From contig OZ059899.1 in NCBI GenBank assembly GCA_964057225.1, positions 10,974,001 to 11,038,000 on the forward strand: DNA of 64,000 bases. The letters are read 5' to 3'. Positions 1 to 64,000 of this stretch are shown one piece after another. How positions within the stretch are numbered: position 1 is the first letter of the stretch; every line of letters starts with the position of its first letter. The position numbers and the translations under genes are program-made. This DNA is from Auanema rhodensis (taxonomy: Eukaryota; Animalia; Nematoda). Under the pieces are notes generated by a model, which saw nothing but the letters and a program-made list of their open reading frames with translations, was not told the DNA's origin and did not search any database.

Positions 1-149
1 CGAGAAGAGATCAGTCTTACATTTTTAACGTTCGCAGTCAGTGATTCTATTCCGTGCTTGTCTTGTTAATTCATCAATAAACCCTTTTCTACATATTCGC
101 TTTGTGTTTTATTTCCAACCATACTATACACTTGCGGTATAACGCCACA
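1..149 (+). repeat. 5' LTR of element 1 (partial)
   Basis: Identical to 9401-9549; ends CGCCACA; AATAAA at 76-81. Confidence 0.95.
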
Positions 150-152
150 AAT

Positions 153-164
153 TGGTGCATCGGC
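153..164 (+). promoter_or_regulatory. Primer binding site, tRNA-Gly(GCC)
   Basis: TGGTGCATCGGC 3 nt after the LTR; complementary to the ...CGATGCACCA 3' end of metazoan tRNA-Gly(GCC) (recalled sequence). Confidence 0.8.
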
Positions 165-427
165 TAGTTCAGATCTTAGCCGCTTCAAGTCCCGCGTGGC
201 AGGTGAGATACAGCTCAAACCAAGCGTGTTTGAGCAAAAAACATACTTAATAGAAATCGTGGCAACCATTAGTCCACGTCAAGTCACACCAAAAAGACTT
301 GAACCATAAGCAAACTCTGCAGACAGAAACAGAGATTCACTATCACATATACTGTGATCACCAAACAAACAAAAAAAAAAGAGAAAGTAAAAGGAATATA
401 AGCGTTATTCCTACATCTACGACAAAA

Positions 428-3400
428 ATGTCACTCCTTTTTGTCAATCATATCAAACAGTCTAACCAGTTTCTCGGAGAATTACTTACACGATACGAGA
501 TGGAAGTGAAGGACCTTCCTGGTATTCTGGTAGATTGCGACTTCCACACTGAGGAAGAAGAGGAAACCCTCTCTTGCCTTATCATTCGCTGGACAAAAGT
601 CCAACACCAATTCAAAGAATCGTTGAAAAATCATCAAGATAACGAGAAAAAATTCCAAAAATTTTACGAAGCATCAGACAAAACGCTTCGTAAAGCATTA
701 GACGAACAGTATATCGCCTTCACATCCGATGAAGACTTTGAACCCAACATTAAAAAGGTTCAAAACGCCATTATTGAGCTTGACGAACACATCATGAAAG
801 CCGAACGCATACTTAGAAAGCTGAGAAAAACGCTTCATAAGAATGAATCTGAGCACAACAGCAATCGCTCAACAGAAAACAATGAAACAGAAAACAAATC
901 GAATGATCAATTTCTGGAAATTATCAAGTCATTCCTACACATCCAACAAACTAGTATCCAAAAACCAGCGATGTCGCTACCTACATTTGATGGCAAACCA
1001 GAGAACTTCAAATCATTCTGGGGCCGTTTTGATAGACTTGTTCATGATAATGAACAGTTTACAACCTTAGAAAAGGTAAACCTACTCTGTGAAAGCCTCA
1101 AAGGCGATTCACAAATAGCAATCAGAGGAATAGAACCCTCTGCTCAAAATTATGAGCTTATGCGTGAAGCATTAGTTTCTGAATTTGGAGACTATTCGTC
1201 GGATATCAACTCTCTTTTGACACAACTACGTAATTTGAAATTTGCAAGCAATAATGCAAAAGCATGCAAAGAAACATTTGGAGAAACCAAGGCACTTATC
1301 AGGCAAATTGAAGCAGCCGGAGCTACAGTATCCCGCGAAATGTGTACCGCGATGATTCTCAACAAATTCCCATACCACATCGTGGAAGACATTCTAATTC
1401 ATCCAAACAACTACCATTCTACTAAAGAAATGCTGACAGCTGTAGACCACAAAATCTATTCCTTTTTTCTAAAAGAACAAACAAGAAATAGTCATGAACA
1501 AAAGTTTCGAAATCACAAAGACAATGTCACATCTGTTTCACATAAAGACAGCACTGCAGAACAACGGAAAACCCAAACTTGGCCATGTGTCTTTTGCGAC
1601 TCATCCGAGCATCGTTTTTATCAATGCACCACATTTGAAACACCAGAGAAAAGAAGGTACCGCATTCGCGGAAAGGCCATCTGTTGGATTTGCTTTTCCG
1701 ATAAACACAAAAGTTCGGAATGCAGAAAACAAAAATGTCGCAATTGCCAAGGAGATCATAATTCCGCCTTGTGCTCACAAGGAAGAAAAAGTGTACAAAA
1801 TATCCAAAAAGATAAAGAAACTCCCACAATTAAAAAAGATCAGGCTTTACTGATCACCACAGAAGAATTATTGAATAAAAAAACAACAGAATATAAACAA
1901 GAATCTGACACTAATAATCGAATCCCTACTGAGGCACTTAATGCACCAGTATCGCTTAATCACATTGCTGACACACATAATATTGAAGAAAGTCAAGTAA
2001 TATTACGAACAGCAATGGCGAACATATACAACCACAATAGTAAAAAATATGAGCAAGTACGCATGCTCATAGATGAAGGATCCATGAGATCTTTTATATC
2101 CAAGGACCTATCTACAAGATTAGGACTGCCCATTCTTGGTTCTCAGAAGAGAACCTTTTACGGCATTGGAGCATTATCAGAAACACATGAAGTTGAAGAT
2201 GTTAAGGTAATTATTGGAACCTCAACTGGATCCCTTATCGTAACAAAACTGTTCACAAAACCCATGTTAACCACACCTATACGGTGTCCTAAACTATCTA
2301 ATGAAGACTTAAAATTCATACAAAGAAGAAAAATTAAATTAGCCAATCCAAAAACAAACGGAGAATCATTTACTCCGGATATACTGATAGGTATGGATAG
2401 ATACAAACTATTCATGCACTTAAACGAAGAAACCGAACTCCCCTCACGTATGAGATTGAAAAACTCGGTATTCGGCCACATGATACATGGGGAAGCTCCT
2501 CTTCCCGATGATAATACACAACAAGAAGTAATATTATGCTCTACATTAGAAGAGATAACAAAAGAAACCTCTCATAAAGAACTCCTCACTAATCTGTTTG
2601 AACTGGATTCTATCGGCATCAATACAGAAAATGCCAACGCAGACCGCACTATTGATTACTATGAAGAATACTCAAAAGATATAAAAATTGAGAACAACCG
2701 TATTATTGCACCGTTCCCGTTAAAAAATAACTTCAAAAATCTCAAAAACAACAAAATGCCCGCGTACCATAGATTCGTATCCCTATGGCGAAAGTTACTG
2801 CACAATCCAGAAATGCTCTCACACTATACTACAACCATTGAAAGTTACCTCAAAGATAACATTGTCGAACAAATTCCCAACAATCACCAGGAGCCTTTAG
2901 AGTTTTATATGCCCCACCATGGGGTTTGGAAGCCCAGCAAGGCTAACCCTCTCAGAATCGTTTTTGACGCCTCCGCTAAACAGAAGGATAGCCCATCGTT
3001 GAATGAGATAATACACACAGGACGATCATTTATCACATATATACACGACATCATGATCTCCTGCAGAACAAGACCAATAATAATAACATGCGATATTAAA
3101 GCCGCATTTCTACAAGTACAATTGACAGAAAATCACAAGAATTTATGCAAATTCTTTTGGATAAAAAACAAAGAATACCCAATATCACACAATAATATCA
3201 TAACCCTTCGATTCAACAGATTACCATTCGGTATCACTGCATCCCCCAGCGTATTGAACATGGGCATAAAATGGTTCTTAGAATCAAAAGTAGACAACCC
3301 ATTAGCTATGGAAATCCTGCACAACTTATACGTCGACAATATCATTCTTACAGCAAATACAACCGAAGAAGCTATAAAGAAATGTAAAGAAACCCAAACA

Positions 3401-6400
3401 CTATTCTCAGAAATAAACATGCATGTTCGCGAATTCTTGTCAAACGATGAACAAGTAATACAGAACCTTCCTGAAGAAGACAGATATCCGAACATGACAA
3501 CCAAAATACTTGGCATATCTTTTAATAAAGAACACGACTCCTTCATTATCCCAATAAAAATAACAACGACTCACACAAGTTACACCAAGAGAATTCTACT
3601 CAGTCAGTTACATTCAATATTTGATCCCATTGGATTATCAGCACCAATACTGTTACCCCTCAAACTTATCTTGCGAGAAATCATTAGCACAAAATTATCA
3701 TGGGACCAACCCATTGACTCAAACAGTATCAAGCAATGGGAACAACATATTACTCAGATTAACAATAAGCAATTAACCATGAACAGATATTTTAAGTTTT
3801 CTGAACATGAAACACAGTTATGGGTCTTCGCTGACGCAAGCAACCAAGCAATGGCCGCTTGTTCATATTTCCAAACAAATGGGAAGATTAGTTCTCTGCT
3901 AAACGGGAAATCACGCATAGCACCCAAAAATAAAACTACAATTCCACGATTAGAGTTACTAGCCATTCGTTTAGCTGTACGAATGGCATTATCTATCGTC
4001 ACCATATGTCCGAAAATAGCGAAAGTTAACATTGTGAGCGATAGCAACATCGCACTATCATGGATTGTCTCACAAAAATCTCTCCCACTGTTCATTAATA
4101 ATCAAACAAATACTATAAAGAAACAGCTCAAGCAAATCGAACAAATATGTTGCAATATAGAACTATATCACGTACAAACCTCGTTCAACACAGCAGACAT
4201 CGGATCTCGAGGTGCAGACATGGAAAAACTACAAGTTTCCGACTGGATTGAAGGCCCACATTGGTTAACTAAACTTTCCGTGCATAACCCTCTGACATCA
4301 CTCGGCTCACCTAACAACTCGAGCAGGAATAACGCAGAATTAAAATCGGAGCATCACAATGTTGTCCACATAATCATAGACAATCCTCCAACCCATGATA
4401 TTTGGAACATTCGTGAAAACTATGATGACGTGATCAAAACAATGACAACCGTAGGGAAATTATTCAAGAAATGGTTTTTCACAGTCCATCCTAACGACGC
4501 CAACAAGTTGCAAAAAATAAAACATCTCACATCAACAGACACGCACACTGTTGAAGACATCAACATTATTGAAAAAATTTTGATCAGTAACAGTCAATCT
4601 AATATGAGCCTTGATGACTTACAGCAAAGACATATAAATCTAAAATTCTTCAAAGATACATGGGATATTTATCGCGTAAGAAGCCGTTTACAAAATACTC
4701 TTCTTCCCGAAGAGACGAAAAACCCTATATTCCTTCTTAAAACAAACCCCATAGTTAAAAAACTGATCAACAAAATACACAAAGACAATAATCATCAAGG
4801 CAAACATTTCACGCTTATTCAACTCAGACAAAAGTTCTATATACCAAAAATAACCGGAGTCATTAAGCAAACATTGAAAAACTGTGTGACATGTAAAAGA
4901 TTTCAATCACACCCTTATGAATTACCAGATATGCCATCGCTACCAAAAGATAGAACGATTCTTACAAGAGCATTCTTTTCAACAGGGTGTGATCTTATGG
5001 GCCCCTTCACCCTTCGAAATGGGTCTAAAGTCCATATCTGTCTGTTTACATGCATGACAACTAGAGCAATTCACTTAGAGGTAGTCACCAATCAATCCAC
5101 AGTTGCTTTTATGAATGCATTCACTAGATTTATATCACGCAGAGGTACTCCAGAAATTATGCGTAGTGACTGCGCAGGAAACTTTATATTGAGCTCAAAA
5201 ATATTAGAAACCCTTGAAAAAACATCGGATTACAACGAAAGAAGCTTACTAAACACACTAGCACAACAAAAAATTAAATGGATATACAACACTCCATTAT
5301 CACCCTGGAAAGGTGGATGTTGGGAACGTTTAGTAGGTGTAACCAAAGCTTCACTCAAAAAATGTTTCATTCCTAGTCGAATGTCCCTGGATGACTTACA
5401 CACAGCCATTGTAAAAATAGAAGCTATAATTAATACACGCCCACTCACCCATCCACACCCAGATAATTTAGATACTCTACCCATAAGGCCAATTGACTTT
5501 TTAACATCAGCCATAAAGTTTTCATTACCTGAAAACAACGCGGATACTCATATATTTGATATCCATAGTGATATTCAAACGATTCAATCAACAGAGCAAG
5601 CGCTAGAAGCGCTTCAATTATCAGAAGACTCAGCATCTAAATTTTGGAAACGATTTCAAGAAGAATATCTAACAAGCTTAAAAGATATATTTAAGCATAA
5701 ACACCATAGAAAGAATCACACAAACATCTTCCCCCAACCAGATGAAATAGTATTGATACAAAACGACATGTTGCCACGAGGAACATGGAAACTAGGTCGC
5801 ATCATTGAAACAATCACTAGTTCAGATGGCAACATACGTTCAGCAAAAGTTGCAACAAGCAACGGAAACATAATTATTCGATCCATCAATCAGCTCTATC
5901 CACTAGAGATAAGATGCAACACTAACAGCAACAAAATCATAGAAGACAACTCACACATAGTTCAAGAAAATAATAGCTCAACAGATAGAACCCCACATAC
6001 TGATATTGTATTAGACAATATACTTTTCGATCATCCTATAGAACATACAGATCAAACAATACATGAGAATAAAGACATAAATGATGTTAGCCATAATTAC
6101 GATATTGCATATGACTCAGATAACTCTCAACATGATAATACATACACTCCAGAAACAGAGAATAATGAGGATGCAACAAATGATCGACCTCAAAATAAGA
6201 CAAAACAATCATCAGTAAAAACAGCAAAACATACAGAACAAGATGATGTCACTGAGAAGGAAATTATAAAAGCCTTCCCACTAAAAATGTCCTATGCTAC
6301 ACACCAAAGAAAAAATAAAATAAACCCAAAAGTAGCAGCTGACATAATGAAAGCGCTTTCCTTACCGATTATAATTACTTCGACATATGCCGAAGAAATC

Positions 6401-8359
6401 AATAGTTGCAAGGACTCTAACATGTTCACCACAAAACTTATAGCGAATCCTCATTGCTCCCCAGAAATGGCAACATGGACAGTGCTAATAACCATTATGG
6501 CAGTTACCCTCATAGTCTCTTGTCTATGCCGCATGGGCTACAGCCAATATAGATATAAGACATGGTCCAAAAACACTCAAACCATGCTCAACATCATGAA
6601 ATTAAAACATAAAACAATCTCCGAACAAGAAGATCATGAAACTGATCAAAAAATAACAGAAGACCACAATGATACGTTGCAATTAAAACAAACGAACACA
6701 CAAGACGCTAATATTGTGGATCATGAAACCTTTCAAAAGCATATTTACCCTATTTTAAACCATACGAGAAAGCCACCAAAATTCTCTCTCTTTACTAGAG
6801 GGTCGCAAACATCTTTACCATCGTTACTGGCAATCATCTTGGCTTTATGTATTGGAAGCTGCAGTTCATGTTCCGATGTTCATGTTCAACACTTCGTTAA
6901 CATACGATGCGATGACAACTTAGCTTGTTATCACGAATACAGTCAAGATATCATATTTTCTCCCGGAACAAAACAATTATGCATTACCATAACGCATTCT
7001 AATCATGAAATTGGTCAATTTAAAATAACTAAACTATATACTGAACATGTCTGCCAAAAGAATACTAGATACTTCACTAGACAGACAACCGTCAACATAT
7101 TGAGCATATTACGATGCCGTCACCGGGGCTCGTGTGACGGAACATGTGAAACTAACTCGCTCCATAATAAAATCGAGGAACTACAACCATATACGTTCCC
7201 TTCACAATCAGGTTGCTTCACATCGTCAGCGAGATTTTACACATGTCCTATGATTTGGACAGATCCTTGTCTTTTCTACAAAATAGAGCATATACCCGTC
7301 ACTGAGGAAGTATACGAAGTCTATACTTGTGATAGTTGGTCCACCCAAACCGTATTTAATATAGAAACAACATTACTCCAGCAGAAAAATAATTACAATA
7401 TCACTCTACAACCTTACACGAAAAATCGTGAACAACTTTTCAATATAACAACGTTTTCACAATCACAACCTCCTCCAGAAATGTACACAAAATTATTTTT
7501 TTCCTCCAAAGAAAACACGTACATTACGGATATACACACAAAGGGAATAATTCAATGTGCAACAGAGGAAGCCGCATTAAAACATTTTAATAACTGTACA
7601 GTATCCTCATTCTGCCCTTGCACATTCAATAGATTTGATGAAATAAAATGTAGGTGTGATACCCCTACTTTTGAAAAAATGTCCAATACATCAGACATAA
7701 AATCTCCTAACCAAAACTTTAAAACTAAAGATAACACGTTATCATTCTCTACGAATTTAGACGAAAATTTAGTTACGGTCGATTCATCCCTATTCTTAAA
7801 CTCAGTGATTTTCTCCAACAATTTGCCTTGCGCACCTGCCCTGACAAAACTATCAGGTTGCTACTCCTGCGGGCAGGGTGCATTCGCAGAATTCCAATGC
7901 CTTACGGCAGAAGAAACATGGATTTCTATCGAATGTCAAAAAGAAGTATTCATGATAAAATGCTCTCCAAAAGTAGCAATCACAAAAGTAACAATGAAAA
8001 GAGAAAATTCTCAGATTGATGAATTATGCTATACCACATGCGACAATAAAAAAATTAAGATCATTATTAAAGGAATATTACATCACATAGCAAGCATAGA
8101 TGAAATAAACGAAAGTGACTCAAGTAAGGGTACAGAATCCAAATCCATTGACTTCGCTCCAATCTTCAAGTTAATTTTATCAAAGTTGGGAATCATATTG
8201 ATAGGCGTTGCAATAACCGCCACCATAGGATATGTGGCATGTACACCCATCATGTACTGTGTAGTTTTGAATACAGTCTTAACCACACAATGGATAGCTA
8301 CCAGGATATTCACACTGTGGATAAAATCAAAAGCCTTATTTCGGGATCAAAGATTTTAA
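428..8359 (+). CDS. BEL/Pao Gag-Pol-Env polyprotein
   Basis: Frame open from 299, first ATG at 428. Gag LPTFDG..FWGRF, three Cys/His knuckles, protease LIDEGS, RT YVDN, RNase H FADAS, integrase HHCC + DLMGP/SDCAGNF/WERLV, then Cys-rich glycoprotein with C-terminal TM. Confidence 0.95.
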   Translation: MSLLFVNHIKQSNQFLGELLTRYEMEVKDLPGILVDCDFHTEEEEETLSCLIIRWTKVQHQFKESLKNHQDNEKKFQKFYEASDKTLRKALDEQYIAFTSDEDFEPNIKKVQNAIIELDEHIMKAERILRKLRKTLHKNESEHNSNRSTENNETENKSNDQFLEIIKSFLHIQQTSIQKPAMSLPTFDGKPENFKSFWGRFDRLVHDNEQFTTLEKVNLLCESLKGDSQIAIRGIEPSAQNYELMREALVSEFGDYSSDINSLLTQLRNLKFASNNAKACKETFGETKALIRQIEAAGATVSREMCTAMILNKFPYHIVEDILIHPNNYHSTKEMLTAVDHKIYSFFLKEQTRNSHEQKFRNHKDNVTSVSHKDSTAEQRKTQTWPCVFCDSSEHRFYQCTTFETPEKRRYRIRGKAICWICFSDKHKSSECRKQKCRNCQGDHNSALCSQGRKSVQNIQKDKETPTIKKDQALLITTEELLNKKTTEYKQESDTNNRIPTEALNAPVSLNHIADTHNIEESQVILRTAMANIYNHNSKKYEQVRMLIDEGSMRSFISKDLSTRLGLPILGSQKRTFYGIGALSETHEVEDVKVIIGTSTGSLIVTKLFTKPMLTTPIRCPKLSNEDLKFIQRRKIKLANPKTNGESFTPDILIGMDRYKLFMHLNEETELPSRMRLKNSVFGHMIHGEAPLPDDNTQQEVILCSTLEEITKETSHKELLTNLFELDSIGINTENANADRTIDYYEEYSKDIKIENNRIIAPFPLKNNFKNLKNNKMPAYHRFVSLWRKLLHNPEMLSHYTTTIESYLKDNIVEQIPNNHQEPLEFYMPHHGVWKPSKANPLRIVFDASAKQKDSPSLNEIIHTGRSFITYIHDIMISCRTRPIIITCDIKAAFLQVQLTENHKNLCKFFWIKNKEYPISHNNIITLRFNRLPFGITASPSVLNMGIKWFLESKVDNPLAMEILHNLYVDNIILTANTTEEAIKKCKETQTLFSEINMHVREFLSNDEQVIQNLPEEDRYPNMTTKILGISFNKEHDSFIIPIKITTTHTSYTKRILLSQLHSIFDPIGLSAPILLPLKLILREIISTKLSWDQPIDSNSIKQWEQHITQINNKQLTMNRYFKFSEHETQLWVFADASNQAMAACSYFQTNGKISSLLNGKSRIAPKNKTTIPRLELLAIRLAVRMALSIVTICPKIAKVNIVSDSNIALSWIVSQKSLPLFINNQTNTIKKQLKQIEQICCNIELYHVQTSFNTADIGSRGADMEKLQVSDWIEGPHWLTKLSVHNPLTSLGSPNNSSRNNAELKSEHHNVVHIIIDNPPTHDIWNIRENYDDVIKTMTTVGKLFKKWFFTVHPNDANKLQKIKHLTSTDTHTVEDINIIEKILISNSQSNMSLDDLQQRHINLKFFKDTWDIYRVRSRLQNTLLPEETKNPIFLLKTNPIVKKLINKIHKDNNHQGKHFTLIQLRQKFYIPKITGVIKQTLKNCVTCKRFQSHPYELPDMPSLPKDRTILTRAFFSTGCDLMGPFTLRNGSKVHICLFTCMTTRAIHLEVVTNQSTVAFMNAFTRFISRRGTPEIMRSDCAGNFILSSKILETLEKTSDYNERSLLNTLAQQKIKWIYNTPLSPWKGGCWERLVGVTKASLKKCFIPSRMSLDDLHTAIVKIEAIINTRPLTHPHPDNLDTLPIRPIDFLTSAIKFSLPENNADTHIFDIHSDIQTIQSTEQALEALQLSEDSASKFWKRFQEEYLTSLKDIFKHKHHRKNHTNIFPQPDEIVLIQNDMLPRGTWKLGRIIETITSSDGNIRSAKVATSNGNIIIRSINQLYPLEIRCNTNSNKIIEDNSHIVQENNSSTDRTPHTDIVLDNILFDHPIEHTDQTIHENKDINDVSHNYDIAYDSDNSQHDNTYTPETENNEDATNDRPQNKTKQSSVKTAKHTEQDDVTEKEIIKAFPLKMSYATHQRKNKINPKVAADIMKALSLPIIITSTYAEEINSCKDSNMFTTKLIANPHCSPEMATWTVLITIMAVTLIVSCLCRMGYSQYRYKTWSKNTQTMLNIMKLKHKTISEQEDHETDQKITEDHNDTLQLKQTNTQDANIVDHETFQKHIYPILNHTRKPPKFSLFTRGSQTSLPSLLAIILALCIGSCSSCSDVHVQHFVNIRCDDNLACYHEYSQDIIFSPGTKQLCITITHSNHEIGQFKITKLYTEHVCQKNTRYFTRQTTVNILSILRCRHRGSCDGTCETNSLHNKIEELQPYTFPSQSGCFTSSARFYTCPMIWTDPCLFYKIEHIPVTEEVYEVYTCDSWSTQTVFNIETTLLQQKNNYNITLQPYTKNREQLFNITTFSQSQPPPEMYTKLFFSSKENTYITDIHTKGIIQCATEEAALKHFNNCTVSSFCPCTFNRFDEIKCRCDTPTFEKMSNTSDIKSPNQNFKTKDNTLSFSTNLDENLVTVDSSLFLNSVIFSNNLPCAPALTKLSGCYSCGQGAFAEFQCLTAEETWISIECQKEVFMIKCSPKVAITKVTMKRENSQIDELCYTTCDNKKIKIIIKGILHHIASIDEINESDSSKGTESKSIDFAPIFKLILSKLGIILIGVAITATIGYVACTPIMYCVVLNTVLTTQWIATRIFTLWIKSKALFRDQRF
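6869..8359 (+). other. Phlebovirus Gc (G2)-like class II fusion glycoprotein domain
   Basis: Signal peptide LLAIILALCIGSCSS|CSD, then RCRHRGSC, CLFY, YEVYTCDSW, LSGCYSCGQGA and TM LGIILIGVAITATIGYV; the pattern of nematode BEL env proteins. Confidence 0.88.
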
Positions 8360-8700
8360 AAGCATAAGAGAAGAATTTCTTGTGGAGATTAAATTTAAAA
8401 TTAAAAATTGAAATAATAATGAAACAAAAGAAAAAGAAAGCATTATGTACGAATATAACCATTGTAATAAAACAATATCATTGTTTTTCTTTCTTTTCAA
8501 TTTATGGTAGTATCAAGTTTCTTTTATCCAACTCAGTTACATAACACATAACCTTTTGTACAGGCTCTAAAATTCATTGTATCTGTAACAAGATAACCTA
8601 AACACACCATTGTACAATAAACTAATAGATGTTAATCAGCGTTTAAAGTCCAGATGTGAACATGTATATAAGGATGCAGCTCATGTTTCTCCTATATTCC

Positions 8701-9168
8701 ATGAAAATGGAAGATATTGTCTCGAATATAATTGAGAATGCTTCCTTTGAGGAAGAGCTCAAAAAATATTCCCATCTACCTAACACTGCTGCCAATCTGA
8801 GGCAACTAATTGTGCTTGAAAAGAGGCTCTACGAGCACCTAGCTAGCGCGGTGAACCATCTATCCGAACGACTGGACAATATTCAACATTCGTTAAATCT
8901 GAAACTAGACAATTTGACCATTCAGACTGCTCCTAAAGCTTCATGTGTATTCTGCAATAAACCGACAGCTGATGGGCACCGTACTGCGGCCTGTCCGATT
9001 TATCCTTCCTCACCGGAACGCACTCTCCGTCTTCATGAACTGGGGTTATGCATCAGATGTTTGAATCAAAAACATCCAGCGATTTGCGAGGTATCCTGCT
9101 ATAGATGTAAGGCGGATACGCATCATGGAGTGGTTTGTGGTGATATAAAACGTAAAAGACCTTTGTAG
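8701..9168 (+). CDS. Accessory 3' ORF of element 1: helical N-terminus plus triple Cys/His zinc knuckle
   Basis: CVFC..H..C, CIRC..H..C, CYRC..H..C mirror the Gag knuckles; start uncertain (frame open from 8656). Confidence 0.75.
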   Translation: MKMEDIVSNIIENASFEEELKKYSHLPNTAANLRQLIVLEKRLYEHLASAVNHLSERLDNIQHSLNLKLDNLTIQTAPKASCVFCNKPTADGHRTAACPIYPSSPERTLRLHELGLCIRCLNQKHPAICEVSCYRCKADTHHGVVCGDIKRKRPL

Positions 9169-9198
9169 GCCTTCTTCTCATTTCCGCATTGCCGGGAG

Positions 9199-9549
9199 TG
9201 TCGCGATAAGCGAGTGAGTTTGTATAAATTTTATCTTCAACAATTGTTTTATTTGTCTCTCCTGTTCTCTCCCTCTCTCTCTCTCTCTCTCTCTCCTCTT
9301 TCTTCTTTCTTGTAACTTCCTAAGTAATTTTTATCCATACCACATGTTGTGTTATACATGTGGCATGACTAACTCTTTGTTTCAGGCTGACGACCGCCCA
9401 CGAGAAGAGATCAGTCTTACATTTTTAACGTTCGCAGTCAGTGATTCTATTCCGTGCTTGTCTTGTTAATTCATCAATAAACCCTTTTCTACATATTCGC
9501 TTTGTGTTTTATTTCCAACCATACTATACACTTGCGGTATAACGCCACA
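9199..9549 (+). repeat. 3' LTR of element 1 (351 bp)
   Basis: TGTCGCG...CGCCACA termini, preceded by short purine run GGGAG; TATAAA 9223-9228, (CT)n 9273-9294, AATAAA 9476-9481. Confidence 0.92.
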
Positions 9550-10048
9550 ATCGTGGTCAGCATTTTACAACATTGATAAAATAGAAACTGAGAAAAAACA
9601 TCAACAAATGACACTATTAACTTGGTTTTTTGAACAGCTTTTTTATATTTCTTTTTTCACTATGAGAGAACTTATATTTATTGCTTTTTCAAAATTTTCC
9701 ATTTTTAACATTATACATCTTGACTATCACACATTGAGAACAACAGTTGGCAATGTTGGTTGTCACGTCATATTTCATGCAGTTAGATTTTCAGACACAT
9801 TAATACCTTTAACCATTCTTCTTATGAGTTTTGTAACGATAGATCGTAATAGGATATGAATTGCTATAATATGAAAAAATACAAGACATAGTCAACATTG
9901 ATTTCCCCAAATAGTATCATGTTTGCTTGTTATTCAATTAGAACACTTTTTTTTTGATTGTTTTCTTGAAATATTCTTTTTTTTCTTTAACAAAGTTATG
10001 ACTGAGATCAAAATTTGAACTTACTTTTGAACAATTAAACAGAAATTT

Positions 10049-10054
10049 AAAAAA
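10049..10054 (-). terminator. Pol III T6 terminator (present in each tRNA-bearing unit)
   Basis: TTTTTT 4 nt after the tRNA discriminator on the minus strand. Confidence 0.85.
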
Positions 10055-10058
10055 TATT

Positions 10059-10132
10059 TGCCGCGAGCAGGGGTCGAACCTGCGACCTTGGGCTTATTAG
10101 ACCCACGCTCTAACCGACTGAGCTATGGCGGC
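10059..10132 (-). tRNA. trnI: tRNA-Ile(AAT), acceptor-stem variant
   Basis: Consensus GCCGCCA TA GCTC AGTCGGTTA GAGC G TGGGT CT AAT AA GCCCA AGGTC GCAGG TTCGACC CCTGC TGGCGGC A folds as a cloverleaf; this copy has one acceptor mismatch. Confidence 0.9.
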
Positions 10133-10724
10133 TACGAAAGTACGAAATAACAAAGCGCTGATTATAGGAAACGTGAATGAATGCAGATATTCTCAATTCC
10201 GATTCATTAACTAGATCGTGGTCAGCATTTTACAACATTGATAAAATAGAAACTGAGAAAAAAACATCAACAAATGACACTATTAACTTGGTTTTTTTAA
10301 CAGCTTTTTTATATTTCTTTTTTCACTATGAGAGAACTTATATTTATTGCTTTTTCAAAATTTTCCATTTTTAACATTATACATCTTGACTATCACACAT
10401 TGAGAACAACAGTTGGCAATGTTGGTTGTCACGTCATATTTCATGCAGTTAGATTTTCAGACACATTAATACCTTTAACCATTCTTCTTATGAGTTTTGT
10501 AACGATAGATCGTAATAGGATATGAATTGCTATAATATGAAAAAATACAAGACATAGTCAACATTGATTTCCAAAAATAGTATCATGTTTGCTTGTTATT
10601 CAATTAGAACACTTATTTTTTGATTGTTTTCTTGAAATATTCTTTTTTTTCTTTAACAAAGTTATGACTGAGATCAAAATTTGAACTTACTTTTGAACAA
10701 TTAAACAGAAATTTAAAAAATATT

Positions 10725-10798
10725 TGCCGCCAGCAGGGGTCGAACCTGCGACCTTGGGCTTATTAGACCCACGCTCTAACCGACTGAGCTATGGCGGC
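10725..10798 (-). tRNA. trnI: tRNA-Ile(AAT)
   Basis: Consensus cloverleaf. Confidence 0.96.
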
Positions 10799-11390
10799 TA
10801 CGAAAGTACGAAATAACAAAGCGCTGATTATAGGAAACGTGAATGAATGCAGATATTCTCAATTCCGATTCATTAACTAGATCGTGGTCAGCATTTTACA
10901 ACATTGATAAAAAAGAAACTGAGAAAAAAACATCAACAAATAACACTATTAACTTGGTTTTTTAACAGCTTTTTTATATTTCTTTTTTCACTATGAGAGA
11001 ACTTATATTTATTGCTTTTTCAAAATTTTCCATTTTTAACATTATACATCTTGACTATCACACATTGAGAACAACAGTTGGCAATGTTGGTTGTCACGTC
11101 ATATTTCATGCAGTTAGATTTTCAGACACATTAATACCTTTGACCATTCTTCTTATGAGTTTTGTAACAATAGATCGTAATAGGAAATGAATTGCTATAA
11201 TATGAAAAAATACAAGACATAGTCAACATTGATTTCCAAAAATAGTATCATGTTTGCTTGTTATTCAATTAGAACACTTATTTTTTGATTGTTTTCTTGA
11301 AATATTCTTTTTTTTTCTTTAACAAAGTTATGACTGAGATCAAAATTTGAACTTACTTTTGAACAATTAAACAGAAATTTAAAAAATATT

Positions 11391-11464
11391 TGCCGCCAGC
11401 AGGGGTCGAACCTGCGACCTTGGGCTTATTAGACCCACGCTCTAACCGACTGAGCTATGGCGGC
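11391..11464 (-). tRNA. trnI: tRNA-Ile(AAT)
   Basis: Consensus cloverleaf. Confidence 0.96.
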
Positions 11465-12056
11465 TACGAAAGTACGAAATAACAAAGCGCTGATTATAGG
11501 AAACGTGAATGAATGAGATATTCTCAATTCCGATTCATTAACTAGATCGTGGTCAGCATTTTACAACATTGATAAAATAGAAACTGAGAAAAAAACATCA
11601 ACAAATGACACTATTAACTTGGTTTTTTTAACAGCTTTTTTATATTTCTTTTTTCACTATGAGAGAACTTATATTTATTGCTTTTTCAAAATTTTCCATT
11701 TTTAACATTATACATCTTGACTATCACACATTGAGAACAACAGTTGGCAATGTTGGTTGTCACGTCATGTTTCATGCAGTTAGATTTTCAGACACATTAA
11801 TACCTTTGACCATTCTTCTTATGAGTTTTGTAACGATAGATCGTAATAGGAAATGAATTGCTATAATATGAAAAAATACAAGACATAGTCAACATTGATT
11901 TCCCCAAATAGTATCATGTTTGCTTGTTATTCAATTAGAACAGTTATTTTTTGATTGTTTTCTTGAAATATTCTTTTTTTTTCTTTAACAAAGTTATGAC
12001 TGAGATCAAAATTTGAACTTACTTTTGAACAATTAAACAGAAATTTAAAAAATATT

Positions 12057-12130
12057 TGCCGCCAGCAGGGGTCGAACCTGCGACCTTGGGCTTATTAGAC
12101 CCACGCTCTAACCGACTGAGCTATGGCGGC
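12057..12130 (-). tRNA. trnI: tRNA-Ile(AAT)
   Basis: Consensus cloverleaf. Confidence 0.96.
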
Positions 12131-12722
12131 TACGAAAGTACGAAATAACAAAGCGCTGATTATAGGAAACGTGAATGAATGCAGATATTCTCAATTCCGA
12201 TTCATTAACTAGATCGTGGTCAGCATTTTACAACATTGATAAAATAGAAACTGAGAAAAAACATCAACAAATGACACTATTAACTTGGTTTTTTGAACAG
12301 CTTTTTTATATTTCTTTTTTCACTATGAGAGAACTTATATTTATTGCTTTTTCAAAATTTTCCATTTTTAACATTATACATCTTGACTATCACACATTGA
12401 GAACAACAGTTGGCAATGTTGGTTGTCACGTCATATTTCATGCAGTTAGATTTTCAGACACATTAATACCTTTGACCATTCTTCTTATGAGTTTTGTAAC
12501 GATAGATCGTAATAGGAAATGAATTGCTATAATATGAAAAAATACAAGACATAGTCAACATTGATTTCCGAAAATAGTATCATGTTTGCTTGTTATTCAA
12601 TTAGAACACTTATTTTTTGATTGTTTTTTTGAAATATTCTTTTTTTTTCTTCAACAAAGTTATGACTGAGATCAAAATTTGAACTTACTTTTGAACAATT
12701 AAACAGAAATTCAAAAAATATT

Positions 12723-12796
12723 TGCCGCCAGCAGGGGTCGAACCTGCGACCTTGGGCTTATTAGACCCACGCTCTAACCGACTGAGCTATGGCGGC
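12723..12796 (-). tRNA. trnI: tRNA-Ile(AAT)
   Basis: Consensus cloverleaf. Confidence 0.96.
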
Positions 12797-13388
12797 TACG
12801 AAAGTACGAAATAACAAAGCGCTGATTATAGGAAACGTGAATGAATGCAGATATTCTCAATTCCGATTCATTAACTAGATCGTGGTCAGCATTTTACAAC
12901 ATTGATAAAATAGAAACTGAGAAAAAACATCAACAAATGACACTATTAACTTGGTTTTTTGAACAGCTTTTTTATATTTCTTTTTTCACTATGAGAGAAC
13001 TTATATTTATTGCTTTTTCAAAATTTTCCATTTTTAACATTATACATCTTGACTATCACACATTGAGAACAACAGTTGGCAATGTTGGCTGTCACGTCAT
13101 ATTTCATGCAGTTAGATTTTCAGACACATTAATACCTTTAACCATTCTTCTTATGAGTTTTGTAACGATAGATCGTAATAGGATATGAATTGCTATAATA
13201 TGAAAAAATACAAGACATAGTCAACATTGATTTCCCCAAATAGTATCATGTTTGCTTGTTATTCCATTAGAACACTTTTTTTTTTGATTGTTTTCTTGAA
13301 ATATTCTTTTTTTTCTTTAACAAAGTTATGACTGAGATCAAAATTTGAACTTACTTTTGAACAATTAAACAGAAATTTAAAAAATATT

Positions 13389-13462
13389 TGCCGCCAGCAG
13401 GGGTCAAACCTGCGACCTTGGGCTTATTAGACCCACGCTCTAACCGACTGAGCTATGGCGGC
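13389..13462 (-). tRNA. trnI: tRNA-Ile(AAT), B-box C56T variant
   Basis: T-loop TTTGACC instead of TTCGACC. Confidence 0.85.
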
Positions 13463-14054
13463 TACGAAAGTACGAAATAACAAAGCGCTGATTATAGGAA
13501 ACGTGAATGAATGCAGATATTCTCAATTCCGATTCATTAACTAGATCGTGGTCAGCATTTTACAACATTGATAAAATAGAAACTGAGAAAAAAACATCAA
13601 CAAATGACACTATTAACTTGGTTTTTTTAACAGCTTTTTTATATTTCTTTTTTCACTATGAGAGAACTTATATTTATTGCTTTTTCAAAATTTTCCATTT
13701 TTAACATTATACATCTTGACTATCACACATTGAGAACAACAGTTGGCAATGTTGGTTGTCACGTCATGTTTCATGCAGTTAGATTTTCAGACACATTAAT
13801 ACCTTTAACCATTCTTCTTATGAGTTTTGTAACGATAGATCGTAATAGGATATGAATTGCTATAATATGAAAAAATACAAGACATAGTCAACATTGATTT
13901 CCCCAAATAGTATCATGTTTGCTTGTTATTCAATTATAACACTTTTTTTTTGATTGTTTTCTTGAAATATTCTTTTTTTTCTTTAACAAAGTTATGACTG
14001 AGATCAAAATTTGAACTTACTTTTGAACAATTAAACAGAAATTTAAAAAATATT

Positions 14055-14128
14055 TGCCGCCAGCAGGGGTCGAACCTGCGACCTTGGGCTTATTAGACCC
14101 ACGCTCTAACCGACTGAGCTATGGCGGC
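14055..14128 (-). tRNA. trnI: tRNA-Ile(AAT)
   Basis: Consensus cloverleaf. Confidence 0.96.
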
Positions 14129-14721
14129 TACGAAAGTACGAAATAACAAAGCGCTGATTATAGGAAACGTGAATGAATGCAGATATTCTCAATTCCGATT
14201 CATTAACTAGATCGTGGTCAGCATTTTACAACATTGATAAAATAGAAACTGAGAAAAAAACATCAACAAATGACACTATTAACTTGGTTTTTTTAACAGC
14301 TTTTTTATATTTCTTTTTTCACTATGAGAGAACTTATATTTATTGCTTTTTCAAAATTTTCCATTTTTAACATTATACATCTTGACTATCACACATTGAG
14401 AACAACAGTTGGCAATGTTGGTTGTCACGTCATGTTTCATGCAGTTAGATTTTCAGACACATTAATACCTTTGACCATTCTTCTTATGAGTTTTGTAACG
14501 ATAGATCGTAATAGGAAATGAATTGCTATAATATGAAAAAATACAAGACATAGTCAACATTGATTTCCGAAAATAGTATCATGTTTGCTTGTTATTCAAT
14601 TAGAACACTTATTTTTTGATTATTTTCTTGAAATATTCTTTTTTTTTCTTTAACAAAGTTATGACTGAGATCAAAATTTGAACTTACTTTTGAACAATTA
14701 AACAGAAATTTAAAAAATATT

Positions 14722-14789
14722 TGCCGCCAGCAGGGGTCGAACCTGCGACCTTGGGCTTATTAGACTCACGCTCTAACCGACTGAGCTAT
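14722..14789 (-). pseudogene. tRNA-Ile(AAT) interrupted by element 2 (5' remnant at 26558-26567)
   Basis: Stops at CTGAGCTAT and resumes CTATGGCGGC at 26558. Confidence 0.95.
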
Positions 14790-15134
14790 CGTTCCGTTAT
14801 GCTCCTGCGTCGATAATATAAACCATTGTAGTTTATACTATGACGCGCATAGTATTCCTTGGTGTAGCGGTAAGGAATAAAGAGCATAAGGTCAATCATA
14901 AGATAAAAGAGAGAAAGATTTATTAGCATGAAACTACAACAATAATATACAAAGATAAAGATACAATACAATAAGATAAATATAAGTATAAAGACTAAAC
15001 TACAAGCCGTCCATGAGCTTGCTAAGAGGCGAACTCCCGACCAAGGGAACGAGGGAAGGCGGAGCCATTCCTCGGTCCTCTGGTCGTCTGGCTCTAACCC
15101 TTCAGCTACATATATGGGGAGTCCGAATGGAACG
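14790..15134 (-). repeat. 3' LTR of element 2
   Basis: Matches 26213-26557; CGTTCC...GGAACG terminal inverted repeats. Confidence 0.96.
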
Positions 15135-15145
15135 TGCCCTTTTTC
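15135..15145 (-). promoter_or_regulatory. Polypurine tract of element 2
   Basis: GAAAAAGGGCA directly before the 3' LTR on the minus strand. Confidence 0.75.
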
Positions 15146-15826
15146 AAAGATTTTTCGCGTCCGCGCGATATAAAGAGTTTTTAGTGTATATGTAGCTGAG
15201 TTTTAGAGTCTAGGAGTTTACAAATAAAATTAAAAGTTTTAAAATCTACATGTAGAAAGATATATAAATAGTTTTAATAGGTTTCTTCATGGTATTAAGA
15301 TAGAATTTGAATACAATAATAGGTTTTACGTTATTATAACGGAGGATTAGAAAATAAATTTAGTCACTGTAGTACTGTAATAAAAAAATTTTTCTTTGTT
15401 TCATGAATGTGTGATTTATGTGAGACAATAAGGAATTATTAAACATTTCGGTTACATGGTTACTCGTATCCTAATGATGATGGGGATATTTTTAGTTAAT
15501 AATTTACTCGTCTCCATATGTCTCTCTGAATGAATCCTTGAGTACTAATGGAGGCTACCACTCAGATGGGGTGTGGCTTAGGCGCCTGCCAATGTTCGTC
15601 TCTTCTTGGAGATACATATGGAGCTCAGTTCAGCGCAAAATATTATCTCTATCGGTCGTATAGGATTACGGTAGCCATTTATTTCTATTATATTTTCACT
15701 TATTCCTTATTTTTGGTTGTTTACTCACTTAATCTCTCATCAAAAAGTTTTCTAATTCACCGTTACTTTCATTTTACAATTTACAGAAAAGAAAGAATGT
15801 ATATAAAGTTATTTCTTGTCGTCTTT

Positions 15827-17805
15827 TCATGCTTTCTCTTTTTGATTTTTCATCCGTGGTAACCATAATTCATCTCCATCTTCGTTCTCTGATTCCGGTT
15901 CGCTATCGGTGTTATCTTGCTCGTTTCTTTTGATTACTCTTAGTATCTCTATATCGCTGTCCTCTTCTTCTTCTTCGTGATTGTTGCGTGTATTAGAGCG
16001 GGTATTGTGAGTGATATTTTGAGTCGCGTTTGAGAAGAGTTTGAGATTATCCTTGTGGATATCTTGTATCTTTCCTGATGAATTCCTTATCTGCACCTTG
16101 GATCCTTGTACGTTAATAACTTCGTAAGGTCCGTCATAGCTTTTCCTCAGTTTCTGACCAATTTTATGTGACTTTATTGTTGTCATCACCATGTCGCCGG
16201 GTTGAATGTTCCTTTCGTGCGTCCTTTGTGTTCTATCCTTCTTCTTTCTGGCGTTTTCTTGGTTTTGGGCGATACGTTCACGTATTATTTGGTCTATTTT
16301 CATCATTTGAGGTCTTCTCGTGAGTAATTCTTCCGAAATCTCTTTGATTTTTGTTATGGTTCCCGGTAATTCGGCATCAATTTTCATTCTGCATTCTTTT
16401 CCAAAAAGTGCTACGTATGGGGCTATGCCTGTTGTAGCATGCTGAATGTTATTGATAGCGAATGTAATTTTCGGCAATACGCTATCCCAGTCGCTTAGAT
16501 CTTCCTTCAAGTAGTGTGTTAATCCTTCCTCAAGAGTTCTGTGTAGTCTTTCGACTTGTCCGTTTGAGTTCTTTTGGTGAGGAAGGGTGGGTTCATGTTG
16601 AATTCCCAGTTTTGTACACATTTCTTCAAACTTTTGAGATACAAAATTAGATCCTCTATCGGTGATCAGTCGATGAGGCGGTCCGTATATGTATACAAAG
16701 TTGCGTAGAAATCTGTCAATTGTTATTTCTGTCGTAATTTGCGGTACTGCTATCGTTGTTGACCATTTAGTAAAAGCATCCTGGATGGTAATAACGTAAG
16801 TACAATTCCTTTTTGACGGGGGAAAAGGTCCCATTACATCCATATGAACTCGTTCAAAAGGCTTGGTCGGTATTTCAAATTGACCTATTGGCTGCACTGT
16901 CATAGAATGTGGGTCCTTCTTCCTTTGTGCGCATTTAATGCAGTTTTTGATATATATCATGATATCATTTTGCATGTTGGTCCAATAGAATCTCCGTAGG
17001 ATGGCTTCTTTAGTTTTATTAATTCCTTGATGCGCTGCGATTGTAGGATCTTCGTGAAATAATTCTATTATCTCGTCCTTGATTGGATGATCTTGTGGCA
17101 CAACGATTGCAGGATGTGGTTTCTTGTCTGTTGGTTTTGTGTAGAGTAATCCATTTATAACGCAATATCTATCGTTAGAGACCATTTTCTTTTGCGTTCT
17201 ATATTCGATGTCCGCGATTGTTTTCTTTATCCATAGAGTATTTTGTTGAATTTCTTTTATAGCAGGTGTATCAATAATATTTATTCTGATTGATTCTGCG
17301 TTTTTCTTTTTCTTCTTTTCCGGCTTTGCATCATTTGCTTCATCGCCTATATAACGTGACAATGCATCACATACTTTATTGAGCTGGCCCTCTCTGTACC
17401 TTATCTCAATGTCGTATTCTTGTATTACTAACTGAAATTTAGCAAGACGACCAAATAGGTCTCTGCGAGTTAGTAAACTTGTGAGAGGGCGATGGTCAGT
17501 GATACATATAGTATGCGTTCCCAGTATGTATGTGCGAAATTGATTCAGTGCGTATACTAACCCTAAGGCTTCAATTTCGATTGGTGCGTAATTGCGTTCC
17601 GCTTTTACCAGTTTTCTGCTGGCAAATGCGATAGGATGAAGATGCTTCAATGGTTGCGTGGGATCTTCTGGTTGCAATAATACTGCGCCCACTGCTATGT
17701 TGCTGCCGTCACTCTCGATAATGAATAATCGATCAGATTTTGGTGGACTTAATACAGGCGCTTGGGTGAGACTTCTTTTTAATCGATCTACAGCTTCCTG
17801 ATGTT
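15827..17805 (-). CDS. Pol C-terminal part (RNase H, integrase), out of frame after an internal RT deletion
   Basis: ESDGS..GAVLLQ, IAFASRKL, TDHRPL; integrase H..H/CIKC, HMDVMGP, ITDRGSNF, VERLHRT, GPY. Confidence 0.92.
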
Positions 17806-20800
17806 GCTTTTCTTGTATCAGAGATTATCAGCAGATCGTCCAAGTATACAAATAATTTGCAAGAGCATTTACTTTGCAAATATCTTACTGCTGTTTGAAA
17901 AGTATGAGGGGCTCCGCAGAGACCCATAGGCATTCTTTTATATTGATACGTGCCTGATGTTGTTGTAAATGCTGTTAAATGACGATCAGATTTACGTAGT
18001 GATATTTGAAAAAATCCTGATACTAAATCAAAGTTTGAGAAGAATTGAGCTCCAGCTGCCATGTCAACTATATCCGATATGCTTGGTATAACGTATGTTT
18101 GTTTACGCGTGACACTATTGAGGGCTCGAAAATCTGTCACGAACCTATATGTCTCATCCTTCTTCTTCACTAGCACAGCAGGGCTATTGAAGAGGGATGT
18201 AGAGGGTTCGATTATGCCTTGCTCTAGCATTTCTTTTACTTGCTTTTCCACTTCTTCCTGTTTACCAAGTGGAATCCTCGTTATTCTTGACCTTGGCATG
18301 TCCATATCCGATCTTAGTGGAATTGTATGCTCAATGGGTCCTTTAAATAGACCTATCTTCCTATCTTCATTAAGAAAAGCCTCACGATGGTTCTTAACTA
18401 TGTTTGTGAGCTCGTGCTTGTCTTCATTATTCAAATCTGCTTTATCCAGATTAAGGTCATTCATAAAATTTCTTGGAAAGTGGGGTAATTTATTCTCCCA
18501 ATCTGCTTCTGGTGGAATATATGGTTGCATAGGGTCTTCTTGTATTGTTTGCCAGCTTGGTACTTCTCCTATTGTTGCCTGCCCTATGACTGAATTAGCT
18601 TCCATAGCTAATGTTTTGTCCGTATTGTTACGGAAAACTACATATACTCCACTTGTCTCACGGAAAGCTGTTGGATAACTTGAAGCTAATGCATTTCCGT
18701 TGTCCCCTAAGATTACCACTTCGTTTGATTTGAGTGGTCTATCAGCTTTGATTGGAATAGTGGACTCTTCATCGGGTTGTATGATTCTTTTCTTCAAATT
18801 GATGATATTTATTGTTATTGCCGTTTGTTTAATGGCGTCCTGTTCAATTAAAGGGAGTGCGTAATTTCCGATCTCTAGCATCTTTTTCGATGGTTTTAAA
18901 CTGACATCAATGTTTTCACTATCGAGCGTGCTCATAAAGTCCATCCCAATAAGAGCAGGGGCTGGGCAATCACAGTCATTTGAGACCAAAAAGGTATGTT
19001 CTATCTCATAGCCAGCAATTTCGATGTTTAAATTTATTTTTCCGTATAATGTAAACGTTGTTTTGTTTGCTGCCATTGCCACTAATCGTCGCTTTTTGAC
19101 GTGTTGAGCCATGTTCAGGTATTTTAATGTCGATAGCCTGACATATGAGACTGACGAGCCTGAATCCCATAAAGCTAATATCAGCTTATCTTCCACTGAT
19201 ATATAGATAAGAGGTAGCTTTGTTTCTTTTGATTTAATAAAAGCAATAAATGGTATTGCTAGTGGAATGAATGTTACGAGCGCCGGGTAATACTGCTTCA
19301 TTATATTTTCTGGCATTGGTTGGTCTGGGCGGCTAACGAGTTCTAATGTTTCCTCGTAGCCTGGGGGCTCGTTGTCTGCTCTTTGAATATGCATGACTGG
19401 TAGTGGCATTGCTTTGAAAAAGTAGAATTTTCCGGCAAAGATGGTAACTATGATTGCTGCAATGATTAGAACAGTAGATCCTATTAATATTAAGGTTCTT
19501 TCAATTGTCCCCATTAAGAATTGTTTTATGCTATTCCAGGCTGTAGTTGTGAACTCAGTTGCTTTCGAAATAAATTCGCTGCCCTTTTTCAAAAGAATAA
19601 AGGCTGACGTTATCTTTGGGTCGTTGTGGATCGTATTTAGTACGTGATTTTGTCGTATTGAAGCTAAACTAGCTCCATACGCTATTGCGGTAGTCATTGA
19701 ATAGACTCTTGATGAAAGATTAGTATAAAGATGAGCACCTGTGAATTTTAAAGGCGTAACTTTATGTTGGTGGGCTCCATCAAAAAGTGTGATGGGATTG
19801 ACTTCCGCAGACCCATTAATGTTCATCCATTCCCCGTTTTTCTCATAAATATCAGTGGGTACGTGTTCGCAGTCGATTTCTTTCCCGTACGAGAGTAAAT
19901 CTCTTGATCCCGGTGCTGCGAAATATAATTTGTTGTCTTCGGTTGTTACTGGTGTCTCTAAGTAACATGTTTCATTGATTTTATGAGAGTGGTGAACGGT
20001 TTTAGGCTCTATTGGTAGGCATATATGAACATGAACTATTTCGCTGCCCACGAAACGCGCTGCTATGTCTTCTCTGCCAAGGATTGTTCTCATTGCTATG
20101 GTTGGCTCTATTTGGAGAATTGAACGCCACAATTCGAGATATCTATTTTGTATCTCGCATATGGATTCGTAAGATTCCATAAAATGCTTTTGCAATTCTT
20201 CCTGTATAAGAGTGGTTGCATATTGTAGATGATCTTGCGCTATTCTCTGAGATATATTCTGTTTATATTGTATCTCGTTGTTTACTTTGGAGCCTATATA
20301 ATGTGCTTGCGCTTGTACTGCTTTCGTTTCAATCTCCAAAGGTGGTGATGACGTTCTCTGCTTTCTTTGCGATCTTAAAGACATATCTGTGACCGTTGCA
20401 AACGTAGTAATAGGCTGTTCTTTGTGAACACCATATATTAATGTAACCGTTGTTGGCGCGCGCGTGGATGTTATGGCTTGAGTTGTATCGATCTCTGGCG
20501 TTGTTTGAGGGTCCTGGATTAGCTTTGTTACTTCCGTTGTTGTCGTTATATATTCAGTTTTGTCTGTCAGGCGTCTGGTTGAGTAGGGAGGTGTTCTTTT
20601 ATCCTCTAGTAGCGGTAGAAAGGTTTGAATGAGAAGATTTCGTGTATATTTGTTAGGACTTTTTGTTTGTTGATGGGGCCCAACAGGTATACCAAAATTA
20701 TTCTCCATATCTCGATATAATTTCTCTATATCTGGCAGGATAATAGTTGGTACAGGCAGATGTCGAAATCTTTCATCGTCTGCTCTGGCCGCTGTTCGAT

Positions 20801-23800
20801 TGGGTTTTATTGTACGTAGTTTGAGGACTTGGTGATATAGGTCAATTGTTTCTTTAATAATCAGTTGTTCCTTTTCGTTATTAGTTGATAATACGGGCCT
20901 GATTGGCGGCATGTTTACAAATGCTTTCAAAACTTCTTGTTTTGATGGCACCGACATGTTATTTTGAGCGAAAATGGTCGGTGTAAATGCCAACTCGAGC
21001 GCTATACTTTCGGTTCGCTCTCGATAACTTCCTTCTTTTGTGAGTATTTTTTCGTCAAATTCTTCTGCTGTTAATCTGTCGCCTATCTGCTCTAAAAGTT
21101 GCAGGGAGGTGAGGTATTTAACGGCTCCTCTTGTGGTAGCTGCCAGTTTATTTTGGGCGAAGAATTGAAGCATTGCTTCTTCCGGGTCGTAGAATTCATA
21201 TATTTTTAAGAATCTTTCTATTGATCTATCCGAAGTAGTGCTTCGTAGGAAGAATTTGAACTGCTCGGGATGTGCTGAGATCCACTTAACGATAGAATAT
21301 GTTGGATCTATCGTCCGTCTGGCTCGAATTATAGGAATTATTTGTGATATCCCAGGGTTACTCATTACTGGACGTAAAAATGGGTATGGGCATATGTTCA
21401 ATGTTAAAGTTTCGTAATCTTCTTGTTCTTTTATCCAGCTTTCGTCCAATTGCAGTGCGCATTGCGCTATAGCCCTTTTTTGACGCCTAGCTGGCAACTT
21501 TTTATATTCTCTTTCAATTAAGTTGTGTATATTACTGTCATTTGGATATTTTGGAAAGAGTATATAATTGCCCGTGGTTGATTGAAATATAGGTTGCGAA
21601 AAACATGATGTAATCTGTTTTGGAATTCGTTTATTGTCGATAACAAGGGCTGACTGCGTATTGGGAATCAGTATTATGCTGTCTCCAATGATGGCATCAT
21701 ATTCGCTCATGTCTATATAGTTGCATCTCTGTTCGTATGATTGGATTTCCCAGATGATCATGGAAGTATTGGATGCGCATTGGCCATGATGTGCAAGACA
21801 GCCTTCCGTATTGAGTAATAGATTTGTCAATATGGTGTCGTCTGGCATCCTGGTCATAACGCCTCTTTCCAAAACCAGTCGTTCTTTTTCTTCGCATTGT
21901 TCGTAATTGAATGAGCGCGCTGGAGAGAATGTAGGTTCGATTGTCGCGTATGTCAAGCTATCCAATTTAATCAGGTCTTCTGATTTCCATTTACGGTCGC
22001 GGACAGCCAGTCTACATTCGTTTTCTGTTGTTGGCTCAATTCGAACAATGGAGGAGTTATGATCTCTTAAAAATAGCAAATCCCTGATGCATATTTTATG
22101 TATTTCTTTTGAACATCGCCATGAATCCCATTCGTGAGCCGTCTGGTTTCTTGTATACAGATGTATGTTTGTGCGGAGGACATGTTTGGTAGGTGGTATT
22201 GTGCATTTCCTCAGGGGTGGGGGTATAAGGAGGGCTCCACCTGTAGCTTTAGTGCACATCTGATAAGCATCAGTTATAGTGATTAGTGATAAGATCACTG
22301 ATAAAGCTACTGCTAGTGTTAAGGGGGATATCAAGGTCAAATTATTGACTCTTGAGCCTCTTCCTCTACCTCTATTATTGTTGTTTCCCCTGAAGGGATT
22401 ATTACCGCGTTGACGGTTATCACTCTCCTGATTACGTGATAAGTTGTTATTTCTTTGATACCAATTTGGATTTGAGAAATTTCTACCGCGATTACCAAGA
22501 TTGCGGTTTCTTGCGAAAGAATTTTGCAGATTTTGTGGTTTCTGATTATTTGATGAATTTTGATAACTTTGATAATTTTGATAATTTTGGTAGTTTCTAT
22601 TGTTAAATGATTGATAGCCTCTACCGATTCCTCGCCTTCCGGTGTCGCGCCTGGGAGGGAATGTTCTATCGATTGCATTAACCAGTAGCGCCTGAGGGTC
22701 GGCTACTTGGTTAGCAATTGATTCCTCCCATCTGGCATTATCAATTGCCTCGGCAAACGTTTTTGGTTTAGCTCTGATTACCCCCGGACGTAATGTGTTT
22801 TTGAGACCGCGTAGAAAGGTGGATCTAAGAATATGGTCCTTGTGTGGGTCTGTATGGGAGAAAGCGTTTAAGCTTAGGCTTCGTAAAGTTTGTGCGAATC
22901 CATCTACTGATAGCTCGCCTTGGGTGGAATTCTGTAGCGTTATCAGCGCCGGATCTTGATTATACTCTGGGCATAGCCTAGAGGTAAGTTCTTCGATGAG
23001 TGTATTCCACGAGCCAGATGTCTTGATAGTATCGCTAAGCTGTGTATAAGCTTCTTCAGCTCGTTCGTTTTTAAGAAGTAATGGTAAGATTGTTAATCTT
23101 TCGGGCATAACTAAGCCTAAGGCGTTTGCAAAGGTGTTAAACTTGGCCACGAAGTCTCTAAAGTTGCGACTTCCGTCGTATATAGGGCAATATGGGGAGC
23201 TTAATGCCTGAGCAATGGTAGATTTACCCGCTCCTGGAAGCCGTGATGTTTCGGTCATTTCGGATGAGATGCCCTCAGGGTATGTGATAGGTGATATTAT
23301 CACTTCGCTCCTTGTTGGATCTTGATGAGTGTTTTCTATTGCCTTAGGGTTTCTGCTAGAGGAGCCTATTATAGGTGTAGTTGTTGCGAAACGGGCTCTT
23401 GGAACCTGGATGACTTTACCAGATGCCTGAGGCGATGTTCTATCAGTTGATCGTGAGCTAGGGATCGCACTATCTGATCTGTTAAGATTAGGATTATGTG
23501 AAGAAAACCGGGGTTTTGCTGTTCCGCTGGGTGTTGTGTTATCGCCTGGGGATAAGTTTAAAATCTTTATCAGTCGATTTGTTAAAGATCTTTTGTTTTT
23601 AAACTTATCAGTTGTTAATGATAAGGGTGAAGCTTCTTGTATGCCTTCGAGGCTGGCTTCTGCTGACAGAGTTTCTGTTGCGCGCTTACTGGGTGTTTTT
23701 GTCTTCCGCTTATTAGGGATATTCTTTTTGATCTTATCAGTGATTTTTGATAAGGTTGAAGGGTTGTCACTAGGTTGGGTGGGTTCTAAAGTTAGCGAAT

Positions 23801-24449
23801 GTGGTTGATTAATAGGCGTGGAAGACGCTTGCGGGCTTTGTGTTAACCCGAAGGATGGGGAAGGTGCGTTATCAGTGATAACTGATAAGTTCGACGCGTT
23901 TGGGTCTGAGGTTACCGGTGAGGCAGATGCGGTTGTCGGCTTTTTCTTTTGAATTTTTCGCAAATTTTTATTAGTATCAACTGAGCGTACCTTGGGATTT
24001 GTAGTTGGAGTTTGAGTGCTGTCGTCGGCTATGATGAAGTCCGGGTCTTCGTCGGTGTCGTCAGAAGGTGAATATGTACCTTCTCGGGGAGTATAGAACT
24101 TGTCGACTTGCGGCTTCGGCTTCTCGTCTGGTTGGTGCGGTTCTTCTATTTGAACACTGAGAAGTCGGGTGCGGCTTCGGGTACGACTTGCGACAGCAGC
24201 GTCACTGTTGGTATCGGACGGGTAAAGGGCTGGGAAAGCCGATGAGAATCTTTTGGCCACCTTTGTAGGACTTTTGGTTTGGAAAAACCGAGAATGGTGA
24301 GCTACGTGTGGGATGTTGATGTAAGGTGCGTAAGATTCTTTTAGATGTGTGTTGGGAGAGAGAGAGATTCGGGAGCAATAGGATAGTCGTGCTTCGCTGG
24401 GCGATGCGGAGGGTAAATGAGAGGGAGTTTTCCAAATCGTGGCCACCAA
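17733..24449 (-). CDS. Gag-Env-PR-RT polyprotein of element 2 (RT truncated after YLDD)
   Basis: S/T/P-rich N-terminus; capsid YDGSRNFRDFVAKF..FLRGL; RG/N-rich region; signal peptide, Cys-rich ectodomain, TM; protease LWDSGS; RT DFRALN, DLVSGFFQI, MPMGL, YLDD. Start codon uncertain. Confidence 0.93.
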   Translation of the reverse strand: MVATIWKTPSHLPSASPSEARLSYCSRISLSPNTHLKESYAPYINIPHVAHHSRFFQTKSPTKVAKRFSSAFPALYPSDTNSDAAVASRTRSRTRLLSVQIEEPHQPDEKPKPQVDKFYTPREGTYSPSDDTDEDPDFIIADDSTQTPTTNPKVRSVDTNKNLRKIQKKKPTTASASPVTSDPNASNLSVITDNAPSPSFGLTQSPQASSTPINQPHSLTLEPTQPSDNPSTLSKITDKIKKNIPNKRKTKTPSKRATETLSAEASLEGIQEASPLSLTTDKFKNKRSLTNRLIKILNLSPGDNTTPSGTAKPRFSSHNPNLNRSDSAIPSSRSTDRTSPQASGKVIQVPRARFATTTPIIGSSSRNPKAIENTHQDPTRSEVIISPITYPEGISSEMTETSRLPGAGKSTIAQALSSPYCPIYDGSRNFRDFVAKFNTFANALGLVMPERLTILPLLLKNERAEEAYTQLSDTIKTSGSWNTLIEELTSRLCPEYNQDPALITLQNSTQGELSVDGFAQTLRSLSLNAFSHTDPHKDHILRSTFLRGLKNTLRPGVIRAKPKTFAEAIDNARWEESIANQVADPQALLVNAIDRTFPPRRDTGRRGIGRGYQSFNNRNYQNYQNYQSYQNSSNNQKPQNLQNSFARNRNLGNRGRNFSNPNWYQRNNNLSRNQESDNRQRGNNPFRGNNNNRGRGRGSRVNNLTLISPLTLAVALSVILSLITITDAYQMCTKATGGALLIPPPLRKCTIPPTKHVLRTNIHLYTRNQTAHEWDSWRCSKEIHKICIRDLLFLRDHNSSIVRIEPTTENECRLAVRDRKWKSEDLIKLDSLTYATIEPTFSPARSFNYEQCEEKERLVLERGVMTRMPDDTILTNLLLNTEGCLAHHGQCASNTSMIIWEIQSYEQRCNYIDMSEYDAIIGDSIILIPNTQSALVIDNKRIPKQITSCFSQPIFQSTTGNYILFPKYPNDSNIHNLIEREYKKLPARRQKRAIAQCALQLDESWIKEQEDYETLTLNICPYPFLRPVMSNPGISQIIPIIRARRTIDPTYSIVKWISAHPEQFKFFLRSTTSDRSIERFLKIYEFYDPEEAMLQFFAQNKLAATTRGAVKYLTSLQLLEQIGDRLTAEEFDEKILTKEGSYRERTESIALELAFTPTIFAQNNMSVPSKQEVLKAFVNMPPIRPVLSTNNEKEQLIIKETIDLYHQVLKLRTIKPNRTAARADDERFRHLPVPTIILPDIEKLYRDMENNFGIPVGPHQQTKSPNKYTRNLLIQTFLPLLEDKRTPPYSTRRLTDKTEYITTTTEVTKLIQDPQTTPEIDTTQAITSTRAPTTVTLIYGVHKEQPITTFATVTDMSLRSQRKQRTSSPPLEIETKAVQAQAHYIGSKVNNEIQYKQNISQRIAQDHLQYATTLIQEELQKHFMESYESICEIQNRYLELWRSILQIEPTIAMRTILGREDIAARFVGSEIVHVHICLPIEPKTVHHSHKINETCYLETPVTTEDNKLYFAAPGSRDLLSYGKEIDCEHVPTDIYEKNGEWMNINGSAEVNPITLFDGAHQHKVTPLKFTGAHLYTNLSSRVYSMTTAIAYGASLASIRQNHVLNTIHNDPKITSAFILLKKGSEFISKATEFTTTAWNSIKQFLMGTIERTLILIGSTVLIIAAIIVTIFAGKFYFFKAMPLPVMHIQRADNEPPGYEETLELVSRPDQPMPENIMKQYYPALVTFIPLAIPFIAFIKSKETKLPLIYISVEDKLILALWDSGSSVSYVRLSTLKYLNMAQHVKKRRLVAMAANKTTFTLYGKINLNIEIAGYEIEHTFLVSNDCDCPAPALIGMDFMSTLDSENIDVSLKPSKKMLEIGNYALPLIEQDAIKQTAITINIINLKKRIIQPDEESTIPIKADRPLKSNEVVILGDNGNALASSYPTAFRETSGVYVVFRNNTDKTLAMEANSVIGQATIGEVPSWQTIQEDPMQPYIPPEADWENKLPHFPRNFMNDLNLDKADLNNEDKHELTNIVKNHREAFLNEDRKIGLFKGPIEHTIPLRSDMDMPRSRITRIPLGKQEEVEKQVKEMLEQGIIEPSTSLFNSPAVLVKKKDETYRFVTDFRALNSVTRKQTYVIPSISDIVDMAAGAQFFSNFDLVSGFFQISLRKSDRHLTAFTTTSGTYQYKRMPMGLCGAPHTFQTAVRYLQSKCSCKLFVYLDDLLIISDTRKATSGSCRSIKKKSHPSACIKSTKI
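19420..22340 (-). other. Class III (herpesvirus gB/chuvirus G-like) envelope glycoprotein domain
   Basis: Signal ..LSLITITDA|YQMC; RRQKR; ICEIQNRYLELWRSILQIEPTIAMRTILGREDIAARFVGSEIVHVHIC; CYLETPV; TM LILIGSTVLIIAAIIVTIF. Confidence 0.8.
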
Positions 24450-25499
24450 TCTGACTCCGCCTATCTACCGTAAGCTTATTATAGTTAATGATGTTTATCT
24501 CTTCTCAAAAACTATTTTTATCCACTCTTGCACTTTCCTCTAAATTTGTTTTCTTACTGCTCTAGAATCTTCAAAAAAAAACTTTATTCATGTCGTCCCC
24601 TTTGTACTTTTGCGGCCTTTGGACATTTATTTTAAGGTTAGAAACAAAAGAAAAGAAAAGAAAGAAAAAAAATGGATTTCCAACGTTATAATCCCACTGG
24701 CATGACTTATGTCCTGTGGAAATTATACGAATCCATCGTTGAATACGATGGAGAAGGAGTTTTGGCTTATAGGCCACATCCTGATATAATTTTGATGGTT
24801 TGTGTATCTCCATTTTATGTTTGATTATTTGATTACTTTAGTTTATCGAAGATCTCCAAATGTATTATTTGGGGCAGGGCCATATAAACTTTGCCACCTT
24901 CGTAGATGTAGCTCCCGAAGTGGAGCTTGTTGGTCGAAGGTGCTTAGTTGATCTATGCGCTCATGTATATAATGGTAGGGCCGGTTTATTAACCGCACGT
25001 CCTTGGGCCTGGTACCAGGAAAAGAGTCATTTTTATTATTATTTATTATATAGATTATTGTTTAAAATCTATATTGTTCATGATGACTCATTATTTGGTT
25101 TGGAACTTAGGGCTTCGCGAGGTTTAGAATATAGTGAAGATTTAATTGCGAGCGAAACTCCTATGTTTCTTGCCTCTGAGTTTCGAACTCGGTTGCAAAT
25201 CAAATATGGGTATTGACTGAATAAAGTTTGTACTCTGTGTTTTTATTTTTGTGCACTTTGCTCTGTTTTTGTCAAGAAAACGGACTTATGTTTTCAATCT
25301 TTTCCTCATTCCTTTTCCCTTAAATAGCATGTTTTGCTCAAAATGTTTTCGACATTGTGCATGCTAATGAGGTTTGAGGAGAGTTATTGAAAAGGCTGTC
25401 CTTTTTCTTGATCAAAATAAGCAAAAGTGCGTTTTCCTAAGCGAATTTCTTTTTTAAAAATGAGAAAAATACGTCTATTTTTAAACATTTCCAATTTAC

Positions 25500-26125
25500 T
25501 TAGGATTACTGTAGGAAATAAGGGGTATCTTATGAGTTGAAACAACGAAATGATTTGAGGAAGGTGACATAATCTACGGGGATAAAATCCGTAGCAGTTA
25601 TGCTTCCGCCAACTTGACCTGACTGTCAAATAAGAGCTGAGAAGTCTTATTGCAGATTTACCAGGCTTTTTCGGACTAGTGTGGTCTCTTTTTATATTCA
25701 ATTTATGTAACCGTTTTTGGTTTCCCGCAAAATAATATGTAAAATGATCTTTTACGTCTGAATATAATAATTTTTCAAAATTCTAGTCCTGACCACAAAA
25801 TATACAAACTATAATCGATTGCGCGCGTCTTATAAATTTTTGTTCCAATGATCAAACTTCTCATATGCCCAAAAAAAAATGTGAACAATTATAATTTCTC
25901 GTTTGGCGAAATTGTCCTCTATTTCAATCCAAACGTCCTCAAAATGGCATGAGAAGCGGTACAAGATACGATAAAGAAAAGGGTGGACATTCAGACGGTT
26001 TTTAAATTGAGGACGGCGGGCAAAAATTTTATTGGTCCTATCTCGCATTTAAGCGAGATCCCTTGTATCTGTACCTTAAAACAAATTGGCGCCTTCATTT
26101 TGTTGTTTCAAGTGGAGGAATTTAT
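25500..26125 (-). ncRNA. Conserved structured cis-RNA in the 5' leader of element 2 (function unknown)
   Basis: Blocks shared with 46195-46830, with compensatory base changes. Confidence 0.65.
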
Positions 26126-26199
26126 AATTTAGAATGCAAAAATGGACTTTTACAATAAAAAAAAATTTTTTTTTTTTTTTTTTCAAAAGATGAGTTCGA

Positions 26200-26212
26200 G
26201 GTGGAACCTCCA
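26200..26212 (-). promoter_or_regulatory. Primer binding site, tRNA-Gln
   Basis: TGGAGGTTCCACC directly abutting the 5' LTR; complement of GGTGGAACCT-CCA. Confidence 0.85.
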
Positions 26213-26557
26213 CGTTCCGTTATGCTCCTGCGTCGATAATATAAACCATTGTAGTTTATACTATGACGCGCATAGTATTCCTTGGTGTAGCGGTAAGGAA
26301 TAAAGAGCATAAGGTCAATCATAAGATAAAAGAGAGAAAGATTTATTAGCATGAAACTACAACAATAATATACAAAGATAAAGATACAATACAATAAGAT
26401 AAATATAAGTATAAAGACTAAACTACAAGCCGTCCATGAGCTTGCTAAGAGGCGAACTCCCGACCAAGGGAACGAGGGAAGGCGGAGCCATTCCTCGGTC
26501 CTCTGGTCGTCTGGCTCTAACCCTTCAGCTACATATATGGGGAGTCCGAATGGAACG
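26213..26557 (-). repeat. 5' LTR of element 2
   Basis: Identical by eye to 14790-15134. Confidence 0.96.
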
Positions 26558-27158
26558 CTATGGCGGCTACGAAAGTACGAAATAACAAAGCGCTGATTAT
26601 AGGAAACGTGAATGAATGCAGATATTCTCAATTCCGATTCATTAACTAGATCGTGGTCAGCATTTTACAACATTGATAAAATAGAAACTGAGAAAAAACA
26701 TCAACAAATGACACTATTAACTTGGTTTTTTGAACAGCTTTTTTATATTTCTTTTTTCACTATTAGAGAACTTATATTTATTGCTTTTTCAAAATTTTCC
26801 ATTTTTAACATTATACATCTTGACTATCACACATTGAGAACAACAGTTGGCAATGTTGGTTGTCACGTCATATTTCATGCAGTTAGATTTTCAGACACAT
26901 TAATACCTTTAACCATTCTTCTTATGAGTTTTGTAACGATAGATCGTAATAGGATATGAATTGCTATAATATGAAAAAATACAAGACATAGTCAACATTG
27001 ATTTCCCCAAATAGTATCATGTTTGCTTGTTATCCAATTATAACACTTTTTTTTTGATTGTTTTCTTGAAATATTCTTTTTTTTCTTTAACAAAGTTATG
27101 ACTGAGATCAAAATTTGAACTTACTTTTGAACAATTAAACAGAAATTTAAAAAATATT

Positions 27159-27232
27159 TGCCGCCAGCAGGGGTCGAACCTGCGACCTTGGGCTTATTAG
27201 ACCCACGCTCTAACCGACTGAGCTATGGCGGC
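27159..27232 (-). tRNA. trnI: tRNA-Ile(AAT)
   Basis: Consensus cloverleaf. Confidence 0.96.
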
Positions 27233-27824
27233 TACGAAAGTACGAAATAACAAAGCGCTGATTATAGGAAACGTGAATGAATGCAGATATTCTCAATTCC
27301 GATTCATTAACTAGATCGTGGTCAGCATTTTACAACATTGATAAAATAGAAACTGAGAAAAAAACATCAACAAATAACACTATTAACTTGGTTTTTTAAC
27401 AGCTTTTTTATATTTCTTTTTTCACTATGAGAGAACTTATATTTATTGCTTTTTCAAAATTTTCCATTTTTAACATTATACATCTTGACTATCACACATT
27501 GAGAACAACAGTTGGCAATGTTGGTTGTCACGTCATATTTCATGCAGTTAGATTTTCAGACACATTAATACCTTCGACCATTCTTCTTATGAGTTTTGTA
27601 ACGATAGATCGTAATAGGAAATGAATTGCTATAATATGAAAAAATACAAGACATAGTCAACATTGATTTCCAAAAATAGTATCATGTTTGCTTGTTATTC
27701 AATTAGAACACTTATTTTATGATTGTTTTCTTGAAATATTCTTTTTTTTTTTTTAACAAAGTTATGACTGAGATCAAAATTTGAACTTACTTTTGAACAA
27801 TTAAACAGAAATTTAAAAAATATT

Positions 27825-27898
27825 TGCCGCCAGCAGGGGTCGAACCTGCGACCTTGGGCTTATTAGACCCACGCTCTAACCGACTGAGCTATGGCGGC
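27825..27898 (-). tRNA. trnI: tRNA-Ile(AAT)
   Basis: Consensus cloverleaf. Confidence 0.96.
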
Positions 27899-28490
27899 TA
27901 CGAAAGTACGAAATAACAAAGCGCTGATTATAGGAAACGTGAATGAATGCAGATATTCTCAATTCCGATTCATTAACTAGATCGTGGTCAGCATTTTACA
28001 ACATTGATAAAATAGAAACTGAGAAAAAAACATCAACAAATAACACTATTAACTTGGTTTTTTAACAGCTTTTTTATATTTCTTTTTTCACTATGAGAGA
28101 ACTTATATTTATTGCTTTTTCAAAATTTTCCATTTTTAACATTATACATCTTGACTATCACACATTGAGAACAACAGTTGGCAATGTTGGTTGTCACGTC
28201 ATATTTCATGCAGTTAGATTTTCAGACACATTAATACCTTTGACCATTCTTCTTATGAGTTTTGTAACAATAGATCGTAATAGGAAATGAATTGCTATAA
28301 TATGAAAAAATACAAGACATAGTCAACATTGATTTCCAAAAATAGTATCATGTTTGCTTGTTATTCAATTAGAACACTTATTTTTTAATTGTTTTCTTGA
28401 AATATTCTTTTTTTTTCTTTAACAAAGTTATGACTGAGATCAAAATTTGAACTTACTTTTGAACAATTAAACAGAAATTTAAAAAATATT

Positions 28491-28564
28491 TGCCGCCAGC
28501 AGGGGTCGAACCTGCGACCTTGGGCTTATTAGACCCACGCTCTAACCGACTGAGCTATGGCGGC
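28491..28564 (-). tRNA. trnI: tRNA-Ile(AAT)
   Basis: Consensus cloverleaf. Confidence 0.96.
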
Positions 28565-29154
28565 TACGAAAGTACGAAATAACAAAGCGCTGATTATAGG
28601 AAACGTGAATGAATGCAGATATTCTCAATTCCGATTCATTAACTAGATCGTGGTCAGCATTTTACAACATTGATAAAATAGAAACTGAGAAAAAACATCA
28701 ACAAATGACACTATTAACTTGGTTTTTTGAACAGCTTTTTTATATTTCTTTTTTCACTATGAGAGAACTTATATTTATTGCTTTTTCAAAATTTTCCATT
28801 TTTAACATTATACATCTTGACTATCACACATTGAGAACAACAGTTGGCAATGTTGGTTGTCACGTCATATTTCATGCAGTTAGATTTTCAGACACATTAA
28901 TACCTTTAACCATTCTTCTTATGAGTTTTGTAACGATAGATCGTAATAGGATATGAATTGCTATAATATGAAAAAATACAAGACATAGTCAACATTGATT
29001 TCCCCAAATAGTATCATGTTTGCTTGTTATTCAATTATAACACTTTTTTTTGATTGTTTTCTTGAAATATTCTTCTTTTTCTTTAACAAAGTTATGACTG
29101 AGATCAAAATTTGAACTTACTTTTGAACAATTAAACAGAAATTTAAAAAATATT

Positions 29155-29228
29155 TGCCGCCAGCAGGGGTCGAACCTGCGACCTTGGGCTTATTAGACCC
29201 ACGCTCTAACCGACTGAGCTATGGCGGC
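29155..29228 (-). tRNA. trnI: tRNA-Ile(AAT)
   Basis: Consensus cloverleaf. Confidence 0.96.
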
Positions 29229-29820
29229 TACGAAAGTACGAAATAACAAAGCGCTGATTATAGGAAACGTGAATGAATGCAGATATTCTCAATTCCGATT
29301 CATTAACTAGATCGTGGTCAGCATTTTACAACATTGATAAAATAGAAACTGAGAAAAAAACATCAACAAATAACACTATTAACTTGGTTTTTTAACAGCT
29401 TTTTTATATTTCTTTTTTCACTATGAGAGAACTTATATTTAATGCTTTTTCAAAATTTTCCATTTTTAACATTATACATCTTGACTATAACACATTGAGA
29501 ACAACAGTTGGCAATGTTGGTTGTCACGTCATATTTCATGCAGTTAGATTTTCAGACACATTAATACCTTTGACCATTCTTCTTATGAGTTTTGTAACGA
29601 TAGATCGTAATAGGAAATGAATTGCTATAATATGAAAAAATACAAGACATAGTCAACATTGATTTCCAAAAATAGTATCAAGTTTGCTTGTTATTCAATT
29701 AGAACACTTATTTTTTGATTGTTTTCTTGAAATATTCTTTTTTTTTCTTTAACAAAGTTATGACTGAGATCAAAATTTGAACTTACTTTTGAACAATTAA
29801 ACAGAAATTTAAAAAATATT

Positions 29821-29894
29821 TGCCGCCAGCAGGGGTCGAACCTGCGACCTTGGGCTTATTAGACCCACGCTCTAACCGACTGAGCTATGGCGGC
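29821..29894 (-). tRNA. trnI: tRNA-Ile(AAT)
   Basis: Consensus cloverleaf. Confidence 0.96.
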
Positions 29895-30486
29895 TACGAA
29901 AGTACGAAATAACAAAGCGCTGATTATAGGAAACGTGAATGAATGCAGATATTCTCAATTCCGATTCATTAACTAGATCGTGGTCAGCATTTTCCAACAT
30001 TGATAAAATAGAAACTGAGAAAAAAACATCAACAAATGACACTATTAACTTGGTTTTTTAACATCTTTTTTATATTTCTTTTTTCACTATGAGAGAACTT
30101 ATATTTATTGCTTTTTCAAAATTTTCCATTTTTAACATTATACATCTTGACTATCACACATTGAGAACAACAGTTGGCAATGTTGGTTGTCACGTCATAT
30201 TTCATGCAGTTAGATTTTCAGACACATTAATACCTTTAACCATTCTTCTTATGAGTTTTGTAACGATAGATCGTAATAGGATATGAATTGCTATAATATG
30301 AAAAAATACAAGACATAGTCAACATTGATTTCCCCAAATAGTATCATGTTTGCTTGTTATTCAATTAGAACACTTTTTTTTTTGATTGTTTTCTTGAAAT
30401 ATTCTTTTTTTTCTTTAACAAAGTTATGACTGAGATCAAAATTTGAATTTACTTTTGAACAATTAAACAGAAATTTAAAAAATATT

Positions 30487-30560
30487 TGCCGCCAGCAAGG
30501 GTCGAATCTGCGACCTTGGGCTTATTAGACCCACGCTCTAACCGACTGAGCTATGGCGGC
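30487..30560 (-). tRNA. trnI: tRNA-Ile(AAT), T-stem variant (G53A, C62T)
   Basis: GCAGA TTCGACC CTTGC. Confidence 0.85.
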
Positions 30561-31153
30561 TACGAAAGTACGAAATAACAAAGCGCTGATTATAGGAAAC
30601 GTGAATGAATGCAGATATTCTCAATTCCGATTCATTAACTAGATCGTGGTCAGCATTTTACAACATTGATAAAATAGAAACTGAGAAAAAAACATCAACA
30701 AATGACACTATTAACTTGGTTTTTTTAACAGCTTTTTTATATTTCTTTTTTCACTATGAGAGAACTTATATTTATTGCTTTTTCAAAATTTTCCATTTTT
30801 AACATTATACATCTTGACTATCACACATTGAGAACAACAGTTGGCAATGTTGGTTGTCACGTCATATTTCATGCAGTTAGATTTTCAGACACATTAATAC
30901 CTTTGACCATTCTTCTTATGAGTTTTGTAACGATAGATCGTAATAGGAAATGAATTGCTATAATATGAAAAAATACAAGACATAGTCAACATTGATTTCC
31001 GAAAATAGTATCATGTTTGCTTGTTATTCAATTAGAACACTTATTTTTTGATTGTTTTCTTGAAATATTCTTTTTTTTTCTTTAACAAAGTTATGACTGA
31101 GATCAAAATTTGAACTTACTTTTGAACAATTAAACAGAAATTTAAAAAATATT

Positions 31154-31227
31154 TGCCGCCAGCAGGGTTCGAACCTGCGACCTTGGGCTTATTAGACCCA
31201 CGTTCTAACCGACTGAGCTATGGCGGC
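31154..31227 (-). tRNA. trnI: tRNA-Ile(AAT), G24A/C59A variant
   Basis: D-stem GAAC, T-loop TTCGAAC. Confidence 0.88.
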
Positions 31228-31819
31228 TACGAAAGTACGAAATAACAAAGCGCTGATTATAGGAAACGTGAATGAATGCAGATATTCTCAATTCCGATTC
31301 ATTAACTAGATCGTGGTCAGCATTTTACAACATTGATAAAATAGAAACTGAGAAAAAACATCAACAAATGACACTATTAACTTGGTTTTTTGAACAGCTT
31401 TTTTATATTTCTTTTTTCACTATGAGAGAACTTATATTTATTGCTTTTTCAAAATTTTCCATTTTTAACATTATACATCTTGACTATCACACATTGAGAA
31501 CAACAGTTGGCAATGTTGGTTGTCACGTCATATTTCATGCAGTTAGATTTTCAGACACATTAATACCTTTAACCATTCTTCTTATGAGTTTTGTAACGAT
31601 AGATCGTAATAGGATATGAATTGCTATAATATGAAAAAATACAAGACATAGTCAACATTGATTTCCCCAAATAGTATCATGTTTGCTTGTTATTCAATTA
31701 TAACACTTTTTTTTTTGATTGTTTTCTTGAAATATTCTTTTTTTTCTTTAACAAAGTTATGACTGAGATCAAAATTTGAACTTACTTTTGAACAATTAAA
31801 CAGAAATTTAAAAAATATT

Positions 31820-31893
31820 TGCCGCCAGCAGGGGTCGAACCTGCGACCTTGGGCTTATTAGACCCACGCTCTAACCGACTGAGCTATGGCGGC
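31820..31893 (-). tRNA. trnI: tRNA-Ile(AAT)
   Basis: Consensus cloverleaf. Confidence 0.96.
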
Positions 31894-32484
31894 TACGAAA
31901 GTACGAAATAACAAAGCGCTGATTATAGGAAACGTGAATGAATGCAGATATTCTCAATTCCGATTCATTAACTAGATCGTGGTCAGCATTTTACAACATT
32001 GATAAAATAGAAACTGAGAAAAAAACATCAACAAATAACACTATTAACTTGGTTTTTTAACAGCTTTTTTATATTTCTTTTTTCACTATGAGAGAACTTA
32101 TATTTAATGCTTTTTCAAAATTTTCCATTTTTAACATTACACATCTTGACTATCACACATTGAGAACAACAGTTGGCAATGTTGGTTGTCACGTCATATT
32201 TCATGCAGTTAGATTTTCAGACACATTAATACCTTTGACCATTCTTCTTATGAGTTTTGTAACGATAGATCGTAATAGGATATGAATTGCTATAATATGA
32301 AAAAATACAAGACATAGTCAACATTGATTTCCCCAAATAGTATCATGTTTGCTTGTTATTCAATTAGAACACTTTTTTTTTGATTGTTTTCTTGAAATAT
32401 TCTTTTTTTTCTTTAACAAAGTTATGACTGAGATCAAAATTTGAACTTACTTTTGAACAATTAAACAGAAATTTAAAAAATATT

Positions 32485-32558
32485 TGCCGCGAGCAGGGGT
32501 CGAACCTGCGACCTTGGGCTTATTAGACCCACGCTCTAACCGACTGAGCTATGGCGGC
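32485..32558 (-). tRNA. trnI: tRNA-Ile(AAT), acceptor-stem variant
   Basis: One acceptor mismatch. Confidence 0.9.
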
Positions 32559-33149
32559 TACGAAAGTACGAAATAACAAAGCGCTGATTATAGGAAACGT
32601 GAATGAATGCAGATATTCTCAATTCCGATTCATTAACTAGATCGTGGTCAGCATTTTACAACATTGATAAAATAGAAACTGAGAAAAAAACATCAACAAA
32701 TGACACTATTAACTTGGTTTTTTAACATCTTTTTTATATTTCTTTTTTCACTATGAGAGAACTTATATTTATTGCTTTTTCAAAATTTTCCATTTTTAAC
32801 ATTATACATCTTGACTATCACACATTGAGAACAACAGTTGGCAATGTTGGTTGTCACGTCATATTTCATGCAGTTAGATTTTCAGACACATTAATACCTT
32901 TGACCATTCTTCTTATGAGTTTTGTAACGATAGATCGTAATAGGATATGAATTGCTATAATATGAAAAAATACAAGACATAGTCAACATTGATTTCCAAA
33001 AATAGTATCATGTTTGCTTGTTATTCAATTAGAACACTTATTTTTTGATTGTTTTCTTGAAATATTCTTTTTTTTCTTTAACAAAGTTATGACTGAGATC
33101 AAAATTTGAACTTACTTTTGAACAATTAAACAGAAATTTAAAAAATATT

Positions 33150-33223
33150 TGCCGCCAGCAAGGGTCGAATCTGCGACCTTGGGCTTATTAGACCCACGCT
33201 CTAACCGACTGAGCTATGGCGGC
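33150..33223 (-). tRNA. trnI: tRNA-Ile(AAT), T-stem variant
   Basis: G53A, C62T. Confidence 0.85.
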
Positions 33224-33815
33224 TACGAAAGTACGAAATAACAAAGCGCTGATTATAGGAAACGTGAATGAATGCAGATATTCTCATTTCCGATTCATTA
33301 ACTAGATCGTGGTCAGCATTTTACAACATTGATAAAATAGAAACTGAGAAAAAACATCAACAAATGACACTATTAACTTGGTTTTTTGAACAGCTTTTTT
33401 ATATTTCTTTTTTCACTATGAGAGAACTTATATTTAATGCTTTTTCAAAATTTTCCATTTTTAACATTATACATCTTGACTATAACACATTGAGAACAAC
33501 AGTTGGCAATGTTGGTTGTCACGTCATATTTCATGCAGTTAGATTTTCAGACACATTAATACCTTTGACCATTCTTCTTATGAGTTTTGTAACGATAGAT
33601 CGTAATAGGAAATGAATTGCTATAATATGAAAAAATACAAGACATAGTCAACATTGATTTCCAAAAATAGTATCATGTTTGCTTGTTATTCAATTAGAAC
33701 ACTTATTTTTTGATTGTTTTCTTGAAATATTCTTTTTTTTTCTTTAACAAAGTTATGACTGAGATCAAAATTTGAACTTACTTTTGAACAATTAAACAGA
33801 AATTTAAAAAATATT

Positions 33816-33889
33816 TGCCGCCAGCAGGGGTCGAACCTGCGACCTTGGGCTTATTAGACCCACGCTCTAACCGACTGAGCTATGGCGGC
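33816..33889 (-). tRNA. trnI: tRNA-Ile(AAT)
   Basis: Consensus cloverleaf. Confidence 0.96.
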
Positions 33890-34481
33890 TACGAAAGTAC
33901 GAAATAACAAAGCGCTGATTATAGGAAACGTGAATGAATGCAGATATTCTCAATTCCGATTCATTAACTAGATCGTGGTCAGCATTTTACAACATTGATA
34001 AAATAGAAACTGAGAAAAAAACATCAACAAATAACACTATTAACTTGGTTTTTTAACAGCTTTTTTATATTTCTTTTTTCACTATGAGAGAACTTATATT
34101 TAATGCTTTTTCAAAATTTTCCATTTTTAACATTATACATCTTGACTATAACACATTGAGAACAACAGTTGGCAATGTTGGTTGTCACGTCATATTTCAT
34201 GCAGTTAGATTTTCAGACACATTAATACCTTTGACCATTCTTCTTATGAGTTTTGTAACGATAGATCGTAATAGGAAATGAATTGCTATAATATGAAAAA
34301 ATACAAGACATAGTCAACATTGATTTCCAAAAATAGTATCAAGTTTGCTTGTTATTCAATTAGAACACTTATTTTTTGATTGTTTTCTTGAAATATTCTT
34401 TTTTTTTCTTTAACAAAGTTATGACTGAGATCAAAATTTGAACTTACTTTTGAACAATTAAACAGAAATTTTAAAAATATT

Positions 34482-34555
34482 TGCCGCCAGCAGGGGTCGA
34501 ACCTGCGACCTTGGGCTTATTAGACCCACGCTCTAACCGACTGAGCTATGGCGGC
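34482..34555 (-). tRNA. trnI: tRNA-Ile(AAT)
   Basis: Consensus cloverleaf. Confidence 0.96.
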
Positions 34556-35147
34556 TACGAAAGTACGATATAACAAAGCGCTGATTATAGGAAACGTGAA
34601 TGAATGCAGATATTCTCAATTCCGATTCATTAACTAGATCGTGGTCAGCATTTTACAACATTGATAAAATAGAAACTGAGAAAAAACATCAACAAATGAC
34701 ACTATTAACTTGGTTTTTTTAACAGCTTTTTTATATGTCTTTTTTCACTATGAGAGAACTTATATTTATTGCTTTTTCAAAATTTTCCATTTTTAACATT
34801 ATACATCTTGACTATCACACATTGAGAACAACAGTTGGCAATGTTGGTTGTCACGTCATATTTCATGCAGTTAGATTTTCAGACACATTAATACCTTTAA
34901 CCATTCTTCTTATGAGTTTTGTAACGATAGATCGTAATAGGATATGAATTGCTATAATATGAAAAAATACAAGACATAGTCAACATTGATTTCCCCAAAT
35001 AGTATCATGTTTGCTTGTTATTCAATTAGAACACTTTTTTTTTTGATTGTTTTCTTGAAATATTCTTTTTTTTCTTTAACAAAGTTATGACTGAGATCAA
35101 AATTTGAACTTACTTTTGAACAATTAAACAGAAATTTAAAAAATATT

Positions 35148-35221
35148 TGCCGCCAGCAAGGGTCGAATCTGCGACCTTGGGCTTATTAGACCCACGCTCT
35201 AACCGACTGAGCTATGGCGGC
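35148..35221 (-). tRNA. trnI: tRNA-Ile(AAT), T-stem variant
   Basis: G53A, C62T. Confidence 0.85.
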
Positions 35222-35814
35222 TACGAAAGTACGAAATAACAAAGCGCTGATTATAGGAAACGTGAATGAATGCAGATATTCTCAATTCCGATTCATTAAC
35301 TAGATCGTGGTCAGCATTTTACAACATTGATAAAATAGAAACTGAGAAAAAAACATCAACAAATGACACTATTAACTTGGTTTTTTTAACAGCTTTTTTA
35401 TATTTCTTTTTTCACTATGAGAGAACTTATATTTATTGCTTTTTCAAAATTTTCCATTTTTAACATTATACATCTTGACTATCACACATTGAGAACAACA
35501 GTTGGCAATGTTGGTTGTCACGTCATATTTCATGCAGTTAGATTTTCAGACACATTAATACCTTTGACCATTCTTCTTATGAGTTTTGTAACGATAGATC
35601 GTAATAGGAAATGAATTGCTATAATATGAAAAAATACAAGACATAGTCAACATTGATTTCCGAAAATAGTATCATGTTTGCTTGTTATTCAATTAGAACA
35701 CTTATTTTTTGATTGTTTTCTTGAAATATTCTTTTTTTTTCTTTAACAAAGTTATGACTGAGATCAAAATTTGAACTTACTTTTGAACAATTAAACAGAA
35801 ATTTAAAAAATATT

Positions 35815-35888
35815 TGCCGCCAGCAGGGTTCGAACCTGCGACCTTGGGCTTATTAGACCCACGTTCTAACCGACTGAGCTATGGCGGC
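35815..35888 (-). tRNA. trnI: tRNA-Ile(AAT), G24A/C59A variant
   Basis: D-stem GAAC, T-loop TTCGAAC. Confidence 0.88.
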
Positions 35889-36479
35889 TACGAAAGTACG
35901 AAATAACAAAGCGCTGATTATAGGAAACGTGAATGAATGCAGATATTCTCAATTCCGATTCATTAACTAGATCGTGGTCAGCATTTTACAACATTGATAA
36001 AATAGAAACTGAGAAAAAACATCAACAAATGACACTATTAACTTGGTTTTTTGAACAGCTTTTTTATATTTCTTTTTTCACTATGAGAGAACTTATATTT
36101 ATTGCTTTTTCAAAATTTTCCATTTTTAACATTATACATCTTGACTATCACACATTGAGAACAACAGTTGGCAATGTTGGTTGTCACGTCATATTTCATG
36201 CAGTTAGATTTTCAGACACATTAATACCTTTAACCATTCTTCTTATGAGTTTTGTAACGATAGATCGTAATAGGATATGAATTGCTATAATATGAAAAAA
36301 TACAAGACATAGTCAACATTGATTTCCCCAAATAGTATCATGTTTGCTTGTTATTCAATTATAACACTTTTTTTTTGATTGTTTTCTTGAAATATTCTTT
36401 TTTTTCTTTAACAAAGTTATGACTGAGATCAAAATTTGAACTTACTTTTGAACAATTAAACAGAAATTTTAAAAATATT

Positions 36480-36553
36480 TGCCGCCAGCAGGGGTCGAAC
36501 CTGCGACCTTGGGCTTATTAGACCCACGCTCTAACCGACTGAGCTATGGCGGC
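36480..36553 (-). tRNA. trnI: tRNA-Ile(AAT)
   Basis: Consensus cloverleaf. Confidence 0.96.
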
Positions 36554-37147
36554 TACGAAAGTACGAAATAACAAAGCGCTGATTATAGGAAACGTGAATG
36601 AATGCAGATATTCTCAATTCCGATTCATTAACTAGATCGTGGTCAGCATTTTACAACATTGATAAAATAGAAACTGAGAAAAAAACATCAACAAATGACA
36701 CTATTAACTTGGTTTTTTTAACAGCTTTTTTATATTTCTTTTTTCACTATGAGAGAACTTATATTTATTGCTTTTTCAAAATTTTCCATTTTTAACATTA
36801 TACATCTTGACTATCACACATTGAGAACAACAGTTGGCAATGTTGGTTGTCACGTCATGTTTCATGCAGTTAGATTTTCAGACACATTAATACCTTTGAC
36901 CATTCTTCTTATGAGTTTTGTAACGATAGATCGTAATAGGAAATGAATTGCTATAATATGAAAAAATACAAGACATAGTCAACATTGATTTCCCCAAATA
37001 GTATCATGTTTGCTTGTTATTCAATTAGAACACTTATTTTTTGATTGTTTTCTTGAAATATTCTTTTTTTTTTCTTTAACAAAGTTATGACTGAGATCAA
37101 AATTTGAACTTACTTTTGAACAATTAAACAGAAATTTAAAAAATATT

Positions 37148-37221
37148 TGCCGCCAGCAGGGGTCGAACCTGCGACCTTGGGCTTATTAGACCCACGTTCT
37201 AACCGACTGAGCTATGGCGGC
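37148..37221 (-). tRNA. trnI: tRNA-Ile(AAT), G24A variant
   Basis: D-stem GAAC. Confidence 0.88.
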
Positions 37222-37812
37222 TACGAAAGTACGAAATAACAAAGCGCTGATTATAGGAAACGTGAATGAATGCAGATATTCTCAATTCCGATTCATTAAC
37301 TAGATCGTGGTCAGCATTTTACAACATTGATAAAATAGAAACTGAGAAAAAACATCAACAAATGACACTATTAACTTGGTTTTTTGAACAGCTTTTTTAT
37401 ATTTCTTTTTTCACTATGAGAGAACTTATATTTATTGCTTTTTCAAAATTTTCCATTTTTAACATTATACATCTTGACTATCACACATTGAGAACAACAG
37501 TTGGCAATGTTGGTTGTCACGTCATATTTCATGCAGTTAGATTTTCAGACACATTAATACCTTTAACCATTCTTCTTATGAGTTTTGTAACGATAGATCG
37601 TAATAGGATATGAATTGCTATAATATGAAAAAATACAAGACATAGTCAACATTGATTTCCCCAAATAGTATCATGTTTGCTTGTTATTCAATTATAACAC
37701 TTTTTTTTTGATTGTTTTCTTGAAATATTCTTTTTTTTCTTTAACAAAGTTATGACTGAGATCAAAATTTGAACTTACTTTTGAACAATTAAACAGAAAT
37801 TTAAAAAATATT

Positions 37813-37886
37813 TGCCGCCAGCAGGGGTCGAACCTGCGACCTTGGGCTTATTAGACCCACGCTCTAACCGACTGAGCTATGGCGGC
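37813..37886 (-). tRNA. trnI: tRNA-Ile(AAT)
   Basis: Consensus cloverleaf. Confidence 0.96.
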
Positions 37887-38477
37887 TACGAAAGAACGAA
37901 ATAACAAAGCGCTGATTATAGGAAACGTGAATGAATGCAGATATTCTCAATTCCGATTCATGAACTAGATCGTGGTCAGCATTTTACAACATTGATAAAA
38001 TAGAAACTGAGAAAAAACATCAACAAATGACACTATTAACTTGGTTTTTTAACATCTTTTTTATATTTCTTTTTTCACTATGAGAGAACTTATATTTATT
38101 GCTTTTTCAAAATTTTCCATTTTTAACATTATACATCTTGACTATCACACATTGAGAACAACAGTTGGCAATGTTGGTTGTCACGTCATATTTCATGCAG
38201 TTAGATTTTCAGACACATTAATACCTTTAACCATTCTTCTTATGAGTTTTGTAACGATAGATCGTAATAGGATATGAATTGCTATAATATGAAAAAATAC
38301 AAGACATAGTCAACATTGATTTCCCCAAATAGTATCATGTTTGCTTGTTATTCAATTAGAACACTTTTTTTTTTGATTGTTTTCTTGAAATATTCTTTTT
38401 TTTCTTTAACAAAGTTATGACTGAGATCAAAATTTGAACTTACTTTTGAACAATTAAACAGAAATTTAAAAAATATT

Positions 38478-38551
38478 TGCCGCCAGCAAGGGTCGAATCT
38501 GCGACCTTGGGCTTATTAGACCCACGCTCTAACCGACTGAGCTATGGCGGC
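38478..38551 (-). tRNA. trnI: tRNA-Ile(AAT), T-stem variant
   Basis: G53A, C62T. Confidence 0.85.
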
Positions 38552-39145
38552 TACGAAAGTACGAAATAACAAAGCGCTGATTATAGGAAACGTGAATGAA
38601 TGCAGATATTCTCAATTCCGATTCATTAACTAGATCGTGGTCAGCATTTTACAACATTGATAAAATAGAAACTGAGAAAAAAACATCAACAAATGACACT
38701 ATTAACTTGGTTTTTTTAACAGCTTTTTTATATTTCTTTTTTCACTATGAGAGAACTTATATTTATTGCTTTTTCAAAATTTTCCATTTTTAACATTATA
38801 CATCTTGACTATCACACATTGAGAACAACAGTTGGCAATGTTGGTTGTCACGTCATATTTCATGCAGTTAGATTTTCAGACACATTAATACCTTTGACCA
38901 TTCTTCTTATGAGTTTTGTAACGATAGATCGTAATAGGAAATGAATTGCTATAATATGAAAAAATACAAGACATAGTCAACATTGATTTCCGAAAATAGT
39001 ATCATGTTTGCTTGTTATTCAATTAGAACACTTATTTTTTGATTGTTTTCTTGAAATATTCTTTTTTTTTTCTTTAACAAAGTTATGACTGAGATCAAAA
39101 TTTGAACTTACTTTCGAACAATTAAACAGAAATTTAAAAAATATT

Positions 39146-39219
39146 TGCCGCCAGCAGGGTTCGAACCTGCGACCTTGGGCTTATTAGACCCACGTTCTAA
39201 CCGACTGAGCTATGGCGGC
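39146..39219 (-). tRNA. trnI: tRNA-Ile(AAT), G24A/C59A variant
   Basis: D-stem GAAC, T-loop TTCGAAC. Confidence 0.88.
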
Positions 39220-39811
39220 TACGAAAGTACGAAATAACAAAGCGCTGATTATAGGAAACGTGAATGAATGCAGATATTCTCAATTCCGATTCATTAACTA
39301 GATCGTGGTCAGCATTTTACAACATTGATAAAATAGAAACTGAGAAAAAACATCAACAAATGACACTATTAACTTGGTTTTTTGAACAGCTTTTTTATAT
39401 TTCTTTTTTCACTATGAGAGAACTTATATTTATTGCTTTTTCAAAATTTTCCATTTTTAACATTATACATCTTGACTATCACACATTGAGAACAACAGTT
39501 GGCAATGTTGGTTGTCACGTCATATTTCATGCAGTTAGATTTTCAGACACATTAATACCTTTAACCATTCTTCTTATGAGTTTTGTAACGATAGATCGTA
39601 ATAGGAAATGAATTGCTATAATATGAAAAAATACAAGACATAGTCAACATTGATTTCCCCAAATAGTATCATGTTTGCTTGTTATTCAATTAGAACACTT
39701 TTTTTTTTGATTGTTTTCTTGAAATATTCTTTTTTTTCTTTAACAAAGTTATGACTGAGATCAAAATTTGAACTTACTTTTGAACAATTAAACAGAAATT
39801 TAAAAAATATT

Positions 39812-39885
39812 TGCCGCCAGCAAGGGTCGAATCTGCGACCTTGGGCTTATTAGACCCACGCTCTAACCGACTGAGCTATGGCGGC
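39812..39885 (-). tRNA. trnI: tRNA-Ile(AAT), T-stem variant
   Basis: G53A, C62T. Confidence 0.85.
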
Positions 39886-40478
39886 TACGAAAGTACGAAA
39901 TAACAAAGCGCTGATTATAGGAAACGTGAATGAATGCAGATATTCTCAATTCCGATTCATTAACTAGATCGTGGTCAGCATTTTACAACATTGATAAAAT
40001 AGAAACTGAGAAAAAAACATCAACAAATGACACTATTAACTTGGTTTTTTTAACAGCTTTTTTATATTTCTTTTTTCACTATGAGAGAACTTATATTTAT
40101 TGCTTTTTCAAAATTTTCCATTTTTAACATTATACATCTTGACTATCACACATTGAGAACAACAGTTGGCAATGTTGGTTGTCACGTCATATTTCATGCA
40201 GTTAGATTTTCAGACACATTAATACCTTTGACCATTCTTCTTATGAGTTTTGTAACGATAGATCGTAATAGGAAATGAATTGCTATAATATGAAAAAATA
40301 CAAGACATAGTCAACATTGATTTCCGAAAATAGTATCATGTTTGCTTGTTATTCAATTAGAACACTTATTTTTTGATTGTTTTCTTGAAATATTCTTTTT
40401 TTTTCTTTAACAAAGTTATGACTGAGATCAAAATTTGAACTTACTTTTGAACAATTAAACAGAAATTTAAAAAATATT

Positions 40479-40552
40479 TGCCGCCAGCAGGGTTCGAACC
40501 TGCGACCTTGGGCTTATTAGACCCACGTTCTAACCGACTGAGCTATGGCGGC
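40479..40552 (-). tRNA. trnI: tRNA-Ile(AAT), G24A/C59A variant
   Basis: D-stem GAAC, T-loop TTCGAAC. Confidence 0.88.
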
Positions 40553-41144
40553 TACGAAAGTACGAAATAACAAAGCGCTGATTATAGGAAACGTGAATGA
40601 ATGCAGATATTCTCAATTCCGATTCATTAACTAGATCGTGGTCAGCATTTTACAACATTGATAAAATAGAAACTGAGAAAAAACATCAACAAATGACACT
40701 ATTAACTTGGTTTTTTGAACAGCTTTTTTATATTTCTTTTTTCACTATGAGAGAACTTATATTTATTGCTTTTTCAAAATTTTCCATTTTTAACATTATA
40801 CATCTTGACTATCACACATTGAGAACAACAGTTGGCAATGTTGGTTGTCACGTCATATTTCATGCAGTTAGATTTTCAGACACATTAATACCTTTAACCA
40901 TTCTTCTTATGAGTTTTGTAACGATAGATCGTAATAGGATATGAATTGCTATAATATGAAAAAATACAAGACATAGTCAACATTGATTTCCCCAAATAGT
41001 ATCATGTTTGCTTGTTATTCAATCATAACACTTTTTTTTTTGATTGTTTTCTTGAAATATTCTTTTTTTTCTTTAACAAAGTTATGACTGAGATCAAAAT
41101 TTGAACTTACTTTTGAACAATTAAACAGAAATTTAAAAAATATT

Positions 41145-41218
41145 TGCCGCGAGCAGGGGTCGAACCTGCGACCTTGGGCTTATTAGACCCACGCTCTAAC
41201 CGACTGAGCTATGGCGGC
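41145..41218 (-). tRNA. trnI: tRNA-Ile(AAT), acceptor-stem variant
   Basis: One acceptor mismatch. Confidence 0.9.
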
Positions 41219-41809
41219 TACGAAAGTACGAAATAACAAAGCGCTGATTATAGGAAACGTGAATGAATGCAGATATTCTCAATTCCGATTCATTAACTAG
41301 ATCGTGGTCAGCATTTTACAACATTGATAAAATAGAAACTGAGAAAAAAACATCAACAAATGACACTATTAACTTGGTTTTTTAACATCTTTTTTATATT
41401 TCTTTTTTCACTATGAGAGAACTTATATTTATTGCTTTTTCAAAATTTTCCATTTTTAACATTATACATCTTGACTATCACACATTGAGAACAACAGTTG
41501 GCAATGTTGGTTGTCACGTCATATTTCATGCAGTTAGATTTTCAGACACATTAATACCTTTGACCATTCTTCTTATGAGTTTTGTAACGATAGATCGTAA
41601 TAGGATATGAATTGCTATAATATGAAAAAATACAAGACATAGTCAACATTGATTTCCAAAAATAGTATCATGTTTGCTTGTTATTCAATTAGAACACTTA
41701 TTTTTTGATTGTTTTCTTGAAATATTCTTTTTTTTCTTTAACAAAGTTATGACTGAGATCAAAATTTGAACTTACTTTTGAACAATTAAACAGAAATTTA
41801 AAAAATATT

Positions 41810-41883
41810 TGCCGCGAGCAGGGGTCGAACCTGCGACCTTGGGCTTATTAGACCCACGCTCTAACCGACTGAGCTATGGCGGC
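41810..41883 (-). tRNA. trnI: tRNA-Ile(AAT), acceptor-stem variant
   Basis: One acceptor mismatch. Confidence 0.9.
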
Positions 41884-42476
41884 TACGAAAGTACGAAATA
41901 ACAAAGCGCTGATTATAGGAAACGTGAATGAATGCAGATATTCTCAATTCCGATTCATTAACTAGATCGTGGTCAGCATTTTACAACATTGATAAAATAG
42001 AAACTGAGAAAAAAACATCAACAAATGACACTATTAACTTGGTTTTTTTAACAGCTTTTTTATATTTCTTTTTTCACTATGAGAGAACTTATATTTATTG
42101 CTTTTTCAAAATTTTCCATTTTTAACATTATACATCTTGACTATCACACATTGAGAACAACAGTTGGCAATGTTGGTTGTCACGTCATGTTTCATGCAGT
42201 TAGATTTTCAGACACATTAATACCTTTGACCATTCTTCTTATGAGTTTTGTAACGATAGATCGTAATAGGAAATGAATTGCTATAATATGAAAAAATACA
42301 AGACATAGTCAACATTGATTTCCGAAAATAGTATCATGTTTGCTTGTTATTCAATTAGAACACTTATTTTTTGATTGTTTTCTTGAAATATTCTTTTTTT
42401 TTCTTTAACAAAGTTATGACTGAGATCAAAATTTGAACTTACTTTTGAACAATTAAACAGAAATTTAAAAAATATT

Positions 42477-42550
42477 TGCCGCCAGCAGGGGTCGAACCTG
42501 CGACCTTGGGCTTATTAGACCCACGTTCTAACCGACTGAGCTATGGCGGC
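42477..42550 (-). tRNA. trnI: tRNA-Ile(AAT), G24A variant
   Basis: D-stem GAAC. Confidence 0.88.
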
Positions 42551-43142
42551 TACGAAAGTACGAAATAACAAAGCGCTGATTATAGGAAACGTGAATGAAT
42601 GCAGATATTCTCAATTCCGATTCATTAACTAGATCGTGGTCAGCATTTTACAACATTGATAAAATAGAAACTGAGAAAAAACATCAACAAATGACACTAT
42701 TAACTTGGTTTTTTGAACAGCTTTTTTATATTTCTTTTTTCACTATGAGAGAACTTATATTTATTGCTTTTTCAAAATTTTCCATTTTTAACATTATACA
42801 TCTTGACTATCACACATTGAGAACAACAGTTGGCAATGTTGGTTGTCACGTCATATTTCATGCAGTTAGATTTTCAGACACATTAATACCTTTAACCATT
42901 CTTCTTAGGAGTTTTGTAACGATAGATCGTAATAGGATATGAATTGCTATAATATGAAAAAATACAAGACATAGTCAACATTGATTTCCCCAAATAGTAT
43001 CATGTTTGCTTGTTATTCGATTATAACACTTTTTTTTTTGATTGTTTTCTTGAAATATTCTTTTTTTTCTTTAACAAAGTTATGACTGAGATCAAAATTT
43101 GAACTTACTTTTGAACAATTAAACAGAAATTTAAAAAATATT

Positions 43143-43216
43143 TGCCGCCAGCAAGGGTCGAATCTGCGACCTTGGGCTTATTAGACCCACGCTCTAACCG
43201 ACTGAGCTATGGCGGC
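43143..43216 (-). tRNA. trnI: tRNA-Ile(AAT), T-stem variant
   Basis: G53A, C62T. Confidence 0.85.
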
Positions 43217-43809
43217 TACGAAAGTACGAAATAACAAAGCGCTGATTATAGGAAACGTGAATGAATGCAGATATTCTCAATTCCGATTCATTAACTAGAT
43301 CGTGGTCAGCATTTTACAACATTGATAAAATAGAAACTGAGAAAAAAACATCAACAAATGACACTATTAACTTGGTTTTTTTAACAGCTTTTTTATATTT
43401 CTTTTTTCACTATGAGAGAACTTATATTTATTGCTTTTTCAAAATTTTCCATTTTTAACATTATACATCTTGACTATCACACATTGAGAACAACAGTTGG
43501 CAATGTTGGTTGTCACGTCATATTTCATGCAGTTAAATTTTCAGACACATTAATACCTTTGACCATTCTTCTTATGAGTTTTGTAACGATAGATCGTAAT
43601 AGGAAATGAATCGCTATAATATGAAAAAATACAAGACATAGTCAACATTGATTTCCAAAAATAGTATCATGTTTGCTTGTTATTCAATTAGAACACTTAT
43701 TTTTTGATTGTTTTCTTGAAATATTCTTTTTTTTTCTTTAACAAAGTTATGACTGAGATCAAAATTTGAACTTACTTTTGAACAATTAAACAGAAATTTA
43801 AAAAATATT

Positions 43810-43883
43810 TGCCGCCAGCAGGGGTCGAACCTGCGACCTTGGGCTTATTAGACCCACGCTCTAACCGACTGAGCTATGGCGGC
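43810..43883 (-). tRNA. trnI: tRNA-Ile(AAT)
   Basis: Consensus cloverleaf. Confidence 0.96.
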
Positions 43884-44477
43884 TACGAAAGTACGAAATA
43901 ACAAAGCGCTGATTATAGGAAACGTGAATGAATGCAGATATTCTCAATTCCGATTCATTAACTAGATCGTGGTCAGCATTTTACAACATTGATAAAATAG
44001 AAACTGAGAAAAAAACATCAACAAATGACACTATTAACTTGGTTTTTTTAACAGCTTTTTTATATTTCTTTTTTCACTATGAGAGAACTTATATTTATTG
44101 CTTCTTCAAAATTTTCCATTTTTAACATTATACATCTTGACTATCACACATTGAGAACAACAGTTGGCAATGTTGGTTGTCACGTCATGTTTCATGCAGT
44201 TAGATTTTCAGACACATTAATACCTTTAACCATTCTTCTTATGAGTTTTGTAACGATAGATCGTAATAGGAAATGAATTGCTATAATATGAAAAAATACA
44301 AGACATAGTCAACATTGATTTCCGAAAATAGTATCATGTTTGCTTGTTATTCAATTAGAACACTTATTTTTTGATTGTTTTCTTGAAATATTCTTTTTTT
44401 TTTCTTTAACAAAGTTATGACTGAGATCAAAATTTGAACTTACTTTTGAACAATTAAACAGAAATTTAAAAAATATT

Positions 44478-44551
44478 TGCCGCCAGCAGGGGTCGAACCT
44501 GCGACCTTGGGCTTATTAGACCCACGTTCTAACCGACTGAGCTATGGCGGC
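44478..44551 (-). tRNA. trnI: tRNA-Ile(AAT), G24A variant
   Basis: D-stem GAAC. Confidence 0.88.
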
Positions 44552-45467
44552 TACGAAAGTACGAAATAACAAAGCGCTGATTATAGGAAACGTGAATGAA
44601 TGCAGATATTCTCAATTCCGATTCATTAACTAGATCGTGGTCAGCATTTTACAACATTGATAAAATAGAAACTGAGAAAAAACATCAACAAATGACACTA
44701 TTAACTTGGTTTTTTGAACAGCTTTTTTATATTTCTTTTTTCACTATGAGAGAACTTATATTTATTGCTTTTTCAAAATTTTCCATTTTTAACATTATAC
44801 ATCTTGACTATCACACATTGAGAACAACAGTTGGCAATGTTGGTTGTCACGTCATATTTCATGCAGTTAGATTTTCAGACACATTAATACCTTTAACCAT
44901 TCTTCTTATGAGTTTTGTAACGATAGATCGTAATAGGATATGAATTGCTATAATATGAAAAAATACAAGACATAGTCAACATTGATTTCCCCAAATAGTA
45001 TCATGTTTGCTTGTTATTCAATTAGAACACTTTTTTTTGATTGTTTTCTTGAAATATTCTTTTTTTTTCTTTAACAAAGTTATGACTGAGATTAGAAAAC
45101 TAGATCGTGGTCAGCATTTTACAACATTGATAAAATAGAAACTGAGAAAAAAACATCAACAAATGACACTATTAACTTGGTTTTTTAACATCTTTTTTAT
45201 ATTTCTTTTTTCACTATGAGAGAACTTATATTTATTGCTTTTTCAAAATTTTCCATTTTTAACATTATACATCTTGACTATCACACATTGAGAACAACAG
45301 TTGGCAATGTTGGTTGTCACGTCATGTTTCATGCAGTTAGATTTTCAGACACATTAATACCTTTGACCATTCTTCTTATGAGTTTTGTAACGATAGATCG
45401 TAATAGGAAATGAATTGCTATAATATGAAAAAATACAAGACATAGTCAACATTGATTTCCCCAAATA

Positions 45468-45900
45468 GTATCATGTTTGCTTGTTATTCAATTAGAACAC
45501 TTATTTTTTGATTGTTTTCTCGAAATATCGTTCCATGCGGACGCCTAGTGTATGTAGTTAGTGTGTTAGAGTTAGACTGACTAGAGGACTGAGGAATAGC
45601 TCCGCCTTACCTCGGTTCTCTAACCAGGAGTTCGCCTCTTAGCAAGCCCATGGACGGTTTGTATCTAGTTTATGATATCATCTATCATATCATCTGTATC
45701 ATGTTTGCTTGTTATTCAATTAGAACACTTATTTTTTGATTGTTTTCTCGAAATATCGTTCCATGCGGACGCCTAGTGTATGTAGTTAGTGGGTTAGAGT
45801 TAGACTGACTAGAGGACTGAGGAATAGCTCCGCCTTACCTCGGTTCTCTAACCAGGAGTTCGCCTCTTAGCAAGCCCATGGACGGTTTGTATCTAGTTTA
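45468..45900 (+). repeat. 205-bp tandem duplication spanning the array/LTR junction, with 23-bp filler
   Basis: 45468-45672 repeated at 45696-45900 with one substitution; filler at 45673-45695. Confidence 0.93.
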
Positions 45901-46121
45901 GTTTATCTTGTACATTAGTCATTGTCTTGTAAATGTAGTCTACTCCATTCTTGTATTATTGTAGTGTAATGTTGTTGTATCGTGTATAATAAATCTATCC
46001 TTTTCCTTATCTTATGATATCCTTATGCTCTGTTTTCATACGCTACACTTATGGAATACTATCCGCGTAGTTGAGCAGACTACAATGGTCTGTTCAATAT
46101 ACGCAGGAGCATAATGGAACG
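45757..46121 (+). repeat. 5' LTR of element 3 (365 bp)
   Basis: CGTTCCAT...ATGGAACG termini, homologous to element 2 LTR; AATAAA 45988-45993. Confidence 0.93.
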
Positions 46122-46134
46122 TGGAGGTTCCACC
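46122..46134 (+). promoter_or_regulatory. Primer binding site, tRNA-Gln
   Basis: TGGAGGTTCCACC directly after the LTR. Confidence 0.85.
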
Positions 46135-46194
46135 TCGAACTCACTTTTGATCAAAATTAACCTCGAAAAGTTTATTTTTTGAAACTAAATTAAA

Positions 46195-46830
46195 ATTTCC
46201 TCCACGGTTAGCAACTAAATGTAGGCGCCAACTTGTATTTAGGATACAGATACAAGGGATCTCTTTTGATTGAGAGATAGGACAAAAATTTTTCAAAAAT
46301 TGCCCGCCGTTCTCATATTTAAACCGTCTGAATGTCCACCCTTTGTAATACCGTATCTCGTACCGCTTCTTATGCATTTTTTTTTGAGGACGTTTGGACT
46401 AAAATAGAGAACGATTTTACCAGACGAAAACTAATCGAATTTTGATTACATTTTGCAATGAGAAGAATAACTCTTGGAAACAAAATAACATAAACGCGCG
46501 CATAACTATAACATTTTTAATTTTGTGGTCAGGACTAGCATACTTCAAATTATGATCATATTCAGACGCACAAGATCACAGATTGAATAATATTTTGCGG
46601 GAAATTGACTGAAAGTCAGAGAAAATCATTAAGATAGACCACACTAGTCCGAAAAATCCTGGTAAATCTGCTCAGTGAGACTTTTTTTTAGCTCTTACTT
46701 GACAGTCAGGTCAGGTTGGCGAAAACATAACTGCTTTGGATTTTATCCCCATAGAGTATGTAACCTTCCTCAACTCATTTTGTTGCATACATCATAAGAT
46801 AACCACATATTCCTACCGTAACCTTAAAAT
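46195..46830 (+). ncRNA. Conserved structured cis-RNA in the 5' leader of element 3 (function unknown)
   Basis: Covarying helices relative to element 2. Confidence 0.65.
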
Positions 46831-47381
46831 TTTCACATATTTCTGTTAAAACCGGAATAATTTTCGTATTCTTCAGCAAATAAGCGAAAAAAAAAAAAAA
46901 AAAATTTTCTCGTTCTTTTGTTGTTCATATTTGATTGCGAAATTTTATTTAATAATTTTACTTCAAAAAGGTACAATCGAAAAAAAAAAAAGAAAAAAGC
47001 GATGTAATTTTCTATTCATTTGTGAACGACAAAGGAAACACAAAGTAAACTTATGCCTCATACACTTTTTGTATTGTGAAGGTTATTCAAAATGGTTGCA
47101 ATTCCATTTTGAAATTGGTTCCAAGTGACTAAAAGAACCGGAAACACAAAAGAAAAAAAAAAATTTTGAAAAGTACACATGTACAACAAACACCGTCATT
47201 ACGGATTTAATAGAAGGACCGAGTATGTCAAATTATAAACACGATTGCTGATTGCCGAATACGGTGGATGGGCGGAGTTAGATCTCTGGCCAAGATTGAA
47301 AATCCCTTCTCATTCACCCTGCAGCATCGCCCCAGCGACGCACGAAAAGTTTCTACTTTAATACAACTCTCATCCTATCTA

Positions 47382-50300
47382 CAGAATACTCAGCTACTAA
47401 CGTCAACATCCCTCACGTAGCCCACCACTCTCGGTTTTTCCAAACCAAGAGTACTACAAAGGTGGCAAAGAGATTTGCTTCGGCTTTTCCAGCCCTTCAC
47501 CCATCAGATTCTAACAGCGACGCTACCGTCGCTAGCCGTACAAGAAGCCGCACACGACTCCTCAGTGTTCAAATAGAAGAGTCTAATCAGCCGGACGAAA
47601 AGCCGAAACCACAACTCGACAAATTCTATACTCCACGCGAAGGTACATATTCACCTTCTGACGACACCGACGAAGACCCGGACTTCATCATAGCCGACGG
47701 CAACGCTCAAACTCCCACTACAAACCCCAAGGTACGCTCATTTAATACTAATAAAAATCGAAAAATTCAAAAAGAAAATCCGACAACCGTATCTGCCTCT
47801 CCTGTTAACTCAGATCCAAACACTTTATCAGCTATCACTGATAACACACTCTCTCCTTCTATAGAGCTAACCCAGAGTCCATAGGCGTATTCCGCAACTA
47901 CAGACCTTCGAAACTCTTCAAATCAAGAGCTCACCGAAGCTAATACTAGCCAATCTCCTTTATCAGCTATCACTGATAAGCTCAAAAAGAATATTTCCAA
48001 TAAGAGGAAAACCAGCACACCCCGTAAACGAACAAAAGTAACCACTGAGGCAGAAGCACCCTCCGCAGAAGCTTCAGAAGTTTCACCGTTATCACTTACA
48101 ACTGATAAGTACAAAAACAAGAGATCGTTAACAGCCCGACTGATAAAGATCTTAAACTTATCTCCAGGTGATAAAGCAACAACTCCCAATACCGTAAGAC
48201 CTCGATTTGCTTCACATAACTCTTATCTTAACAAATCAGATAGCGCAATCCTTAGCTCCCAATCAACTCCTATAACACCGCCTCAGGCATCTGGCAGGGT
48301 TATCAAGGTCCAAAAAGCTCGTTTTACAACAGCGGTTCCCGTTATAAGCTCTTCAATCGATTCAGAGACCGGTGGCTCTTCAGAGACAAGAAGAAACACT
48401 TACCCAGAAGCATCAATAAGTGAAGTGATAACATCACCTATCACACACCCCAAAGGCATTTCATCAGAAATGACTGAAACACCACGTCTCCCGGGAGCTG
48501 GTAAATCAACCATTGCTCAGGCATTAAGCTCTCCATACTGCCCCATATATGATGGAAGTCGTAACTTTCGAGATTTCGTTGCGAAATTTAACACCTTCTC
48601 TAATGCCTTAGGCTTAGTGATGCCTGAGAGATTAACTATCTTGCCTCTACTTCTCAAAAATGAAAGAGCGGAAGAAGCTTATACACAGCTGGCCAATGAA
48701 ATAAAGACAGCTGGACCTTGGATCACACTGATCGAAGAGTTAACATCGAAGCTTTGCCCTGAATATAATCAGGACCCGGCACTGATAACGCTTCAAAATT
48801 CCACCCAAGGCGACTTATCAGTGGATGGATTTGCGCAAACCCTACGTAACTTAAGTTTGAACGCATTTTCTCAGAGTGATCCTCACAAGGATCACATCCT
48901 CCGATCAACATTTTTGCGAGGACTCAAAAACAGCATACGCCCTGGGGTAATCAGAGCAAAACCCAAAACTTTTTCTGAAGCTATTGATAACGCCCGTTGG
49001 GAAGAATCAATAGCTAATCAAGTAGCTGACCCTCAAGCGTTACTTGTAAACGCAATAGAAAGAACATTCCCACAAAGGAGAGATCCTGGTAGGCGAGGAA
49101 ACGGTAGAGGATATCAATCATTCAACAATAAAAATTATCAAAATTATCAAAAAATTATCAAAATTCATCAAACTATCAAAAACCTCAAAATTATCAAAAT
49201 TCATTTGCAAGAAATCGCAATTTTGGTAATCGCGGTCGAAATTTTTCAAATCAACCTAACTCGAATTGGTATCAAAGAAATAATACTTTATCACGCAACC
49301 AGGAGATAAACGATAACCGTCAACGCTTAAATAATCCCTTCAGGGGAAATAACAACAACAGAGGAAGAGGAAGAGGCTCTAGAGTCAATAACTTGACTTT
49401 AATATCTCCTTTAACATTAGCAGTAGCTTTATCAGTAATCTTATCACTGATCACCACTGTGGAAGCTTATCAGCTATGCACAAAAGCTACCGGAGGAGCC
49501 CTTCTGATTCCACCTTCCCTTAGAAAATGTTCCATACCATCAACAAAACACGTGCTTCGGACAAGAATTCATCTTTACACAAGAAATCAAACAGCTCACG
49601 AATGGGACGCCTGGAGATGCTCTAAAGAGGTTCATAAAATATGTATAAGAGACCTCCTATTTCTTCGAGACTACAACAGTACAGTTGACAGAATCGAAAA
49701 AATACCAGCCGCAGAATGCAGGTTGGCAGTACGAGATAGGAAATGGAGCTCTGAGGAATTGAAAAAACTTGATAGCATTACATATGCAACAAACGAGCCA
49801 ACATTTTCGCCCGGACGATCGCTCAATAATGAACAATGCGAAGAAAAACCTCGACTGGTACTAGAACGAGGAGTAATGACAAGAATGCCAGATGACACTG
49901 TAATATCGAATTTAATTTTGAATACTGAAGGCTGTCTTTCGCATCACGGAGAATGTGCGTCTAACACTTCTATAATCATTTGGGACAAACCTTACGAGAA
50001 TCGTTGTAATTACATTGACATGAGCGAATATGATGCTATAATTGGAGACAGCATCATTCTCATCCCAACAACGCAGTCTGCACTTGTCATTGAGAACAAA
50101 AAAGTCCCGAAAGAAATATCATCTTGTTTCCAACAACCAATTTTTCACACTACAACTGGAAATTATATTCTCTTCCCGAAGTTCCCAAACGACATCAATA
50201 TACATGAACTGATCGAAAGAGAATTCAAGAAATTACCGCCAAAAAGGACAAAAAGAGCCATTGCAGAATGCAAGGTTGAAATGAACAAAGAATGGATTCA

Positions 50301-53300
50301 ACAACAGGAAGATTTTGAAACAATAATTTTAAACATCTGCCCATATCCATTTCTCCGACCAGTTATGAGCAACCCGGGAATTTCCCAAATTATCCCACTC
50401 ATGCGTAGCAGACAAATAGCAGATCCTTCATACTCTGTTGTCGACTGGATTTCCGCACATCCTGAGAAATTCTATTTCTTTCTTCGAAATCCCGTCTCAG
50501 ATAAATCAATACAACGATTTTTCAAAATTTACGAACTGCGTAACCCTGAAGAGGCTATACTCTTCTTTTTGGCACAAAAAGAGCTGGCAGCAACCACAAG
50601 AGGCGCTATCCGGTACCTTACTTCTCTACAACTATTAGAGCAGATCGGCGACAGATTGTCAGCGGAAGAATTTGACGAAAAACTCTTAAAGAAAGATGGA
50701 TCATACCGCGAAAGAGCAGAAAGCATAGCATTAGAACTAGCATTTACGCCCGTAGTATTTGAAAACAACTTGTCGGTACCATCAAAACAAGAAGTTTTAA
50801 AAGCCTTTGTGAACATGCCGCCTACGAGGCCCAGTTTAACAACTGATAGTGAGGAGGAGAGAAGAGTACTTGAAAACACTCTCGACTTATATCACAACAT
50901 AATCAAACTACGCGTGGCTAGGCCAAATAGAACGATAGCCGCCAAGGATGATGAAAGGTTTCGTCATCTGCCGGTTCCTGCCACCAAACTACCAGATATA
51001 CATACATTATACCACGATATAGAGAACAATTTTGGTATACCGGTGGGCCCACATCCTCGTATACAGAATCCTAGCAAAGATACGCGAGAATTGCTCATTC
51101 GGACATTCCTACCTTTGCTAGAAGACACACGCAAACCACCTTACTTGAGTAGAAGACTGCCTATTACCACCACTCAAATGACACCACTATCAGGGCCTCC
51201 GGAAACAATTTACAAAGAACCTACAAAAAGTCAGACGACCTATGCACCACAGCCAGTAACAAAAACCGCTACCTTGGTGCAGCAAACAACAAGATTTGAT
51301 GAAACTACTGAGACAACCACGACACACGCAACAAGCACGATGTTATATGCTTTGTACACTGAGAAAACACCTTCAACAATGACACCCATATCCGAAACCA
51401 CGCTACGCTCCTTAAGGAAACAAAGAACATCATCGCCTCCTATAGAAACAAAAGCGATTCAGGCTCAGAGCAATTATATAGCATCAAAAGTGAACAATGA
51501 AATGCAAACTAATCAAAATACATCTCGAAAAATAGCACAAGATCATCTGCAATACGCTACCACAATTGTGCAGGAAGAACTACAACGACATTTTGTGGAA
51601 TCTTTTGAATCCATATGTGAAATCCAGAATAGATACCTGGAATTATGGCGTTCTATTTTACAAATAGAGCCCACAATTGCAATGAGGACCATACTAGGTA
51701 GAGACGATATTGCAGCGCGTTTTGTGGGCAGCGAGATAGTACATGTTCACATATGTCTACCTCTGAAGCCTAAGACTGTTCATTATTCACATAAGATCAA
51801 CGAAACTTGCTATCTAGAGACGCCAGTAACAACAGAGGAGAATAAATTGTATTTTGCTGCACCAGGATCGAAAGATTTATTGACACATGGAAAAGAAATA
51901 AATTGCGATCACGTACCAACTGATGTATATTCAAAAGATGGCGAGTGGATGAATGTCAATGGGTCGGTAGAAGTGAACCCCATCTCACTTCTTGATGGTG
52001 CTCACCATCATCAAATTACACCATTGAAATTTACAGGAGCTCATCTTTATACGAATCTTTCATCACGAATATACTCAATGACTACAGCAATCGCATACGG
52101 AGCTAGTCTTGCATCAATACGACAAAATCACGTATTACATACCATTCACAATGATCCTCAAATAACATCGACATTTAATCTTTTGAAAAGGGGCAGCGAT
52201 TATATCTCGAAAGCTAAAGAATTTACATCTACAGCCTGGAACAGTGTCATAGATAGTTTGATAGGGTCAATTGAAAAAACACTCATATTCATAGGATCCG
52301 TGGTCATAATTATCGCATTGACCATTATTGTTATCGTCATCGCTAAACTATACTTCTGTAAAACAATGCCGTTACCTATCATGCACATTCAAGGCATGGA
52401 TCATGAGCCCCCAGGCTATGAAGAAACATTGGAACTTGTTAGTCGAGCAGATCAACCAATGCCAGAAAGCATAATGAAACAATACTATCCAGCTCTGGTG
52501 ACATTTATTCCATTAGCAATGCCATTCATCTCTTCTATTAGAGCAACGGAAACAAAGTTACCTTTGATATACATATCAGTAGAGGACAAGCTGATACTAG
52601 CACTATGGGATTCAGGCTCATCAGTCTCATATGTTAGGCTATCGACACTAAAATATTTAAATATGGCTCAACATATTAAAAAGAGACGTTTAGTTGCAAT
52701 GGCTGCTAATAAATCAACATTCACATTATATGGAAAAATAGAACTCATTATTGAAATTGCTGGTTATGAAATCGAACACACATTTTTGGTCTCGAGCGAT
52801 AACGATTGCCCAGCCCCAGCGTTAATTGGACTCGACTTCATGAAAACGCTCGATAGCGAAAACATCGACGTCAGCCTGAAACCATCCAAAAAAACGCTCG
52901 AGATTGGTAACCACGCTCTTCCTTTGATTGAACAAGAAGTCATTAAACAGAAATCAATAACTGTAAACATCATCAATTTAAAAAGACGTATACTACAGCC
53001 TGAAGAAGAAGCTCCTATACCAATCAAAACAGACAGGCCACTCGAACAAAACGAAGTGGTAGTCTTAGGAGACAACGGAAGCGCGTTAGCCACCAGTTAT
53101 CCAACAGCGTTTCGTGATACATGTGGAGTATATGTTATATTCAGAAACAATACAGATAAAACGATAGAAATAGAACCCAACTCGGTAATTGGGCAAGCAA
53201 ACATAGGAGAAATCCAGTCCTGGCAGTCCATCAAGAACGAGCCAACAACGCCTTATATACCACCCGAGGCAGACTGGGAAAACAAATTACCACACTTTCC

Positions 53301-56262
53301 CAGAGATTTCATGAAAGACCTTAACCTTGAGAAAGCTGACCTAACAAAGGAAGATAAACAAGAACTAACAAAAATAATCGAACAACATAGGGAAGCTTTT
53401 CTAAATGAAGATAGAAAAATAGGCTTATTCAAAGGACCCGTCGAACATACTATTCCATTAAGAACGGACATGGATATGCCAAGACCAAGAATAACACGTA
53501 TTCCACTTGGAAAACAAGAAGAAATAGAAAGACAAATCCTAGAAATGCTTGAACAAGACATTATTGAACCATCTACATCTTTGTTCAATAGCCCTGTAGT
53601 ATTGGTCAAGAAGAAAGACGATACTTATAGGTTCGTGACAGATTTTCGAGCCTTAAATAACGTAACACGCAAGCAAACATATGTAATACCAAGCATTTCG
53701 GACATAGTTGACATGGCAGCGGGAGCTAAATTCTTCTCAAACTTCGACTTAGTATCAGGATTCTTTCAAATATCTTTACGGAAATCAGATCGACGATTAA
53801 CAGCATTTACTACAACATCAGGAACGTATCAATACAAACGTATGCCTATGGGTCTCTGTGGAGTCCCACATACATTTCAAACAGCTGTAAGATACTTGCA
53901 AAGTAAATGTTCTTGCAAACTATTTGTCTACCTGGACGATCTATTAGTCATATCAGATACAAGAGAACAACATCTCAAAGACATCGACGAATTATTGCAC
54001 GCAGTAGAAAAATTAGGAATGAAAATAAAGCTCAAGAAATGCGCTTTTGCACAACCAGAAGTGAAATTCTTAGGACTAATAGTTGGACGACAAGGAATGA
54101 AGCCAGATCCTCAAAAGGTCGCGGCTATACAGGACTATCCTGCACCTAAGAACGCAACAGGAGTACGCGCTTTCTTAGGAATGGTTGGATTCTTTCGAAA
54201 ATTTATAAAAGATTTTGCACGGATCGCAAGTCCTTTATACGACTTAACAAAGGCAGAGACTGAATTTATATGGAATAAAGAACATCAAGAAGCTATAGAT
54301 CTCCTAAAAAGAAGTCTTATACAGGCACCCGTGTTAAGCCCACCAAAATCAGATCGCTTATTTATCATTGAAAGCGACGGGAGTAACATTGCCATAGGTG
54401 CCGTATTACTACAACCTGAAGATCCAAGACAACCTCTAAAGAATCTACATCCAATCGCATTTGCAAGCAGAAAATTAGTAAAAGCAGAAAGGAATTATGC
54501 GCCTATAGAAATAGAAGAGCTAGGCCTAGTGTACGCGCTAAATCAGTTTCGAACATATATTCTTGGAACACATACAATATGCATTACGGACCATCGACCT
54601 CTTACTAGCTTACTAACGCGAAGAGACTTATTTGGACGACTCGCGAAATTTCAGCTAGTAATCCAAGAATACGATATCGAGATAAGATATAGAGAAGGCC
54701 AATTGAACAAAGTATGCGATGCTTTATCCCGATACATAGGAGAAGAAGCCAACGACGCAAGGCCTGAGACGAAGAAGAAGAAGAAAAAGGAAGAAATTCA
54801 CATAAATGCCATAAATACACCAACAATAAAGGAGCTTCAACTAAACACCCCTTGGATTAAAAGAACGATAACGGAGATAGAATATAGAGCACAAAAGAAT
54901 ATGACAGCAAACGATAGATACTGCGTTATAAACGATTTGCTCTATACAAGACCAACAGACAAAAAGCCTCATCCTGCAATCGTTATACCACAAGACCATC
55001 CAATAACGGACGAAATTATCAAATTATTTCACGAAGATCCCACCATAGCAGCACATCAAGGAATAAATAAGACAAAGGAAGCAATATTAAGAAGATTTTA
55101 TTGGACAAACATGCAGAATGACATCACAATGTTTATCAAAAACTGCATAAAATGTGCGCAAAGAAAGAAGGATCCCCATTCTATGACAGTTCAACCAATC
55201 GGACAATTTGAAATACCAAGTAAACCATTCGAACGGGTTCACATGGATATTATGGGACCATTCCCTCCCACACGAAGAAATTGCACCCATGTAATTACCA
55301 TACAAGACTCATTCACTAAGTGGGCGACAACAATAGCAGTTCCGTGTATTACAACAGAAATTACCATCGACAGATTTCTAAGGAATTTTGTATACATTTA
55401 TGGACCACCCCAGCGACTGATCACCGACCGAGGATCCAATTTTGTATCAAAAAAGTTCGAAGAAATGTGTAAAATGGTTGGAATAATACATGAACCTACC
55501 CTTCCTCATCAATAGAACTCTAACGGTCAAGTCGAAAGACTACATAGAACGTTAGAGGAAGGGTTAACACACTATATGAAAAAAGACCTAAGCGAATGGG
55601 ATACCATTTTACCCAAGATTACTTTCGCGATCAACAATATTCAGCACGCTACAACCGGAATTGCACCATATGTAGCACTATTCGGAAAAGAAGGCAGAAT
55701 GATACTCGATGCCGAATTACCAGACACCATACGGAGAATACAGGAAATTTCTGATGAACTACTAGCAAGAAAGCCACAAATGATGAAAAGAAACCAAATA
55801 ATTCATGACCGAATAGCGCAGAATCAAGAAAATGCAAAGAAAAAGAAGGACCAAACACAAAGAACGCGCGACAGAAATATACAACCAGGAGATATGGTCA
55901 TGACCACTATAAAATCACATCAAATTGGTCAGAAACTACGAAAAAGCTACGATGGACCCTTCGAAGTCATCAATGTCGAAGGATCTAAGGTCCAAATAAG
56001 GAATGGAGCAGGAAAAATTCAAGACATTCATAAAGACAACCTCAAATTATTCTCTAATTCGGAACAAGACAGCGCTTACAATACCAGAGCGAGCAAATGG
56101 AAACAACAAGCCGAGGAAGAAGACGACAGCGATATTGAGGTCATCGAAGTAATAAAAGGGAACAAGGGAAGCGACTCAGAAACAGAACCAGAATCAGAAA
56201 TGGAGGATGGAAACGAACTATGGTTACCGACTAATACGAACCGACAGAGAATAAAAAAGTAA
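47382..56262 (+). pseudogene. Gag-Env-Pol polyprotein of element 3, disrupted
   Basis: Collinear with element 2; TAG at 47882-47884, frameshift near 49150, TAG at 55513-55515 inside integrase. Fragments 47462-47884, 48425-49309, 49393-55515 (env, PR DSG at 52609, RT YLDD 53929-53940, RH, IN) and 55576-56262. Confidence 0.92.
49393..52360 (+). other. Class III gB-like envelope glycoprotein domain of element 3
   Basis: Signal ..ITTVEA|YQLC, KRTKR, ICEIQNRYLELW, CYLETPV, TM LIFIGSVVIIIALTIIVIVI. Confidence 0.8.
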
Positions 56263-56910
56263 AATATTATAATTGATAACGATGAATTAGAAATTTCTTT
56301 GCAAGACATTAGAAATAGGCATCAAAAGAAGAGATTTCAAAAAAATAATAAACTTATGATGATATTAATTAATACTAAGACCAAAGCCGTACTACTATGC
56401 TGATTACAGAGATTTGAAACTTGTGAAAAAAAAAAATAATATAATAAATAAATAAATCAATAAAATGAAAAGCTCTACATGCCTCCCCATGATAGATGAG
56501 ACGAACACTGACAGGCATATAGACCACATGTCAACTGAGTGGTAGCCGCCATTAGTACTCGAGGATTCGCTCTGGGAGACAGGTAGAGACAGAGAAAAAT
56601 AGAAATCAATACCTCTACCACAGCTAGTATACGAGTTAGCAGTTGCAAGTATTAGTACAATGACCAAACTATACAAAAGCGATATACAAAAAAAAAAAAA
56701 AAAAAAATCTCTACTTATGATGACTATATGAAACAAACATATGAACTAAATATAAAAATTCTAATTCTTCGTTACCAAAAATTACGTATTTCATATTATT
56801 GTGTTAAAAATTTTTTTTTTCTCTCCAAACTGTAAAACACAACTACATACCAACTCAAAAACTTTTTGGTTAAAATTCGCGAGGACGCGAAAAATCTTTT
56901 GAAAAATCTT

Positions 56911-56969
56911 TCGAACCTGCGACCTTGGGCTTATTAGACCCACGCTCTAACCGACTGAGCTATGGCGGC
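56911..56969 (-). pseudogene. 3'-truncated tRNA-Ile(AAT)
   Basis: Plus strand begins TCGAACCTGCG; 3' T-stem, acceptor strand and terminator are missing. Confidence 0.93.
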
Positions 56970-57562
56970 TACGAAAGTACGAAATAACAAAGCGCTGATT
57001 ATAGGAAACGTGAATGAATGCAGATATTCTCAATTCCGATTCATTAACTAGATCGTGGTCAGCATTTTACAACATTGATAAAATAGAAACTGAGAAAAAA
57101 ACATCAACAAATGACACTATTAACTTGGTTTTTTGAACAGCTTTTTTATATTTCTTTTTTCACTATGAGAGAACTTATATTTATTGCTTTTTCAAAATTT
57201 TCCATTTTTAACATTATACATCTTGACTATCACACATTGAGAACAACAGTTGGCAATGTTGGTTGTCACGTCATATTTCATGCAGTTAGATTTTCAGACA
57301 CATTAATACCTTTGACCATTCTTCTTATGAGTTTTGTAACGATAGATCGTAATAGGAAATGAATTGGTATAATATGAAAAAATACAAGACATAGTCAACA
57401 TTGATTTCCCCAAATAGTATCATGTTTGCTTGTTATTCAATTAGAACACTTATTTTTTGATTGTTTTCTTGAAATATTCTTTTTTTTTCTTTAACAATGT
57501 TATGACTGAGATCAAAATTTGAACTTACTTTTGAACAATTAAACAGAAATTTAAAAAATATT

Positions 57563-57636
57563 TGCCGCCAGCAGGGGTCGAAACTGCGACCTTGGGCTTA
57601 TTAGACCCACGCTCTAACCGACTGAGCTATGGCGGC
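57563..57636 (-). tRNA. trnI: tRNA-Ile(AAT), G53T variant
   Basis: GCAGT TTCGACC. Confidence 0.85.
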
Positions 57637-58229
57637 TACGAAAGTACGAAATAACAAAGCGCTGATTATAGGAAACGTGAATGAATGCAGATAATCTCAA
57701 TTCCGATTCATTAACTAGATCGTGGTCAGCATTTTACGACATTGATAAAATAGAAACTGAGAAAAAAACATCAACAAATGACACTATTAACTTGGTTTTT
57801 TGAACAGCATTTTTATATTTCTTTTTTCACTATGAGAGAACTTATATTTATTGCTTTTTCAAAATTTTCCATTTTTAACATTATACATCTTGACTATCAC
57901 ACATTGAGAACAACAGTTGGCAATATTGGTTGTCACGTCATATTTCATGCAGTTAGATTTTCAGACACATTAATACCTTTGACCATTCTTCTTATGAGTT
58001 TTGTAACGATAGATCGTAATAGGAAATGAATTGCTATAATATGAAAAAATACAAGACATAGTCAACATTGATTTCCGAAAATAGTATCATGTTTGCTTGT
58101 TATTTAATTAGAACACTTATTTTTTGATTGTTTTCTTGAAATATTCTTTTTTTTTCTTTAACAAAGTTATGACTGAGATCAAAATTTGAACTTAATTTTG
58201 AACAATTAAACAGAAATTTAAAAAATATT

Positions 58230-58303
58230 TGCCGCCAGCAGGGGTCGAACCTGCGACCTTGGGCTTATTAGACCCACGCTCTAACCGACTGAGCTATGGC
58301 GGC
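58230..58303 (-). tRNA. trnI: tRNA-Ile(AAT)
   Basis: Consensus cloverleaf. Confidence 0.96.
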
Positions 58304-58896
58304 TACGAAAGTACGAAATAACAAAGCGCTGATTATAGGAAACGTGAATGAATGCAGATATTCTCAATTCCGATTTATTAACTAGATCGTGGTCAGCATT
58401 TTACAACATTGATAAAATAGAAACTGAGAAAAAAACATCAACAAATGACACTATTAACTTGGTTTTTTGAACAGCATTTTTATATTTCTTTTTTCACTAT
58501 GAGAGAACTTATATTTATTGCTTTTTCAAAATTTTCCATTTTTAACATTATACATCTTGACTATCACACATTGAGAACAACAGTTGGCAATATTGGTTGT
58601 CACGTCATATTTCATGCAGTTAGATTTTCAGACACATTATTACCTTTGACCATTCTTCTTATGAGTTTTGTAACGATAGATCGTAATAGGAAATGAATTG
58701 GTATAATATGAAAAAATACAAGACATAGTCAAGATTGATTTCCCCAAATAGTATCATGTTTGCTTGTTATTCAATTAGAACACTTATTTTTTGATTGTTT
58801 TCTTGAAATATTCTTTTTTTTTCTTTAACAAAGTTATGACTGAGATCAAAATTTGAACTTACTTTTGAACAATTAAACAGAAATTTAAAAAATATT

Positions 58897-58970
58897 TGCC
58901 GCCAGCAGGGGTCGAACCTGCGACCTTGGGCTTATTAGACCCACGCTCTAACCGACTGAGCTATGGCGGC
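58897..58970 (-). tRNA. trnI: tRNA-Ile(AAT)
   Basis: Consensus cloverleaf. Confidence 0.96.
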
Positions 58971-59563
58971 TACGAAAGTACGAAATAACAAAGCGCTGAT
59001 TATAGGAAACGTGAATGAATGCAGATATTCTCAATTCCGATTCATTAACTAGATCGTGGTCAGCATTTTACAACATTGATAAAATAGAAACTGAGAAAAA
59101 AACATCAACAAATGACACTATTAACTTGGTTTTTTGAACAGCTTTTTTATATTTCTTTTTTCACTCTGAGAGAACTTATATTCATTGATTTTTCAAAATT
59201 TTCCATTTTTAACATTATACATCTTGACTATCACACATTGAGAACAACAGTTGGCAATATTGGTTGTCACGTCATATTTCATGCAGTTAGATTTTCAGAC
59301 ACATTAATACCTTTGACCATTCTTCTTATGAGTTTTGTAACGATAGATCGTAATAGGAAATGAATTGCTATCATATGAAAAAATACAAGACATAGTCAAC
59401 ATTGATTTCCGAAAATAGTATCATGTTTGCTTGTTATTTAATTAGAACACTTATTTTTTGATTGTTTTCTTGAAATATTCTTTTTTTTTCTTTAACAAAG
59501 TTATGACTGAGATCAAAATTTGAACTTACTTTTGAACAATTAAACAGAAATTTAAATAATATT

Positions 59564-59637
59564 TGCCGCCAGCAGGGGTCGAAACTGCGACCTTGGGCTT
59601 ATTAGACCCACGCTCTAACCGACTGAGCTATGGCGGC
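59564..59637 (-). tRNA. trnI: tRNA-Ile(AAT), G53T variant
   Basis: GCAGT TTCGACC. Confidence 0.85.
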
Positions 59638-60230
59638 TACGAAAGTACGAAATAACAAAGCGCTGATTATAGGAAACGTGAATGAATGCAGATAATCTCA
59701 ATTCCGATTCATTAACTAGATCGTGGTCAGCATTTTACGACATTGATAAAATAGAAACTGAGAAAAAAACATCAACAAATGACACTATTAACTTGGTTTT
59801 TTGAACAGCATTTTTATATTTCTTTTTTCACTATGAGAGAACTTATATTTATTGCTTTTTCAAAATTTTCCATTTTTAACATTATACATCTTGACTATCA
59901 CACATTGAGAACAACAGTTGGCAATATTGGTTGTCACGTCATATTTCATGCAGTTAGATTTTCAGACACATTAATACCTTTGACCATTCTTCTTATGAGT
60001 TTTGTAACGATAGATCGTAATAGGAAATGAATTGCTATAATATGAAAAAATACAAGACATAGTCAACATTGATTTCCGAAAATAGTATCATGTTTGCTTG
60101 TTATTTAATTAGAACACTTATTTTTTGATTATTTTCTTGAAATATTCTTTTTTTTTCTTTAACAAAGTTATGACTGAGATCAAAATTTGAACTTACTTTT
60201 GAACAATTAAACAGAAATTTAAAAAATATT

Positions 60231-60304
60231 TGCCGCCAGCAGGGGTCGAACCTGCGACCTTGGGCTTATTAGACCCACGCTCTAACCGACTGAGCTATGG
60301 CGGC
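60231..60304 (-). tRNA. trnI: tRNA-Ile(AAT)
   Basis: Consensus cloverleaf. Confidence 0.96.
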
Positions 60305-60897
60305 TACGAAAGTACGAAATAACAAAGCGCTGATTATAGGAAACGTGAATGAATGCAGATATTCTCAATTCCGATTTATTAACTAGATCGTGGTCAGCAT
60401 TTTACAACATTGATAAAATAGAAACTGAGAAAAAAACATCAACAAATGACACTATTAACTTGGTTTTTTGAACAGCATTTTTATATTTCTTTTTTCACTA
60501 TGAGAGAACTTATATTTATTGCTTTTTCAAAATTTTCCATTTTTAACATTATACATCTTGACTATCACACATTGAGAACAACAGTTCGCAATGTTGGTTG
60601 TCACGTCATATTTCATGCAGTTAGATTTTCAGACACATTAATACCTTTGACCATTCTTCTTATGAGTTTTGTAACGATAGATCGTAATAGGAAATGAATT
60701 GGTATAATATGAAAAAATACAAGACATAGTCAAGATTGATTTCCCCAAATAGTATCATGTTTGCTTGTTATTCAATTAGAACACTTATTTTTTGATTGTT
60801 TTCTTGAAATATTCTTTTTTTTTCTTTAACAAAGTTATGACTGAGATCAAAATTTGAACTTACTTTTGAACAATTAAACAGAAATTTAAAAAATATT

Positions 60898-60971
60898 TGC
60901 CGCCAGCAGGGGTCGAACCTGCGACCTTGGGCTTATTAGACCCACGCTCTAACCGACTGAGCTATGGCGGC
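60898..60971 (-). tRNA. trnI: tRNA-Ile(AAT)
   Basis: Consensus cloverleaf. Confidence 0.96.
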
Positions 60972-61974
60972 TACGAAAGTACGAAATAACAAAGCGCTGA
61001 TTATAGGAAACGTGAATGAATGCAGATATTCTCAATTCCGATTCATTAACTAGATCGTGGTCAGCATTTTACAACATTGATAAAATAGAAACTGAGAAAA
61101 AAACATCAACAAATGACACTATTAACTTGGTTTTTTGAACAGCATTTTTATATTTCTTTTTTCACTATGAGAGAACTTATATTTATTGCTTTTTCAAAAT
61201 TTTCCATTTTTAACATTATACATCTTGACTATCACACATTGAGAACAACAGTTGGCAATGTTGGTTGTCACGTCATATTTCATGCAGTTAGATTTTCAGA
61301 CACATTAATACCTTTGACCGTTCTTCTTATGAGTTTTGTAACGATAATTCGTAATAGGAAATGAATTGGTATAATATGAAAAAATACAAGACATAGTCAA
61401 CATTGATTTCCCCAAATAGTATCATGTTTGCTTGTTATTTAATTAGAACACTTATTTTTTGATTGTTTTCTTGAAATATTCTTTTTTTTTCTTTAACAAA
61501 GTTATGACTGAGATTAGAAAACTAGATCGTGGTCAGCATTTTACAACATTGATAAAATAGAAACTGAGAAAAAAACATCAACAAATGACACTATTAACTT
61601 GGTTTTTTGAACAGCATTTTTATATTTCTTTTTTCACTATGAGAGAACTTATATTTATTGCTTTTTCAAAATTTTCCATTTTTAACATTATACATCTTGA
61701 CTATCACACATTGAGAACAACAGTTGGCAATATTGGTTGTCACGTCATATTTCATGCAGTTAGATTTTCAGACACATTAATACCTTTGACCATTCTTCTT
61801 ATGAGTTTTGTAACGATAACCCCAAATAGTATCATGTTTGCTTGTTATTCAATTAGAACACTTATTTTTTGATTGTTTTCTTGAAATATTCTTTTTTTTT
61901 CTTTAACAAAGTTATGACTGAGATCAAAATTTGAACTTACTTTTGAACAATTAAACAGAAATTTAAAAAATATT

Positions 61975-62048
61975 TGCCGCCAGCAGGGGTCGAACCTGCG
62001 ACCTTGGGCTTATTAGACCCACGCTCTAACCGACTGAGCTATGGCGGC
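61975..62048 (-). tRNA. trnI: tRNA-Ile(AAT)
   Basis: Consensus cloverleaf. Confidence 0.96.
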
Positions 62049-62641
62049 TACGAAAGTACGAAATAACAAAGCGCTAATTATAGGAAACGTGAATGAATGC
62101 AGATATTCTCAATTCCGATTCATTAACTAGATCGTGGTCAGCATTTTACAACATTGATAAAATAGAAACTGAGAAAAAAACATCAACAAATGACACTATT
62201 AACTTGGTTTTTTGAACAGCTTTTTTATATTTCTTTTTTCACTATGAGAGAACTTATATTTATTGCTTTTTCAAAATTTTCCATTTTTAACATTATACAT
62301 CTTGACTATCACACATTGAGAACAACAGTTGGCAATGTTGGTTGTCACGTCATATTTCATGCAGTTAGATTTTCAGACACATTAATACCTTTGACCGTTC
62401 TTCTTATGAGTTTTGTAACGATAATTCGTAATAGGAAATGAATTGGTATAATATGAAAAAATACAAGACATAGTCAACATTGATTTCCCCAAATAGTATC
62501 ATGTTTGCTTGTTATTCAATTAGAACACTTATTTTTTGATTGTTTTCTTGAAATATTCTTTTTTTTTCTTTAACAAAGTTATGACTGAGATCAAAATTTG
62601 AACTTACTTTTGAACAATTAAACAGAAATATAAAAAATATT

Positions 62642-62715
62642 TGCCGCCAGCAGGGGTCGAACCTGCGACCTTGGGCTTATTAGACCCACGCTCTAACCGA
62701 CTGAGCTATGGCGGC
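62642..62715 (-). tRNA. trnI: tRNA-Ile(AAT)
   Basis: Consensus cloverleaf. Confidence 0.96.
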
Positions 62716-63308
62716 TACGAAAGTACGAAATAACAAAGCGCTGATTATAGGAAACGTGAATGAATGCAGATATTCTCAATTCCGATTTATTAACTAGATC
62801 GTGGTCAGCATTTTACAACATTGATAAAATAGAAACTGAGAAAAAAACATCAACAAATGACACTATTAACTTGGTTTTTTGAACAGCATTTTTATATTTC
62901 TTTTTTCACTATGAGAGAACTTATATTTATTGCTTTTTCAAAATTTTCCATTTTTAACATTATACATCTTGACTATCACACATTGAGAACAACAGTTGGC
63001 AATATTGGTTGTCACGTCATATTTCATGCAGTTAGATTTTCAGACACATTAATACCTTTGACCATTCTTCTTATGAGTTTTGTAACGATAGATCGTAATA
63101 GGAAATGAATTGGTATAATATGAAAAAATACAAGACATAGTCAAGATTGATTTCCCCAAATAGTATCATGTTTGCTTGTTATTCAATTAGAACACTTATT
63201 TTTTGATTGTTTTCTTGAAATATTCTTTTTTTTTCTTTAACAAAGTTATGACTGAGATCAAAATTTGAACTTACTTTTGAACAATTAAACAGAAATTTAA
63301 AAAATATT

Positions 63309-63382
63309 TGCCGCCAGCAGGGGTCGAACCTGCGACCTTGGGCTTATTAGACCCACGCTCTAACCGACTGAGCTATGGCGGC
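63309..63382 (-). tRNA. trnI: tRNA-Ile(AAT)
   Basis: Consensus cloverleaf. Confidence 0.96.
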
Positions 63383-63975
63383 TACGAAAGTACGAAATAA
63401 CAAAGCGCTGATTATAGGAAACGTGAATGAATGCAGATATTCTCAATTCCGATTCATTAACTAGATCGTGGTCAGCATTTTACAACATTGATAAAATAGA
63501 AACTGAGAAAAAAACATCAACAAATGACACTATTAACTTGGTTTTTTGAACAGCTTTTTTATATTTCTTTTTTCACTCTGAGAGAACTTATATTCATTGA
63601 TTTTTCAAAATTTTCCATTTTTAACATTATACATCTTGACTATCACACATTGAGAACAACAGTTGGCAATATTGGTTGTCACGTCATATTTCATGCAGTT
63701 AGATTTTCAGACACATTAATACCTTTGACCATTCTTCTTATGAGTTTTGTAACGATAGATCGTAATAGGAAATGAATTGCTATAATATGAAAAAATACAA
63801 GACATAGTCAACATTGATTTCCGAAAATAGTATCATGTTTGCTTGTTATTTAATTAGAACACTTATTTTTTGATTGTTTTCTTGAAATATTCTTTTTTTT
63901 TCTTTAACAAAGTTATGACTGAGATCAAAATTTGAACTTACTTTTGAACAATTAAACAGAAATTTAAAAAATATT

Positions 63976-64000
63976 TGCCGCCAGCAGGGGTCGAACCTGC
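63976..64000 (-). tRNA. trnI: tRNA-Ile(AAT), cut by window edge
   Basis: 3' 25 nt of the consensus. Confidence 0.85.

Follow-up and report, generated by a model that had tools for sequence, protein, structure and literature searches.

The window, the whole 64,000-nucleotide stretch of an Auanema rhodensis contig (OZ059899.1) that was analysed, contains two related Ty3/gypsy elements, here called elements 2 and 3, and a BEL/Pao element, element 1 (Table 1). The elements sit in a 666-bp tandem array. Element 2 has identical LTRs and a target-site duplication, which indicate that the group was recently active within a tRNA-gene array. Targeting of this array is not supported, as the ends of the elements fall on different phases of the array unit.

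In element 2, a stop-free frame of 2243 codons (17733-24464, minus strand) encodes in order a capsid, an RG/N region, a signal-like segment, a gB-type ectodomain, a transmembrane (TM) segment, a tail, a protease, and part of the reverse transcriptase (RT). At the local base composition, a stop-free run as long as env alone has a chance of ~1e-27. The frame and its profile matches bear out the single in-frame gag-env-protease-RT polyprotein proposed in a preliminary description, and the open frame of element 3 has the same order, as was also proposed there. The two elements are 75–78% identical in DNA, and the protease-RT-RNase H-integrase order of both is of the Ty3/gypsy type.

Table 1. Features of elements 2 and 3, in positions of the window
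Feature	Position	Strand	Remarks
Element 2, whole	14790-26557	minus	about 11.8 kb, Ty3/gypsy
Element 2 target-site duplication, 4 bp	14786..14789 + 26558-26561		within tRNA-Ile gene of the array
Element 2 5' LTR	26213..26557	minus	345 bp, ends CG..CG, 100% identical to 14790-15134
Element 2 primer-binding site	26201..26212	minus	tRNA-Gln type, adjoins 5' LTR
Element 2 upstream extension	23259..24317	minus	in frame, ATG-free, S/T/P-rich, precedes capsid; putative start
Element 2 Gag capsid	22665..23258	minus	from first in-frame ATG; junction motif at residue 595 ends it
Element 2 RG/N-rich nucleocapsid-like region	22350..22664	minus	without CCHC knuckle
In-phase slippery heptamer	22383-22389	minus	inside RG/N-rich region, near Gag end
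Internal signal-like hydrophobic segment	22263..22349	minus	residues 706-735; junction motif (residue 706) comes first
Env gB-type domains I/II	21474..22262	minus	10 conserved Cys; furin-like RQKR at end
Inserted helical domain, ~300 aa	20565..21473	minus	directly after furin-like site; no assigned family
Thr-rich linker (27% T), mucin-like	20340..20564	minus	low model confidence
Env gB-type domains III-V	19509..20339	minus	long central helix, 4 conserved Cys
Transmembrane segment	19407..19508	minus	residues 1653-1686; hydropathy peak 2.9
Cytosolic spacer, 66 aa (predicted)	19209..19406	minus	junction motif at residue 1690; conserved Pro-rich hydrophobic stretch ahead of protease
Aspartic protease	18885..19208	minus	DSG at 19166
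RT, N-terminal part	17826..18344	minus	to just beyond YLDD (17846); broken by ~110-codon deletion relative to element 3
Element 2 RNase H and integrase	15827..17824	minus	other frame, after break
Element 2 polypurine tract	15137..15145	minus	precedes 3' LTR
Element 2 3' LTR	14790..15134	minus	345 bp, twin of 5' LTR
Element 3 5' LTR	45757..46121	plus	365 bp, ends CG..CG, then primer site identical to that of element 2
Element 3 upstream extension and capsid	47300..49309	plus	two pieces: stop at 47884, frame change after capsid
Element 3 open frame	49132..55515	plus	RG/N, signal, gB-type env, TM, protease, RT, RNase H, integrase core
Element 3 integrase C-terminal part and trailer	55516..56910	plus	after stop; ends at polypurine tract

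Both copies are broken, although the preliminary description treated them as if whole. The element 2 frame stops inside the RT because ~110 codons that element 3 has are missing there, with a change of reading frame. A programmed frame change at this point was rejected, since the codons are gone and the frame of element 3 continues through the corresponding stretch. In element 3, gag is interrupted by a stop and a frame change and the integrase by a stop, and the 3' LTR is absent. The reading is open from gag to RT in element 2 and from the RG/N region to the integrase in element 3. With no whole copy in the window, the complete frame from gag to integrase has to be pieced together from the two overlapping copies or taken from database gene models, in which introns may be hidden.

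In three DNA runs, each from a different study and one of them perhaps the source of the window, contigs bridge both the Gag-env and the env-protease junction, and the layout is therefore not an assembly artefact. A run guessed to be of RNA type yielded only one contig, 189 nt long and of a deleted form, and this is uninformative on splicing across env. The joint of this contig was considered as a splice and rejected, since it is present in DNA runs and has no GT donor; a 7-nt repeat is found at both of its ends.

On the Gag side, the ~350 ATG-free codons of the upstream extension are under selection (pN/pS 0.105, 0.24, and 0.53 in its three parts), and the frame of element 2 reaches its first ATG at residue 403 (23258). 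Two splice-donor-like sites in the extension are common to elements 2 and 3. Searches for relatives of the extension found none, which is a weak negative. The capsid matches the Retrotrans_gag profile at residues 468-555 (E 6e-4).

A Cys-rich ectodomain of ~950 residues had been described; it is present, but its size is ~918 residues, with 16 cysteines, of which 14 are conserved, and with conserved sequons. The ten cysteines of the N-terminal half are found in 8/8 aligned rows and the four of the C-terminal half in 10/10 or 10/11. The ectodomain is matched by the profile Monjiviricetes_fusion at E 3.5e-17 and by Glycoprotein_B at E 2.9e-9, the latter falling short of the gB cut-off of Pfam. 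Its structural model, of pTM 0.49, resembles herpesvirus gB (Foldseek E 4e-10), though at low TM-scores (0.16/0.24). Pfam, PDB sequence, and fold matches agree on the gB identity. The furin site is not universal among relatives.

The signal and TM segments have been called from hydropathy and family conservation, and the TM is found in 47/48 out-of-sample relatives. It lies 81 residues ahead of the catalytic protease Asp (65–103 in close relatives), and the distance from TM to protease domain has a median of 84 residues in 47 other relatives. The net charge over the 15 residues after the TM is -1 and -2, not clearly positive-inside. The lumenal Env topology predicted earlier is consistent with the signal, the TM, the 14 conserved cysteines, and the conserved sequons.

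Selection has been measured between elements 2 and 3, a check that the preliminary description had suggested. It is reported as pN/pS because the JC-corrected dS is saturated in env. The env value of 0.21 (CI 0.18–0.24, at pS 0.76) indicates purifying selection, and the capsid, protease, and RT give 0.08–0.09. The signal and tail codons are also selected and in frame in both elements. Together with 54 of the best 150 env relatives, which carry env ahead of the protease/RT in one predicted protein, these values uphold the earlier claim of a maintained architecture rather than a nested insertion.

The inserted helical domain is under selection as well (pN/pS 0.25), and its model has a pLDDT of 76.6 and a pTM of 0.72. 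Homologues have been found only from Auanema. The domain has no Pfam family, and Foldseek found nothing for it in PDB or BFVD at E 0.001; the best VIA Z is 3.8 among 48,161 chains, and the Atlas matches are at most 0.80. These searches establish neither a new fold nor an absence of relatives.

The gag-env-pol layout itself is already known. Sacco 2022 (J Gen Virol 103:1739) reportedly describes a continuous gag-env-pro-pol ORF under the name NERV. In the available part of PMC13524379, which cites Sacco 2022, Ty3/gypsy elements of GAG-ENV-POL order with gB-type env are given for Nematoda, Bryozoa, and Platyhelminthes, and novelty of the order, which the preliminary description left open, is thereby not supported. 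The screen in the same source has ENV-POL matches in two Auanema assemblies. The tRNA-Gln primer site has the same 12-mer as two Caenorhabditis elements listed in supplement 1 of PMC13524379, C. latens_4 and C. tropicalis_1. Five single database proteins (P0010, P0012, P0013, P0014, and P0017) run capsid-gB-protease-RT-RNase H-integrase. DNA of relatives was not found in the metagenome or viral contigs searched.

An RT phylogeny, also suggested earlier, agrees with this placement. In an RT-RNase H tree made by a quick method from database proteins, with named reference elements and the published papers' own sequences left out, 12 env-before-protease rows, elements 2 and 3 among them, are split from the others by a branch of SH-aLRT 100. 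The clade partners of the two elements are env-before-protease proteins of Auanema, Caenorhabditis, and Heterorhabditis, and the nearest proteins are in line with a chromadorean nematode host. The literature searched contained no description of protease-like motifs flanking Env or of a helical insert after the furin site, nor of ATG-free pre-capsid codons, CG..CG LTR ends, or a Gag-end frameshift candidate, although Sacco 2022 may already cover the junction motifs, the insert, or the LTR ends.

A motif defined after inspection of the alignment, [VIM][NM][ANSQRTH][IVL], has only three matches in the 2243-residue frame, at residues 595, 706, and 1690. These are the capsid end, the position just before the signal, and the position 4 residues after the TM. 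In the rows from which it was defined, the motif occurs before the signal in 8/8 and after the TM in 10/11. In other relatives, the figures are 12/34 (7% expected) and 16/47 (6% expected), and the strict motif is absent from about two thirds of these out-of-sample relatives. The literature search found no Ty3 cleavage sites, and Ty1 was used in their place; its PR/IN site is I-N*N-V, where P2 and P2' are occupied by Val/Ile (PMC6952103, in the part available). The junction motifs resemble such retrotransposon-protease sites, and the three positions are predicted sites of the viral protease.

Elements 2 and 3 are probably damaged copies of two related Ty3/gypsy families of the published nematode GAG-ENV-POL type, the polyprotein of which likely crosses the ER membrane twice and is then cut by host enzymes and by its own protease. 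The internal signal would direct Env into the ER lumen while Gag remains cytosolic, and signal peptidase would release the Env N-terminus. The TM would halt transfer, leaving the protease-RT-RNase H-integrase part cytosolic on the Env tail, and furin would cut Env after domain II. Env trimerisation and membrane-anchored Gag may bring protease precursors together at one membrane. The activated protease would then cut at the junction motifs behind the capsid, ahead of the signal, and directly behind the TM, freeing capsid, nucleocapsid, and Pol. In this way, a single frame would link the site of budding with the incorporation of Env and the packaging of Pol, and no spliced env mRNA would be needed. 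Soma-to-germline or cell-to-cell spread may be considered by analogy with Drosophila gypsy (PMC13524379 section 9, in the part available).

In a stricter form of this scheme, that of the preliminary description, Pol stays on the Env tail and is packaged only in this way, at a fixed 1:1:1 ratio, and host signal peptidase alone splits Gag from Env. The single frame and the TM-to-protease spacing agree with it, but the protease-site-like motifs right after the TM and before the signal argue for release by the viral protease, and we regard the strict form as unlikely. The tethering and packaging of Pol via Env, as described earlier, is likely for the precursor; it probably does not extend beyond it, because one such motif lies 4 residues after the TM and another before the signal.

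An equal output of Gag and Pol is unusual for an element that has to assemble a capsid. Cer1 likewise has no stop between gag and pol (PMC10309623, in the part available). It has been considered whether Gag is made in excess by ribosomes that slip -1 near the Gag end and stop within 2–4 codons, the rest continuing into signal-Env-Pol, so that the ratio is not 1:1:1. Both copies carry an in-phase G GGA AAY at codon 692, 14 codons ahead of the signal, after which the -1 frame stops after 4 codons in one copy and 2 in the other. The heptamer encodes Arg-Gly-Asn within an RG/N-rich stretch, however, and its inheritance may be fortuitous; in-phase heptamers number 8–10 per copy. The 70 nt downstream fold with z of -2.7 and -1.8, but the two-sequence fold has two-sided changes in 0/24 pairs, and the stable stem is farther from the heptamer than the usual 5–9 nt. 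The pS near the heptamer (0.45–0.49) is below that of env (0.70–0.87), but the lower pS extends over the upstream extension too. The candidate gives a weak reason to question strict 1:1:1 synthesis, and we consider slippage itself quite improbable.

It is very unlikely that env is spliced out for Gag-Pol and made from a separate message, the fused frame being rarely translated through. Cer1 employs splicing for CERV (PMC10309623, in the part available), and the two donor-like sites in the upstream extension could serve such a scheme. Against it, a scan with narrow patterns found no splice sites flanking env and common to both elements, as it showed neither a common donor close to the Gag end nor a common acceptor from the TM to the protease; the selected, in-frame signal and tail codons and the fusion kept by 54 of the best 150 relatives also speak against it. 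A one-off nested insertion or assembly artefact placing an env fragment into a gypsy element, for which the tandem array as a difficult assembly could be cited, has a negligible probability given two diverged copies, purifying selection, the bridging contigs, and dozens of relatives.

A bolder proposal can also be made, which we hold to be unlikely as a whole. The gB-type fusogen of this lineage would be a self-contained entry machine, with the insert as a receptor-binding or fusion-regulating module replacing gD/gH/gL. The viral protease would excise the Env cassette by cuts on each of its cytosolic flanks, and a -1 frameshift to a stop would set the Gag:Env-Pol ratio. If true, a frameshift into a stop at the Gag end would invert the role that frameshifting usually has in retroviruses. 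The available part of PMC13524379 does not treat the processing of such a polyprotein, and its section 9 states the mechanism of entry as unknown. The locus offers testable handles on processing and on cell entry by a lone gB-type protein, namely the three predicted protease sites, the furin site, the folded insert specific to the lineage, and the candidate frameshift site.

Among known systems, the published nematode GAG-ENV-POL elements share the gag-env-pol order, the gB-type env between signal and TM, the LTRs, a length of about 11.8 kb, and the tRNA-Gln primer site. They differ from the copies described here, which have a long ATG-free pre-capsid extension and are both broken. The C. nigoni, C. 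remanei, and C. brenneri proteins have an ectodomain of 570–591 residues, compared with ~920 here, the larger size being due to the helical insert and the Thr-rich linker. Herpesvirus gB and the Monjiviricetes/chuvirus glycoproteins, which are class III fusogens, share the fold and the domain III motif, but here domains I/II are smaller, a helical domain is inserted, and the element has no gD/gH/gL partners.

The Drosophila errantiviruses (gypsy, ZAM, and Idefix) combine the Ty3/gypsy pol order with a fusogen, and they use a separate spliced env message and a gag-pol frameshift. Their env is F-type and follows pol, whereas that of elements 2 and 3 is neither. The nematode BEL/Pao elements with phlebovirus-like env (Atlas virus, the Cer13 group, and element 1 of the window) also carry env in one long frame with an internal signal and TM, but have a BEL/Pao pol, a class II fusogen, and env after the integrase. 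In the window, only element 1 combines a Pao peptidase/DUF1759 gag-pol with a class II env after the integrase. C. elegans Cer1 is likewise a nematode Ty3/gypsy element with no gag-pol stop and an N-terminal extension ahead of the capsid; in contrast, no gB-type env is described for it in the available part of PMC10309623, and its extra protein CERV is made via splicing.

Two Ty3/gypsy LTR elements of the window, elements 2 and 3, carry a gB-type (class III) envelope gene (env) between gag and protease. The gag-env-protease-RT order forms one frame in element 2, recurs in element 3, and is bridged by DNA contigs, which cross both the Gag-env and env-protease junctions in the three DNA runs examined. 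The stretch is contained in 11 of the 14 listed runs, all DNA and from three studies. This architecture, reported in the preliminary description as a single polyprotein, is real and was read correctly. As measured by pN/pS between the two elements, with bootstrap intervals, env gives 0.21 (0.18-0.24) overall, a ratio that overstates omega because env synonymous sites are near saturation, and is not evolving neutrally.

Features of the LTR elements, with pN/pS between elements 2 and 3 (ratios overstate omega, env synonymous sites being near saturation)
Feature	Element	Position	Description	pN/pS
Element 1 frame	1	254-8359	one open 2701-codon frame; BEL/Pao, phlebovirus-G2-like env 3' of integrase	
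Element 2	2	14790-26557, minus	two 345-bp LTRs, 100% identical	
Open frame	2	17733-24464, minus	capsid through RT just beyond YLDD	
Capsid	2			0.08
Signal-like segment	2	residues 706-735	hydrophobic	0.15
Ectodomain	2		918 aa	
Env domains I/II	2			0.14
Env insert	2			0.25
Env Thr-rich linker	2			0.50
Env C-part	2			0.13
TM	2	residues 1653-1686	followed by 66-aa spacer	0.43
Tail	2			0.14
Protease	2	DSG at 19166	3' of spacer	0.08
RT	2			0.09
RNase H + integrase	2	15827-17824	downstream of RT break	
Element 3	3	from 45757, plus	same order as element 2; frame 49132-55515	

Element 2 has a primer site adjoining the 5' LTR, a polypurine tract, and a flanking 4-bp target duplication within a tRNA gene. 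Its capsid is followed by a stretch rich in RG/N that has no CCHC knuckle, and its RT lacks ~110 codons relative to element 3, with a change of frame. Element 3 has breaks in both gag and integrase and no 3' LTR; its 3' end is a polypurine tract followed directly by a partial tRNA gene. The internal parts of the two copies are 75-78% identical in DNA. LTRs usually end in TG..CA; those of elements 2 and 3 (14790, 26557, 45757, 46121) have CG..CG ends in a 6-bp inverted repeat. Non-coding leader and trailer blocks (25500-26212 and 15500-15606), 74-78% conserved between the copies, are candidate packaging or export signals. In both, the integrase C-terminus (~15940-15976, ~56113-56154) has an acidic stretch and then an Ile/Val-rich motif, resembling a SUMO-interacting motif. 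An internally deleted form (joint 15814/24019, breakpoints sharing a 7-nt repeat), lacking capsid, env and pol, is present in two DNA runs and one run guessed to be RNA. Coverage in run X1 is higher at the element ends than in the middle, which suggests that deleted forms are non-autonomous derivatives.

The env ectodomain matches Pfam Monjiviricetes_fusion, and Glycoprotein_B below the Pfam cut-off; the PDB entries matched by sequence are herpesvirus gB, none better than E 0.001. Modelled by AlphaFold with 71 sequences (pLDDT 76, pTM 0.49), the ectodomain finds herpesvirus gB in Foldseek at E 4e-10, with global TM-scores that are low because of the insert. Ten Cys of the N-half are conserved in 8/8 rows and four of the C-half in 10/10 or 10/11, and two modelled hairpins with hydrophobic tips would fit fusion loops.

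The ectodomain measures 920-981 aa in elements 2 and 3 and the Auanema protein P0008, versus 570-591 in three Caenorhabditis proteins. Across 92 relatives the linker joining the env halves ranges from <20 to 514 aa in length, and is thus a known-looking variable site. In elements 2 and 3 this linker contains a 300-aa all-helical domain (model pLDDT 76.6, pTM 0.72), which matches no Pfam family, and a 27% Thr stretch. Six of the 150 top-ranking env relatives (276 in all) bear the insert; these six and P0008 all carry the name Auanema sp. That the insert binds a receptor or controls fusion is speculative.

The internal signal would put Env in the ER lumen and the TM would return the chain to the cytosol; signal peptidase would process Env, as would furin (RQKR at 994, a site not universal among relatives). 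A signal-strength segment precedes env in 28/34 further relatives, and a TM-strength segment separates env from protease in 47/48. A Pro-rich hydrophobic stretch (19229-19292) directly before the protease is kept in most close relatives. The viral protease would trim the Env cassette on each of its cytosolic flanks. A candidate site, [VIM][NM][ANSQRTH][IVL], defined after the alignment was viewed, has just three occurrences in the frame of element 2: at the capsid end, before the signal and after the TM. The defining rows have it in 8/8 pre-signal and 10/11 post-TM windows, and other relatives in 12/34 (7% expected) and 16/47 (6% expected); ectodomains contain it at a quarter of the background rate. 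The strict motif is absent from most distant relatives, which counts against such trimming. Ty1 protease cleaves I-N*N-V and prefers Val/Ile at P2 and P2' (PMC6952103). With trimming at the flanks, Pol would be tethered only as precursor, and the Pol-Env tether first proposed probably holds for that stage alone. A scan with narrow patterns found no splice sites flanking env common to both copies. Both copies have G GGA AAY in phase at codon 692, where the -1 frame meets a stop after 2-4 codons, and this is a weak lead against the strict 1:1:1 stoichiometry first suggested; the downstream structure is modest (z -2.7, -1.8), and its fold has no two-sided pair changes between elements 2 and 3. 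What merits experimental work here is the candidate processing sites and the insert.

Approximately 350 in-frame codons upstream of the first ATG are under selection (pN/pS 0.105 to 0.53). A non-AUG start, splicing, or damage to the element 2 copy are alternative explanations for this ATG-free extension. Its highly conserved part holds two splice-donor-like sites, 24079 and 23990 (47643 and 47732 in element 3), and by analogy a spliced product of Cer1/CERV type is possible.

The three LTR elements break up an array (9550-64000) in which a 666-bp unit is repeated in tandem 48 times, with one tRNA-Ile(AAT) gene per unit; 43 such genes were found. Element 2 is inserted ~10 nt within a tRNA gene (14786-14789) in the gene's orientation; elements 1 and 3 join the unit at other phases. 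A 228-bp tandem duplication (45468-45900) lies across the boundary between the array and the 5' LTR of element 3, and one shortened unit is present twice, 16 kb apart (45092-45098 and 61514-61520). The element 1 frame includes three zinc knuckles, and its LTR portions 1-150 and 9401-9550 are identical. Germline-restricted repeats of an Auanema species are reported to include tandem tRNA arrays (bioRxiv 10.64898/2026.08.27.747507).

In a protein search, elements 2 and 3 are closest to proteins of Auanema and Caenorhabditis, by which the host would be a rhabditid nematode. The env-C/protease/RT region has 57 matches; in 10 of the 15 scanned, protease or RT is preceded by a gB-type match. Five relatives run from capsid through integrase in one protein; they are eukaryotic gene models, which may hide introns. 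Of the 276 env relatives the best 150 were classified: env precedes protease/RT in 54 and follows it in 1; 92 have env alone (the profiles used miss BEL/Pao pol) and 3 the insert alone. A quick tree of RT-RNase H was built from 56 rows, among them 54 of the 57 matches (P0008, P0039 and P0046 covered too little of the region). A branch with SH-aLRT 100 sets apart the 12 rows labelled in our analysis as env-before-protease, P0016 being so labelled from a weak env match. The nematode elements of Sacco and colleagues reportedly have one continuous gag-env-pro-pol ORF.

The layout itself is not novel: according to the eLife survey PMC13524379, errantiviruses of Nematoda, Bryozoa and Platyhelminthes have only HSV/gB-type env, in GAG-ENV-POL order, and the nematode case is credited to Sacco et al. 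2022. Its supplement 1 has 36 nematode elements, and supplement 6 gives ENV-POL matches in two Auanema assemblies. Elements 2 and 3, two broken copies, are new members of this described group, and their 12-nt tRNA-Gln primer site is exact in two nematode elements of supplement 1.

Follow-up and report, generated by a model that had tools for sequence, protein, structure and literature searches.

The window, by which we mean the whole stretch of 64,000 nucleotides analysed here, consists of tRNA-Ile(AAT) genes, more than 45 of them standing head-to-tail on the minus strand and repeating every 664-667 bp, and this array is interrupted by three LTR retroelements, all of them envelope-bearing. The elements, with the LTRs at the 5' ends of two of them and the coding regions of the same two, are placed as follows.

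1 to ~9549, plus strand: element 1, of the BEL/Pao type, its 5' end lying beyond the edge of the window
14790-26557, minus strand: element 2
26213-26557, minus strand: 5' LTR of element 2, 345 nt, identical to its own 3' LTR at 14790-15134
15827-24464, minus strand: coding region of element 2, with the same domain order as in element 3
45757 to ~56909, plus strand: element 3
45757-46121, plus strand: 5' LTR of element 3, 365 nt, alignable with both LTRs of element 2
47268-56262, plus strand: coding region of element 3, with gag, a class III glycoprotein, protease, RT, RNase H and integrase

Element 1, whose single 2686-aa frame is closed by a phlebovirus-G2-like glycoprotein, has no detectable DNA similarity to elements 2 and 3. 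The latter two are approximately 75-78% identical to each other, and their LTRs both start with CGTTCC. Element 2 is bounded by a 4-bp target duplication, located in a tRNA-Ile gene, and its 3' LTR is preceded by a purine tract, while the 3' LTR of element 3 is absent, having been deleted. Pfam matches in both elements occur in the order gag, class III fusion glycoprotein, protease, RT, RNase H, integrase, with the glycoproteins recognized by the Monjiviricetes_fusion model (53 and 62 bits, the cut-off being 27) and by the herpesvirus gB ectodomain model, and with pol recognized by RVT_1, RT_RNaseH, Integrase_H2C2 and rve. From ~47383 on, the two copies differ chiefly at third codon positions (identity of 0.88, 0.97 and 0.72 by position). 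The sole named relative of the glycoprotein, found with the whole ORF as query, is a protein from another nematode, Auanema sp. JU1783, to which it is 41% identical; the 751-aa glycoprotein piece as the sole query produced no protein match.

Judging by these domains and their order, the carrier is a Ty3/gypsy-type endogenous retrovirus-like element of the envelope-bearing, gag-env-pol nematode type. For gag-env-pol elements, Sacco et al., writing in J Gen Virol in 2022, are reportedly the source. To our knowledge, it is through their proteins that envelope-bearing nematode retroelements have been characterized to date. In nematodes, bryozoans and flatworms, Ty3/gypsy elements with the gag-env-pol arrangement have been reported (Chary and Hayashi 2026; PMC13524379), and with the non-canonical nematode endogenous retroviruses elements 2 and 3 share the LTRs, the primer-binding site, gag, a class III (gB-type) glycoprotein placed before pol, and the protease-RT-RNase H-integrase series. 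The elements of that report possess separate ORFs, whereas in element 2 gag, env and pol lie within one frame. The term 'UTR' occurs nowhere in that report, and term searches of it brought up no account of structure in a leader RNA (PMC13524379).

Between the LTR and gag, both elements carry a long leader, extending over 1146 nt in element 3 (46122-47267) and over 1748 nt in element 2 (26212-24465), of which only the first part is shared.

46122-46134 (length approximate), plus strand: primer-binding site of element 3, starting with TGG directly after the LTR, in the invariant block 46121-46143
46195-46830, plus strand: conserved leader domain, the first part of the element 3 leader, between the primer-binding site and gag
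46831-47267, plus strand: A-rich spacer of element 3, not alignable with the element 2 spacer at 24465-25499
25500-26212, minus strand: the corresponding primer-binding site and leader domain in element 2, 74% identical to those of element 3

Homology between the two elements runs from the LTR through 46827, and a TGG-initiated word is found directly 3' of the LTR in both. The tRNA-Ile of the surrounding array was considered as the primer and ruled out, its 3' end having no match to the primer-binding site. Beyond the domain, the distance to gag is ~440 nt in element 3 and ~1035 nt in element 2, and no additional copies of either the domain or the spacers are present elsewhere in the window. 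The leaders contain 11 (element 3) and 22 (element 2) upstream ATGs, against 20 and 30 expected from composition, and there is no ORF common to both leader copies. The domain is thus non-coding, and its description in the original prediction as part of a non-coding 5' leader, here delimited by the LTR and primer-binding site on one side and by gag on the other, is borne out. The invariant block 46658-70 includes the word GGTAAAT, which resembles the 5' splice-site consensus.

The original prediction for this leader was of a large, multi-pseudoknot structured RNA, with covariation between elements 2 and 3, folding into a compact tertiary object such as an IRES, a packaging or export signal, or a ribozyme. 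The covariation evidence covers two copies, those of elements 2 and 3, and with two sequences single helices fall below significance, so that the support is collective; the chance tests were chosen to be independent of the helices picked post hoc in that prediction. As to conservation as such, the domain is ~76% identical between the copies, with blocks at 80-88%, while third codon positions of the same elements are at 52-55% and the adjacent spacer cannot be aligned, and on this comparison the leader domain is under purifying selection. The invariant blocks, 32 in number and totaling 363 nt, are enriched in words that are reverse complements of one another: at k = 6 there are 14 vs 5.2 expected, at k = 7 there are seven vs 0.97 expected (P = 0.006; P = 0.002 in a first run), and there is one 9-mer vs 0.02 expected. 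Direct repeats among the same blocks are at chance (4 vs 4.8 at k = 6, 0 vs 0.7 at k = 7), and so are reversed and complement-only words.

A second test addressed local hairpins with 7 bp or more and a span of at most 45 columns, with the variable columns permuted among the variable positions 500 times. Five such hairpins are held in both copies vs 0.85 expected, a number reached in 0/500 permutations, and three of them contain double changes vs 0.15 expected (P = 0.002). On the antisense strand there is one such hairpin vs the five on the sense strand, because many of the changes are kept as G-U. The consensus fold energy shows the same asymmetry, at -109.5 kcal/mol for the sense strand vs -59.1 ± 6.0 in column shuffles (z = -8.4) and with z = -4.4 for the antisense strand; as column shuffling loses the dinucleotides, the absolute z values are generous, and more weight belongs to the contrast between the strands. 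Three conserved stems reach 9 bp or more with four or more G-C pairs, and two or more such stems occurred in 0/300 shuffles.

Over all ranges, 103 stems are conserved in both copies vs 79.5 expected, and stems of 6 bp or more contain 12 double changes vs 6.8 expected, a mild excess (P = 0.07), so that the long-range double change in the helix H2 (below) alone proves nothing, and lone long-range 'compensations' were rejected as evidence, about six stems with a double change being expected by chance over all ranges. The folding of single sequences gives z = -1.14, an ordinary value, for element 3, and z = -3.98 for element 2, both from 20 shuffles and thus weak evidence. A shuffle control on the pair count of the best hairpin was likewise rejected as evidence, 258/500 shuffles being as high as the observed count, as this control is powerless with two rows. 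Overall, the comparison of the two copies shows a domain whose sense strand, as read from its sequence, forms conserved helices with compensatory changes.

The individual helices are listed below, all on the sense strand of element 3. Pair probabilities are those of a nested consensus ensemble of the two copies, a method to which knots are inaccessible.

46121-27/46199-205, plus strand: stem involving the primer-binding site, 7 bp, invariant, pair probability 0.91
46226-35/46712-21, plus strand: long-range closing stem, 10 bp, two one-sided changes held through G-U, pair probability 0.98
46259-65/46272-78, plus strand: hairpin H1, 7 bp with a variable 6-nt loop, pair probability 0.99
46309-14/46407-12, plus strand: helix H2, one double change, pair probability 0.03
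46325-35/46558-68, plus strand: invariant long-range helix L1, 11 bp, pair probability 0.13
46366-73/46458-65, plus strand: helix around the two-part hairpin, 8 bp, one change held through G-U, pair probability 0.45
46391-46426, plus strand: two-part hairpin, 7 + 6 bp with an 8-nt loop, pair probability 0.96
46524-30/46637-43 and 46532-38/46644-50, plus strand: two-part complementarity in crossing order, 7 bp each, invariant
46674-80/46693-99, plus strand: hairpin H3, one double change plus one one-sided change, indel in the variable loop, pair probability 0.94
46697-703/46710-16, plus strand: hairpin overlapping H3 and rival to it, two one-sided changes
46734-39/46749-54, plus strand: hairpin H4, 6 bp, one double change, one further pair broken in element 3, pair probability 0.65

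Every motif quoted in the original prediction was found at its place in both copies, and the compensatory changes claimed between elements 2 and 3 were recovered, one double change each in H1, H2, H3 and H4, with the reservation that H4 also contains the broken pair. Taken as a set, the helices of that prediction comprise 71 pairs, of which 62 are invariant, four are kept through one-sided changes, four are kept through double changes and one is broken; with the partners slid by 1-3 columns, just 21-29 of the same 71 pair. Among the long-range helices, a stem as strong as the closing stem 46226-35/46712-21 occurs in 1% of shuffles. In H1, one pair is changed on both sides (G-C to U-A) and one on one side (C-G to U-G), and the fold is identical in both copies (z = -1.9 and -3.5). 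Both H1 and H3 keep their stems while their loops vary.

One of the best supported examples is the two-part hairpin 46391-46426, in which 13/13 pairs are kept in both copies through one double and two one-sided changes, pairing dropping to 31-54% with the partners slid; it too has an identical fold in both copies, at z = -4.05 and -3.92. Its outer arms (46391-97/46420-26) differ between the copies by one change, with pairing held solely as G-U, and they, like the surrounding helix 46366-73/46458-65, were correctly predicted to be present in both copies. A word in the loop of this hairpin, 46407-12, is complementary to 46309-14 and varies together with it, and it is this complementarity that makes up H2.

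Thus the large structured RNA of the original prediction stands, in the form of conserved sense-strand helices, while its multi-pseudoknot, compact tertiary character stays putative, the crossing helices being invariant apart from one covarying pair and having rival partners. The invariant long-range pairs do exist, L1 extending to 11 bp and CCCGC/GCGGG being present as an invariant helix (pair probability 0.15), and the crossing order of GTGGTC+GGACTAG with GACCAC+CTAGTCC was verified, each half extending to 7 bp. An L1-like stem is seen by chance in 1.7% of shuffles. L1, CCCGC/GCGGG and 46524-30/46637-43 never vary, and hence no covariation comes from these; the single covarying pair among all the crossing helices is the double change in 46309-14/46407-12. 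The low ensemble scores of the crossing helices result from their conflict with nested helices, and, as the ensemble method does not allow for knots, these scores by themselves do not exclude them. The halves of the two-part complementarity differ in this respect, with a pair probability of 0.77 for 46532-38/46644-50 and of 0.07 for 46524-30/46637-43.

Multiple segments have more than one conserved partner. One example is 46325-37, which can pair with 46558-68 (as in L1) or with 46388-99, the competing helix being 46326-37/46388-99. Another example is 46308-14, which contains the 5' arm of H2 and for which 46407-12, the invariant word 46386-92 and 46279-83 are equally good partners, and a third is 46644-53, which can pair with 46532-38 or with 46393-401. 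A further rival to the crossing helices is the pairing 46248-58/46339-58. The halves of the match between 46524-38 and 46637-50 are, in addition, linked by 1 and 0 nt, and in ordinary A-form helix geometry linkers so short strain helices formed simultaneously within one molecule, making it doubtful that both halves would be paired at once in one molecule. Mutually exclusive conserved pairings of this kind point to alternative conformers, or to two molecules pairing with each other, and not to one rigid knot. A single compact RNA of ~600 nt, in which L1, 46309-14/46407-12 and both halves of 46524-38/46637-50 would all be formed together, appears doubtful. If it did exist, it would represent a new class of large tertiary-structured RNA specific to the envelope-bearing retroelements of nematodes, and it would imply a role beyond packaging, for example in ribosome recruitment or as a regulated switch between translation and encapsidation.

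As to the function of the domain, we lean, with modest confidence, toward a Psi-like dimerisation and packaging domain adjoining the primer-binding site. We infer this from its position, from the selection on the sense-strand fold, from the stem at the primer-binding site and from the web of alternative pairings, all of which match the leaders of retroviruses and of Ty1. The domain would comprise ~600 nt of the genomic RNA leader starting from the primer-binding site, closed by 46226-35/46712-21 and with hairpins and long-range helices inside, and it would act in cis on the full-length RNA, in the manner of the retroviral Psi and dimer-linkage regions and of the Ty1 5' domain. It might offer sites for the pairing of two genomic RNAs and for recognition by Gag in encapsidation, and the stem between the primer-binding site and 46199-205 may tune the accessibility of the primer site. 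Among the observations that count against a packaging role, the palindromes that usually serve as dimer-initiation motifs are not enriched in the domain (4 vs 2.65 expected), and the CCHC knuckle is absent from gag in both element 2 and element 3. As candidate sites for the pairing of two genomes, invariant GGCGCC, CGCGCGC (46495-501) and ACTAGT are present, none of them predicted to lie in hairpin loops.

Of the functions listed in the original prediction, packaging fits the position best, while the two others weighed here fare worse. One is the control of translation, in which an IRES or a similar platform would bring ribosomes to gag without scanning of a long, AUG-rich leader. Leaders of 1146 and 1748 nt with 11 and 22 upstream ATGs would be hard to scan, and IRES sequences have been reported in the 5' UTR of some insect errantiviruses, which, like the elements described here, are Metaviridae with an envelope gene and which possess a functional non-coding 5' UTR (the gypsy insulator, the Idefix and gypsy IRES; PMC3383448). 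However, from an IRES of the errantivirus kind a kept distance to gag would be expected, and the distance from the domain to gag varies here (~440 vs ~1035 nt), with no short distance kept and with the intervening sequence unalignable and itself containing upstream ATGs. A search of Rfam 15 at E <= 10 gives no IRES family, and the number of ATGs, being below the expectation from composition, hints that some scanning matters, so we consider this function unlikely. The other is autonomous catalysis, by a self-cleaving ribozyme or an RNA of another kind, for which just the size of the domain and the count of its possible tertiary pairings could be cited; Rfam 15 contains no ribozyme family with a match at E <= 10, and the probability that we attach to catalysis is close to negligible. 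More generally, at the Rfam gathering threshold the whole window yields tRNAs only, and a search of 45700-47400 against Rfam 15 at E <= 10 returned three sub-threshold chance matches and no family, the matches being to H/ACA snoRNAs and, on the opposite strand, to a tombusvirus 5' UTR, far under the gathering scores. In line with the original prediction, in which it was not recognized as a known family, the RNA belongs to no Rfam family.

A part in RNA processing or export, for example through a splice donor that would separate translated from packaged RNA, or through an export element, would account for the GGTAAAT in the invariant block 46658-70, with its resemblance to a 5' splice site, and for a long leader with many upstream ATGs. 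No conserved acceptor-like word was found ahead of gag, however, and ~600 nt of conserved structure are not explained by one short word, which makes processing or export quite unlikely as the main function. A role at the level of DNA, through promoter-proximal, enhancer or insulator sites for protein binding of the kind found in the Drosophila gypsy 5' UTR, where the insulator consists of 12 repeated binding sites (PMC3383448), would suit invariant GC-rich blocks placed amid AT-rich DNA. Such an insulator is an array of a repeated protein-binding motif, whereas here the invariant blocks hold no more direct repeats than chance predicts and it is the reverse complements that are enriched; the changes, moreover, are compensated, several of them solely through G-U on the sense strand. 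We regard a role of this kind as very unlikely. Similarity and pairings that reflect nothing but shared descent and chance would be compatible with a sample of two copies, with the weak excess of double changes over all ranges (P = 0.07) and with the ordinary fold energy of element 3. An identity of ~76% next to 52-55% at third codon positions and to an unalignable spacer speaks against this, as do an enrichment specific to reverse complements and a local-hairpin test with P <= 0.002, and absence of function seems very improbable.

The Psi-like reading can be compared with two known systems. Retroviral Psi is found between the primer-binding site and gag and is characterized by alternative conformers and by stems involving the primer-binding site. 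The same genomic place, putative alternative conformers and a predicted primer-binding-site stem are features that the domain described here has in common with it, but, unlike in retroviral Psi, there is no match to an Rfam retroviral leader, no Gag zinc knuckle, and no assignable splice donor or dimer-initiation hairpin (retroviral packaging and dimer-linkage leaders are reviewed in PMC5035971). In the 5' region of Ty1, a long-range pseudoknot, palindromes required for dimerisation and Gag-binding sites have been described (PMC6844567; PMC5454406). The TIPIRT domain of Ty1 is, like the domain described here, a structured RNA of several hundred nt around the primer-binding site, with long-range helices and a proposed pseudoknot. 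It possesses PAL palindromes, primer-binding boxes, and dimerisation and Gag-binding sites, while such sites remain putative in the present case. Ty1 also belongs to the Pseudoviridae and its domain extends into gag, whereas the domain in the elements of A. rhodensis is wholly non-coding, is unlike it in sequence and is not enriched in palindromes.

A conserved leader RNA is a feature of an expected kind, itself newly described, in a clade that has been little studied; as retroelements are expected to carry such signals, the finding overturns nothing. What it provides is a concrete RNA, with comparative support, that can be probed and traced across the family, and the domain could yield a covariance model for finding or classifying elements whose proteins have decayed. 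The coding regions of the two elements in the window are themselves interrupted. In element 2, the gag frame lacks an initial ATG and the coding region consists of two open pieces, with a single interrupted zone between RT and RNase H that, compared to the frame of element 3, contains one frame change and two stops. In element 3, the gag frame opens with an ATG at 47268 and the coding region consists of five open pieces, implying at least four interruptions (stops and frame changes), its alignable part differing from the open frames of element 2 by one frame change and two stops.

The setting of all three retroelements of the window is an array of tRNA-Ile(AAT) genes on the minus strand, in which more than 45 near-identical copies follow one another in tandem with a repeat unit of 664-667 bp, and each retroelement sits at a different phase of this unit. 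The features concerned are as follows.

1-9549, plus strand: element 1, BEL/Pao-type, one frame of 2686 aa
9550-14789, 26558-45092 and 56910-64000, minus strand: segments of the tRNA-Ile(AAT) array
14786-14789 and 26558-26561: 4-bp duplication flanking element 2
17733-24464, minus strand, and 49393-55515, plus strand: gag, class III glycoprotein and protease-RT in a common frame, in elements 2 and 3, respectively
45098-45756 and 56880-56925: junction regions of element 3

Two envelope types are represented. One is found in the related Ty3/gypsy-type elements 2 and 3, in which a class III (gB/Monjiviricetes-type) glycoprotein is encoded between gag and protease-RT, all in the same reading frame, posing the question of the route by which a membrane glycoprotein and a cytosolic Gag-Pol are produced from one frame. 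The other is presented by element 1, whose single frame contains three CCHC-like knuckles in its gag part and, at its end, encodes a fusion glycoprotein of the phlebovirus G2-like type (class II), so that two unrelated types of envelope-bearing retroelements are adjacent in the window.

Element 2 is inserted at the 5' end of one tRNA-Ile gene, a few nucleotides in, and its LTRs, 345 nt each, are identical to each other, yet its reading frames are not intact. Element 3 is without a 3' LTR, the phase of the array unit at its right junction differs from that at its left junction, and close upstream of it is a duplicate of approximately 135 nt from the start of the LTR, along with array DNA. The spacer preceding gag in element 2 (24473-25499, minus strand) is about 600 nt longer than its counterpart in element 3; it has no match in the rest of the window, and the antisense ORF of 118 aa within it has no match in Pfam.

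Two short words are invariant between the two copies of the leader domain, the conserved non-coding RNA preceding gag. One is GGTAAAT, inside the invariant block 46658-46670, which is similar to the 5' splice-site consensus; a conserved acceptor-like word was looked for upstream of gag, and none was seen. The other is CGCGCGC (46495-46501), which lies amid a stretch of 27% G+C and is not predicted to be placed in a hairpin loop; being self-complementary, it is a candidate for an intermolecular contact.
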